Positions 1 through 47,334 are shown, counted from the stretch's first letter. The stretch is 47,334 nucleotides of DNA from a virus (IMGVR_UViG_3300043384_000003:1-47334), one strand, 5' to 3'. Made by a program: numbers and translations. Notes: generated from the letters alone by a model not told the origin.

Positions 1-93
1 CGTGGAGGCTACGCGGTCGCGAGCACGTACGATCGGATCGGCATCCGATACACGATCGTGAGCTGTGTCGACCAGAACGGCAACCCGGTCTGA
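1..93 (+). CDS. 3' end of an upstream gene, partial (…RGGYAVASTYDRIGIRYTIVSCVDQNGNPV*), function unknown
   Basis: Frame 1 is open from base 1 to TGA at 91-93 with GC3-rich codons, and is followed directly by a terminator. Confidence 0.55.
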   Translation, partial: RGGYAVASTYDRIGIRYTIVSCVDQNGNPV

Positions 94-108
94 GTCGATC
101 ACTACCAA

Positions 109-146
109 CGAAAGGGCGCCTTCTCTACGGGGAAGGCGCCCTTTCG
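109..146. terminator. Intrinsic terminator hairpin, possibly bidirectional
   Basis: cgaaagggcgccttc / gaaggcgccctttcg perfect inverted repeat with a C(UACG)G tetraloop. Confidence 0.8.
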
Positions 147-147
147 C

Positions 148-165
148 TGTACGCTGCCGACCATG
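148..165 (+). promoter_or_regulatory. Putative leaderless promoter of the head operon
   Basis: TACGCT -10 hexamer lies 7 nt before the ATG at 163, with no Shine-Dalgarno. Confidence 0.5.
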
Positions 166-537
166 AGTCCGAACGTGGCGGCAGTGCTCCTGATCATCCT
201 GACGTGTCTCGCGACGCACCGCGTAACGCGGCTGTTCACGCGGGACCATCTCCCGCTGATCGCGGTTCCGCGTGAGCGGATCATCCTTTGGCTGGACCCG
301 CCTGTAAAGCGGGACGGTGAGATGATCGATCCGCCCCCGAAGCGCCCCCTGGGTGTCTTCGGCTGGTCGATCGCGTTCCTTCTGGAGTGCGATTGGTGCA
401 TGTCCGTCTGGGTGGCCGGTGCATTGGTAGCAAGTGAGGTCTACGCGTTCCACCTCCCGGTGCCGTACCCGCTTCTTCTCTGGCCCGTCGCCTCCACCAT
501 CACCGGTTTGGTAGCAAACACCGAGCCTGACGAGTAA
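163..537 (+). CDS. DUF1360-like small membrane protein
   Basis: Hydrophobic segments, 'THRVTRLFTRD' and 'CDWCMSVW' (CxWCxSVW) motifs; lies just upstream of portal. Confidence 0.7.
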   Translation: MSPNVAAVLLIILTCLATHRVTRLFTRDHLPLIAVPRERIILWLDPPVKRDGEMIDPPPKRPLGVFGWSIAFLLECDWCMSVWVAGALVASEVYAFHLPVPYPLLLWPVASTITGLVANTEPDE

Positions 538-564
538 CCAGCCACTACCAACGGGGGAAACACC

Positions 565-2181
565 ATGGCGGACCGTCGCCACAGCACGGAGCTTGTTATC
601 CGTCCGCGCAGGTCAGACATGATCTCCATGCGTGATCGTCGGCGCGAGATCGTGACGCGCGATGACGGACGACTGGCGATGACGGCTGCCGTTCAGGGTC
701 TCGACACGTACAACGCGCAGACTCTCGTCATCCAGCCAACGGAGTGGCAGCGCGAGGCGTGGGGGTACTACCACTCCATCGGGGAGTTCAACTTCGCCAT
801 TGACTCCTGGCTGTCCAACGCGCTCTCCAGGGTCCGGCTGTACCTCGGTCAGCTCACGCCCGGTAGCGATGAGCCGACACCCGTCACAGAGGGACCGCTG
901 GCCCAGATCGTGGCCAACCTCGCCGGAGGCATCGCAGGCCAGGCGCAGATGATGAAGCGCCTGGCGGTACAGCTGTCCGTGCCCGGCGACTCCTACGTGG
1001 TCCACGAAGACCTGCCCAACCCGGTCAACTCCTACCCTGGGCAGTTCCCGGACGTCCGTACCTTCCGGACGTACTCCAATTCGGAGATCCGGATCACGGG
1101 GCGGTCACCCGTCCTCCGCTACCAGGTCAACCCGGAGCGCGCCATCTGGCGCCCTCTGGCGGATGAGAGCCTGGTCTCCCGCGTGTGGTGGCCGGACGCT
1201 GAGTTCCAGTGGCGCGCGACATCTCCGTCAGAGGCAGCGCTGCCGATCCTGCGTGAGATCGACATGTATAACCGCTACATCATCGCCATGCTGCTGTCCC
1301 GCGTGGCGTCCAATGGCCTGCTCCTGATCCCGGATGAGATCACGCTGCCCTCCAAGCCGCAGTTCAAGGACGCGGCGGACCCGTTCATGGCCGAGCTGAT
1401 CGAAATCGGATCACGCGGCGTGAAGAACCCGGGGAGCGCCAGCGCGGCCTTCCCGATGCCGGTCAAGGTGAAGGGTGAATGGATCAAGGAGATTCGGCAC
1501 CTGACCTTCGCCACGGACATCAGTGAGCACATCGTGGAGCACCGCGACCGCGCGCTAGTCCGGCTGGCCAACACGTGCAACATGCCGGCTGGCGTGATGA
1601 ACGGCTCCCAGGATTCCAACCACTGGAGCGCGTGGCAGGCGAGCGAGGACAGCGTCAAGATCCATATGGCGCCCATCTGTGAGACCATCGTGGAAGCGCT
1701 CACGGACACGTATCTGGCGCCCATGGCCGCAGCTGCCGGAATCCCGCTGATCGCGCAGGACGGAAGCACGTACCTGATCTGGTACGACACCAGCGCGCTG
1801 GTTCAGCAGCCGGACCGCTCCGGCGAAGCCAAGGACGCGCACGACCGACTCACCATCTCGGACGCGGCGTACCTGCGGGAGATCGGCCTGGACGCGGCGG
1901 ACGCACCGACCACGAAGGAGCTTCGCGACCAGGCGCTCCGGCTGATTGTCTCCAAGGGCGGACCGGACTCCCTCGCGGCGCTCAGCGTGCTGGTGGGCGA
2001 TCCTTCCATCGCGCTGATCCCGCAGCGGGTGACCGTTACGGACCCGACCACCACGCCCCCGGACCAGCTGGGCGACCCCAACGCTCCGCCGGAGCCGGCC
2101 GGTCCCACTAACGTGCCGAAGGGCGCGCCTCCGGCTGGAGAGCAGGCACCACCGGCCCCGAACGGCCCTCCGACGTCATGA
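565..2181 (+). CDS. Portal protein
   Basis: 538 aa; 'WQREAWGYY', 'LSVPGDSY', 'NHWSAWQ' motifs typical of actinophage portals; Pro-rich C-terminus; synteny. Confidence 0.85.
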   Translation: MADRRHSTELVIRPRRSDMISMRDRRREIVTRDDGRLAMTAAVQGLDTYNAQTLVIQPTEWQREAWGYYHSIGEFNFAIDSWLSNALSRVRLYLGQLTPGSDEPTPVTEGPLAQIVANLAGGIAGQAQMMKRLAVQLSVPGDSYVVHEDLPNPVNSYPGQFPDVRTFRTYSNSEIRITGRSPVLRYQVNPERAIWRPLADESLVSRVWWPDAEFQWRATSPSEAALPILREIDMYNRYIIAMLLSRVASNGLLLIPDEITLPSKPQFKDAADPFMAELIEIGSRGVKNPGSASAAFPMPVKVKGEWIKEIRHLTFATDISEHIVEHRDRALVRLANTCNMPAGVMNGSQDSNHWSAWQASEDSVKIHMAPICETIVEALTDTYLAPMAAAAGIPLIAQDGSTYLIWYDTSALVQQPDRSGEAKDAHDRLTISDAAYLREIGLDAADAPTTKELRDQALRLIVSKGGPDSLAALSVLVGDPSIALIPQRVTVTDPTTTPPDQLGDPNAPPEPAGPTNVPKGAPPAGEQAPPAPNGPPTS

Positions 2182-5100
2182 CAAAGCTGCGTGTATCGGG
2201 GCACACGCTGGCGGAGCAGGAAGTCCTGGCCGAGAAGTTCACGGCCATGGTTACCGATGAGCTGACGCGAGTCCTGGAGATGTTTAAGGCGCTGGTCAAG
2301 TACCAGGGCCTCACAGCTGCGGGCATCCCGACCACGCCGGAGGAAGTGTTCGCACACTGGTCCGCGACGTCCGAAGGGGTCTTGGCGGACTTCACCAGGG
2401 ACGTTTACACGTCCGGGTCAAACGCCATCGCCCAGAAGGTGGCGGCCAGCCACCTAGTGCCCATGGGCTCCGGCGTGCCTGGGCTCCCGGCCAGTTACAG
2501 CGCGTCCTACGTCGCCAAGGCCACAAACAAGATGAAGAACATGGCTCCGGCCATGTGGCAGAACATCCAGTCAGAGCTGGTCATCGGCACGGCCAAGGGC
2601 GAAAGCATCGATAAGCTGGCGGACCGCGTAGCGCACGCGGGCTCCGTCTCCATCTCGCGCGCCGAGCTGACCGCACGAACCGAAGTCGTCGGCGCGAGCA
2701 ACTACGGGTCATATGACCAGGCGTCGCTTCTCGGTGGTGACGAAGGCGTATCGAAGCAGTGGCTAGCCACGGAGGACATGCGGACGCGGCCGGATCACCG
2801 GCTCGCGGATGGACAGATCGTCCCGCTTCACTCCACGTTCAGCGTGGGCGGGTACTCCATGCTTCACCCTGGAGACTTCACGGCTCCGGCCAGCGAGGTA
2901 TGCAACTGCCGGTGCACGATCGTCTACGTATTTGACGACACGATGGCGCCCGCGCTCTGCCCAGGGGGTGGCAGCGATTGCGTCACGGACCCGGACAAGC
3001 TCCCGGCAGCTCCCGCGCCTCCGGCGCTTGCCCCTGGGTCACACGCTCCGGCTGCGCGCGTCCCAGCGGCTCCTGGTCCGACTGCGCTGCCCCCGGCGTT
3101 GTCCCGCGATGAGCTGGTGAAGGTCTACCAGGGCGTACCGGACAGCGTGCTGAATGACGTCTATGACCACGTCCGGACATCGATCGAAGACTATGACGAC
3201 GACCTAGCGACCGCTATAGGCGGGGCATTCAACCTGTTTGAGAAGTCGCCCGGCGCGGCCAAGTTGTTCACGCTCTCTGACTCCGAGATCGGCCAAGTTC
3301 TCAAGATCTACGCCGATAACAGCAGTCTGGACGTCGGATGGCTGGATGACGTCCTGGGCAAGGTGGCGACGCCTGCGCCAGTGCCCGCTGCCTCCGTGGC
3401 GCCCGGCATCATGGACGTTCGCGGGCTCTCCGTCATCTCGCGGCCGGACACCGTGAACCTGGTCGACTCCGGGACCCTGGGCGGCACGCACGGCGCGAAG
3501 CTCCTTACGGACGCAAAGACCGGTGAGAAGTGGGTTTTCAAGCCGTACGCGTCAGCTGATGAGGAGTTCGGCGCCAAGCTGGACGTCTCCATGGCTCGGC
3601 TTCAGTCGCGCGTGGGCCTGCCTCAGCCGTCCACGTACACGGTTCGGTACAACGGGCATTACGGGTCACTCCAGTCCATGCATGACGCAGTGGACGCGTT
3701 CCCGGGTGGCACGTTCGATCCGCTGAAGCTCAGTTCCTCCGATGTCCTGGACATCCAGCAGGAGCAGGTCTTTGACTGGCTGATCTCAAACAACGACGCG
3801 CACTCAGGCAACTTCCTGCGCATGTCCAATGGCCACATCGTGGGCATCGACAAGGGCCAGGCGTACAAGTACCTCAGCCAGGACACCAGCCTTGACTGGA
3901 AGACGTCGCTCCACGCCCCGCTGCCCCCGAACAAGCCGGTTTATAAGACGCTCTGGCAGGCGTACGCCGATGGTAAGAGCGTGCCCTTGGTCGATCCCTC
4001 CAGCGGTCCGCTGAGTGACCTCATCGCTCGCGTGATGGGCGTGTCAGACGATGAGCTGAAGAAGCTGCTCCGGCCGTACGCGGAGGAAGCGCTGAAGGCT
4101 GGAAAGCTCGCTTACGGCGATCTTGACAAGTTCTATGAAGCGGCGCTCAAGCGGAAGAACGACCTGGCCAAGGACTTCCAGGCGATGTACGACCGTGCGA
4201 ACGCGGAGCGTGCAACGCACTTCGCTGCCGGAGTGGGGGTACCTCCCACCCCGGCCACGTTCGTTCCGTCCGCCACAGGCCATCTGACGACGCTGCCCAC
4301 ATCGGTCACATCGTACGTAAAGAGCCAAATCTATAACGGGCTGGACTGGAAGGCGCTGGACAGCGGCAAGGGCGAGGATCTGTGGAAGGCGTTCCAGAGC
4401 GTCAAGGACGTCAACGCGGACGCGGCTGGGCTGACTGACCTCCAGATGGCTCGAATCGTCGATGACGTCAACGGATCTGTTAACGCGGCGCAGGCTGCTG
4501 TCCAGGACTACCTGAACAGTCCGGCCGGCAAGAAGGCTGTGGACGATCTCGCAAAGTCCAAGGTGACGCCGGCTACTCCGCCAGCGGCCGGTGGAACCGC
4601 GACCGTGCCGAGCTTCGGCGCGGATGGCGATATCTCCGGCATCGCTCCGGACGCCAAGCTCAAGATCAAGGGCATCACGCTCTCTGACTCCACGATCACC
4701 AGCCCCAATAAGGCCATCTGGGACACGGTCCTCCACATCCAGAACACGTGGGCCGGAGACACGCTGAACGCTCTCCAGGTGCTCCGCACCATGGATGAGC
4801 AGTTCGCGGCGTACTGGGGTCAGCCCAATGCGCACTGGTACGAAACCAAGATGCTGAAGTGGGCGAAGACCAAGCCCGGCAAGGACTACATCTCCACGGC
4901 GGGGTACACGCCGAAGTGGGGCAGCATCGGCAAGATCAAGAAGCCTTCCAGCTTCGCGCCTCCGGGGACTCCGAAGGCGGCAAAGGTCGCCCTGGGCAAG
5001 CCGACGCCGGAGCTGGACAGCCTGCCAAAGCTGACGTGGAACCTCCAGTCCTCCACGACGTTCGATGAGATCAGCAACTCTGAGGCGCTGACCTTGCAGA

Positions 5101-5594
5101 ACGCATCGGCGCCCTGGACCGCTGCGGAACAGCGTGGTTTGTACGTCTATTCCGATTCGTACTACCTGGACATCAACCCCTGGCTTCGCGGAACGAATCC
5201 GCACATCACGGAGTCGCTGAAGAAGTCGGCGCGAGACGCGCAGAAGGGCATGCGTCCGAGCACGCGGCCCATGACGCTCTGGCGCGGCACCACAGCCAAG
5301 CAGTTCGGACTGGGCGACAACGCGACCGCTGCGGACCTCAAGAAGCTCATCGGCAAGAAGATGCAGGATGAAGGTTTCTTCTCCACGAGCGTTGGTAGCA
5401 GCGCGGCCTTCTCCTATAAGCCTGTATTGATTCAGGTGGAAGCTCCTACGGGCTCGCAGATGGCTTTCATCGACCACATCAGCGCGAACCAGGGCGAAAA
5501 CGAAATGCTGCTAGCAGCAGGCACCAAATATGAAGTTTTGGACGTATACGAAAAGGGACGTCAAACCGTCGTGCGAGTGAGGATCATCCGATGA
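2178..5594 (+). CDS. MuF-like minor head protein fused to a PI3/PI4K/HipA-like kinase domain and a C-terminal ADP-ribosyltransferase
   Basis: MuF: 'ARTEVVGASN', 'KQWLATEDMRTRPDH', 'NCRC'. Kinase: 'LGGTHG', 'WVFKP', 'DWLISNNDAHSGNF', 'IDKG'. ART: 'LWRG', 'FSTS', 'GENEMLL' (R-S-ExE). Confidence 0.85.
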   Translation: MTKLRVSGHTLAEQEVLAEKFTAMVTDELTRVLEMFKALVKYQGLTAAGIPTTPEEVFAHWSATSEGVLADFTRDVYTSGSNAIAQKVAASHLVPMGSGVPGLPASYSASYVAKATNKMKNMAPAMWQNIQSELVIGTAKGESIDKLADRVAHAGSVSISRAELTARTEVVGASNYGSYDQASLLGGDEGVSKQWLATEDMRTRPDHRLADGQIVPLHSTFSVGGYSMLHPGDFTAPASEVCNCRCTIVYVFDDTMAPALCPGGGSDCVTDPDKLPAAPAPPALAPGSHAPAARVPAAPGPTALPPALSRDELVKVYQGVPDSVLNDVYDHVRTSIEDYDDDLATAIGGAFNLFEKSPGAAKLFTLSDSEIGQVLKIYADNSSLDVGWLDDVLGKVATPAPVPAASVAPGIMDVRGLSVISRPDTVNLVDSGTLGGTHGAKLLTDAKTGEKWVFKPYASADEEFGAKLDVSMARLQSRVGLPQPSTYTVRYNGHYGSLQSMHDAVDAFPGGTFDPLKLSSSDVLDIQQEQVFDWLISNNDAHSGNFLRMSNGHIVGIDKGQAYKYLSQDTSLDWKTSLHAPLPPNKPVYKTLWQAYADGKSVPLVDPSSGPLSDLIARVMGVSDDELKKLLRPYAEEALKAGKLAYGDLDKFYEAALKRKNDLAKDFQAMYDRANAERATHFAAGVGVPPTPATFVPSATGHLTTLPTSVTSYVKSQIYNGLDWKALDSGKGEDLWKAFQSVKDVNADAAGLTDLQMARIVDDVNGSVNAAQAAVQDYLNSPAGKKAVDDLAKSKVTPATPPAAGGTATVPSFGADGDISGIAPDAKLKIKGITLSDSTITSPNKAIWDTVLHIQNTWAGDTLNALQVLRTMDEQFAAYWGQPNAHWYETKMLKWAKTKPGKDYISTAGYTPKWGSIGKIKKPSSFAPPGTPKAAKVALGKPTPELDSLPKLTWNLQSSTTFDEISNSEALTLQNASAPWTAAEQRGLYVYSDSYYLDINPWLRGTNPHITESLKKSARDAQKGMRPSTRPMTLWRGTTAKQFGLGDNATAADLKKLIGKKMQDEGFFSTSVGSSAAFSYKPVLIQVEAPTGSQMAFIDHISANQGENEMLLAAGTKYEVLDVYEKGRQTVVRVRIIR

Positions 5595-8098
5595 CACGGC
5601 CAACAGGAAAGCTCACGGCGCTGACTGATGACAGCAACGTTCAGCTTCACGTGATCGAAGACGAGGAGACCGTCAACGCGTACGGGCTCCTTCTCGGCGC
5701 GCGTCCGGGCGGACTGGTCGCGGCCACGCCAGCGCCCGTGACTGCGCCTCCGGCGACGGAAGACGATGAGCCGGACGGAGACGACGACAGCGACTCTGAC
5801 GTCATGGCAGAGAAGTCCGGCGCGATGATCGCGCTGGTGCCGAGCCCGGACGACATCGCGCGGCTGGCCATCCCAGGGGGTGAGGCTCCGGAGGAACTTC
5901 ACCTGACCCTGTTCTATCTGGGCGATGCCGCGCAGTACGACAGCGCGGCGCGTCAGGCGATCGTGGCTGGCGTTACGGAGATCGTGCTGGGACAGCCTGC
6001 CCTCCAGGTGACCGGCTTCGGCGCGGCGCTCTGGAACCCCCTGGGTGCGGAGCCGGCTGTGGTCCTCAACGTGGAGGGCACGGATGGACTCATGTCCGCC
6101 CGGTGGGCTGTGGAGAGCGCGCTCTACGGCGCGACGTGGGACAGCTGCATTCCGGAGCAGCACTCCCCCTGGATTCCGCATGTCTGCCTGGCGTACTCCG
6201 GCGACGTCTCCGCGCTCGCGCAGGCGATTTCACGTGTCGGCCCGATCACCCTGGACCGCGTGCGCGTCGTCTTCGCGGGCGTCGTGGTGGATATCCCGCT
6301 GATCGTCGGTGACCCGGTGGCCATGGCGGGCGAGACTGTCTCGCTGGCGGACGCCGTGGAGGCTCCAGCGGTCTCCGGGGACGGCGGCAGCGACGTCGGG
6401 GGTATCGGTAACACGAACATGCCGCAGACTCCGAACCAGGCCGCTGCGGGACCGACCGGCGCGTTTGAAGGCGTCATGGTCATCGAAGGCATCCCGACCG
6501 GCGATGGCCGCATGTTCGCCCCTGGGTCGCTGGAGTTCGCCCCGACGCCTCAGCCGTTCTCCTGGGCACGGGAGAACTTCGGGGAGCACATGGGTTCCGT
6601 CGTGGTCGGTCGCCTGGACCAGATGTGGCGCGACCCGGCAAACTCGGCGGTCATCCGTGCGCGCGGCACCTTCGATCTCTCCACGGACGAAGGCATGAAG
6701 GCGTACACCAGCGTGGAGAACGGCTTCAACAAGTGGGTAAGTGTCGACGTGGACAGCGTGGGCAACTCTGACGTTGAGCTGATCTTCCCGGAGGGCACAG
6801 ACGAATCTGACATGATGGCAGAGCCGGAGACCGTGATGTTCACGCGCGGTCGCATCCGGGGAGCCACGATGGTGGCCATTTCGGCATTTGAGGAAGCTCA
6901 GATCCACCTGGTCAGCGCGGACGCGGTGCCCATGGCGCCTGAGCCTGCGATGCCGCAGAACGTCCCGATCAACGCTCCGGCAGCCTCCGGCGACGCCGGC
7001 AACGAACTGACGTCGGATGGTGAGTGGCTGTCCAGCCGTCACATGTCCCGGCTGTCTTCGCATCTCACCTGGGACGTGGCGCGCGAGGCGTTCGCCTGGG
7101 CGGACGGTGGGAAGGTGCGCGCGGGCTCCATCAGTCGCCTGGACTGCCGACTCCTCCACCATGAGATCAACGCGGACGGGTCGATCGGGGCGGCCAACCT
7201 GACCGCCTGCGCGGCGGGCGTCGGCGCACTGCTCACCAATACGAACCTGGCCATGAGCCTGTCCGACCGGCGCGCGGCATACGATCACCTTGCCGGACAC
7301 CTGAAGGCAGGAGGGCTGATGCCTCAGACGTTCACCACCAGTGGGCTGGACGCTCCGGTTCAGGCGCTCTACGCGTCCGCCACCGAAGTGCTGGCACCAC
7401 CGGACTACGCGTTTGAAAACCCGAACTTCACCAGCCCGACCCCGATCACGATCACGGCATCGGCGGATGGGGAGTGGCACCTGTTCCAGGGGCACGGAGC
7501 GACCTGGGACGCCTGCCACATCGGCTACCCCGGCGCATGCACCGCTGCGCCCCGCGAAGGCTTCCACGACTTCTACCGGCTGGGTGAGGTCATCACGGCC
7601 AGCGGCGCACGCGTCCCGGTCGGCACGGTCACGATGGCGACCGGCCACGCCCCCACGGTCGGCATCGATCCCCGGCGCGCGGCTGAGCATTACGACAACA
7701 CGGGCTCCATGGTGGCCATCGTCGCCAGCGGCGAGGATGAGTTCGGCATCTGGGTGGCGGGCGTCGTCAAGCCTGGTGTCTCGGCCGGCAAGCTGATGGA
7801 ACTGCGCGCGGCCAAGCTCTCCGGCGACTGGCGGCGCATCGGCGGCATGTTCCGGCTGGTGGCCATGCTCGCGGTCAACGTGCCCGGCTTCCCGGTCCAG
7901 CGGCTCCGTGTCGGTATGCACAATGGTGAGCAGGTCTCACTGGTCGCGGCGGGCCTGATGCCGAGCATGGAAGAACTGCGGGCGCGCGAGAACCAGACGG
8001 CCATCAACACGATGGCTCGGAACCTCGCGGTTCGCGTCGGGCGTGACCCGCAGACGCGTGCGGCGGCGCTCCGGGCGCGGCTTGACGGAAGGGGGTGA
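5591..8098 (+). CDS. Capsid maturation protease with an N-terminal 2H phosphoesterase (2'-5' RNA ligase/Acb1-like) domain
   Basis: 'LHLTLFYLG' and 'WIPHVCLAY' paired His motifs; 'EGIPTGDGRMF', 'VVGRLD', 'VSVDVD' protease-like region; 'WDACHIG…C' C-terminal domain; lies between MuF and capsid. Confidence 0.75.
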   Translation: MTRPTGKLTALTDDSNVQLHVIEDEETVNAYGLLLGARPGGLVAATPAPVTAPPATEDDEPDGDDDSDSDVMAEKSGAMIALVPSPDDIARLAIPGGEAPEELHLTLFYLGDAAQYDSAARQAIVAGVTEIVLGQPALQVTGFGAALWNPLGAEPAVVLNVEGTDGLMSARWAVESALYGATWDSCIPEQHSPWIPHVCLAYSGDVSALAQAISRVGPITLDRVRVVFAGVVVDIPLIVGDPVAMAGETVSLADAVEAPAVSGDGGSDVGGIGNTNMPQTPNQAAAGPTGAFEGVMVIEGIPTGDGRMFAPGSLEFAPTPQPFSWARENFGEHMGSVVVGRLDQMWRDPANSAVIRARGTFDLSTDEGMKAYTSVENGFNKWVSVDVDSVGNSDVELIFPEGTDESDMMAEPETVMFTRGRIRGATMVAISAFEEAQIHLVSADAVPMAPEPAMPQNVPINAPAASGDAGNELTSDGEWLSSRHMSRLSSHLTWDVAREAFAWADGGKVRAGSISRLDCRLLHHEINADGSIGAANLTACAAGVGALLTNTNLAMSLSDRRAAYDHLAGHLKAGGLMPQTFTTSGLDAPVQALYASATEVLAPPDYAFENPNFTSPTPITITASADGEWHLFQGHGATWDACHIGYPGACTAAPREGFHDFYRLGEVITASGARVPVGTVTMATGHAPTVGIDPRRAAEHYDNTGSMVAIVASGEDEFGIWVAGVVKPGVSAGKLMELRAAKLSGDWRRIGGMFRLVAMLAVNVPGFPVQRLRVGMHNGEQVSLVAAGLMPSMEELRARENQTAINTMARNLAVRVGRDPQTRAAALRARLDGRG

Positions 8099-8102
8099 CA
8101 CC

Positions 8103-8252
8103 ATGTGTGGATGTGGCGGATCTGCAACGCGCGAGGTTTGGACCTCAGCGCAGGCACAGGCAGAAGCAGCACGGCGTGAAGCCGCTTCGCTGGACGCGGC
8201 TGAGGCAGCGCGCCAGAGCACGGAGAACGCTCTGGTAAACGCGGGCTCCTGA
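8103..8252 (+). CDS. Small MCGC-starting head-region protein (49 aa)
   Basis: RBS gaagggggt, then MCGCGG…; start moved from 8043 to 8103. Confidence 0.7.
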   Translation: MCGCGGSATREVWTSAQAQAEAARREAASLDAAEAARQSTENALVNAGS

Positions 8253-8264
8253 GCCCCCTGGGAC

Positions 8265-8304
8265 ACGGCCGGTTCCTCCCCCGCCACGGAGGGACCGGCC
8301 GTTT
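8265..8304 (+). terminator. Terminator hairpin upstream of the major capsid gene
   Basis: acggccggttcctcc / ggagggaccggccgt stem followed by a short T run. Confidence 0.65.
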
Positions 8305-8415
8305 CCATGCAAAGGCGTAAGTTTGCGTCGTTACGCTGTACGGACGATCTCTCCACGACTTATCCTCGCGGCAGCGACACCATGTCTTTCCCACAGAGCA
8401 CGGGGGTAATGGGCG

Positions 8416-10107
8416 ATGCCCGAGAAGAACGAAGGCGGCGTGCAGATCCCTGCTGATCTCGCGGGACTGACGCCGGAGCAGCTCGCTGAGCTGGAAACCA
8501 AGGCGGTCGCGGAGTTCGATCGCATCACGTCGGATGACGCGCTGGACGCGGCGGGCCTCAAGGCCGCTGAGGATCTGGTCGCCGGCATCGAGACGATCCG
8601 TGGCGAGTCCACCTCCCGCGCGCAGGCCGCTGCCGAGCTGGCGGCGTCGCGTGACGGTCTGCGCGGTCGCGTGCACACCGATGGCGGCGAAGGCGAAGGC
8701 GAAGGCGACGCGGGCGACGGTTCGGCCCCGGCTGAGCCTGCTCCGGCAGAGCCGGCCCTGGTCGCTGGCGCGCGTCCGAAGACGGACGTTCGTGACGTCC
8801 TCAAGTCCGGCAGCCAGCTGAACGTCCGTCTGTCGGACGCGGCTGCGCGTGTGAACAACAGCAACGCTCCCCGCGCGGAGGCGGTCCTGGTCGCGTCGGC
8901 CGACATCCGGGGTTTCACCCAGGGGTCTCAGCTCAACGGTTACAAGGACCTGGTCAAGGCGTTCGCCTCGCGTGCGCGGACCGTCCCGGTCACGCACGGC
9001 AGCCCGAACTACGTGCCGGTTGCCCAGCTCCAGCGGGAGTACAAGTTCAACCTGGACGACAACTCCACGCCGGATGCGGCGTGGGAGGTCATCCAGGCTG
9101 CGGCCAACCCGACTGCGCTGGTCGCGGCCGGTGGCTGGTGCGCTCCCTCCGAGATCAGTTACGACTTCTTCAACATCGTGGCCGAAGACGGAATGATCGA
9201 CGTTCCGACGACCGGCATCCGGCGCGGCGGCATGCGCTGGCCCACGTCTCCGAGCTTCGGCGACCTGGCGGCGTCCACCGGTCTCTGGGTCTGGAATGAG
9301 ACTCAGGACATCGCGGCGGCCACCGGTACCGCGCAGTCCGGCACCAAGACCTGCGCCCGCGTTCCGTGCGCGTCGTACAACGAAGCCCGGCTCGCCTGTG
9401 ACGGCATCTGCATCACGGCCGGCAACTTCACCACCGACGCGTGGCCGGAGCAGCTGGCCAACTTCCTGCGTCTGGTGATGGCCGCGCACGCGCACCGCGT
9501 GAACACGCGCGTCATCGCGCAGATGGCGGCCGGTTCGGTTCCGGTCACCGGCTACGCGGCCACGGGCATCGGCACGGCGGTCCCGGTACTCAACTCCATC
9601 GAAATGCAGGTGGTGGACTACCGGACGAAGTACGCCATGAGTGACGGCGCGGTCCTGGAGGCCATCTTCCCGAACTGGATCAAGTCGATGATCCGGGCGG
9701 ACCTGGCCAAGCGGAAGGGCTGGGACTCCCCGGACGCGGCGTTCAACATCACGGACGCGGAGATCGCGACCTGGTTCACGCTGCGGAACGTCGCGGTCCA
9801 GTTCGTCCAGGACTGGCAGGTTCGTGGCGCCTCGCAGTTCGGCCAGGCCACCCCGCTCACGGCGTGGCCCTCCAGCGTCCAGTTCATGCTGTACGCGGCC
9901 GGCACGTGGGTTAAGGGCAACGGCCTGAGCCTGGATCTCGGCATCGTCCGGGACTCCACGCTCAACGCCACGAACGACTACACGGCGGCGTGGTCCGAGG
10001 ACTGCTGGCTCACGGCCATGATCGGCCACGAGTCGCGGCTGGTGACCGTCCCGATCTGCTCCAACGGGGCTGTCGGGGCTGACGTCACGATGCCGTGCAC
10101 GCTGTAA
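8416..10107 (+). CDS. Major capsid (hexamer-type) protein with an N-terminal scaffold-like region
   Basis: 563 aa; helical acidic N-terminus; 'AAGGWCAPSE', 'RGGMRWP', 'LDLGIVRDSTLNATNDY' motifs of actinophage major capsid proteins. Confidence 0.9.
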   Translation: MPEKNEGGVQIPADLAGLTPEQLAELETKAVAEFDRITSDDALDAAGLKAAEDLVAGIETIRGESTSRAQAAAELAASRDGLRGRVHTDGGEGEGEGDAGDGSAPAEPAPAEPALVAGARPKTDVRDVLKSGSQLNVRLSDAAARVNNSNAPRAEAVLVASADIRGFTQGSQLNGYKDLVKAFASRARTVPVTHGSPNYVPVAQLQREYKFNLDDNSTPDAAWEVIQAAANPTALVAAGGWCAPSEISYDFFNIVAEDGMIDVPTTGIRRGGMRWPTSPSFGDLAASTGLWVWNETQDIAAATGTAQSGTKTCARVPCASYNEARLACDGICITAGNFTTDAWPEQLANFLRLVMAAHAHRVNTRVIAQMAAGSVPVTGYAATGIGTAVPVLNSIEMQVVDYRTKYAMSDGAVLEAIFPNWIKSMIRADLAKRKGWDSPDAAFNITDAEIATWFTLRNVAVQFVQDWQVRGASQFGQATPLTAWPSSVQFMLYAAGTWVKGNGLSLDLGIVRDSTLNATNDYTAAWSEDCWLTAMIGHESRLVTVPICSNGAVGADVTMPCTL

Positions 10108-10157
10108 CACCGACCGACACAGACGCGCGGAGCTACCCCGGAAGGAGCTGAGCGGCA

Positions 10158-11069
10158 ATGACACTGGGCCTTTACCGCGAGGTAGCTCCGCCTCGTCTGG
10201 ACCCGCTGCCCTATGGACTTCTGTCCGTTGCGCAGCTGGTCCCGGACGGCGATTCGCACTGGATGGCTGGAACCTGGTTCCAGCCGGACGCGTGCGAAAC
10301 GTCCAAGACCATCCAGGCGGACTGCCCGGTCAACCCGGCGCTCGATTGGACGAAGACGCCGACCAGCGTTGGAATCGCGGCTCGCGGTGCCGACGCGTTC
10401 ATGGTCTATTCGTACATCGACTGTTCGCCGGTCGGTCAGTTCGCTGACTACGAGGCTCGCACGCGGGCGGCGCTGGAACGTGGCGCCCCGCGTGCGATCG
10501 AAAAGACGTTCTGGACTGGCATCACGACGGCTCCGGCTGCTTCCGGCGCTGCGGTCTATCCGCACCTGGCATCCAATGCCCAGGTCTTCGGCGTGGGCAA
10601 TGAGATCCTTCTCCAGCCTGCGGCTGTGGTGGTCTCCGGTTCAGGCTCGGCGGGTCTCGCTACGTCGATCGTGGAGGCTGTGGGGCTGCTTGAGGAAGCG
10701 ATGGGGTCCTGTTACCCAGGGGTTCCGACGCTCCACATGCCACGCCGTGCGTTCGCGCATCTCTCCAGCCACTTCATCCTGAATCTCAACGGCAACTTCG
10801 CGAACACTCCCTCCGGCTCGCTCATCAACGCTGGCGGGGGTAACCCGAACGTCGGCCCGGACGGCAGCACTCCGACCCTGGGTCAGGTCTGGATCTACGC
10901 GACCGGTGCTCTCCAGTACCGGCGTGGTGAGGCACGGGCTACCAGCACGATCAACCAAGCGCTTCGACGTGACGTCAACTCCATGCGGTTCATCATGGAG
11001 CAGCCATACCAGTTCAACTGGAATTGCTGCCTCTTTGCCGTGCGTGTTGACCTGACCGGTAACAACTAG
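10158..11069 (+). CDS. Second capsid protein (pentamer/minor capsid type)
   Basis: Follows the major capsid gene; 'PYGLLSVA', 'HW.aG', 'PTLH', 'WIYATG' pattern. Confidence 0.65.
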   Translation: MTLGLYREVAPPRLDPLPYGLLSVAQLVPDGDSHWMAGTWFQPDACETSKTIQADCPVNPALDWTKTPTSVGIAARGADAFMVYSYIDCSPVGQFADYEARTRAALERGAPRAIEKTFWTGITTAPAASGAAVYPHLASNAQVFGVGNEILLQPAAVVVSGSGSAGLATSIVEAVGLLEEAMGSCYPGVPTLHMPRRAFAHLSSHFILNLNGNFANTPSGSLINAGGGNPNVGPDGSTPTLGQVWIYATGALQYRRGEARATSTINQALRRDVNSMRFIMEQPYQFNWNCCLFAVRVDLTGNN

Positions 11070-11084
11070 CACGGGGGAACGTAA

Positions 11085-11753
11085 ATGACCGCCACCTGCG
11101 TGAGTGCCATCAAGGGCACGCTATTCCGCCTCATCAAGCTGGACCAGTGCGGCGTTCCCGTGACCGGCGCGTCCGGAGCAGTCGTCACGTCGGCCGGCTT
11201 CATCGCCATCAAGCCCTCCCCGCAGTATGAGGAGGGCACGGAGTTCATTCAGAAGCTCGCCAACGGTGCGCTCTGCGTGAACCAGAAGGACGCGCCCACG
11301 CTCAAGCGCGTCTCCCTGGACGTCTCGGTCTGCACGATGGACCCGGACATGATCGTCATGGTGACCGGCTCCCGGCTCATCACGAACGGCGCGACGGGTA
11401 CCGGCGTGTTCTTCAATGACGCCATCAACCTGGCGCGCGTCTCCATGGAGGTCTGGCAGCAGGTTGCCGGGCGCGCGTCGTGCATCAACGGCCTCCAGCA
11501 GTACATCTACTGGGCCTTCGCGAACGCGGGGCACGGCATGGTGGGCGACTGGTCCATTGAGAACGGAGTCCTGAACTTCGATCTCAAGATGGAGACCGAT
11601 GAGGCGTATCCGAGCTGGGGGTCACTGCCCACAGCGACACCACCGACCGGCTACCTCAACAGTCAGACCTTCCAGGTGGGCGACCACTACGCGTACAACG
11701 TGACGACAACGGCGCCCCCGGTCGCCGGCTGCGGCGCGGTGACGCTCGTCTAA
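11085..11753 (+). CDS. Major tail (tube) protein
   Basis: 'RLIKLDQCG', 'EEGTEF…ANGALC' pattern; 222 aa; synteny. Confidence 0.75.
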   Translation: MTATCVSAIKGTLFRLIKLDQCGVPVTGASGAVVTSAGFIAIKPSPQYEEGTEFIQKLANGALCVNQKDAPTLKRVSLDVSVCTMDPDMIVMVTGSRLITNGATGTGVFFNDAINLARVSMEVWQQVAGRASCINGLQQYIYWAFANAGHGMVGDWSIENGVLNFDLKMETDEAYPSWGSLPTATPPTGYLNSQTFQVGDHYAYNVTTTAPPVAGCGAVTLV

Positions 11754-11766
11754 CCCAGGCACGGGG

Positions 11767-11814
11767 GAACGCGGGCCGGAGCACAGGGCGTATGCCCGGC
11801 TCTGGTCCGCGTTC
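11767..11814 (+). terminator. Hairpin after the major tail gene (attenuator or terminator)
   Basis: gaacgcgggccggagc…gctctggtccgcgttc long stem with an inner gggc-gtat-gccc hairpin. Confidence 0.55.
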
Positions 11815-11829
11815 GTATGAGGAGAGAAG

Positions 11830-12654
11830 ATGAGTCAGCCAGTCACTTTCGACGCGTTCGGCCCCTGCGTTGATTCGTGGGGAGTGCCGACGTACTTTTG
11901 CGCTCTCACCCCGGCAGCCATTGCGGTAACCGGCGTCGCGTCGCACGTGGCTGCCGAGATCCTTTGGAGCATGACCGGGCGCCAGATCGGCGCGTGTGCC
12001 ATGACCATCCGCCCGTGCGCGGCGAGCTGCTTCGGAGACTGGCCGTTCATCGGCCAGTGGTGGCAGCTCGGCCAGTACCCGCGCCCCCTGTTCTACCAGG
12101 GCGTCTGGTACAACATCGCGTGCGGCAACGGCTGCGCTCAGCGCAGTTGCTCCTGCAACTTCGTCTCTGAAGTGCTGCTCCCGTCTCCGGTCTCGGCTGT
12201 GACCCAGGTCAAGGTGGACGGTGCGGTTCTGGCCCCTACGGCGTACCGCGTCGATGACATGCGCTACCTGGTGCGCACGGACGGCGGAATCTGGCCGCTG
12301 TGCAATGACCTCTCCAAGGCGGATACCCAGGTCGGAACCTGGAGTGTCACGCTGTCGTCCGGCGTGCCGCTGAACGCCACCGGAAGGCTGGCCTGGGCCG
12401 AGCTGACGCAGCAGGTAGCCAAGGCGATGGCGTGCGAAGATGACTGCTCCATTGGCAAGCCGGTGCAACAGCTGGTGCGCCAGGGCGTGACCATGAACTT
12501 CCTGGACCCGACCGACCTGTTTCCGGACGGCCGGCTTGGAATGTACTGGTGTGACGTCTTCATTTCCCAGATGAACCCGCACGCGCTGATGAGTCGTCCG
12601 CAGGCGTATGACGTCGATCGCGAGCTGTACCGAATCACGGGAGATCCACAGTGA
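11830..12654 (+). CDS. Head-to-tail adaptor
   Basis: 'ILWSMTGRQ…IRPC', Cys-rich cluster, 'VRQGVT'; synteny. Confidence 0.7.
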   Translation: MSQPVTFDAFGPCVDSWGVPTYFCALTPAAIAVTGVASHVAAEILWSMTGRQIGACAMTIRPCAASCFGDWPFIGQWWQLGQYPRPLFYQGVWYNIACGNGCAQRSCSCNFVSEVLLPSPVSAVTQVKVDGAVLAPTAYRVDDMRYLVRTDGGIWPLCNDLSKADTQVGTWSVTLSSGVPLNATGRLAWAELTQQVAKAMACEDDCSIGKPVQQLVRQGVTMNFLDPTDLFPDGRLGMYWCDVFISQMNPHALMSRPQAYDVDRELYRITGDPQ

Positions 12655-13202
12655 CCGGCTACGCATGGAACATGCCGTCTGTCGGCAACATCGTGACCGG
12701 CATCCTGTCCGATCTCGCGGCGGCACTGGCGGCCAGTACCGAGAAGGTCTCACACGTCATCTTCACGCCCGGCGCGATGCCGGCTGACGACTGGTGCCAG
12801 TGTGGCCAGCTTGACGCCTGGGTGGCCCGGTCCTACCGGACGCGCACCTTCCCGAACGATGACGCGGCTGTGGTCACCAACTGCTCTGACTTCAAAATCG
12901 TTTTCGACTGCCGGATTCGGCTGGTGCGCTGCCTCCCAGGGGCAGACCACAACGGGAACCCTCCATCCGATGCCGCGCAGACTCAGGCCGCTGTCCTCCA
13001 GTCCCAGGATGCCTGGGTGGTCTGGGGCACGCTGTCCTGCATCCTGGAGGAACTGGCGGAAGTGAACGTGTCGCTCATCGCTGACTGGCAGGTATACGAC
13101 CAGGTTCCGGTGGGACCGCTGGGTGAGTGCGGCGGCACGGAGACATCGTTCCGCTTCTCGCTCATCCCGCAGTGCTGCCCGCTGGACAAGAGTCTGACAT
13201 GA
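12651..13202 (+). CDS. Putative tail terminator / neck protein
   Basis: 'RLVRC', 'GPLGECGG' motifs; translationally coupled; synteny. Confidence 0.55.
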   Translation: MTGYAWNMPSVGNIVTGILSDLAAALAASTEKVSHVIFTPGAMPADDWCQCGQLDAWVARSYRTRTFPNDDAAVVTNCSDFKIVFDCRIRLVRCLPGADHNGNPPSDAAQTQAAVLQSQDAWVVWGTLSCILEELAEVNVSLIADWQVYDQVPVGPLGECGGTETSFRFSLIPQCCPLDKSLT

Positions 13203-13666
13203 CGTCAGTGTCTCGCCAGGGGTTGGACAACGCGGCGCTGAAGGCGCTCCTGTCCGGACCGCAGAGCGGGCTCTATAAGGACATGCTCCGGCGCGGTCTG
13301 AAGGTGGAGAGCAAGGCCAAGCAGAACATCAGTGGAGACGGTGGAACGCACCCGAAGCGCGTGGACACAGGGCGCCTGCGGTCTTCCGTCATCACGGTGA
13401 TGGTGACCTTCAATAACTACCCAGCGGCGGAAGTCGGCACCAATGTGGAGTACGCCCTGGAGGTCCACGACGGCACGGGCATCCACGGCCCCAACGCGGC
13501 GATGATCGTGCCCGTAAACAAGAAGGTTCTCCGCTGGAAGACCAAGGGTCCGACCGGCAAGAACCTGAAGAAGAAGGGCAAGCAGGCGTACACGTTCTCC
13601 ATGAAGTCCTCTGGCATGCTGCCGAACCCCTTCCTGAAGGACGCGCTGATCGCAGCGAAGGGATAG
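13199..13666 (+). CDS. HK97 gp10-like tail completion protein
   Basis: 'VDTGRLRSS', 'VGTNVEYA..VHDGT', 'PNPFL' motifs; ATG at 13199 overlaps the previous stop. Confidence 0.8.
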   Translation: MTSVSRQGLDNAALKALLSGPQSGLYKDMLRRGLKVESKAKQNISGDGGTHPKRVDTGRLRSSVITVMVTFNNYPAAEVGTNVEYALEVHDGTGIHGPNAAMIVPVNKKVLRWKTKGPTGKNLKKKGKQAYTFSMKSSGMLPNPFLKDALIAAKG

Positions 13667-13735
13667 ACCATGTTCTATATGTTCTCCGGCCGTGCGACGA
13701 TGCAGACGTAATGAAACAACGTGCCTGGAGGACTC

Positions 13736-14212
13736 ATGGATGAGAACGGCGCAACCACGGTTGCGGACTTCTCGCTCTCGCTCGATCCGCACCCGTTCAC
13801 GGTCAACGCGGACCTGTTCCACATCATCCCGCAGATCCCCCTGGGTCTGGTCGCTGACGTCCTGGTCGCCATCAAGGGCGCTCGCCAGGCGGACGGGTCG
13901 CCGGACATCGGGGGAATGCTCAAGATCTATGACATCCTGCTGACCGACGACTGTACGGACCGCTTCCGCGAGCGCATGTCATCCAAGAAGGAGCCCATCG
14001 GCCACGAACAGCTGATGCGGATCACGAACTGGGCGCTGGAGAAGTACGGCCTGCGCCCTTCGGAGCCGTCCGCGCCATCTGCGCCTGGCTCGGACGGCGG
14101 GGAAACCTCCATCACTTCGATGGATGGGCCTGCGCTCACGGATGTGCCGGATGGGTCGACTGGCCTGCCTGGCGAGCCTTCAACCTTGTCCACGCATATC
14201 TCCGAGAGCTGA
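13736..14212 (+). CDS. Tail assembly chaperone (G)
   Basis: RBS ggagga before the ATG at 13736; 'YGLRPS' followed by a low-complexity tail; precedes the tape measure gene. Confidence 0.75.
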   Translation: MDENGATTVADFSLSLDPHPFTVNADLFHIIPQIPLGLVADVLVAIKGARQADGSPDIGGMLKIYDILLTDDCTDRFRERMSSKKEPIGHEQLMRITNWALEKYGLRPSEPSAPSAPGSDGGETSITSMDGPALTDVPDGSTGLPGEPSTLSTHISES

Positions 14213-14430
14213 TCTCCACCCAGGTTTCTGAAGATCAGGCCAACCGACTCAACCGGCTGGATCAACAGTTGACCGGAGTTCTCCTCTCCGTACGAACGGC
14301 CCCGATGCCCAGGGCGGCAGGCCAGTCCGCTGATGTGCGGATGCCCCCGCCACCCAGCTGGTGGGTTGACGACGAAGAAGCGAACGAAAGCAACATGTCC
14401 GTCTTGGCGGAGCTGGAACAACGGGGGTAA
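14056..14430 (+). CDS. Tail assembly chaperone extension (GT), reached by -1 frameshift; absent from the ORF track
   Basis: -1 frame open from the CGC CCT TCG site to TAA at 14428-14430: PFGAVRAICAWLG…FDGWAC…WRAFNLVHAYLRE…PSWWVDDEEAN…QRG*. Confidence 0.7.
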   Translation, partial: PFGAVRAICAWLGRRGNLHHFDGWACAHGCAGWVDWPAWRAFNLVHAYLRELISTQVSEDQANRLNRLDQQLTGVLLSVRTAPMPRAAGQSADVRMPPPPSWWVDDEEANESNMSVLAELEQRG

Positions 14431-14435
14431 CTCGC

Positions 14436-17381
14436 ATGACCGTGATCGATGTCGCGAAGGTCCGAATCCAACCGGACCTGAGTACGTTCGCGTCTGAGAC
14501 TGACATCGGCATCGGTCGCGGTCTTGCGGGCGCAGAGTCCGAGGTGGACGCCGTAATCAAGGCGATGGAGGCTCAGTTCGCTGGGCTGGCCAACGTCATT
14601 GAGAAGGAGTTCGGCTCCATCCAGATCAGCGCTGAGGAAGCCTTCGGCGCCATGGCTTCCGACGTGGAGCGCACAGGCGCGGCCATTGAGGCAGAGTTCA
14701 ACCAGGTGGCCGACGCCATCGGGGCGGACTTCGATCAGGCGCAGCACGCGGCGAATCGGAACCTGGATCAGATCGCGGTCAAGAGCGAGGAAACAGGCGG
14801 CAAGGTCAAGGGCGCTTTCTCCAAGATGGCGGCCTTCGGTACGACTGCCGTCACGGCCATCGGTGGCGGGCTCGCGCTCCTGGGCGGGTTCGGTCTCAAG
14901 AGCGCGGCGAACCTGGAACAGGTTCAGGTGGCGCTCTCCAGCCTCACCGGGTCGGCGGCCAAGGGCGAGGCGCAATTCAAGGCGCTGCAACAGTTCGCCG
15001 CTGCGACGCCGTTTGAATTCAAGGACTTGACGACAAGCGCGGAACGATTCGACGCGTTCGCGGCGGCCATCGGCCAGACCCAGGCGCAGCTGAATCCCTT
15101 CCTGACGACCATCGGCAACCTGGTCTCAGAGACCGGTGGCGGCGCGCAGGCACTCGACTCCATCACTCTCGCCCTGGGTCAGACGGCTTCCCAGGGGAAG
15201 CTCACCCTGGGCAACCTGAACCAGATCAATAACGCGCTGCCTGGATTCTCGGCGGTCGCGGCCATCGCCAAGGTACGTGGAGAGTCCACGGCCCAGGTGA
15301 TGCAGGAGATTTCAGCGGGCTCCATCGACGCAAAGACCGGCGTCAATCAGCTGCTCCAGGGGATGAACCAATTCCCCGGTGCGGCGGGCGCCATGGAGAA
15401 GCAGAGCAAGACGCTCACGGGCGTGTTCTCCACCTTCTCTGACACCATGTCAATGGCGCTGTCGGACGCGTTCGCGCCCGTCATTCCCAGCATCAAGGCG
15501 AGCCTTGGCCAGCTGACGCCGGTCCTTGGCCAGGCCATCGGCATGATTGCTCCGCAGCTCGGCACGCTCCTGGCGGCCATCCTGCCCGTGCTCGGCACAC
15601 TGGCCACGGCGCTGGCCGGCATCCTCGGTCCGATCCTGGATGCCCTGGGCACGGCCATGGGTCCGCTGGCTACCGCGCTGGTCCCCCTGGGTACGGCCAT
15701 CGCCAACATCGTGACCGCGCTGTCGCCCCTGCTTGTCCTGGCGGGGCAGCTGATCGGCGCACTGGCCCAGGGGCTTGCGCCCATCCTGGACGCTCTGACG
15801 CCGGTCATTGACACGCTGGTTCAGGCGCTTCTAACCGGTTTGGGACCGTTGATCCCGGTTATTGTCAAGATCGGCCAGATTTTCGGCGCGGTGCTCGCAC
15901 CGATCCTGATGGACGTCTCCAAGATCTTCGAGCAGCTGGGGCCAGTGATCGCGCAGCTGGCCAGCGCCATCGGAGATGTCCTGCTTCAGGTGCTTGAGCA
16001 GATGGCGCCCATCTGGGCTGAGGTCTGGAAGGCCATCCAACCGCTGATCCCCACGCTTCTCCAGCTGATTCCACCGATCCTCCAGGTTGTTCTGTCCCTG
16101 CTCCCGCTGATCCCGGCATTGACGAAGCTCATTGTCTTGCTGGACAAGATCCTGATTCCGGTCATCGCGTTTGCCGTGAAGATCCTGGATTGGCTCGCCA
16201 TCAATGGATTGATCCCTCTGATTAGCGCGCTGGCGGACATCCTCAGCGTGGCCGTGGGTTGGATCGTGGATGCGGTCACCTGGCTGACCAAGCTCAACTG
16301 GTCCAAGATCGGAAAGGACATCGGCGGCGCGTTCGCGGACGGCTGGCACGCGGTGGTCAAGTTCTTTGAGGATCTTGGATCGTCTATCGGATCTTGGTTC
16401 TCCAAGGCGTGGAGCGCGGTGCTGGACTTCTTCACGTCGCTGCCCGGCAAGATCGGCTCTGCCCTGGCGGCGCTCCCTGGAGAGCTGGTCCGGCTCATCG
16501 GTGACGCGCTCCACATGATGCTCTTTGCCATCGGCTTCGGGCTCGGTCTCATCATCAAGGAGTTCATAGCCCTACCTGGTCAGATCGTCTCCCTGGTCTC
16601 CAAGCTGTGGAACTGGGTGACCAAGGAATTCGCCCTTGGCGTCCATAACGCGGTGGCGTTCGCGGAGGCGCTGCCCGGCTTGGTCACGTCCTACTTCCAG
16701 CGGCTCTGGGCAGCTGCTACGGCACTGGTGGCCCGGCTTTGGCATGACGTCGTGGACTTCTTCAGCTCGCTCCCAGGGCGCGTCTCCCGGTCGGTCTCGG
16801 CGCTGTGGTCTGACGTCAAGTCAAAGTTTTCCACGGGCGTGGACAACGCGGTGGCGTTCGCGAAGGGTCTCCCGGGCAAGGTCATGGCGCAGTTCGATTC
16901 GCTCAAGACCAAGGCGCTGAACTGGGCAAGTGGTGCGATCCACTGGCTTTACAACGCTGGCAAGAACATCATCTCCGGTCTCATCAACGGCGTTGAGGAC
17001 ATGATCGGCTCCGCAATCTCCACGATCACCGGAGCCATGGGCGACATCATCGACGGGGCGAAGTCGGCCCTGGGCATCTCCAGTCCGTCCAAGGTCTTCA
17101 TGGAGATCGGTAAGCAGTCCGTGGAGGGCTATAGCAGGGGGTTGGATGACAACGCGGTCACGGCGGCCACCAGCATCCAGAACCTGGTTTCCCCGGTATC
17201 GAACAACTCCAGCACCAGCAACTCAGCGGGCGTGACGCTCGGTCCGGGCGCTGTAGTGGTTCAGTTCGTTGGTGTGACTCCCACGCCGGCTGAGGCGTAC
17301 GCTGCCGGTCAGGCTGCCGGGCAGGGCGTAGGGGACGCGCTGGCACGTCGCAATGTCCGAAACAACGTAAGGGCGCTCTGA
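14436..17381 (+). CDS. Tape measure protein
   Basis: 981 aa, Ala/Gly/Leu-rich helical repeats, 'FAAATPF', Trp/Phe periodic repeats, 'LGISSPSKVF'. Confidence 0.95.
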   Translation: MTVIDVAKVRIQPDLSTFASETDIGIGRGLAGAESEVDAVIKAMEAQFAGLANVIEKEFGSIQISAEEAFGAMASDVERTGAAIEAEFNQVADAIGADFDQAQHAANRNLDQIAVKSEETGGKVKGAFSKMAAFGTTAVTAIGGGLALLGGFGLKSAANLEQVQVALSSLTGSAAKGEAQFKALQQFAAATPFEFKDLTTSAERFDAFAAAIGQTQAQLNPFLTTIGNLVSETGGGAQALDSITLALGQTASQGKLTLGNLNQINNALPGFSAVAAIAKVRGESTAQVMQEISAGSIDAKTGVNQLLQGMNQFPGAAGAMEKQSKTLTGVFSTFSDTMSMALSDAFAPVIPSIKASLGQLTPVLGQAIGMIAPQLGTLLAAILPVLGTLATALAGILGPILDALGTAMGPLATALVPLGTAIANIVTALSPLLVLAGQLIGALAQGLAPILDALTPVIDTLVQALLTGLGPLIPVIVKIGQIFGAVLAPILMDVSKIFEQLGPVIAQLASAIGDVLLQVLEQMAPIWAEVWKAIQPLIPTLLQLIPPILQVVLSLLPLIPALTKLIVLLDKILIPVIAFAVKILDWLAINGLIPLISALADILSVAVGWIVDAVTWLTKLNWSKIGKDIGGAFADGWHAVVKFFEDLGSSIGSWFSKAWSAVLDFFTSLPGKIGSALAALPGELVRLIGDALHMMLFAIGFGLGLIIKEFIALPGQIVSLVSKLWNWVTKEFALGVHNAVAFAEALPGLVTSYFQRLWAAATALVARLWHDVVDFFSSLPGRVSRSVSALWSDVKSKFSTGVDNAVAFAKGLPGKVMAQFDSLKTKALNWASGAIHWLYNAGKNIISGLINGVEDMIGSAISTITGAMGDIIDGAKSALGISSPSKVFMEIGKQSVEGYSRGLDDNAVTAATSIQNLVSPVSNNSSTSNSAGVTLGPGAVVVQFVGVTPTPAEAYAAGQAAGQGVGDALARRNVRNNVRAL

Positions 17382-17382
17382 G

Positions 17383-20300
17383 ATGGGAAATTACAACCCG
17401 GACAGCCCGGTCATCGTGGGCCAGGAATGGGTGGGCATCCGCGATGAGAACCTGACCCTGTCTCGCGCCAGCAACACGGTGGAGGTGGGACATCGCTTGG
17501 TGCTGCCCGCAGCCCGTACGCTGGCGTCCGCCCAGTTCTACGTGGACAAGCAGCCTGACGGATTCGTGAACGGTCAGGTCATCCAGGTTGCGCTCTACCC
17601 GGCTGGCCTGGAGGACTCCAGCGGTCCGCTTCGGAAGCTGTACGTCCCGTGCACGGCCGGCAACCGGTCGGGCGGTGCGACGATCAACGCTCCCGCGACC
17701 ACGGTTCCGCAGGCGCTTCAGAACCCGTCCAGTCCCGGCATCACATACAGCACGGTCAACGGCGAAGTTGACATCTACTTTGACTTCACGCCGTACGCCC
17801 AACAGCTCCAGGGCAAGCGGATCATGTCAATGAGCGTGATCTACTCCATGCGCGCGAACGGTGTGGACGCGTACGGCGGAGGCGGCCTTCTCCTCAGCCT
17901 GCTCGATAACTTCGCGGACCTCATGTTCTACGGCTACATCACGGGCGAGGTAGGCACCACGGCGCTCACCACGCACCGTGTCCCCCTGGGTGAGGTCAAT
18001 CCCTTCTGGGCGAACACGACTGCGATCACTACCAACGAATGTCTACCGTTCACCCTGGAGCAGCTTCTCCGGATGGTCAGCACGGCTACGCATCCGTTCT
18101 TCTTGACGATCATCGGTCAAAGCGCTTCATCGATTAATGACATCGTGCTCCAGAGCGTCCAGCTGGAAGTGGTCTACTGCGAGGAACAGCGGATCGCGTA
18201 TGGAGGCTGCCGGTACGACAACGGCCCTCCGAACTTCAATAACAACTTCAACACGGGCGCCAACGTCATCCCGATGCACGCTGCCGTGACCCTGGCGAAC
18301 AACCCGGTCATTCCGGCTGGCGTTTACTCCGTCGTGGTGAGCAGTCCGACGATGGGCGACTACACGTCCACGGACAGCGTGGTGGACGTCGTACCGGAGC
18401 TGAACCAGGTGCGCCAGTTCTACGGCCTGGACCCGCAGCGCGGCGTCCAGGTCAACATTCCATTTCCCCCCTGGGACAACGTGGGCCAGACGTTCACGCA
18501 GGAGACGACCGTCAAGCTGCTGCCTCAGATCTCGCTGCATGCCTCCGGCAGCGGCGTGTTCCCGGAAGTGCACGTCTACGGTCGGCGCGCGGCGGCTCCC
18601 GTGTACGGCAACATCATCACTTCCCAGGGGATCGACGCGACCGCCGTACCGTCCGCTACGTTCCCGCAGGCGCGTTACTACGCACGCCGGTTCGGGGACA
18701 CCGTTACGCCGCTGTCGCTCTCGCAGGGCTCCTTTGCGGCCACCATCACCCCGGCGCAGTTCGATGCGCTCCCGGAGATCGTGGATGGCTGGAAGGAGGT
18801 AAACGTCCGGCTCAGCTCGGCGCCTACTGGAGCACAGATCAGCTCCGCTGGTTGGAACTGGTCCGCGACGGGTGAGACCGTGGGCAATCGCTGGGAGGTA
18901 CTGGGCGTCAGCGCTCCGGCTGTCTCCGGCATACCGGGAAACTTGTTGAATCAAGTACCGTCGCTCCAGCGGCTCAGCTCCGCGACGTACCTTGCGCCAT
19001 CCGGCTCCGCCATGGCGCTCACATGGCAGTCTCCGCAGGTATCCGGCGCGGCCCTGGATGTCACCTCGGACGCCGTACTCCTGTTCTCCCAGGACCCGCC
19101 GACAGTGTCCGGAATCGGCGTCGTCACGGCGTCTCAAGCGGTCACAGGGTTGGGCGTGCTCTGCGCTCCGAGCAACCAACCGATGAGCGTACCGACCGGC
19201 ATCACGTACAACCAGGTCTCCTGGACTCCGCCCGTGGGCGCGGCATTCGACGCGTTCGGCCGGAACGTTGCTCCAGGTGGCTGGGGTAACGCAGATGTCG
19301 GCGGCGCCTGGACCACGGTGGGCGGGTCAGCGTCGGACTACTCCGTCACGGGTGGCTCTGGCGTGATGACACACACCAACGTCAACGTGACCCGACGCGC
19401 GGTCCTGGGGACCGCGTACGCGGACGGCACGGTTACCGCGCTCATCACCACGTCTGTGGCGGCCACTGGTGGCCCGGTCTACGGGCGCATTTACGCGCGC
19501 TACGTCGACACCAGCAACCACTATTACGGTGAGATCAAGTTCAACACGACCGGCACCGTGTCCGCGAGCATCGCCAAGGTGGTGGCTGGCGTGACAACCA
19601 CGCTCGCTACCGCGTCGTTCGTCGGCACGTACGTGGCGGGGACCGGCTTCTACGGGAAGCTACTGGTCCAGGGGAGCATGCTGTCTTTCACCGTGTGGCC
19701 CAACGGCGCGAACCCTCCAGGGCAGCCGACGATCGTCACGGCGGACTCAGCGCTCACGTCCGGCGTGGCAGGGCTCGGCAGCCTGCTGGATGCGACCAAC
19801 ACCAACACGTTGCCCGTGACCGTGCTCTTTGACAACTTCTCGGTTTCGCTCGCAACGATCCAGTACGTGGAGCTTCAGCGCTCTGACACCGTGGACCCCA
19901 CGTGGTACCCGATCATGAGAAATACTCTCCAGTCGGCTACCGGCTTCGCGGACTACGAGGCACGTATCGGCATCCTCACCAGCTACCGCGTGCGACTGGT
20001 CAACGTGCTGGGCTTCGTCGGCAGCTGGTCCGCCACGGTGACCTCCACGATCACGGCGCCCGGCGTCATCGGTCGGCGCGTAGATAACAGCGTCCTTGTC
20101 TTCACGTCAAACTACGCACAGAGCGGGATTTACAACCTCGCTTACGCGGAGTCGTGGGACGGCACTCCGTCCGAAGACTTCACGTTCCCGGAGTCCGGCC
20201 GGAGTCGCCTCCAGTGGCTCTACGGGCGCGATTTCATGGCGGCCTACCGCCCGACCGAACGCGGAGGCGAGCAGTTCTCCAGGGGGATCCTGATCCAGAA

Positions 20301-20529
20301 TGCGGCCATTGCCAGCGGTCCGGTGCTGCGCGCGGCGGCGCAGAGTCTCCGTGACATGGGCTGGGCGGACCTGCCGTACGTTTGCGTGCGCAACGAACTG
20401 GGAGACCGGTGGTTTGCGAACGTCGTGGTTCCCTCCATCCGCATCCAGCGCAATCGGTCTCTCCAGGTCGCACAGGTCGCGGTCACGGAGATCACGGCCA
20501 CGCCGTACGCAGTGAACCCAGGGGCATGA
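17383..20529 (+). CDS. Minor tail protein (large, beta-rich, with a possible lectin-like domain)
   Basis: 1048 aa, Thr/Ser/Gly-rich; 'DAFGR…WGNADVGGAW…FDNF' domain; follows the tape measure gene. Confidence 0.75.
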   Translation: MGNYNPDSPVIVGQEWVGIRDENLTLSRASNTVEVGHRLVLPAARTLASAQFYVDKQPDGFVNGQVIQVALYPAGLEDSSGPLRKLYVPCTAGNRSGGATINAPATTVPQALQNPSSPGITYSTVNGEVDIYFDFTPYAQQLQGKRIMSMSVIYSMRANGVDAYGGGGLLLSLLDNFADLMFYGYITGEVGTTALTTHRVPLGEVNPFWANTTAITTNECLPFTLEQLLRMVSTATHPFFLTIIGQSASSINDIVLQSVQLEVVYCEEQRIAYGGCRYDNGPPNFNNNFNTGANVIPMHAAVTLANNPVIPAGVYSVVVSSPTMGDYTSTDSVVDVVPELNQVRQFYGLDPQRGVQVNIPFPPWDNVGQTFTQETTVKLLPQISLHASGSGVFPEVHVYGRRAAAPVYGNIITSQGIDATAVPSATFPQARYYARRFGDTVTPLSLSQGSFAATITPAQFDALPEIVDGWKEVNVRLSSAPTGAQISSAGWNWSATGETVGNRWEVLGVSAPAVSGIPGNLLNQVPSLQRLSSATYLAPSGSAMALTWQSPQVSGAALDVTSDAVLLFSQDPPTVSGIGVVTASQAVTGLGVLCAPSNQPMSVPTGITYNQVSWTPPVGAAFDAFGRNVAPGGWGNADVGGAWTTVGGSASDYSVTGGSGVMTHTNVNVTRRAVLGTAYADGTVTALITTSVAATGGPVYGRIYARYVDTSNHYYGEIKFNTTGTVSASIAKVVAGVTTTLATASFVGTYVAGTGFYGKLLVQGSMLSFTVWPNGANPPGQPTIVTADSALTSGVAGLGSLLDATNTNTLPVTVLFDNFSVSLATIQYVELQRSDTVDPTWYPIMRNTLQSATGFADYEARIGILTSYRVRLVNVLGFVGSWSATVTSTITAPGVIGRRVDNSVLVFTSNYAQSGIYNLAYAESWDGTPSEDFTFPESGRSRLQWLYGRDFMAAYRPTERGGEQFSRGILIQNAAIASGPVLRAAAQSLRDMGWADLPYVCVRNELGDRWFANVVVPSIRIQRNRSLQVAQVAVTEITATPYAVNPGA

Positions 20530-20530
20530 C

Positions 20531-22333
20531 ATGAGTGTGCCTGTCTACCGCGATGGCGTGACCGCTGTCGGCACCACCAGCTCAGCGGCGGGAACCATCC
20601 CGGTTACCGTCCAGGTCGGTGACGTGATGGTCCTTGTCGTTGTGTTGAAGCTGCTGATTGGTAGCGGCACGATCAACACGCCGGCTGGCTGGACCCTCAC
20701 GTCACCTGGTGTCGTCGCGTTGTCCGGAGCGGCGGGGCAGGCGGCCACGTTCTACCGCGTGGCGACCGCGCCGGACCCAGGGTCCACGTTGACCGTGACC
20801 GGAGCCAGCTCGCAACAGCTGAACTGGTGTCTGGCCGCGTACTCCGGGAGTAACGGGACCGTTCGCGCCGTGACGTTCGCGGACAACGGCGCATCGAGCG
20901 TCAACGTTCCGATGTCGGCAGCCACCACGGCCACGGATGACATCGTGGTGGGCGCCATGGCGGCGCGCACCGCGTCAAACGCCAATGTCGCCTTCACGCA
21001 GCCGGCCGGCTACACGATGCGCCAGCAGGTCACCAACACTTCAGGCGCGGCTCAGAACGTCGGCAGCGGGCTCTGTGACAGCACGTCGTTCGGAGCGGCC
21101 ACGGCGACCGTGGCGCCCGCGTCCTGGTCCATCGCGGGCCAGGTCATCGTGGAGGGCATCTCCGCTCCGCCTCCGCCTGCTCCTGTTCCCACTGTCGGCG
21201 GCAGCCTCTCGGAGTCATCTCGCTTCGTCGTGATGTCAGCGCTGACCAGTGATGACGTAACCAGCCCGTTTGACCTCCCGACCGGACGCGGCCAGCGTTC
21301 GTGTACCTTCGCGTTCGATCTTCTCGACGCGGCCAGCGGCCAGGTGCTCGGAAGCCTCCAGCCGACCCAGGATCAGATCCCGGTCCTGGGTCACGACACG
21401 TCGCGCACCATCATGCGGCAGCTGACGCTGGGCCTGGATGCTGTCGACACGGCGGCTATCGACACGATCAAGGATCGTGTCCGGATTCGCCTGGTGCTCC
21501 CGGACGGCCGGACCTTCCCCCTGGGTAAGTACATGTTCACGGACAACACGCGGGCTCCGTACACGACCAATCGGCGGCAGTCCTCCGTGGTGCTCATGGA
21601 CGAGATGTTCACGGTTGACCAACCACGATCGACCGGCTTCCCGGACATCGCGACCCAGGTAAACAGCGACTTCTCCAAGCCTGACGCGGCGCAGCTGGTA
21701 CAGCAGCTCTTGGAGGACTTCCCGACGATCGAACAGCTGATCGACGGAAGCCCGTTCACCATTCTCAATACCTGGGGGCTCGGCACCAGCTCCGGTCAGG
21801 TGCTCACGGACCTGGCGGCCTTCGGCGACTACTTCCCGCCATGGTTCAGCAACGATGAGAAACTGCACATGATTCGGTCGTTCGATCCGGCGACAAAGGT
21901 CCCTGCATTCGACTGGGACACATACGACCATGTCTATGCGGATTCGATTACGGAAACTGACGACCTGTTGACCGCGCCTAATCGGATCATCGTTGTCTCA
22001 AATGACATGAGCGATTCCACGGCTTCCGCGATCATCGGGATATACGACATTCCGGCGAGCGCTCCACACTCGATTCAAAACCGGGGATTCGTTATCCCGG
22101 ATATCTTCAATACGCAGGTGTCCACCACGTCTCAAGCCCAGGCGTACGCCCGGAACATTGGCGTCCAGCAGACCGTTTACCAGCGGACCACGCTCTCCAC
22201 GGCGCCCGATCCGCGCCATGACAGCTACGATGTCGTTCGCTGGCAGGGGCAGAACTGGCTGGAGCTGGCTTGGAGCATGGACCTGATTGAAGGTGGCACG
22301 ATGTCCCACACGCTGCGGAAGACGTACCGATGA
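20531..22333 (+). CDS. Minor tail / baseplate hub protein
   Basis: N-terminal Thr/Ala-rich beta domain, Pro linker, then a hub-like region ('FPLGKY', 'PNRIIVV', 'DPRHDSYDVV'). Confidence 0.7.
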   Translation: MSVPVYRDGVTAVGTTSSAAGTIPVTVQVGDVMVLVVVLKLLIGSGTINTPAGWTLTSPGVVALSGAAGQAATFYRVATAPDPGSTLTVTGASSQQLNWCLAAYSGSNGTVRAVTFADNGASSVNVPMSAATTATDDIVVGAMAARTASNANVAFTQPAGYTMRQQVTNTSGAAQNVGSGLCDSTSFGAATATVAPASWSIAGQVIVEGISAPPPPAPVPTVGGSLSESSRFVVMSALTSDDVTSPFDLPTGRGQRSCTFAFDLLDAASGQVLGSLQPTQDQIPVLGHDTSRTIMRQLTLGLDAVDTAAIDTIKDRVRIRLVLPDGRTFPLGKYMFTDNTRAPYTTNRRQSSVVLMDEMFTVDQPRSTGFPDIATQVNSDFSKPDAAQLVQQLLEDFPTIEQLIDGSPFTILNTWGLGTSSGQVLTDLAAFGDYFPPWFSNDEKLHMIRSFDPATKVPAFDWDTYDHVYADSITETDDLLTAPNRIIVVSNDMSDSTASAIIGIYDIPASAPHSIQNRGFVIPDIFNTQVSTTSQAQAYARNIGVQQTVYQRTTLSTAPDPRHDSYDVVRWQGQNWLELAWSMDLIEGGTMSHTLRKTYR

Positions 22334-22905
22334 CGGACACGACGTCACCCGGAGCCCCTGGCGCGCCTGACATCTTCTCCGCTGGCGCTGACCAGATGAT
22401 TGATCTGTTCACGCGTAAGGGCCTGCTCTGGAAGATGATTCTGGGGACCGCCTCCAGCTCGGCGCCCAATGGCGTCTTTTATAACGTCCTGGCGGTACCC
22501 GCGACATTGGACGGTGACTCAACGACGGTGAGCGCTCGGTCGCTCATCGGGCCGGTGAACGAAGGCGCGCGGGTCGCAATGATCTACGTACCGCCCACGG
22601 GCTATTACATCGTGGGTTACGTGGCCAACCCAGGGCACGGATTCGCATTGGCGGAGAACCGTATCACCAGCGTCAGCTTCACGTCTCTGTCATCTACTAC
22701 GGTCAATGTGACTTTCACGCATCCGTTTTCCACGGCGCCTGTGATTACGACAAACATCAACTCCGGAGCTGGCGCCACGGCGCAATGGCATTCGCGTGCC
22801 ATCAACATCACGGCAACTGGATTCCAGCTATTCCTATTCGGCGCAGGCGCCAGCACTTGGTCCAATGTCGCTGTCCAGTGGATGGCTGGCGAACCGACAC
22901 CGTGA
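22330..22905 (+). CDS. Minor tail protein with an H-type-lectin-like C-terminus
   Basis: 'VTFTHPFSTAPVI…ITATGF…VQWMA' motif; OB-fold-like N-terminal half. Confidence 0.6.
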   Translation: MTDTTSPGAPGAPDIFSAGADQMIDLFTRKGLLWKMILGTASSSAPNGVFYNVLAVPATLDGDSTTVSARSLIGPVNEGARVAMIYVPPTGYYIVGYVANPGHGFALAENRITSVSFTSLSSTTVNVTFTHPFSTAPVITTNINSGAGATAQWHSRAINITATGFQLFLFGAGASTWSNVAVQWMAGEPTP

Positions 22906-22908
22906 CCT

Positions 22909-22934
22909 GACGATGCCGTAGCATCGTCGCTATG
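22909..22934 (+). promoter_or_regulatory. Putative leaderless promoter of the glycosylation operon, inside a small inverted repeat
   Basis: TAGCAT lies 7 nt before the ATG at 22932; gacgatgc-cgta-gcatcgtc palindrome overlaps it. Confidence 0.45.
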
Positions 22935-23633
22935 GAATGCCTTTACCTTGTGCCTACGCGGGGACGACCTGCGAACGCGGTCCGGCTGGTTGAACGCTTT
23001 AACGCGACGTCAACGGCGGATGCCCGCCTGGTCCTCATTCTGGACGACGATGATCCGGAGCTGGCGAACTACCGCGCGGCCCTGGAGAGCACGGACCTGG
23101 ACGGCCTCCGGTTCAGCTACCGCGTCGGCCCACGGCTTCGCCTGGGGCCGACGCTCAACCGGCACGCTGCGGAGTACGCCGCGCACTTCGATACGGTCGG
23201 CTTCATGGGGGACGATCACGTACCCGAGACGCCCGGCTGGGATCGCATCCTCATCGACGAAACGAAGCGAACGCGCGGCATCTCCTACGGCAACGACCTG
23301 GTACACGGCCCAGGGCTGCCCACGGCCGTGCTGATGCATTCCAGCGTCATCACGGCGCTGGGCTACATGGTCCCTCCGGGACTGATCCACATGTACCTTG
23401 ACAACTTCTGGCGGGACCTGGGGACGCAGCTCAACGCGCTCACGTACCGGCACGACGTGGTGATCCGCCACGTTCACCCGATCGTCCAGGGCGCCCCCTG
23501 GGATGAGGGCTACACGGAGGCGAACGGGCACATGGGACCGGACGGCGAGCGGTACGGCGCTTACGTCGCGGCCGGCAACCTCCAGGAAGACGTGGAGAAC
23601 GTCCGACAGCATCAGGCTGGTTTGACGTCATGA
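22932..23633 (+). CDS. Glycosyltransferase, GT-A fold (GT2-like)
   Basis: 'LVPTRGRP', 'LDDDD', 'FMGDD', 'HMYLDN', 'IRHVHP'. Confidence 0.85.
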   Translation: MECLYLVPTRGRPANAVRLVERFNATSTADARLVLILDDDDPELANYRAALESTDLDGLRFSYRVGPRLRLGPTLNRHAAEYAAHFDTVGFMGDDHVPETPGWDRILIDETKRTRGISYGNDLVHGPGLPTAVLMHSSVITALGYMVPPGLIHMYLDNFWRDLGTQLNALTYRHDVVIRHVHPIVQGAPWDEGYTEANGHMGPDGERYGAYVAAGNLQEDVENVRQHQAGLTS

Positions 23634-24220
23634 CAAGGAGACAGCTCCGGCCCTTCTGGTCGGATGAGCAGCTGGCCGAGATCTACCCGGCCATGTATGA
23701 CCACACGCGATGGGATGACCACAAGGTCCGTGTGGCCACCACCGTGGACATCGTGGCGGAGTGGGCTGCTACCAAAGAGCCTCGCTGGTTCGATGGGATC
23801 GACCTCACGTGTGGAGACGGTGCGATCCTGCGGGCTCTCCAGGCGCGCGGCGTCGTGGAGCGCACGTACTTCGGGGATCTGGTCTTCGCAGACCATCTCG
23901 ACATCATCGGCAAGGTGGAGGACACCTTGCCCGCGTCCATCCACGGTGGCGGCCGGACGTGGGATCTGTACGTCTGCTCCGAGACCCTGGAGCACGTCCC
24001 GGACCCGGACGGACTCCTGCGCAGCGCGCGGTTCCTCGCCTCGCACGCAGTCTTCTCCACGCCGATTGACGAGACGGACGCGCACGCCAACCCAGAGCAT
24101 TACTGGTCATGGAGCGTGGAGGATATCCGCGCCATGCTGGTAGCGGCCGGCTGGACTCCCGAAGTCCACAAGGTGCTCCCTCTGCCCTATTACAACTTCC
24201 AGATTTGGTGCTGCACATGA
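23630..24220 (+). CDS. Class I SAM-dependent methyltransferase
   Basis: 'DLTCGDG' motif I, 'CSETLEHV.DP', 'STP'. Confidence 0.85.
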   Translation: MTRRQLRPFWSDEQLAEIYPAMYDHTRWDDHKVRVATTVDIVAEWAATKEPRWFDGIDLTCGDGAILRALQARGVVERTYFGDLVFADHLDIIGKVEDTLPASIHGGGRTWDLYVCSETLEHVPDPDGLLRSARFLASHAVFSTPIDETDAHANPEHYWSWSVEDIRAMLVAAGWTPEVHKVLPLPYYNFQIWCCT

Positions 24221-24831
24221 CCGAATACCGTTTGTTCGCCGGAGACGTCGCTGAGGTCTCCACGGTCGACTTCCACGCGGACCGCGAGCGCGCTCCGCAC
24301 CTGGAGCAGTCTCCGCACCAGTGGCGCCTGGCCGCGGCATCCAGCTTCGCCTGGGAAGCCCAGGAGCGCCTGGGACATCAGGCCACGGTCTCCGATCTCG
24401 GCTGTGGAGACGGCGGACTCCTCTCGCTGCTCGCGAAGTCCAGCCACTCCTTCGCCAACACGTGGGGCTATGACTTCTGCCCGGCCAACGCGGCGGGCTG
24501 GTCTGAGCGTGGCGTCCGGGCGCTTGCTCTGGACGTCTTCGGGGACGACTGGGACACGGTTCAGCTCGGAAACATCGTCGTGATGACAGAGGTTCTGGAG
24601 CACCTGACCGACCCGCACGGTGTGCTGCGTCGGCTCCGCGCCGCGCGCCTCCACGACGTGGCCCAGTTCTTGGTGTGCTCATCGCCCTGGACCGAGACCG
24701 ACCAGAGCCACTGTGGCGAGCACGCGTGGGCCTGGGACGAGGCGGGCTACGTCAAACTACTGACGGACGCCGGTTGGACGGTTCAGCGTCACGTCAAAGA
24801 CAACATGTTCCAGGTGGTGCTGGCCGGATGA
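24217..24831 (+). CDS. Class I SAM-dependent methyltransferase
   Basis: 'DLGCGDG', 'TEVLEHLTDP', 'SSP'; ATG at 24217 overlaps the previous stop (ATGA). Confidence 0.85.
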   Translation: MTEYRLFAGDVAEVSTVDFHADRERAPHLEQSPHQWRLAAASSFAWEAQERLGHQATVSDLGCGDGGLLSLLAKSSHSFANTWGYDFCPANAAGWSERGVRALALDVFGDDWDTVQLGNIVVMTEVLEHLTDPHGVLRRLRAARLHDVAQFLVCSSPWTETDQSHCGEHAWAWDEAGYVKLLTDAGWTVQRHVKDNMFQVVLAG

Positions 24832-25424
24832 ACATCACGGTAGTGGTTCCGACCATCGCGCCGCGCGTCCTGCTGCTGGCCGAAGCAATGGCCTCCATCG
24901 AAGCGCAGTCACACCGCGCGGCCACTGTGCTGGTCCAGGAAGACACGACGCACGCGGGCGCGCCAGCGACACGGCACGCCGGCTTGATGCGCGTACAGAC
25001 TCCCTGGGTGGCTTTCCTGGACGATGATGACCTGTTCATGGGCCACCATCTCTCCAGGCTGGTGGCGCACGCGGAGGAGACCGGAGCCGATTACGTCTAC
25101 TCCTGGTTTGAGACCTTGCCGCACGGTTATGACCCGTTCCCGGAGACGCACTTCAGCGCCCCCTGGGACGCTGCGGTTCCGCGTCAGACCACCATCACCA
25201 CCATGGTTCGTACCGAGCTGGCCCAGGCGGTAGGTTTCCTAGGCGGTCCGGACCGCGAGACCGGAGACGGCATGGTGGCCGGTGAAGATTGGGCGTTCAC
25301 GCTCGGCTGCAATGCCCTGGGTAAGATCTCGCATCTGCCGGAACGAACGTGGTACTGGCGGCACTGGGGTTACGGCCAGCCTGGAGGGAACGGCAACACA
25401 TCAGGGCGAGGCGACCGCTGGTGA
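24828..25424 (+). CDS. Glycosyltransferase family 2
   Basis: 'VVVPT', 'WVAFLDDDD', 'GEDW'; ATG at 24828 (ATGA overlap). Confidence 0.85.
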   Translation: MNITVVVPTIAPRVLLLAEAMASIEAQSHRAATVLVQEDTTHAGAPATRHAGLMRVQTPWVAFLDDDDLFMGHHLSRLVAHAEETGADYVYSWFETLPHGYDPFPETHFSAPWDAAVPRQTTITTMVRTELAQAVGFLGGPDRETGDGMVAGEDWAFTLGCNALGKISHLPERTWYWRHWGYGQPGGNGNTSGRGDRW

Positions 25425-25446
25425 ACCGACGAATGGAGAAGACGAA

Positions 25447-26529
25447 GTGAAGACCTATGTATACCCGGCCGGCATGGACGGCTGCGGGTACTACCGCCTC
25501 ATCTGGCCTGCTCGCGCGCTCGCGTCCCAGGGGCATGACGTCACGGTGGTGCTCCCGGACGAACGCCTCCACGCACCGCTCCAGCTCAGTGGTCGCCAGG
25601 ATGCCCAGGGCAACCTGGTCCAGATCAATTACCCCATGGACGCTGAGGTCATCGTGATGCAGCGCCCGACGCACCAGAACTTGGTGAGCGCGGTCCGGCT
25701 GCTCCGTGAAGCGGGCGTGACCGTGATCGTGGACATGGACGATGACCTCACCCGCATCCACCCGCGTAACCCTGCCTTCGGGGCGATGCACCCGCGCGCC
25801 ATCGGACCGCACTCATGGGTCAATGCGACGACGGCCTGTCACGGAGCGAGCTTCGTCACGGTGTCCACCCCGGCGCTTCTCCCGGTCTACGCACCGCACG
25901 GCCGGAGCGCGGTGCTTTACAACATGATCCAGGAGATGAACCTGGACCTTCCCCGGGACGTCTCGGATGGATCGTTCGGCTGGACCGGCACGATCCGCAG
26001 CCACCCGGATGACCCGTTCGTGATGGGGTCCTCCGTACAGCGCTTGGTCTCGGAGGGCTACCGCTTCCGGATGGTCGGCAACCCGGTCGACATCGCGGAG
26101 GCGTTGCGCCTCAGAGACGATCAGGTGGCCTGTGACGGAGTGGTGGACTCCACGGCATGGGCTGCGGCGATTTCACGTCTCCACGTCGGTCTGGCGCCTC
26201 TGGCGGACACTTCGTTCAACGCGGCGAAGTCCTGGCTCAAGCCGCTGGAGCTGGCGAGCGTGGGCGTGCCCACGGTGGTGAGTCCGCGCGCTGAGTATCG
26301 GCGGCTCTGGCGTGACCACGGAATCGGAGTGCTCGCGCCAAAGCCGAAGGACTTCTATCGGGAGGTCAAGCGCCTGATGGAGGACGCGACGTGGTACGCC
26401 GAGATGGCGGAGAAGTCGCGCGACGCGGCGCGCGGGCTGACGGTGGAGGGCAACGCGTGGCGCTGGGCGGAAGCCTGGACCACAGCGCGCAAGCTGGATC
26501 TTCAGGCACGCGTGCACGCAGCGGCTTAA
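25447..26529 (+). CDS. Glycosyltransferase, GT-B fold (GT4-like)
   Basis: 'GCGYYR', 'DMDDD', 'VSTP', 'GLAPL…FN..KSWLKPLE', 'GVPTVVS'; GTG start after ggag. Confidence 0.85.
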   Translation: MKTYVYPAGMDGCGYYRLIWPARALASQGHDVTVVLPDERLHAPLQLSGRQDAQGNLVQINYPMDAEVIVMQRPTHQNLVSAVRLLREAGVTVIVDMDDDLTRIHPRNPAFGAMHPRAIGPHSWVNATTACHGASFVTVSTPALLPVYAPHGRSAVLYNMIQEMNLDLPRDVSDGSFGWTGTIRSHPDDPFVMGSSVQRLVSEGYRFRMVGNPVDIAEALRLRDDQVACDGVVDSTAWAAAISRLHVGLAPLADTSFNAAKSWLKPLELASVGVPTVVSPRAEYRRLWRDHGIGVLAPKPKDFYREVKRLMEDATWYAEMAEKSRDAARGLTVEGNAWRWAEAWTTARKLDLQARVHAAA

Positions 26530-26726
26530 CCCGCCTGGTGCTGGTGGCGGAAGTTCGGCTTCTTCGTGGTGTCCGCGTCCTGGCCGATCCAGACGTCCAT
26601 CAGCCACGACGTGTCCGCCATCGGCTGGGCCATGATGAGGTCCAGCTGCGCTGCCCCTGGGTCCTCCAGCTCAGACTCAAAGGTCTGGAGCGGTCCATCG
26701 TCGATGCGATACGTGAGCGTAACCAT
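26526..26726 (-). CDS. Hypothetical protein (66 aa), leaderless
   Basis: TAGGAT lies 6 nt before the ATG; converges on the GT4 stop. Confidence 0.6.
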   Translation of the reverse strand: MVTLTYRIDDGPLQTFESELEDPGAAQLDLIMAQPMADTSWLMDVWIGQDADTTKKPNFRHQHQAG

Positions 26727-26739
26727 GTGATGATCCTAC

Positions 26740-26783
26740 ACACGAAGAAGCGCCCCGGAATCCTCCAGGGCGCTTCTTCGTGT
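26740..26783 (-). terminator. Intrinsic terminator
   Basis: acacgaagaagcgccc / gggcgcttcttcgtgt inverted repeat. Confidence 0.8.
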
Positions 26784-26789
26784 TCTACG

Positions 26790-27113
26790 TCAGAGATCAC
26801 GCCGAGACGGAACCGAAGGGTTCGGGCTCAGGATCTCGGACGTTGTGGGGTCCTTGCAGATGTCCAGACGCTCCGGGCGGATGGCTCGCGCCAGCTGCTC
26901 CACCTCATCCGCGAAGATCAGTTCCAGGGACCGGAGCGTGACCGTCTCGGCGGTCGCGGCGTTCCCCCGGTGCTCGCTCGCGTGCTCCAGGAGCCAACCA
27001 CGGAACACGCGGATGACGTCCGCCGTAGCAGTGTCCAGAGCCTCCAGGGCCACGCCCTGGCGCGCGAGCACGATCCGCAACGCATCGTGAACGGTTTCCT
27101 TCGGCTGGTTCAT
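26790..27113 (-). CDS. Hypothetical protein (107 aa)
   Basis: RBS gaggag; in-operon position. Confidence 0.7.
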   Translation of the reverse strand: MNQPKETVHDALRIVLARQGVALEALDTATADVIRVFRGWLLEHASEHRGNAATAETVTLRSLELIFADEVEQLARAIRPERLDICKDPTTSEILSPNPSVPSRRDL

Positions 27114-27125
27114 GTGCTCATCTCC

Positions 27126-27317
27126 TCAGATGTCCAAGCCCTTGCGTTTGAGCAGGGCCTTTGTGTTGGTGAGCGACCGGGACCTTCCCGGAGTTGACGA
27201 CGTGAAGACCACGGCGCCACTGGGTGACTTGAATTTGTAGTGACCGCTTCCCGTGTAGGTTACGGTCCACCCTTGTTTCTCGGCGGCGTTGACCAGCGCG
27301 TTCATGTCTTTGTTCAT
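27126..27317 (-). CDS. hicA: HicA-like (dsRBD-fold) small protein, 63 aa
   Basis: MNKDM…'QGW…GSGHYKFKSP…STP…LKRKG', a HicA-type GxH motif. Confidence 0.65.
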   Translation of the reverse strand: MNKDMNALVNAAEKQGWTVTYTGSGHYKFKSPSGAVVFTSSTPGRSRSLTNTKALLKRKGLDI

Positions 27318-27318
27318 C

Positions 27319-27657
27319 TCAGACCATCCAACTGATGCCGCAAGATACGCACAGCTCACCCCGGTACGTCGGAACAACGGCGTCCGACTTGCACCCAGGG
27401 CAGCGCACGCGGCTGATCTTGCGCTTCATGGCCCTGCGCTGGTATGGAGCGGTTCCGCCCCAAACGCCGGTTTCGGCGTCGTCTTCTTCGTTCTCCAGCG
27501 CGTACTCCAAGCACTGGACCTTGACCGGGCATCGGTCGCACATGATCTGGATGTCCGGCGCTACGCGCTCCAGCGTGTGATCTTCCAGAGCCCATAGCCG
27601 GGGGTCCTGGGACCCCCGGCACGAACCCTTCAGCTGGATCAGCTGAAGTGTGGACAT
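27319..27657 (-). CDS. whiB: WhiB-family transcription factor with a C-terminal Zn ribbon
   Basis: C…CDRCPV..QCLEYAL…GVWGG, plus CPGC/CVSC. Confidence 0.9.
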   Translation of the reverse strand: MSTLQLIQLKGSCRGSQDPRLWALEDHTLERVAPDIQIMCDRCPVKVQCLEYALENEEDDAETGVWGGTAPYQRRAMKRKISRVRCPGCKSDAVVPTYRGELCVSCGISWMV

Positions 27658-28433
27658 CAGCCCTCCAGGGCCTTCGCACTGGTGCTGGAGTCCAGGGCGC
27701 CCGTGGCAAGGGACGCCCGGTCACCCGCCGCGCGACCGGCGCGCGTCGCGTCGAAATCGGTCCGGTGGCTGCGCGCCTTGCCGATCTTCATTTCGTCCTT
27801 AACCCACTGGTTCACCTTGTCGGACCGGTCGATGAGAACCAGGTCCGTGCTGACCGACGCGGCACCGTTGGCGGCGTCGTGCTCCGCCACGGCTTCCTTG
27901 CGCATGATCCAGAGCCGGACACCGACCCGTGCACCGAAGCCCTTGATGAAGGACGTCCGGAAGACGTCCTTCTGCTGGCGCGTCATCGGCTCATAGCTGT
28001 AAACGTCCGCGTTGCGCAGGGCAGTCTCACGCGGCGCGATGACCTGGCCCTGAAGCGACTCCCAGAGGAACTTGACCCGCGCGACGTCGGACGCGTACCC
28101 GACCAGGACAAGCCCCTTCTCATAGGGGATGTTCCGGTAACTCTGGATGAAACCCTTGCAGTTCATCGCGTCCGCGATGTCGGTGCCCAGGATGACCAGC
28201 GCGTGGTGGAGGCGCTTGCTGCGCTCGGTCGGGCGGAGCACCACCTTGATGATCTGTTCCGCAGGGTCGCTACCCGAACGGTGCGCCTGGATCTCGGCAT
28301 CCTGGATCATCCACTCCGCCATGAGCTTGGTGGCCTTGTCCGTGTACGCCTCGCGCTCCGCTTCGGTCGCGGCGCTGTCCTCCGCCTTCGCCAAGAGCTT
28401 GGCAATCTTGTCCAGGCGACTGGTGTCTGTCAT
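27657..28433 (-). CDS. DUF2786-domain protein
   Basis: 'KIAKLLAKAE…EREA…KATKLM', 'SFIKGF', 'GRAAGDRA'. Confidence 0.8.
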   Translation of the reverse strand: MTDTSRLDKIAKLLAKAEDSAATEAEREAYTDKATKLMAEWMIQDAEIQAHRSGSDPAEQIIKVVLRPTERSKRLHHALVILGTDIADAMNCKGFIQSYRNIPYEKGLVLVGYASDVARVKFLWESLQGQVIAPRETALRNADVYSYEPMTRQQKDVFRTSFIKGFGARVGVRLWIMRKEAVAEHDAANGAASVSTDLVLIDRSDKVNQWVKDEMKIGKARSHRTDFDATRAGRAAGDRASLATGALDSSTSAKALEG

Positions 28434-28474
28434 GTCTTCTCCTCATGTCGTCTCGGCGTTGCGCCGTTGTCACT

Positions 28475-28502
28475 ATGGTATCACGTCAAAGCGCGGTGTC
28501 AA
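28475..28502 (-). promoter_or_regulatory. Housekeeping-sigma promoter, leftward
   Basis: TTGACA-16 nt-TACCAT with an extended TG. Confidence 0.6.
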
Positions 28503-28681
28503 GCTGAAGCCTCCAGGCGTACTGGCGGCCACGACAGTTCCCACTCCTTCCACGGGTCCATGGGCACGGTGTCCTCAAGCTCATCCACGGAGCGCACCCA
28601 GGGGACAGCGGCTTGGCCGATGGAGTACGGCGCGGCCACGGGCGGGGTCGGGCGGCCAGTGTGGCGACCTTTGTAGCTCAT
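28499..28681 (-). CDS. Hypothetical protein (60 aa)
   Basis: RBS gaaagga; lies downstream of the divergent promoter region. Confidence 0.55.
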   Translation of the reverse strand: MSYKGRHTGRPTPPVAAPYSIGQAAVPWVRSVDELEDTVPMDPWKEWELSWPPVRLEASA

Positions 28682-28714
28682 CGTTTCGTCCTTTCGTCAT
28701 GGTCAAATCTGATG

Positions 28715-28770
28715 CCTATAACATCATGACAGAGGGGGCTTGTCAAACGGCCGAGACTCTGTCATGATGA
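28715..28770. promoter_or_regulatory. Divergent promoters with a 13-bp inverted repeat
   Basis: catcatgacagag (28722-28734) / ctctgtcatgatg (28757-28769); rightward TTGTCA-17 nt-CATGAT; leftward TTGACA. Confidence 0.6.
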
Positions 28771-28809
28771 TGAAGTCAAGGCGCAAGGGGCGCCGAAACG
28801 GAGGATGAG

Positions 28810-29784
28810 ATGAGCGTTTACGACAAGGGAAACACGTTGGTCTCCACTCGCGTGGCGCCGTGGATGAAGGTTGGCACGGAGCTTACCGAGCAGGACCACA
28901 TGACCGCTCACGAGGCTGCGATGCGCGGCGGGCTGGACTTCACGGTCTCCCTGCGTGACATCCAGTACCGCGTCAAGGGCGGCAACGGCTGGGCTCCGGC
29001 CGAGCAGGGTACCGGCAAGCAGGCGGTCACCCGGAAGATGGTCGCGGCGGACGACACGGACGAGTGGATGGGCACCGTTTCCGGTGACTACCCGCTGATC
29101 CAGTACGGCGACGCGTTCAACTTCCTGGACGCGCTCGGCGCCAAGTACGTAGCGGCCGGCACGCTCTATAAGCGGCGTCAGGGCTTCATGGTCGCGCAGC
29201 TGCCGAACATGGACCAGCTCGCGCTCCTGGACGGCCAGGACCCGCACGACATCTTCGTGGTGGTCCGCACGTCGCACGACCGGACGCGGGCCATGGAGGT
29301 GGCGGTCATGCCGCTGCGCGGCCGGTGCATGAACCAGCTCCCGCTGGCCAGCTTCACCAAGGGCGCCAAGCAGCGCTGGTCCGTCAAGCACATCGGTGAC
29401 GTGGACAAGGCGCTCAAGGCGATCCAGGTCAACCTGACCAACACGCTGGCGTACTGCAAGGAGCTGCGGGAGATCTCGGACCGCCTCGCGGCCATCCAGC
29501 TGGAGGAAGACGTCCAGCGGGAGATTCTGGCCAAGGTTCTGGACGGCAACGGCTCGCCGAAGCCGAAGACTGGTGAGAAGATCGAAATCATCATCCGGAA
29601 CACGCACGACCAGGAGCGCAACGGCTTCGCGGGGACCGGTTGGGGCCTGGTGAACGCGGTCAGTGAGCACATGGACTGGCAGCGCATCCTGGGCACGCCG
29701 GAGTCGCGGTTCCTCGGAGCCCTCCAGGGCCAGACGTACCGGGCGATCAACCGGACTGCTGCACTGGTGCTCAGCCGGCACTAA
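28810..29784 (+). CDS. DUF932/DUF945 (TIGR03299-like) phage/plasmid protein
   Basis: 'GLDFTV', 'GTVSGDY..IQY.DAF', 'TSHD', 'R..CMNQL', 'GTGWGLVNAVSEH.DW'. Confidence 0.85.
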   Translation: MSVYDKGNTLVSTRVAPWMKVGTELTEQDHMTAHEAAMRGGLDFTVSLRDIQYRVKGGNGWAPAEQGTGKQAVTRKMVAADDTDEWMGTVSGDYPLIQYGDAFNFLDALGAKYVAAGTLYKRRQGFMVAQLPNMDQLALLDGQDPHDIFVVVRTSHDRTRAMEVAVMPLRGRCMNQLPLASFTKGAKQRWSVKHIGDVDKALKAIQVNLTNTLAYCKELREISDRLAAIQLEEDVQREILAKVLDGNGSPKPKTGEKIEIIIRNTHDQERNGFAGTGWGLVNAVSEHMDWQRILGTPESRFLGALQGQTYRAINRTAALVLSRH

Positions 29785-29799
29785 GATCCCTCCCCCGGG

Positions 29800-29838
29800 A
29801 CACGGAGCCCCGATCCGCAAGGGTCGGGGCTTCCGTGT
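29800..29838 (+). terminator. Terminator after DUF932
   Basis: acacggagccccgatcc-GCAA-gggtcggggcttccgtgt, GNRA loop. Confidence 0.75.
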
Positions 29839-29942
29839 ATCTGCGTCAAAGTGTTAGACTGACGTTTCGTTGTTCCATCGTTCTGAATTCTGTGAGGCGT
29901 TGTCGCGATCCCGAAGACCGGCAGGTCCACGCAGCCAGTAGG

Positions 29943-29978
29943 AACAAACAGAGCGCCCGGCCAGTCGGCCGGGCGCTC
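29943..29978 (-). terminator. Leftward intrinsic terminator
   Basis: gagcgcccggcc-4 nt-ggccgggcgctc followed by tgtttgtt on the minus strand. Confidence 0.75.
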
Positions 29979-29993
29979 CGCGTTTCCCCTGGG

Positions 29994-30227
29994 TCAGACG
30001 GTGGCGTACCAGTACGTGATGCCCTTGCGGAGACGCTTGGAGATGCGGTTCGCATCCGCTGCGTGGAGCCGGTTGAGGCACAGGTACGCCTGGCCCGGGG
30101 AGATGTCCGGGTCCGACGCGTGAAGCATCTCGTAAACCTGGTCGCGCGTGGTGCCGTGCTCATTGTGCTCCGCGAGAAAGGCGAATACCTGCTCATCGCG
30201 GGCCACGGTGGGGCGAGCTTCCGCCAT
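29994..30227 (-). CDS. Small hypothetical protein, possibly winged-helix (77 aa)
   Basis: RBS gaaggag; helix-turn-helix-wing-like pattern. Confidence 0.65.
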   Translation of the reverse strand: MAEARPTVARDEQVFAFLAEHNEHGTTRDQVYEMLHASDPDISPGQAYLCLNRLHAADANRISKRLRKGITYWYATV

Positions 30228-30271
30228 GGGTTGACTCCTTCGTGACGTGACGACGTTACCGCATCAAGGTA

Positions 30272-31192
30272 TCACATCGGCGGCAGATTCAATCGCTGCT
30301 CAATACCCGCTGCGAGTGACCAACGCGGCGTGTAGTGCTCCAGCAGCCTGGAGATGTCCGCCACGCGGTACGCGACGCCGGCCGGTTCGCTGGCGTCGGT
30401 TTCGATCTCCACGTCCTTGAAACCGTCAATCTGGGCGGCCAGGCGTACCAGCTCGGTCATGGACGTGGCGACGCCGGTTCCGAGGTTTACCGCCCCGATG
30501 ACATCGGCGTCCACCAGGGCGAGGGTTGCCCGGCACAGGTCATCCACGTGGATGAAGTCGCGCACCTGCTTTCCGTCACCCCAGATCTTCACGGGCGACT
30601 CACGGCGGCGCACGCGCTCCACCAGCGCGCCGAACGGGAACTCTGTCGACTGGTCAGGGCCATAGCCGGAGAACGGCCGTACGACCGTAACAACGCCTCC
30701 AGCGGCCTGATAGCTGCTGGCCAGGTCTTCGCCCAGCACCTTGGCCACGCCGTACACAGCGTCCGCGTCACGCCCGTCCATGTGCGTCTCCGCCAACCGC
30801 GTGTGCTGGTGCGCGTACTGGAGGCTTCGCGGGTACGCGGCGGAGCTGGAGAGGTACACGATCCGCCCCGGTCGCACGATGTGCGCCCAGCGGAACAGCG
30901 AGGCATCCAGGTGCACGTTTTCCGGGAAGTGCGCGGGCTTGCTATCGATGGCCTTGCGGTTCGGCTCCATCGCGGCAGCGTGGACCACCAGGTCAAACTC
31001 CTCCCGGTGGTCCTTGGTCCCGAGGTACGCGCGCATGTCCCAGGGGTACACGTGGTCATTGTCCAGCTCAGGCGTGCCAAGGAACGCGGGGTCCACACGC
31101 GTCACGGCGTAATCCGCCTGGATCAGGTGGCGGGTCATGTGGCGCCCGATGAAGCCGGCACCACCGGTCACAAGGGCTCGCTTCATCGTCAT
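30272..31192 (-). CDS. NAD-dependent nucleotide-sugar epimerase/dehydratase
   Basis: 'VTGGAGFIG', 'YLSSSAAY', 'YGVAK' (YxxxK), 'IWGDGKQVRDFIHVDD'. Confidence 0.92.
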   Translation of the reverse strand: MTMKRALVTGGAGFIGRHMTRHLIQADYAVTRVDPAFLGTPELDNDHVYPWDMRAYLGTKDHREEFDLVVHAAAMEPNRKAIDSKPAHFPENVHLDASLFRWAHIVRPGRIVYLSSSAAYPRSLQYAHQHTRLAETHMDGRDADAVYGVAKVLGEDLASSYQAAGGVVTVVRPFSGYGPDQSTEFPFGALVERVRRRESPVKIWGDGKQVRDFIHVDDLCRATLALVDADVIGAVNLGTGVATSMTELVRLAAQIDGFKDVEIETDASEPAGVAYRVADISRLLEHYTPRWSLAAGIEQRLNLPPM

Positions 31193-31207
31193 GCGGAGAT
31201 CCTAGCA

Positions 31208-31249
31208 ACGAAGAAGCGCCCCGCCTGCGTGATGCTGGCGGAGCGCTTC
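31208..31249 (-). terminator. Terminator after the SSB gene
   Basis: gaagcgctccgcc…ggcggggcgcttc stem followed by ttcgtt on the minus strand. Confidence 0.65.
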
Positions 31250-31258
31250 GACGTTACA

Positions 31259-31975
31259 TCAGAACGCCGGTACGGTCTCCTTGTCGATGACGACCGGAGC
31301 GGCGTCACCTTCCACGGCCACGGTCTCCGTGGGGACCGTCTCCGGGACCGGAGCCGGCATCGGCTGCGGAGCCGGCATCGCCACGGGCGCGGGCATCGCG
31401 GCCGGAGCCGGCATGGCGGCCGGAGCCACCATCGGAGCCGGAGAGCCCAGGGGCGACGTCGGCGCCACGGTCGGCACGTTCGGCTGCATGCCGCCCAGCG
31501 GAACGGCGGAGGCCATGACGCCCGGACCGCCGAGACCGCCCAGCGGGCGCTGAACCGCCCCCTGGATGACACCCGGACCGGCAGCCGCGAAACCGGCCAC
31601 GTTGTTCCGATCCACGCCCTGGTACGGACGCGTGTTCACGTTCGCGGTGGCCTTGCGGCCCACCAGCATGGTGGCCAGCTGGTCCATGCTGGGCTGCGTG
31701 CCCAGGATGGCCGAATCCACGCCGAGCGCTCCCAGGTTGCGGAAGAAGAACATCAGCGCGGTGGGGTTGTCCTTGCTCAGCGTCAGCTGCGTGAACAGCT
31801 TGCGGCCGGTGCCCGGACCGTCCCAGATCCGCAGCTCCAGCGAGATCATCGGGTTTCCGGCGTTGCTGTCCTTCGCGGCGGCCTTCTCGACCTCCACCGG
31901 GTACGGCCCGTCCGGCAGCGGCCGGGACGCTTCCTCAGCCTGGGTGTAAAGACTGGCCCAGTCGATCACGGTCAT
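31259..31975 (-). CDS. DUF669-like single-stranded DNA-binding protein
   Basis: 'PLPDGPY', 'GNPMI', 'GRKLF', 'YQG..RNNV', Pro/Ala tail ending in 'PAF'. Confidence 0.75.
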   Translation of the reverse strand: MTVIDWASLYTQAEEASRPLPDGPYPVEVEKAAAKDSNAGNPMISLELRIWDGPGTGRKLFTQLTLSKDNPTALMFFFRNLGALGVDSAILGTQPSMDQLATMLVGRKATANVNTRPYQGVDRNNVAGFAAAGPGVIQGAVQRPLGGLGGPGVMASAVPLGGMQPNVPTVAPTSPLGSPAPMVAPAAMPAPAAMPAPVAMPAPQPMPAPVPETVPTETVAVEGDAAPVVIDKETVPAF

Positions 31976-32757
31976 GCGTTCACTCCTTCAATGCATTCAT
32001 CTCCGTAGATCTCGCAGAACATACGCGAGATGTCCGGGGAATCGATGATGTCGGGCAGAATGCCCGCGAGGCGGTTACCCGCCTCGTACATCGGGTGAGT
32101 CCCGATGAGCATGCGACGAAGCGTGATCGTACGCTTCAGTTCCGGGTCCGTTGGGTCCAGGGCTTCCTCCACGAACAGGTATCCGCAGGCATCCACCCAG
32201 TACGGCAACGAACCTTCAATCTGACCCTGCATCGTGGGGACCTGACGCGGGGAGTTGGGCTTCACGCGCGTCTCCGCGATGAACAGCACGAAGCGCGTGG
32301 GGATGGTGTCGATCAGCACCAGGTCCCGATAGCTGCGGATCATGTTATCCATCAGCACCAGGAGCCGGCCCCAGTTCTCACGCTGCATGTCCTCCGAGCC
32401 CACCAAGGACTGCTTGCAGCGGCGCTGGATCTCCGTGATGGAGTCCACGATCACGGACTGAAAGTCGTGCGGTGCCTGGGTCAACATCGTGTAGACCCGA
32501 CCCAGAACCGTCCAGTCCCGAACCGTCACGATCACGATGTCGATCGGGTTTTCCGCCGTGCGGCGCGGCGTCGGTTCGTTCATCGGGTTCCAGTGGACAA
32601 CCACGGCCGGCTTGCCACCACGTCCGAAGCTGCGGATGAACCGCCATCCGCCTTCGGCGTCCAGCACCAGGATCGGAGCGGGCGCGGTGCTGCCCAGCGT
32701 GGTCTTTCCGACCTTCGCCCATGCGTGCACCAGCATGGACAAGGTGTTCGTCTTCAC
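31972..32757 (-). CDS. AAA_24/Sak4-like ATPase
   Basis: Walker A-like 'AWAKVGKTT', 'LDAEGG', 'VIVDSITE'. Confidence 0.8.
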   Translation of the reverse strand: MKTNTLSMLVHAWAKVGKTTLGSTAPAPILVLDAEGGWRFIRSFGRGGKPAVVVHWNPMNEPTPRRTAENPIDIVIVTVRDWTVLGRVYTMLTQAPHDFQSVIVDSITEIQRRCKQSLVGSEDMQRENWGRLLVLMDNMIRSYRDLVLIDTIPTRFVLFIAETRVKPNSPRQVPTMQGQIEGSLPYWVDACGYLFVEEALDPTDPELKRTITLRRMLIGTHPMYEAGNRLAGILPDIIDSPDISRMFCEIYGDECIEGVNA

Positions 32758-34100
32758 TGCGCGTCTCCCTGCGTTTGGTAGTAGCTCATCGGGTCGCGGA
32801 CCACGTACATGGCGGACATGAAGTCCTCAGCGGCGCTGCCGTCATCGAACATCGGGCATACGCCCGTGAAGGGGCACTTCCAGGAGCAGTCACGCGTGGG
32901 ATGCGGGTAGGCCACGCTGATCGGGTCGACTCCGCGCGCCAGGTCGCTCTCCACGGCGAGAATGTCCGTGATCTGACCCTCCAGGCGCGTCCGGTAGGTA
33001 AGGAGCTGCTTTTCGCTGTAGTTGGCCGGCATGCGCCGATAGAACGGCGGTTTGGCCGTGCCGGTGCGCTTCACCTTGCGCATGGCGTTGAACAGCGCGC
33101 CATTGCAGCGGTCTTCGGCGTCCGGCAGGGCCAGCCACTCCAGGAGCAGATAGTGGAGCATCTGCGGGTCACCCAGGCGCAGCCGGTACTCCAGCTCATC
33201 GAATGACTGCGTGGTCTTCGTGTCGACGATGCGCCGCGAGCCATCGGAGAGCATCCGGACACGGATATCGATCTTTCCGATGATGTCCACGGCCGTGACG
33301 CCGGTACCGGGCGCGATGTCGTCCCCCTGGAGCAGGCGAGCCTGGAGGTACTTCTCCGAACCGATGACCAGGAGATTGGCGTCCTCTCCCGTCTCGGCCA
33401 GCCAGTCCACGTACCCGGCGATCATCGCGCGCTCCAGGTTCGCCTCCGCGTTGAACTTGGTCGTCAGCTCATCGCTGAACAGGCCAGCCTCCGTGAGTGC
33501 GGTCCAGTCCTGAACGATCAGCATCTCCAGGACGTCACGCGGGTCCTGGGCTTCCTGGCCTTCCGGGACGTACAGAGCCTCCAGGGCACGGTGGATGCGA
33601 TGTCCGATGGCTGCGGCACCGGTCGGGTTCTCGCGCGGCGTGGTGATCCCCCGGTACCACTGGAGCCACCACTTACGCCGGCAGTCCTGGAAGGTCTGAA
33701 TCTCGGAGTTGGACACCAGCCGTGTGGAGCCGAGACGGACCGGCCCAGGGGGCAGGTGACGCCCACGGTTCTCAGAGCGCGCCACAGCGGCCGGACGACG
33801 GCGCGGCATACCGATCGGTACCGGCAGCGGCGGCACGTCCGGACCGTCCGCGTGGGGCAGCGTGAGCACGTCCACGCCCTGCTGGTTGAAGAACGTCACC
33901 AACCAGTAGTGCTCATCCTCCGTGGCGACGCGCGACTGAGCCCGCTCCAAGTTCTGGAGCTGGTAGTCAGAAATGGTGCTCCCGGTCAACGCGGCGAGCG
34001 CCACCGTGAACTGTGCGCGGGTCAGACCGAGCTGGAGGCGACCACGGAGGATCTGCTTCCCGTGGATACGTGTCATCGTCAGGACATTGTCTGTCGTCAT
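32754..34100 (-). CDS. RecB/Cas4-like PD-(D/E)xK exonuclease with an N-terminal XRE-like HTH
   Basis: 'SNSEIQTFQDCRRKW', 'GHRIH', 'GKID', 'VDTKT', 'QMLHY', 'CSWKCPF..VC'. Confidence 0.8.
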   Translation of the reverse strand: MTTDNVLTMTRIHGKQILRGRLQLGLTRAQFTVALAALTGSTISDYQLQNLERAQSRVATEDEHYWLVTFFNQQGVDVLTLPHADGPDVPPLPVPIGMPRRRPAAVARSENRGRHLPPGPVRLGSTRLVSNSEIQTFQDCRRKWWLQWYRGITTPRENPTGAAAIGHRIHRALEALYVPEGQEAQDPRDVLEMLIVQDWTALTEAGLFSDELTTKFNAEANLERAMIAGYVDWLAETGEDANLLVIGSEKYLQARLLQGDDIAPGTGVTAVDIIGKIDIRVRMLSDGSRRIVDTKTTQSFDELEYRLRLGDPQMLHYLLLEWLALPDAEDRCNGALFNAMRKVKRTGTAKPPFYRRMPANYSEKQLLTYRTRLEGQITDILAVESDLARGVDPISVAYPHPTRDCSWKCPFTGVCPMFDDGSAAEDFMSAMYVVRDPMSYYQTQGDAQ

Positions 34101-34101
34101 G

Positions 34102-35994
34102 TCAGATCCTCTGTCCCACGTGGCTGGTCTGGACGCCGTACAGCTTCAGCTCCAGCTCAGCGGTCGACTTGCCGGCAGCCTGAAGGGTCTCGATGTCGCG
34201 CGTGATCTCCTCCATGCGCTGATACTTCTCCATCATGGCGATGATCTGGGCTTCTTCCTCCGTGCCTTCGGCCACTAGATCGATGTACGTCACGGATTCG
34301 TGGCGCTCGCTGCCGATCCGGTGAACACGTCCGTCCGCCTGGATGGAGTGGATCATGTGATAGCTGCGCTGGAGGTAAATCTGGGTGTCCGCTGCGGTCA
34401 TGGTCAGACCGGTGGACCCGGCCTGAATGGTGTAAAGGAGTACGCGGGTCTTGCCACCCTGGAAAGCCTCCAGGGCCACGCCGCGCTCCCATTCGTTCTG
34501 GGCGCCAGTGATGAGCCCGTGCGTGATGCCCAGCTTGGTGAGGCGACGTGAGGCCATCTCGATGAGCTGACGCGACTCCGCGCACACGGTGACCTGACGG
34601 TCGCCCAACTCCTCCAGGATCAGCTCCAGCTCATCGAGCTTCGGCGACGGTTCCACCAGCCGGACCTGCCAGTCACGCGGGTCCGGCTCCCCGTGCGTCT
34701 CCACCTCACACATGGAGCTGGAGAGCTGGAGCAGGCGACGCTGGCGGGACAGGCTGGACGGCGCGATGAGGAGTCCGGCGTCTCCGCCCAGGTCGGTAAT
34801 CATCTGGTCGCGCAGCTCGCGGTAATGCCTGGCCATCTTCGGCGGCAGCGTGACCATGCGCTGAACGCGCACGATCGGCGGCAGCATCTCCAGGACCAGC
34901 CCCTTGGGCATGCGCCGGAACCGGGTGTCCAGGATGGTGAAGAACTCCTCCCGGCGCTCCGGCTGGATGCCCACGATCTTGAGGTTTCCGTACGGGGACC
35001 AGGCGGCCATGCAGTAGCGATCCACGAACTCAGAGCGCGTCGGGTAGTCCAGCGGAGCCAGGGCATGCATCAGAGACCAGACGTCGCTGGGATCGTTGGC
35101 CATCGGTGTACCGCTGGCGCCCCATCGGCGCGTCACGTGCGGGCTGTGCATCGCGGCCCAGAGCGCCCGCGTGACCTTGGACTGAGGGTCCTTGGCCCGG
35201 TGGATCTCATCCACGATGTACGTGCGGACCACGCTCTGATTGAGCGCCTTCGGGTGTACTTCGCAGCGGCTTGTGGGCAGACCAACCTCACCGTTGGTGC
35301 GGCAGTCGCGACACGCCCGGAGCGCGGTCGATCCGAACGGCGCGAGCCTGGAGACTCCGCGCAGGCTCTCATAGTTCACGATCAGGATGCCCGCTCCGTC
35401 GTCCTGCCACGCCTTGAGCACCTTGGCGCGCGCCACGGGCGTGCCCGCGTACACGAAGACAGGCACGCTGGGCAGGTGCTCTGCCAGCTGCTCACGCCAG
35501 TGCTTCTTGACGCCGTTCGGGCAGACCACGACGGCCGGCAACGGGTTGCGCGCGTCCGGTGCGAGGTCATAGGCGAAGACGTCCTCCGCCAGTGCCGTGA
35601 TGAGCTGGATTGTCTTGCCCACGCCCATGTCATCGCCCAGGAGACAGTCTCCAGCGGCCAGCAGCCACTCCACCCCGGCCTGCTGGAAGGGATAGAGCTT
35701 GCTCCCGTCGTACGAACGCTCCGGCGTGGTGCGGGACCGTAGCGCCATCACGCGGTCAATGCGCATGTCACGCTCAGCCCAGACGCGACGATTCAGGTTG
35801 CTACCAATCGTCAGCTGGTGCCCGAGCAGGCCACGCATGATGATGCAGGCGCCCCAGGAGAAGGGCGCGCGCCACACCTTGGAGGGACCGTCCCAGCGCG
35901 TCCCCGGCACCAGCTTGATGGTGTCCTTCTCCGCCCAGTTCGCCTGGATCACGATCTCATCCGGGCGCTCTGTCACGATGTCAGCGAACGCCAC
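34102..35994 (-). CDS. SNF2-family DNA helicase
   Basis: 'LYPFQ', 'DDMGVGKT', 'NYE', 'DEIH', 'SGTP', 'QADGRVHRIG'. Confidence 0.92.
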   Translation of the reverse strand: MAFADIVTERPDEIVIQANWAEKDTIKLVPGTRWDGPSKVWRAPFSWGACIIMRGLLGHQLTIGSNLNRRVWAERDMRIDRVMALRSRTTPERSYDGSKLYPFQQAGVEWLLAAGDCLLGDDMGVGKTIQLITALAEDVFAYDLAPDARNPLPAVVVCPNGVKKHWREQLAEHLPSVPVFVYAGTPVARAKVLKAWQDDGAGILIVNYESLRGVSRLAPFGSTALRACRDCRTNGEVGLPTSRCEVHPKALNQSVVRTYIVDEIHRAKDPQSKVTRALWAAMHSPHVTRRWGASGTPMANDPSDVWSLMHALAPLDYPTRSEFVDRYCMAAWSPYGNLKIVGIQPERREEFFTILDTRFRRMPKGLVLEMLPPIVRVQRMVTLPPKMARHYRELRDQMITDLGGDAGLLIAPSSLSRQRRLLQLSSSMCEVETHGEPDPRDWQVRLVEPSPKLDELELILEELGDRQVTVCAESRQLIEMASRRLTKLGITHGLITGAQNEWERGVALEAFQGGKTRVLLYTIQAGSTGLTMTAADTQIYLQRSYHMIHSIQADGRVHRIGSERHESVTYIDLVAEGTEEEAQIIAMMEKYQRMEEITRDIETLQAAGKSTAELELKLYGVQTSHVGQRI

Positions 35995-36520
35995 TGGAGA
36001 CCTCCAGGACGAACGTGGGCTCCGGCTCCGGCGTGTTGACCGAGACGTAACGGCCGTTGCGCACGCGCAGGAATTCGGCCGGGAACCTGGAGAGCAGGCG
36101 CAGGAGCGCGTGCCGCACCGCGTCAGCGGCGTGCACCTTGCCCGGCTGGTCGAAACCCAGGAGCTTCAGGAGCGCGTTGTCCGCGCAGGTCTTGGCGTCT
36201 CCGGCGTTCTGCTCCACCAGGTCCAGCCAACTGCCGTCAGGGTCCAGCTCCTTGACCATCTCGCGCAGGGCGCCATTGATCCGCGTCGCGTCGTTCTGCG
36301 CCGTGTGCTTGGCTCCGGGCGCAGTGATGTACCGCTCCGTGGCGATGTTGACGCGACGCTCCGGGAAGCGAAGGTGAAAGACCTCCAGCCAGGCACGCAG
36401 GAAGGGAATCACGTCCATGGAGGACACCTGTAGCGCCTGGAGGGTTCCGCCCACATACATGGCGACGCCGGTAGTTCCCCCTGGGTCCACGCCGATGACT
36501 ACCGGCCGGGCAGCGGTCAC
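35981..36520 (-). CDS. RuvC-like Holliday junction resolvase
   Basis: 'VIGVDPGGTTG', 'ATERY', 'HAADA.RH'; GTG start at 36520 overlaps the previous stop. Confidence 0.7.
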   Translation of the reverse strand: MTAARPVVIGVDPGGTTGVAMYVGGTLQALQVSSMDVIPFLRAWLEVFHLRFPERRVNIATERYITAPGAKHTAQNDATRINGALREMVKELDPDGSWLDLVEQNAGDAKTCADNALLKLLGFDQPGKVHAADAVRHALLRLLSRFPAEFLRVRNGRYVSVNTPEPEPTFVLEVSSGVR

Positions 36521-37041
36521 AGCGCACCGGTCCGACGCCGGTCCAGTTCGTGCTGGAGGTACCACAGCGCCTTCTCCAGATCCGCGATGGTCTGGCCCTT
36601 CGGGCGCGCCAGGTACTTGACGACGCAACCCAGGTTGAAGTTCAGCCCCCACGCGTCGATGACCACGATGGGCTCCAGCGTCATGGCGGCGTAGTGCTCG
36701 CTGTGCGGCGCTCGCTCGGTCACGCTGATCGGCTCGCCCAGGGCAGCCACGGCTTCCCGGAACGCCTCCACGTTCTCCACGCCGCGAATGGTGCTCGGCG
36801 TCGGTTCGTCGTGCGAGGGAAGGTCAAACAGGTGGCCGTGCTTGTCCTGGTGGTTGCCCCGCGTGTGGGAGAGCAGCACGCAGCCGAGCACGACGCAGAT
36901 AGCCTGGACGCCTTCGCGGCCATCGGGAATCCACTGGTTGCCCTGCCCGTTGCGGTGCAACGGGTGCGGACCGTTGAGCACGCACCGCGCGTTGGCGCAG
37001 GCAACACGGAGCCGCTCAGCGGTCTCATCCTGGTAGTTCAC
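36517..37041 (-). CDS. DUF3310 (T7 gp1.7-like nucleotide kinase family) protein with a Cys/His N-terminus
   Basis: 'HY….EPI..I….LNFNLG.VVKYL.R…DLEKALWYL'. Confidence 0.8.
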   Translation of the reverse strand: MNYQDETAERLRVACANARCVLNGPHPLHRNGQGNQWIPDGREGVQAICVVLGCVLLSHTRGNHQDKHGHLFDLPSHDEPTPSTIRGVENVEAFREAVAALGEPISVTERAPHSEHYAAMTLEPIVVIDAWGLNFNLGCVVKYLARPKGQTIADLEKALWYLQHELDRRRTGAL

Positions 37042-38822
37042 AGGTCCTCCTTCATGCCCCAGCGGTCGCCAGTGCTCACGGATGCGCCGATGGGAACTCG
37101 GTATGTCGTTTCGTCATTCATCGTTTCGCGAAGGATGGCGGCAACGCTCTCCACTTCGTCCTTCGGTACGTCCAACACGATCTCATCATGGACTGGCACG
37201 ATCATATATTCGCCCTTCAACATGACGTCAAGCTGAAGGAGTGACCGTTTGAACATGGTGGCGGCCATGCCCTGAATCAGATAGTTGACCAGGGCGTAAA
37301 CCTTGCCTTCGTCCGCTGGGTGGCGGCGTCCGTCCAGGGGAGCGACCGCGTAAGCGACGCCGGTAGCCTCGCGGGCGGTCCAGGCGAAGCTCTCCACCTC
37401 CTTCTGGAACTTGCGCACGCCCGGGTACAGCTGGTCCCAGCGGGCCTTTACCGCGCGGACCTGCTCCACGGACACTCCGGCCATGCGTGCCTGCTTCTCC
37501 GCGCCAGCACCGTAAATCTGGGCATAGCCCACGTTCTTGGTCACGCCACGGCGAGGGTCCGCCTTGACGATCGTCGGATCGGCGTAGATCTCGCGGGCGA
37601 GCGTGACGAAGAAGTCATCCGGCTGGTTGAACGCGTCGATGAGGTTCGCGTCCTTGGAGAGATGTGCCAGGACGCGCATCTCAATCTGATCGAAGTCGCA
37701 CATCAGCAGCGTGCCGTCTTCACCATGACGTGACGTCACACAGTTGCGGACGGACTCCGCGAACGGGTTGCGGTCCGACTTCTTCGGGAGGTTCTGGAGG
37801 CTCGGCGCGCTGATGCTCATCCGGCCGGTACGCGCGCCCAGTGAGTTGATGCTGGGATGGATCAGATCGTCTGAGTCCCGGTTGTCGACGAACTTCCGCA
37901 GGTACGTGGAGGCCATCTTGTTTACCTGCCGGTGGCGTCGCACGGCGTTCGCTAGGGGGTGGTCGATGCCCTCCAGAACGTCTTTGTCCAGCGCGAAGAT
38001 GCCGGAGGCGGTCACCTTGTCGAATTGGAAGCCTTCGGCCTGGAGTACGGCCACGATCTTCTGGTTGGACCCGATGGAGACGCCCCACTGACTGAGTGAC
38101 CAGTCAGCCAACCGTGCTTCGTACTCCCGGAACCGGCCCAGCTGTCCGACTGCGTAAGGAGCATCGACATGCAGGCCACGGCGCTCCATGTCGTACAGCA
38201 CGAACTGGACCGCGTTCTCCAGGTCGTACGCCTCGCGGTACGTCTGGATCTTCGGCCAGTGCCGCTGGAACAGGTGCGCGGTCAGCACAGTGTCCAGGGC
38301 GGCATACGTCCAGTACTCCGGGCAGTCAAACGGGATCGTCGCCCAGGTCCAGGCGCCGTGCCCGGTGATGAACTTCTCCAGCTCCACCTGGGCTCCGGCA
38401 GCGGCGAAGTCGACGTGGCGGGACGCGGTGGCCTTCAGCGCGGTGGAGTAGTTGGGCTCCAGGATGTGACACATGACTCGCGTGTCATGCGTGTTGCCCC
38501 GGTCCAGCCGGACGCCCATGTGGTCCAGCATCCCATAGTCAAATGTGGAGTTATGCATGACAATGGGATTCTTGTCCCGCTTGTGGAAGCGGTTAACGAT
38601 CACGTCCTCAAAGAGCCCGGACCAGCGGTCCCAACGCATCGCCCAACCGGCGTCCATGCCACCGACCTGGACCATACGCACGAAGTCCTGACGCTGGATG
38701 AGACCGGTGGTCTCCGTGTCGACCACAACCCACTCACGGCCCTCAAGCCACTGAGTGAACTCCCACGCCTCGTCAAAGCTGTCAATGAGGTGGAGAGCCG
38801 GATTGCCAATGCCCTGTGACAT
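37038..38822 (-). CDS. polA: DNA polymerase family A with a 3'-5' exonuclease domain
   Basis: 'DTETTG', 'YAALD', 'TGRMS…LQN', 'DFDQIEMR', 'KNVGYAQIYG', 'NYLIQG', 'VHDE'. Confidence 0.95.
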   Translation of the reverse strand: MSQGIGNPALHLIDSFDEAWEFTQWLEGREWVVVDTETTGLIQRQDFVRMVQVGGMDAGWAMRWDRWSGLFEDVIVNRFHKRDKNPIVMHNSTFDYGMLDHMGVRLDRGNTHDTRVMCHILEPNYSTALKATASRHVDFAAAGAQVELEKFITGHGAWTWATIPFDCPEYWTYAALDTVLTAHLFQRHWPKIQTYREAYDLENAVQFVLYDMERRGLHVDAPYAVGQLGRFREYEARLADWSLSQWGVSIGSNQKIVAVLQAEGFQFDKVTASGIFALDKDVLEGIDHPLANAVRRHRQVNKMASTYLRKFVDNRDSDDLIHPSINSLGARTGRMSISAPSLQNLPKKSDRNPFAESVRNCVTSRHGEDGTLLMCDFDQIEMRVLAHLSKDANLIDAFNQPDDFFVTLAREIYADPTIVKADPRRGVTKNVGYAQIYGAGAEKQARMAGVSVEQVRAVKARWDQLYPGVRKFQKEVESFAWTAREATGVAYAVAPLDGRRHPADEGKVYALVNYLIQGMAATMFKRSLLQLDVMLKGEYMIVPVHDEIVLDVPKDEVESVAAILRETMNDETTYRVPIGASVSTGDRWGMKEDL

Positions 38823-38826
38823 GACG

Positions 38827-39123
38827 TTAGACCGCTTCCTTGATGCGCTCGCGGCCGGAGATCTGGAGATGCCAGCCGTGATAGCTCACGGCGTAGTGGA
38901 TCGTCAGGACCGGCAGAACAGGGTGCGCCACGGCCTGGACGGGTTCGGCCTGGAAGAAGTTCGCCCAGGTTGACGCCGCGCCGATGTCGTGGAAGTCCAG
39001 GGCGATGATGTCGCTGTCCGGCCCGTTCTGCTTCAGAACCGGAGGGTAGGGATAGCCGCGCGCTCGATGCAGGTCCATCACGGTCTGCGCGAACTCCACG
39101 TAAGCCTGGGTCTTGCTGGTCAT
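38827..39123 (-). CDS. Hypothetical protein (98 aa)
   Basis: RBS ggag; in-operon position. Confidence 0.7.
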   Translation of the reverse strand: MTSKTQAYVEFAQTVMDLHRARGYPYPPVLKQNGPDSDIIALDFHDIGAASTWANFFQAEPVQAVAHPVLPVLTIHYAVSYHGWHLQISGRERIKEAV

Positions 39124-39156
39124 CTCGTCTCCGATCGTCTCGTCTGTGCCGCTAGT

Positions 39157-39429
39157 CTATGCCGCCACTTTTGACGTGACGTCACAGAGCTTTTGTTGCT
39201 CGCGCAAGTTCCTCTTGGTCAGCCAGGAGACTCCGCGCAGGGTGATCTCAATCTCGCCTTTATGGCCGAGCGTGAGCATGGAGTATCGCTCCAGCAGGTA
39301 CACGGCGTCGCTGACATGCCGTGCGAATGCCAGGCCACGAACGCGATAGTCCCAGTCTGGTGCCAGGTAAACCTCTCCGCGCTCCACGGCGGTCAAGACC
39401 TGCCGGTGGCGCTCGCGAAGTTCGCCCAT
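39157..39429 (-). CDS. Hypothetical protein (90 aa), possibly winged-helix
   Basis: RBS agggggt; 'ITLRG..WL' wing-like end. Confidence 0.6.
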   Translation of the reverse strand: MGELRERHRQVLTAVERGEVYLAPDWDYRVRGLAFARHVSDAVYLLERYSMLTLGHKGEIEITLRGVSWLTKRNLREQQKLCDVTSKVAA

Positions 39430-39445
39430 CGATACCCCTAACTTT

Positions 39446-39703
39446 CTAAGCTGCGGTCAGACCCAGGGCGTACCGGTTGGCCTGTCCGCGACGGTGGCAA
39501 CGCGGAACGTGCGTCGTCTCAAAGCGCGCGGCCATCGTGATGGCGAACGCCCGGAAACGGACCGGCGTCGCGCCCACGACGTAGCGGTGCGCCCCCTGGG
39601 TCCGGTACCGCAGAGCGGTCAGGATCACGGAGGCGCGCTCGCCCTTCGGAGCCTCCAGGGCTCGCGTCACGAGCTTGAGCGCACGAATAAAGATCTTCAA
39701 CAC
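39446..39703 (-). CDS. Hypothetical basic protein
   Basis: RBS gaaggag before the GTG at 39703. Confidence 0.5.
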   Translation of the reverse strand: MLKIFIRALKLVTRALEAPKGERASVILTALRYRTQGAHRYVVGATPVRFRAFAITMAARFETTHVPRCHRRGQANRYALGLTAA

Positions 39704-39794
39704 TGGTGCTCCTTCGCTAGACGGATCTGCCCTACGGGCTGAACTGCTATCGGGCAGCACTTGCCCGAAGACGGTAACACAACGGCTTGACGCA

Positions 39795-39824
39795 GTGTCA
39801 AACCTCGCTCCGGTATGCTATCAT
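39795..39824 (+). promoter_or_regulatory. Rightward promoter for a small gene
   Basis: GTGTCA-18 nt-TATCAT with an extended TG. Confidence 0.5.
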
Positions 39825-39852
39825 TGACGTAATGACGAAAGGAGGTAACGAC

Positions 39853-40005
39853 ATGGCAAGGCATCGAGACAACCCGGACGCACCGCACACGGTGACCGGA
39901 TCGAACGGCGTTCCGGTGGTCTTCCCGGACCGCAAGACGGCGGAGAAGGTGGCCGCACAGGTCCAGGACGCTCGGATTGACCCAGCGGTCAAGCCGGCCA
40001 AGTAA
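39853..40005 (+). CDS. Small hypothetical protein (50 aa), stand-alone transcription unit
   Basis: Strong RBS aaaggaggt, own promoter and terminator. Confidence 0.75.
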   Translation: MARHRDNPDAPHTVTGSNGVPVVFPDRKTAEKVAAQVQDARIDPAVKPAK

Positions 40006-40043
40006 CGAAGAAGGGCCGATCCTGACGGATCGGCCCTTCTTCG
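40006..40043. terminator. Bidirectional terminator ending the small gene and the ncRNA unit
   Basis: cgaagaagggccgatcc-tgac-ggatcggcccttcttcg perfect inverted repeat. Confidence 0.85.
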
Positions 40044-40148
40044 CGTGAAGGCGGGCGTTTGCACCGCTTACCACGTCCACCCTCCCGGTGGACGACCTCC
40101 ACGACGCTGCGGGGAGCTACCCCGCCGCGCTCGCATGACCGCGCTAGC

Positions 40149-40323
40149 TTCGGCCTACTTGCAGACATTTGCCCCGGTCTGCCATCGGAGTTCTCTGGTA
40201 AGCGTTCGCGCTTCTACCCGGCTGGATTACTCCCGGTCCACCAACGCCGTAGGACGTCTCCCACATGACAATCCACAGGGTTATCCCCATCCTGTGGAGG
40301 AAGGCTCCCGCAAGTAGACCGAA
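40149..40323 (-). ncRNA. Putative multibranch structured RNA of unknown family
   Basis: 14-bp closing stem UUCGGUCUACUUGC/GCAAGUAGGCCGAA (with a G-U pair on the minus strand) enclosing at least three hairpins. Confidence 0.5.
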
Positions 40324-40346
40324 CGTCCGCCCCGCGCTTACTCCCG

Positions 40347-40419
40347 CTCGCAGTGGAGGAATCGAACCCCCGACTTCACGCCGGTCAGGCGTGTCCTCTA
40401 TCCGCTGAGGTACCTGCGA
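40347..40419 (-). tRNA. tRNA-Val(GAC)-like, atypical
   Basis: UCGCAGG-UA-CCUC AGCGGAUA GAGG-A-CACGC CUGACCG GCGUG-AAGUC-GGGGG UUCGAUU CCUCC-ACUGCGA-G. C37/G38, G7·A66 mismatch, no CCA. Confidence 0.65.
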
Positions 40420-40522
40420 TCAACGGCGTATCCAGGCTCCCCTGGGCGCCGAAGCGTGTACTTGCACCACCGTGCTAACGAAGCGTTATGGCGTGTACCC
40501 GGTCAGGTTGTAATCCTGTTCG

Positions 40523-40613
40523 CTCGCACAGCCGGAATCGAACCGACCCGCCCCGCCCCTTTCCGCGCTTCGCTGGCGCGTACTCAGTGCCGGTAGCCCC
40601 TTGCTGTGTGCGA
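40523..40613 (-). ncRNA. tRNA-like RNA (acceptor and T arm intact, D and anticodon regions abnormal)
   Basis: 7-bp acceptor UCGCACA/UGUGCGA; T arm GUCGG UUCGAUU CCGGC; displaced CGCGC-CAGCGAA-GCGCG hairpin. Confidence 0.65.
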
Positions 40614-40622
40614 TCATGCCCA

Positions 40623-40671
40623 GCTCCACGGATGCGAACCCGTTTCACTGTATTTGAGCCTTTGGTGGAGC
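40623..40671 (-). ncRNA. Minimal tRNA-like element (acceptor plus T-like arm)
   Basis: GCUCCA/UGGAGC stem stacked on CGGG UUCGCA UCCG. Confidence 0.35.
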
Positions 40672-40858
40672 GAACCAGGCTCATCCGGCATTCTTGCCTG
40701 GTCCGCCCCGCGCCACCCGTCGTGTACTGCGCGCAGGGTGGCCTCACGCGTCAGTGCCCAGTGATTCGGAGAACCTTGGCCTTACGGCGCAGGGGACTGG
40801 GCAACTCCCTTGCTATGACCGACGTCAGAACGTGAGACCGTGATGACGCCACCATTGC

Positions 40859-40978
40859 GTGTGCCGGTGGGACTCGAACCCACGATGAGCTGACGGAAAA
40901 CCACTCCGCGCTCTACTCTGCCCCATCGGAGTGGTTCCCGAATCCGCAAAGTGCCTATAACCCCTTGGCCACAACACG
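40859..40978 (-). ncRNA. tRNA-like RNA with a long stem replacing the anticodon arm
   Basis: Acceptor GUGUUG/CGGCAC; D arm GCC AAGGGGUUAUA GGC; ~14-bp stem CGGGAACCACUCCG/CGGAGUGGUUUUCCG; T arm GUGGG UUCGAGU CCCAC. Confidence 0.7.
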
Positions 40979-41266
40979 CCGCGACCGGATGAACGGCGGT
41001 CGCCCCCTGAAGACCCGTGTCACCGGTATGCCCGGCAGACATCCAGCGACCGTGCACGGCCCTGGAGCGTTGGGGCTCCCGTACGTATCTGTCTTGCACT
41101 GTCACCAGGTCGCGAACCTCGCCGGACGTTTCGCCGGAGTGACAGTGATCCTCTTTCCAACATCGCAGCGCGGGAAGCGGTCCGATGTCGCGAGGCTTGG
41201 ATTAGCCTGCCACCATGTCCGGTCTGTGGCCCACGCTCAGATATCACGTCACTGAGAAACGTCCCG

Positions 41267-41351
41267 TGGAGACAGGCGGACTTGAACCGCCAACCACGAT
41301 CGACTGAAGGGCGCCCTAGTCGTCGCTGCTCTGCCATTGAGCTACGTCTCC
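41267..41351 (-). ncRNA. tRNA-like RNA with an extended, anticodon-less arm
   Basis: Acceptor GGAGACG/UGUCUCC-A; D arm GCUC AAUGGCA GAGC; arm GCGA-CGACU…AGUCG-A-UCGU; T arm GGCGG UUCAAGU CCGCC. Confidence 0.75.
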
Positions 41352-41354
41352 ATC

Positions 41355-41429
41355 GTGCGAAGCAGAAATCAGAGCGGGCACGGACCTGATCCGAATGAAG
41401 TAACCGAACCCTGCGCACCTGCTTCGCAC
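41355..41429 (-). ncRNA. Y-RNA (Yrl)-like stem lacking the internal tRNA-like domain
   Basis: 11-bp terminal stem GUGCGAAGCAG/CUGCUUCGCAC; GGUGCGCAG…GGUUACUUC…CUGAUUUC pattern, recalled from RNAs beside bacterial Ro60/TROVE genes. Confidence 0.55.
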
Positions 41430-41435
41430 TTGCGA

Positions 41436-41470
41436 GACGCAACGTTAGCGCAACGTTGCGTCATGCGCAA
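41436..41470 (-). promoter_or_regulatory. Promoter of the ncRNA unit, overlapped by a palindrome
   Basis: TTGCGC-17 nt-TAACGT; gacgcaacgtt-5 nt-aacgttgcgtc inverted repeat at 41436-41462. Confidence 0.6.
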
Positions 41471-41473
41471 GTC

Positions 41474-41893
41474 CTAAACTACCGCCCGGTTCACGTACGC
41501 GTCCGCGATCCCTCCGTCCACGTCGGCGGCCTGCGCCAGGGCGAGCGCAGCCGACTTGGACAGGAAGGGCTCACGGCCCGGCTTGCGGACGGTCAGCACT
41601 TCCAGGACCTCAAACGGAGAGGTCAGACGCCGGATGCGGTGGATGATCGTCTCACCCGGGATCACGGTCATGCCCAGGGTGACCAGGACATAGTGATCTC
41701 CGTCGCGGAACAACCGGACTTCGGTGTACCGGCAGGTGGAGCACCGGTCGCCCTTGCGCACGAAGGGCGTAGCGTGGTTGTGCTCCAGGCGCGATGAGTT
41801 GGCCAGACCCAGCAAGGTGCCGGGTACTTCCACGTCGCCATCCGCTGTGGGGATGATGTTGGGACCGCGCTCCACGGTCCGCGTGTTGTCCAT
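41474..41893 (-). CDS. Hypothetical protein (139 aa) with HxH…CxxC
   Basis: RBS gaggag; 'EHNH', 'CSTCR', 'TVIPGE'. Confidence 0.75.
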   Translation of the reverse strand: MDNTRTVERGPNIIPTADGDVEVPGTLLGLANSSRLEHNHATPFVRKGDRCSTCRYTEVRLFRDGDHYVLVTLGMTVIPGETIIHRIRRLTSPFEVLEVLTVRKPGREPFLSKSAALALAQAADVDGGIADAYVNRAVV

Positions 41894-42030
41894 CGTTCTG
41901 ATCTCCTCTCGTCTCCAGCCGGTCTTTGACGTCGCGAAAGACGGCCAGGGCTATCATCGTAGCCTATGCCGTTCAGCACGCTGGATCGGCGCTTTGACGA
42001 CACGATGAAAAGAGGCTTGGTGATGCTCCA

Positions 42031-44472
42031 GTGACGTACAACGGAGATCGGCTCACAGCTCTGTCCGATGTCGACCCGACCAGCACCGTGGATGCCGCGC
42101 TTGCCTTCTCGGCGGCCGGCATCCCCGTGTTTCCGGTATGGGGAGTGATCCCGGACGGCGCGGGCGGATGGGTCTGCGCCTGCTCCCTGGGCAACTCCTC
42201 CACGGACGACGGCCACAAGCCGGGCAAGCACCCGGCCACGGCCCACGGGCACCTGGACGCCCAGCTGGTCACCCCGGACACGGCACGCAAGCAGTTCGTG
42301 GAGTCCGGAGCCAAGAACCTGGCCGTACCCACGGGTAACGGGCTGGTGGTCTTCGACTTCGACCCGAAGAACGGCGGAGGCGAGGTATACGACGACTGGG
42401 AGAACTGGACCGGAGGGATCAGCCTGCCTCCCACGCTGGTCTGCGAGACCGGTTCGGGCGGACTGCATCTCTGGTACCAGACGCCTGCTGGCGTGAACGT
42501 GGTGTCCCGCACCGCGACGCTCCCAGGGCTTGACGTCCAGTCCGGTGGTCGGTACGTCGTCGCTTCGTCATCACGTCACATCAGCGGCAACATGTACGCC
42601 TGGCGTGACCCTGAGCGCCCGGTCGCCACCATGACCGCCGATCTGATCTCCTGGCTGCTGGCCCGGCGTGGAGGCTTCGGACCGCAGGGCGCCGAGACGC
42701 CCGAAGACTTTGACGTGAAGAAGGGCTTCATCCAGGGGCAGCGGGACGCCTACGCGAACGCGAGAGCGTTTCAGCTCCGCAAGTCCGGTATCTCCCGCGA
42801 GCGTGCCGTGGCGGCGCTGCGCTCGGAGTGGGAGAAGGCGGAGCAGCCCCCGGACGACCCGTTCCCCTGGTCTGTCGTGCTGGAGAAGCTGGACCGCGTG
42901 TGGGGCAGCGTGGAGCCCGATCTCCCCGGGCACACCGCGCAGATGTGGGCGGCCGGCATCGCAGCATCCAGTGCCGGCATCGCCGCTGGACGCGAGCCGC
43001 TGCCCGCCACGCCGGAACAGGCGGATTTCTACGATGGCGACACGCCCCCGCCTGAGCCTCCGCGCGTCTTTCACGGTTTGGTAGTAGACCAGCCCCATCC
43101 GCTGGAGACGATGACCGAAGCCGGCAACAGCCTGCGATACGCCCGACTGTTCCGGGGACATGCCCTGTTCGTCCCGGAGATCAACCGGTGGCTGATGTGG
43201 AACGGGTCGGTATTCGCCCCGGATGTCCTCAATCACACGCTCGCCCTGACCGCGTTCGTGGCCGCTGACATCCGCGATCAGGTCTTGGCCGAGCCCGACG
43301 ACGCCCAGCGGCGGATGGGCGAACAGTGGGCGATGCGCTCGGAGGCGATGGGCGTGCGTACCGCCACGCGGGCCGGTGCGGCACTGCTGCCCGGCATGTC
43401 GGTGAAGGTCGCGGATCTGGACATGGACCCGATGATCTTGGCTGTGGAGAACGGCACTGTAGATCTCCGGTCCGGCAAGCTCCGCGACTCCAGCGCGTCC
43501 GACCTGTGCACCAAGCGCGCAGCTGTCGCCTTCGATCCGGACGCCAACTGCCCGCGCTGGCTGGATCACGTCAAGCTGGTGACCGGAGGCAACCCGGAGC
43601 TGACCGCCTACCTCCAGCGCGCGGCCGGGTACTCCCTGACCGGCCTGGTGGACGAACAGACGTTCTTCTTCCTGTTCGGAGACGGCGCCAACGGGAAGAA
43701 CGTCTTCACGGAGACGCTGCTCCACCTGCTGGGCGACTACGGCGCCATCGCGGCCCCTGGGCTGCTGACCACGGCCGAAGGCCACCCCACGGCTCTGGCG
43801 GACCTGCGCGGAGCGCGCATGGTGATGAGCGATGAGACCAAGGTGGGCGGCGTGTTCAACGACGCGCGGGTCAAGATGCTGACCGGCTCCACCTCGGTCA
43901 AGGCCAGGTACATGGGGAAGGACTTCTTCACGTACGAATCCACCATGAAGCTCTGGGTCCTGGGCAACGCCAAGCCGGTTATCCGCGACACGTCGGCCGG
44001 CATGTGGCGGCGCATGCAGCTGGTCCCGTTCACCCAGACCGTTCCGACCGACAGACGCATCCTGCGCTATGAGGAGCAGCTGCGGGAGGAGTGGCCGGGC
44101 ATCCTGAACTGGGCGCTGGCGGGCCTGGAGGCGTGGCAGGCGGTTGGCTCCCTGGGTGCGCCGACTGCGGTCACGGAGGCTGTGAAGACATACCGCGATG
44201 AGGAAGACAGCTTCGGGCAGTGGATGGCGGACCGCCTGGAGGACTGTCCCGGTGGTGAGCTGCCGGTGCCGCTGGCCTACCAGGATTACGTCACCTGGAT
44301 GGCGTTCCAGGGCTACCTGACGCGCGAGGTTATGAACAATGTTCACTTTGGCCGGGCGATGTCTACGCACGGTTACGACCGTGGCCGTACGAATCTACCG
44401 GCATCGATGGGTACGGACGGCAAGCGGAGCAAGATCCGGTTCTATAAAGGGGCTCGGCTGATCGGTTCGTAG
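42031..44472 (+). CDS. DNA primase/polymerase (Prim-Pol) fused to a D5/P4-type SF3 helicase
   Basis: 'VFP', 'CACS…GKHP', 'VFDFD', 'TGSGGLHLWY', 'GDGANGKN', 'MSDE', 'MWRR'. Confidence 0.92.
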   Translation: MTYNGDRLTALSDVDPTSTVDAALAFSAAGIPVFPVWGVIPDGAGGWVCACSLGNSSTDDGHKPGKHPATAHGHLDAQLVTPDTARKQFVESGAKNLAVPTGNGLVVFDFDPKNGGGEVYDDWENWTGGISLPPTLVCETGSGGLHLWYQTPAGVNVVSRTATLPGLDVQSGGRYVVASSSRHISGNMYAWRDPERPVATMTADLISWLLARRGGFGPQGAETPEDFDVKKGFIQGQRDAYANARAFQLRKSGISRERAVAALRSEWEKAEQPPDDPFPWSVVLEKLDRVWGSVEPDLPGHTAQMWAAGIAASSAGIAAGREPLPATPEQADFYDGDTPPPEPPRVFHGLVVDQPHPLETMTEAGNSLRYARLFRGHALFVPEINRWLMWNGSVFAPDVLNHTLALTAFVAADIRDQVLAEPDDAQRRMGEQWAMRSEAMGVRTATRAGAALLPGMSVKVADLDMDPMILAVENGTVDLRSGKLRDSSASDLCTKRAAVAFDPDANCPRWLDHVKLVTGGNPELTAYLQRAAGYSLTGLVDEQTFFFLFGDGANGKNVFTETLLHLLGDYGAIAAPGLLTTAEGHPTALADLRGARMVMSDETKVGGVFNDARVKMLTGSTSVKARYMGKDFFTYESTMKLWVLGNAKPVIRDTSAGMWRRMQLVPFTQTVPTDRRILRYEEQLREEWPGILNWALAGLEAWQAVGSLGAPTAVTEAVKTYRDEEDSFGQWMADRLEDCPGGELPVPLAYQDYVTWMAFQGYLTREVMNNVHFGRAMSTHGYDRGRTNLPASMGTDGKRSKIRFYKGARLIGS

Positions 44473-44896
44473 CGAGACCGGCAGTAGTGGTCCCACTCTG
44501 GTCGCACTGGTCTCCGAGTAACAGAACGATAACAACCGACCAGTTTAGTAGGGATTTAGCCTACCGGCAGGTAATTGCAGCGGCAAGTAAGTAAGATCAA
44601 CAAGTGAGACAGAGACCAGCAAGGTGAGACTGGCAGCTGACTTAGTGGTCTCCAAGATCAACAGAGTCCTGAACTGCTATTCTATTACTTATTTCTTTAC
44701 TGAGACTAGTAGAGACTAATAAATATAAGAATCATGTGTATACAAGGGCTCTACAATGTGTGTCCGTAATGCCCGTATTTACCCACAGCCTGTGGATAAC
44801 TTTTAGAGAAAAAATAATTCTGTTTCTATATGCCAGGGGATTGGGGAAGTTACTGGTCCACTGGTCCGCTGGTCTCACCTGATTGGAGACTCAGTA
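44473..44896. other. Putative replication origin
   Basis: Only long AT-rich non-coding tract; many GAGAC/TGGTC short repeats in both orientations; perfect DnaA box TGTGGATAA at 44791-44799; directly downstream of the primase-helicase. Confidence 0.7.
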
Positions 44897-45592
44897 ATGG
44901 GGCCGTCTTGGGCGGACTGGGCGGACGCCGCGAACGTCTCGCATCTGCTCGGGCCTGAAATCACGGAAAGTGAAGTCGGGGACTCCGGGATCAGGGTGGC
45001 GGACGATCCGGCGTTTGAGGGTCCGCATCGGCTGATGTGCCCGGCCGACAAGTTCCCGCTGTGCGGCAACGTCGCGGGCAAGGGAACGGATCATCCAGGC
45101 GTGGGACGATGTGCGTACCACGGCGGCAGAAGTTTGAAGGGCAGACGAGAGGCGGTCCTACTGATGGCCCACGCATTGGCTCGGCACCATGCCACCACTC
45201 CGTGGCAGGCGCTCCTGGATGAGGTCCAGCGGTGCGCTGGTGCCGTGGCGTGGCTGGACTGGAAGGTGGGCCAGGCTCCGGACGATGCGTCGCTCCTGTC
45301 GTCCGAACCTGGGGAGGGCTTCGCCCCCTGGGTCGCCATGCGCGAGCGCTACGAAGACCGGTTGGCCAAGGTCGCCAAGATGACCATGGACGCGGGTGTG
45401 GCGTCGGCTTTGGTAGCAAGGGCTGAGGTCTCGGGACAGGCGACCGCGCGGGTTCTGATGAACACCCTTGGCGCCCTGGGTCTGACCGATGACCAGATGG
45501 ATCTTGCCCGCACGGTGATGCGTCGGGAACTCCTTGCCATTGCGGCAGAGGAGGACGCTACAGTGATTGACGGTTTGATCGTCGAGAAGTGA
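44897..45592 (+). CDS. HGG-motif protein, probable terminase small subunit
   Basis: 'C…C…AGKGTDHPGVGRCAYHGG' followed by a helical C-terminus. Confidence 0.55.
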   Translation: MGPSWADWADAANVSHLLGPEITESEVGDSGIRVADDPAFEGPHRLMCPADKFPLCGNVAGKGTDHPGVGRCAYHGGRSLKGRREAVLLMAHALARHHATTPWQALLDEVQRCAGAVAWLDWKVGQAPDDASLLSSEPGEGFAPWVAMRERYEDRLAKVAKMTMDAGVASALVARAEVSGQATARVLMNTLGALGLTDDQMDLARTVMRRELLAIAAEEDATVIDGLIVEK

Positions 45593-45624
45593 CCTTGATG
45601 TAATGACGAAAGGATAAGAAGATC

Positions 45625-45813
45625 ATGTGGCTTTTCTGGATCGCTGCCTTCTTGCTCGGCGTGGATGGTCTTGACCGGTTGGACAAGAGTTTCAGCCACG
45701 GCATGACGGAGATCGGTATCGCCCTGGGCGTCGGCTTGATCGGTGTGGCTCTCCAGGTTTATGCCCGGACCACGCATCCGCGCGGCTGTGACTGCTCCGT
45801 CTGTGATGACTAA
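45625..45813 (+). CDS. Small membrane protein (62 aa)
   Basis: RBS aaagga; two hydrophobic segments; 'HPRGCDCSVC'. Confidence 0.65.
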   Translation: MWLFWIAAFLLGVDGLDRLDKSFSHGMTEIGIALGVGLIGVALQVYARTTHPRGCDCSVCDD

Positions 45814-45878
45814 CTGACGTTACGACGAAGCGACGCCATAATCACTCTTATGACGTTACGAGTTGAGGAGACGACGTT

Positions 45879-46055
45879 ATGCCGAAGAACGACGCGGACC
45901 CGATGCAGACCTATCGCCGCGTGCGATTCCATCTCGGGCTTTTCGTGGTGGTTAATCTTATTACGTGGCTTCTGTTCGGATTAGAGATCCTGGTCTGGTG
46001 GCCGATGCTCGGCGCCGTGTACCACATGGGTCGGGCGGAAGGGGCTTCGTCGTAA
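45879..46055 (+). CDS. 2TM-like small membrane protein (58 aa; not in the ORF track)
   Basis: RBS gaggag; MPKND…RFHLGLFVVVNLITWLL…WWPMLG…*. Confidence 0.65.
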   Translation: MPKNDADPMQTYRRVRFHLGLFVVVNLITWLLFGLEILVWWPMLGAVYHMGRAEGASS

Positions 46056-46315
46056 TGCCGAAGATCCCCGTTGACTGCCCGCTCTGCCAGGCGAGCACGG
46101 TCCTTGATTCGGACGGGGCCGTGACCGAGCCCGGTTACGCCCTACCGGCTGCCCTCATGGATCTTGGCTTCGGAGACGTCGTGGTGTACGAATCCGTTCC
46201 GCCCCGCATCGTGGCCGTCAACCTGGAGTGCGGTTGTCACGTGCGGACTCCGCCCTGGCTCCTGTGCTTCCCTGCCCCTGGAGTTCGGCCCTTCTTCCGG
46301 AAGGATGTGACATGA
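46055..46315 (+). CDS. Cys-containing hypothetical protein (86 aa)
   Basis: TAATG coupling; CPLC and CGCH motifs. Confidence 0.6.
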   Translation: MPKIPVDCPLCQASTVLDSDGAVTEPGYALPAALMDLGFGDVVVYESVPPRIVAVNLECGCHVRTPPWLLCFPAPGVRPFFRKDVT

Positions 46316-46470
46316 CGCCGAAGCTCAAGCGGGCGGACTGCGCGAACCGCGTGCCGTCCGTCGTTACTACCAACGCGGAAGGCGCGCGTCTCGGGCTCTG
46401 CCCCGACTGCGGACGAACCTTCAACGTGAAGCCGAAGGGCAAGGCTAGGCTTCCACTGCACACCACGTGA
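46312..46470 (+). CDS. Small Zn-ribbon protein (52 aa)
   Basis: ATGA coupling; C…CPDC…H. Confidence 0.6.
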   Translation: MTPKLKRADCANRVPSVVTTNAEGARLGLCPDCGRTFNVKPKGKARLPLHTT

Positions 46471-46477
46471 TGAGGAG

Positions 46478-46681
46478 ATGACGATGGACCCTGACGAGGC
46501 GCTGAAGCAGCTGCGCGAAGCTCTCGACGGAATGCATGGAGTCGGTGCGGCAACCGTTGGGACTGCCGGCTGGCTGGACGCCGTGGAAGATCTCGCGCGG
46601 GCGGCAGAGGCACTGGACACCTGGATGGCCAACGGCGGTTTCCTGCCGGCTGGCTGGATGATCCACCGGACGGCGGTCTGA
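46478..46681 (+). CDS. Hypothetical protein (MDP…LDxW..GGFLP..W type)
   Basis: RBS gaggag; the true start may be 46484. Confidence 0.7.
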   Translation: MTMDPDEALKQLREALDGMHGVGAATVGTAGWLDAVEDLARAAEALDTWMANGGFLPAGWMIHRTAV

Positions 46682-46682
46682 C

Positions 46683-47075
46683 ATGTACCGGAGCACGGAC
46701 CATTTCCTCCACGTGCTGCGGTCGACCTCACGGGCGCTGACCCAGACTCCGCCCCTGGGTCTGGCGGACTGGCGCACGAACGTGAACCTTCTTCTGACCG
46801 CAGCGGTAAACCTGGACGAAGCGCTGAGCCGTGGCGCGGACCTGCCTGCCCCCTGGGCGCAGATGCTCGCCACGCGCAAGCGGCGTAAGCGTGGACTGAC
46901 GCTCATCACGCGTCGGCCCAACCCGAAGGGCATGAACACGGAGGCGTGGTACGTCACGTGTCGGCTCTGTTCGTACGACGATCACCGTTATACCGTTGGC
47001 TTGACGATGGACTCCGCCGTTCGTCGTGCGTTGAGCCATCTCCAGATCTTCCACTCCATCGGCAGCGGACAGTAA
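46683..47075 (+). CDS. Hypothetical protein (130 aa), partial paralogue of the previous gene plus a C2H2-like end
   Basis: 'LDEALSRGADLPAPW', 'CRLC…HLQIFH'. Confidence 0.65.
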   Translation: MYRSTDHFLHVLRSTSRALTQTPPLGLADWRTNVNLLLTAAVNLDEALSRGADLPAPWAQMLATRKRRKRGLTLITRRPNPKGMNTEAWYVTCRLCSYDDHRYTVGLTMDSAVRRALSHLQIFHSIGSGQ

Positions 47076-47087
47076 GGAGAGTTAACC

Positions 47088-47285
47088 GTGGGACGCTATC
47101 GCAAGCCGGGCGCAACTACGCGCAAGCGGCGCAACCATCTGGACCGCGTGGAGCGGGAGGCTCGCCTGGATGACATCGCGCGTGACTACCACTGGGGCAC
47201 CGACCCAGGGCATGGCGGACTGACCAAGCACAACGGTTCGGCACAGGACTGCTCCAGCCCGGACGCGGACCAGTGCGTGGAATGA
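47088..47285 (+). CDS. Hypothetical protein (65 aa)
   Basis: RBS aaggag before GTG. Confidence 0.55.
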   Translation: MGRYRKPGATTRKRRNHLDRVEREARLDDIARDYHWGTDPGHGGLTKHNGSAQDCSSPDADQCVE

Positions 47286-47334
47286 ACCCCGGTCAGTTCA
47301 CGGTCCGGCTCACCCGCGCGGAGGCAGACCTTCG
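47282..47334 (+). CDS. Start of the next gene (partial)
   Basis: ATGA overlap; open to the window end. Confidence 0.4.
   Translation, partial: MNPGQFTVRLTRAEADL

Follow-up and report, generated by a model that had tools for sequence, protein, structure and literature searches.

The window, i.e., the whole stretch of DNA that was analysed, is an entire linear IMG/VR entry (IMGVR_UViG_3300043384_000003) of 47,334 nt, 62% complete and with a GC content of about 64%. It encodes head and tail proteins of the siphovirus type, a polA and a primase. The record is about 47 kb long against about 60 kb in its relatives, so that about 13 kb of the genome is absent from it. The polA of the closest cultured phage is 37.5% identical and the capsid protein, among the matches listed, shows 32-42% identity to mostly actinobacterial phages. 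A Streptomyces host is likely, because the family of a marker gene at the locus occurs in four Streptomyces genome records and one of the RNA modules matches RNAs of Streptomycetales.

The locus itself is a protein-free tract of about 1.4 kb (40044..41470) with small RNA modules on the minus strand. No cultured relative of the tract was recovered by blastn at E 0.01, and at E 10 only short pieces, mostly tRNA, were returned; comparison with 401 Streptomycetales genomes gave six weak matches, five in tRNA genes and one in a coding stretch. Relatives were found with the adjoining gene for a 139-aa protein. This marker protein had no match in phage records and no clear match in fold searches; a narrow alignment of it retrieved nothing from viral or genome contigs and one short metagenome contig. 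As other routes to relatives, primase patterns gave zero matches and a 16-nt pattern from the first tRNA-like element gave nine viral matches, all unrelated, and one candidate relative (L001) was discarded as a false positive. The relatives compared were X3 (the sole full-length one, with a contig of 59,980 nt that is colinear throughout the tract), X5 and L044; the runs X2, X4 and X6-X9 supplied fragments only. No RNA data set was among the runs listed, which has no bearing on expression. The X3 comparison covers at least 40 differences listed, those near the ends of pieces being left out. The features of the locus are as follows:

41474..41893, minus strand: gene for the 139-aa marker protein, adjoining the RNA array and outside it; served to find relatives
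41442..41470, minus strand: promoter-like site, TTGCGC (-35), 17 nt, TAACGT (-10)
41355..41429, minus strand: short Y-RNA-like module (5' module) with a 12-bp closing helix, a host-type motif and no tRNA-like domain; fold z -4.4
41267..41351, minus strand: element A, a tRNA body complete in its acceptor, D and T arms, where a lengthened, bulged hairpin takes over from the anticodon arm
41097..41262, minus strand: optional cassette(s), absent in L044; X5 joints at 41095-41266 and 41097-41161; X3 replaces 41157-41242
41009..41096, minus strand: conserved multi-hairpin module, 93% identical in L044 and present in X3 and X5
40860..40978, minus strand: element B; its D arm is of class II type, its 69-nt middle has no anticodon loop, and it has a T arm and a 6-bp acceptor
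40615..40856, minus strand: several modules that are hairpins or closed by a stem, a T-loop-like hairpin occurring in one of them
40523..40613, minus strand: element C; its acceptor pairs perfectly over 7 bp and is of the kind found in phage tRNA-Asn (U1-A72, G73), and it has a T arm and a reduced D arm
40420..40521, minus strand: spacer of short hairpins, fold z -2.1; X5 skips it and X3 has 108 different letters in its place
40347..40419, minus strand: element D, a cloverleaf whose acceptor, with G73, is of the Asn type and whose anticodon is GAC (Val); it also has C37 and mismatched G7.A66
40258..40345, minus strand: replaceable hairpin module, 98 other letters in X3
40044..40258, minus strand: 3' module of about 215 nt, the best-conserved block; over 257 nt X3 differs at 8 positions and by 1 gap; also found in X5
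40006..40043, no strand assigned: probable terminator hairpin, a 17-bp perfect inverted repeat, fold z -9.4

A codon model trained on the genes of the 47-kb window was used to score the ORFs of the tract and the flanking genes. All seven tract ORFs were negative (-0.10 to -0.24 bits/nt; GC3 0.55-0.68) and all four flanking genes positive (GC3 0.75-0.86). The tract is non-coding, in agreement with the preliminary description of this DNA, which had seen no credible ORF in it. That description had also placed a leftward promoter at 41442-41470, and this proposal is strengthened by L044, which keeps both hexamers while the spacer between them has diverged. An operator-like inverted repeat (self-match 41428-41472) overlaps the site, which was absent from the list of a sigma-70 scanner. 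The perfect terminator proposed at the other end was confirmed as a perfect repeat, and a change in X3 at 40040 preserves its pairing as G.U. The scanner detected no U-tract at the hairpin, on which a 50-codon plus-strand ORF (39853-40005) converges; it is likely to be a bidirectional terminator.

The claim that the tract is packed with stems fared worse. When 11 segments were compared with shuffled sequences, the 5' module, element A (z -2.1), the spacer between C and D and the terminator stood out, the remaining seven lay between 0 and -1.6, and thermodynamic z-scores did not separate the tract from coding DNA. As folding energy is unremarkable in seven of the 11 segments, the abundance of stems is no evidence in itself.

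Four T-arms with five of five pairs and a UUCRA loop were found, all on the minus strand and each on an acceptor stem, as had been noticed earlier, with G53 at 41287 (A), 40879 (B), 40543 (C) and 40367 (D); the three other five-pair T-arm matches in the 47 kb all lack the RA. The acceptor stems comprise 7 bp in A, 6 bp plus C1.A72 in B, 7 bp in C and 6 bp plus G7.A66 in D. All four elements are in the normal (unpermuted) tRNA order and none encodes CCA. The preliminary description had referred the locus to Rfam and ARAGORN, by which A and D are tRNA (RF00005, with 47.6 and 45.8 bits respectively, above the gathering score) and B and C fall below the cut-off. No other Rfam family was over its cut-off in the tract: GOLLD, ROOL, tmRNA, skipping-rope RNA and self-cleaving ribozymes were not matched (Rfam models and ARAGORN), and no row for YrlA (RF02553) or GOLLD/ROOL-type RNAs appeared up to E 10.

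A strict anticodon-arm test, i.e., an in-register 5-bp stem with a 7-nt loop of the form Y32-U33-NNN-R37, was passed by none of the four elements, D failing on C37 only. No single excision yields a canonical arm in A (zero solutions in both the window and L044) or in B (zero solutions), and insert-free alleles of either were absent among the few relatives compared. Element C carries a displaced 5-bp/7-nt anticodon-like stem-loop, where the window has A at position 33, run X3 has U and run X9 has C; with U at this position, the X3 loop reads like that of tRNA-Arg(GCG). The acceptor ends of C and D are those that mark tRNA-Asn genes in other phages, and a search with this end pattern returned 21 loci, mostly true tRNA-Asn genes. 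A and B are predicted to be unable to decode, and all four elements appear to keep the tRNA elbow. The earlier view that at most one anticodon arm is usable thus stands under the strict test, with the reservation that the anticodon geometry of D is canonical apart from C37 and that the C loop is Arg-like in X3; likewise, the view that the elbow is kept and decoding abandoned applies to A and B, but carries these caveats for C and D. An attP site, suggested by a match of B to host tRNA-Leu, was dropped, as a Caulobacter phage tRNA-Lys matches equally well and no integrase was found among the 43 ORFs scanned in the record.

The Y-RNA-like stem of the preliminary description is the 5' module, for which the evidence is now more specific. 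A PWM of the host-type motif found its best site in the 47 kb in this module (22.1 bits; runner-up 13.2). In another locus (L028) three copies of the motif lie upstream of a phage TROVE gene, and in a Streptomyces genome two copies lie upstream of the Ro60 gene, one of them belonging to a YrlA-type RNA and the other to a shorter RNA; of 30 TROVE loci inspected, 27 contain the motif, in a few cases as a chance match in coding DNA. A covariance model (R1), built from 16 host short RNAs and zero phage sequences, matched the window at 41357-41427 with 37.4 bits (E 1.2e-6, by rough calibration); the next match reached 14.4 bits, and host copies score 42-88 bits. Among 121 Streptomycetales genomes, from which the 16 training RNAs were also drawn, TROVE was present in 59, the R1 RNA in 54, both in 52 and the RNA alone in two, so that 52 of 54 R1-positive genomes carry TROVE and two of 62 TROVE-negative genomes carry the RNA. 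From the R1 match and this co-occurrence, the 5' module is read as a diverged homolog of the Ro60-linked short Streptomycetales RNA. The host RNA itself gave no Rfam row in five loci scanned, and the covariation count on its alignment was weak. In L044 a different tRNA-like unit occupies the place of the module; R1 had no match in five distant family records, and 38 other family loci gave only two weak rows (E 0.06 and 0.2).

The 5' module is distinct from YrlA (RF02553). The permuted tRNA-like domain of YrlA (T arm, closed acceptor, D arm) is absent from the tract. The GNCGAAN0-1G motif near the 5' end has no exact copy in the module, which holds a one-mismatch version as several host RNAs do; the sole exact match in the tract lies at 40154. 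In M. smegmatis, YrlA and YrlB are described as binding Ro60, and YrlA as being cut by RNase P and gaining CCA (PMC4201824); by analogy with these two RNAs, the 5' module may bind host Ro60. A separate idea, that A-D are Y RNAs in tRNA order with the Ro site inside the anticodon arm, was abandoned, as the motif and R1 searches gave these elements no support.

Across the tract, the blocks shared with X3 differ at 8 of 257, 5 of 57, 9 of 190, 13 of 173 (40712-40884) and 8 of 149 nt, whereas the 645-nt block carrying the marker gene shows 79 differences plus 16 gaps. The marker-gene piece of X5 has 65 differences and 6 gaps in 422 nt, and L044 is 92% identical in element A and 93% in the module at 41009-41096, against 84% in the marker gene. 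Overall, shared tract blocks are 91-97% identical and the adjacent gene about 85%, and the tract is conserved above its neighbour. Within element A, the 11 X3 changes listed, sorted by our reading under the cloverleaf model, comprise two compensatory pairs, two pair-keeping changes, four in loops or bulges and one apparent break in the arm, which stands unless an unlisted gap compensates; 10 of the 11 are thus compensatory, pair-keeping or in loops. An unsupervised test on 34 listed changes gave three compensatory positions against 0.28 expected (P 0.011), and random decay without compensatory changes, the outcome that the preliminary description had set against its own proposal, is not the pattern in element A. 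The same changes include five that break pairs against 6.9 expected (P 0.26), i.e., no depletion of breaks is seen tract-wide, and in the 3' module two shared changes break one predicted helix. Given this, and the shuffle-like folding of most segments, support is weak for any structure other than those of A, the 5' module and the terminator.

Strains differ by the gain, loss or replacement of cassettes of about 60-180 nt. X3 carries a 99-nt insertion at 40710 and four blocks in which one sequence is replaced by another of near-equal length (99/98, 106/108, 124/125 and 84/80 nt). The X5 contigs skip 63-176 nt at six places, among them the joint 40344-40521, which removes D, and the joints 40687-40830 and 40757-40857; in X3 the core of D is retained with five differences. 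L044 lacks 41100-41262; the optional cassettes here (41097-41262) include a stem-closed unit (41097-41147) with a T-loop-like hairpin. The modules of the tract that are neither tRNA-like nor the Y-like 5' module had no homolog in the loci retrieved, L044 excepted. The tract thus behaves as a cassette array that varies between strains, a turnover that would also be compatible with neutral recombination between the C and D repeats.

A distant relative and the wider family place the array in a broader setting. In this relative, L003/L061 (43% GC), a homolog of the marker gene is divergent from the primase, as in the window, and is followed by 14 ARAGORN tRNA calls interspersed with extended-arm look-alikes. 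By synteny with this relative, the tract appears to lie at the tRNA-cluster site of the clade, with the decoding tRNAs largely gone. This location, like the variation between strains, seems to have escaped the preliminary description. Among 40 family loci, canonical tRNAs occur in 11, permuted modules in five, and elements with D arm, T arm and acceptor stem and no anticodon in 21, two of these being false by eye and some loci near-duplicates; the controls gave one such element on 40 reverse strands and five in 200 shuffled loci. Ten sequences that form one homologous group share an invariant acceptor, and in their lower arm six of seven pairs change on both sides; an alignment with rows chosen for pairing was kept out of the counts. 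The recurrence over controls, together with covarying lower arms beneath an invariant acceptor, indicates that the clade keeps anticodon-less tRNA bodies under selection.

Taken on these comparisons, the locus is real, selected, modular and non-coding. The function that we favour, at a little below an even chance, is that of an array of small RNA cassettes, likely on one transcript, likely processed by the host and likely acting as decoys. A host sigma factor would fire the promoter at 41470-41442 and the whole array would probably be transcribed as one RNA. RNase P would measure from each tRNA elbow and cut; 3' trimming and the host CCA-adding enzyme would finish the ends, CCA not being encoded. 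The short Y-like RNA may then occupy host Ro60, bringing no tRNA-like effector domain, and the tRNA-shaped RNAs, which would present no cleavable anticodon, could sequester enzymes that recognise the elbow or the acceptor end, such as tRNA-directed toxins, defence effectors and repair or surveillance enzymes. Cassettes would be swapped as host defences vary. A more ambitious form of this account, which we put forward tentatively and hold to be rather unlikely, is an all-RNA counter-defence island of interchangeable decoys, where a captured, effector-less Y RNA ties up host Ro60, anticodon-less bodies absorb toxins or immune effectors, and strains exchange cassettes as they do protein anti-defence genes.

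The purpose of Ro60-Y RNA complexes during phage infection is an open question in the field, and the present locus pairs few or no working tRNAs with a host-type Y-like RNA, a phage Ro60 being unseen in the record. The analysis also delivers a short Ro60-linked RNA family, present in 54 of the 121 Streptomycetales genomes searched. The decoy idea is directly testable, since every cassette is below 220 nt and could be expressed singly in Streptomyces.

Four other explanations were weighed. It is possible, though improbable, that the tRNA-like units act as signals for processing or stability, or else form domains within a large structured RNA, or two such RNAs, with a GOLLD/ROOL-like role, and that the active parts are the modules between them. 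The best-conserved block, the 3' module, is not tRNA-like; element B retains its T arm and 3' strand in X3 and X6 while its 5' part is replaced; and GOLLD and ROOL are described near tRNAs in prophages (PMC5737381). However, the tract has no Rfam match to such RNAs even at E up to 10, the long arm of A and the Y-like module have conserved features of their own, and the independent deletion and swapping of modules fits separate genes better than one fold.

We find it harder to accept that some elements are still charged and used: D would be a tRNA for Val or one that mistranslates, C would serve certain strains as an Arg tRNA, and B would be a Leu-type aminoacyl donor or synthetase sink. ARAGORN calls D a tRNA-Val and, under relaxed settings, C a tRNA-Arg(GCG), the C of X3 has U33, and true tRNAs stand at the syntenic site in L061. 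The Leu, Ser and Ala synthetases, moreover, need no anticodon. Against such use, D combines an Asn-type acceptor and G73 with a Val anticodon and has C37 and G7.A66; C shows three states at position 33; the anticodon triplet that ARAGORN calls in A is changed in L044; and a canonical arm in A or B cannot be restored by a single excision.

There is little to recommend a third explanation, by which the array, as in known phage loci with Ro60 and Y RNAs, provides partner RNAs for a Ro60 or another protein that the phage encodes in the missing part of its genome. The record is only 62% complete, and with about 13 kb missing a phage Ro60 gene could still exist; R1 also matches the RNAs upstream of the phage TROVE gene in L028, and phage Ro60-Yrl complexes have been described (PMC12135203). 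However, no TROVE (Ro60) gene was found in the 47-kb record, including the 5.9 kb beyond the 5' module, the published YrlA RNAs lie within 4 kb of Ro60 in the account of PMC4201824, TROVE was found in none of five distant family records, four of them complete, and L044 is without the module. Just as implausible is a tRNA cluster in decay, in which recombination has shuffled pseudogenes with fragments captured from host RNAs and no function persists: the true tRNAs at the L061 site, the frequent X5 deletions, the weak folding signal and the undepleted pair breaks would suit it, but two independent relatives show higher identity here than in the adjacent gene, A has compensatory pairs, the promoter hexamers and terminator pairing are kept, and arms covary in related elements of the clade.

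Read as an array of decoy cassettes, the locus resembles several known systems in part. The preliminary description knew of no phage system with this combination. The exact combination, a host-type Y RNA without a phage Ro60 inside a swappable array of tRNA mimics, was indeed not found in the literature searched, with supplements and subscription texts mostly outside that search and with Weinberg 2017 or later catalogues as places where such motifs could be listed; T4 RNAC and RNAD, the Lak tRNA inserts and phage Y RNAs are, however, in print. Canonical tRNA (RF00005) is approached by the acceptor stem and T arm of A-D and the D arm of A, B and D, and differs in that the anticodon arm is extended in A, absent in B, displaced in C and at odds with the acceptor in D. 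GOLLD and ROOL are likewise long non-coding phage tracts linked to tRNAs, whereas the present tract has no Rfam match and is modular instead of one conserved fold. Lak megaphage tRNAs are described with conserved 'enigmatic introns' in the anticodon region (PMC6784885), and as oversized phage tRNA genes with inserts in this region they are like A and B; here, by contrast, no single excision restores the arm, an insert-free allele was unseen in the few relatives, and the phage is about 60 kb. The main text of Al-Shayeb 2020 (PMC7162821) contains none of the words 'intron', 'Ro60' and 'TROVE'.

Among Ro60 systems, YrlA is reported from Streptomyces and from 22 phages, where it adjoins the phage's own Ro60 (PMC4201824); the Ro60 of phage phiLo and its Y-like RNAs are described as binding host PNPase (PMC12135203), and a Ro60-like Bas63 protein as countering a defence system (bioRxiv 2024.10.10.617714). 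The phage Y RNAs described in PMC4201824 and PMC12135203 adjoin a phage Ro60, and the 5' module has none in the record. It matches the short RNA that adjoins YrlA upstream of Streptomyces Ro60 genes, which is YrlB-like by position, and differs from YrlA in having neither the permuted tRNA-like domain, nor an exact GNCGAAN0-1G, nor a Ro60 gene in the record. Compared by description, T4 RNAC and RNAD are similar in that the tract, too, encodes odd small RNAs at what synteny with L003/L061 indicates to be a phage tRNA-cluster site. T4 keeps these two RNAs among working tRNAs. They are small RNAs from the phage tRNA region with a role that is unknown (PMC3014915, PMC9697503), and the present locus differs from that of T4 in that most working tRNAs have disappeared and the unusual RNAs of the tract form an array of roughly a dozen exchangeable modules.

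The gene adjoining the RNA tract, which served as the marker for finding related loci, and a palindrome at the tract's promoter are located in the window as follows.

41474-41893, minus strand: gene for a 139-aa protein, with a family of 439 representatives
41436-41462: palindrome over the -10 box, overlapping the promoter of the RNA tract

The palindrome is suggested to be an operator because the relative L044 carries a palindrome of different sequence at the equivalent position. In the marker protein family, H38, H40, C51 and C54 are invariant and may constitute a zinc site. The 139-aa protein had no match in Pfam; its predicted structure was confident (pLDDT 92.5), and a structure search with this model gave a top Z of 5.2, the WGR and Pur-alpha rows being weak.

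RNA features were also located in other loci, the first two entries lying in loci with the marker gene family.

L064, L066, L070, L081, L082, L084, L089, L090, L092, L094-L097: one anticodon-less tRNA-like gene, ~1.6-2 kb upstream of the marker gene
L059:6530-6780; L069:6770-6850; L077:7660-7900; L087:9630-9880; L091:9930-10180: YrlA-type permuted tRNA modules
L098:398-476: short structured RNA preceding Ro60 genes
L028:834-1140 and 2215-2570: tRNA look-alikes and Y-like RNAs

In the anticodon-less gene, the 6-bp acceptor is invariant and one arm covaries and varies in length; the contigs bearing this gene are phage-like, four of them coming from Streptomyces genomes.

Elsewhere in the window, two consecutive head genes encode additional domains.

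2178-5594, plus strand: MuF head-morphogenesis protein with a C-terminal ADP-ribosyltransferase domain (PF03496, aa 974-1125)
5591-8098, plus strand: next head protein, in which aa 101-216 form a domain resembling 2'-5' RNA ligase (PF13563)

A glycosyltransferase and methyltransferase gene cluster and a nucleotide-sugar epimerase were also observed (22932-26529, plus strand; 30272-31192, minus strand). After the primase, the non-coding, AT-rich stretch at 44470-44900, with repeated GAGACCA-like motifs, is a possible replication origin.

The YrlA-type modules are frequently in tandem copies, 3' of a conserved ORF. Scanning four of these five loci against Rfam at cut-off returned no YrlA row, and neither L059 nor L077 has TROVE, the Ro60 domain, in its complete record. 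Scans of five loci with Rfam gave no row for the short Ro60-upstream RNA, and matching sites were found in 54 of 121 Streptomycetales genomes. L028, an unrelated phage, has two tRNA look-alikes with an expanded anticodon, and three Y-like RNAs upstream of the phage's own TROVE gene.
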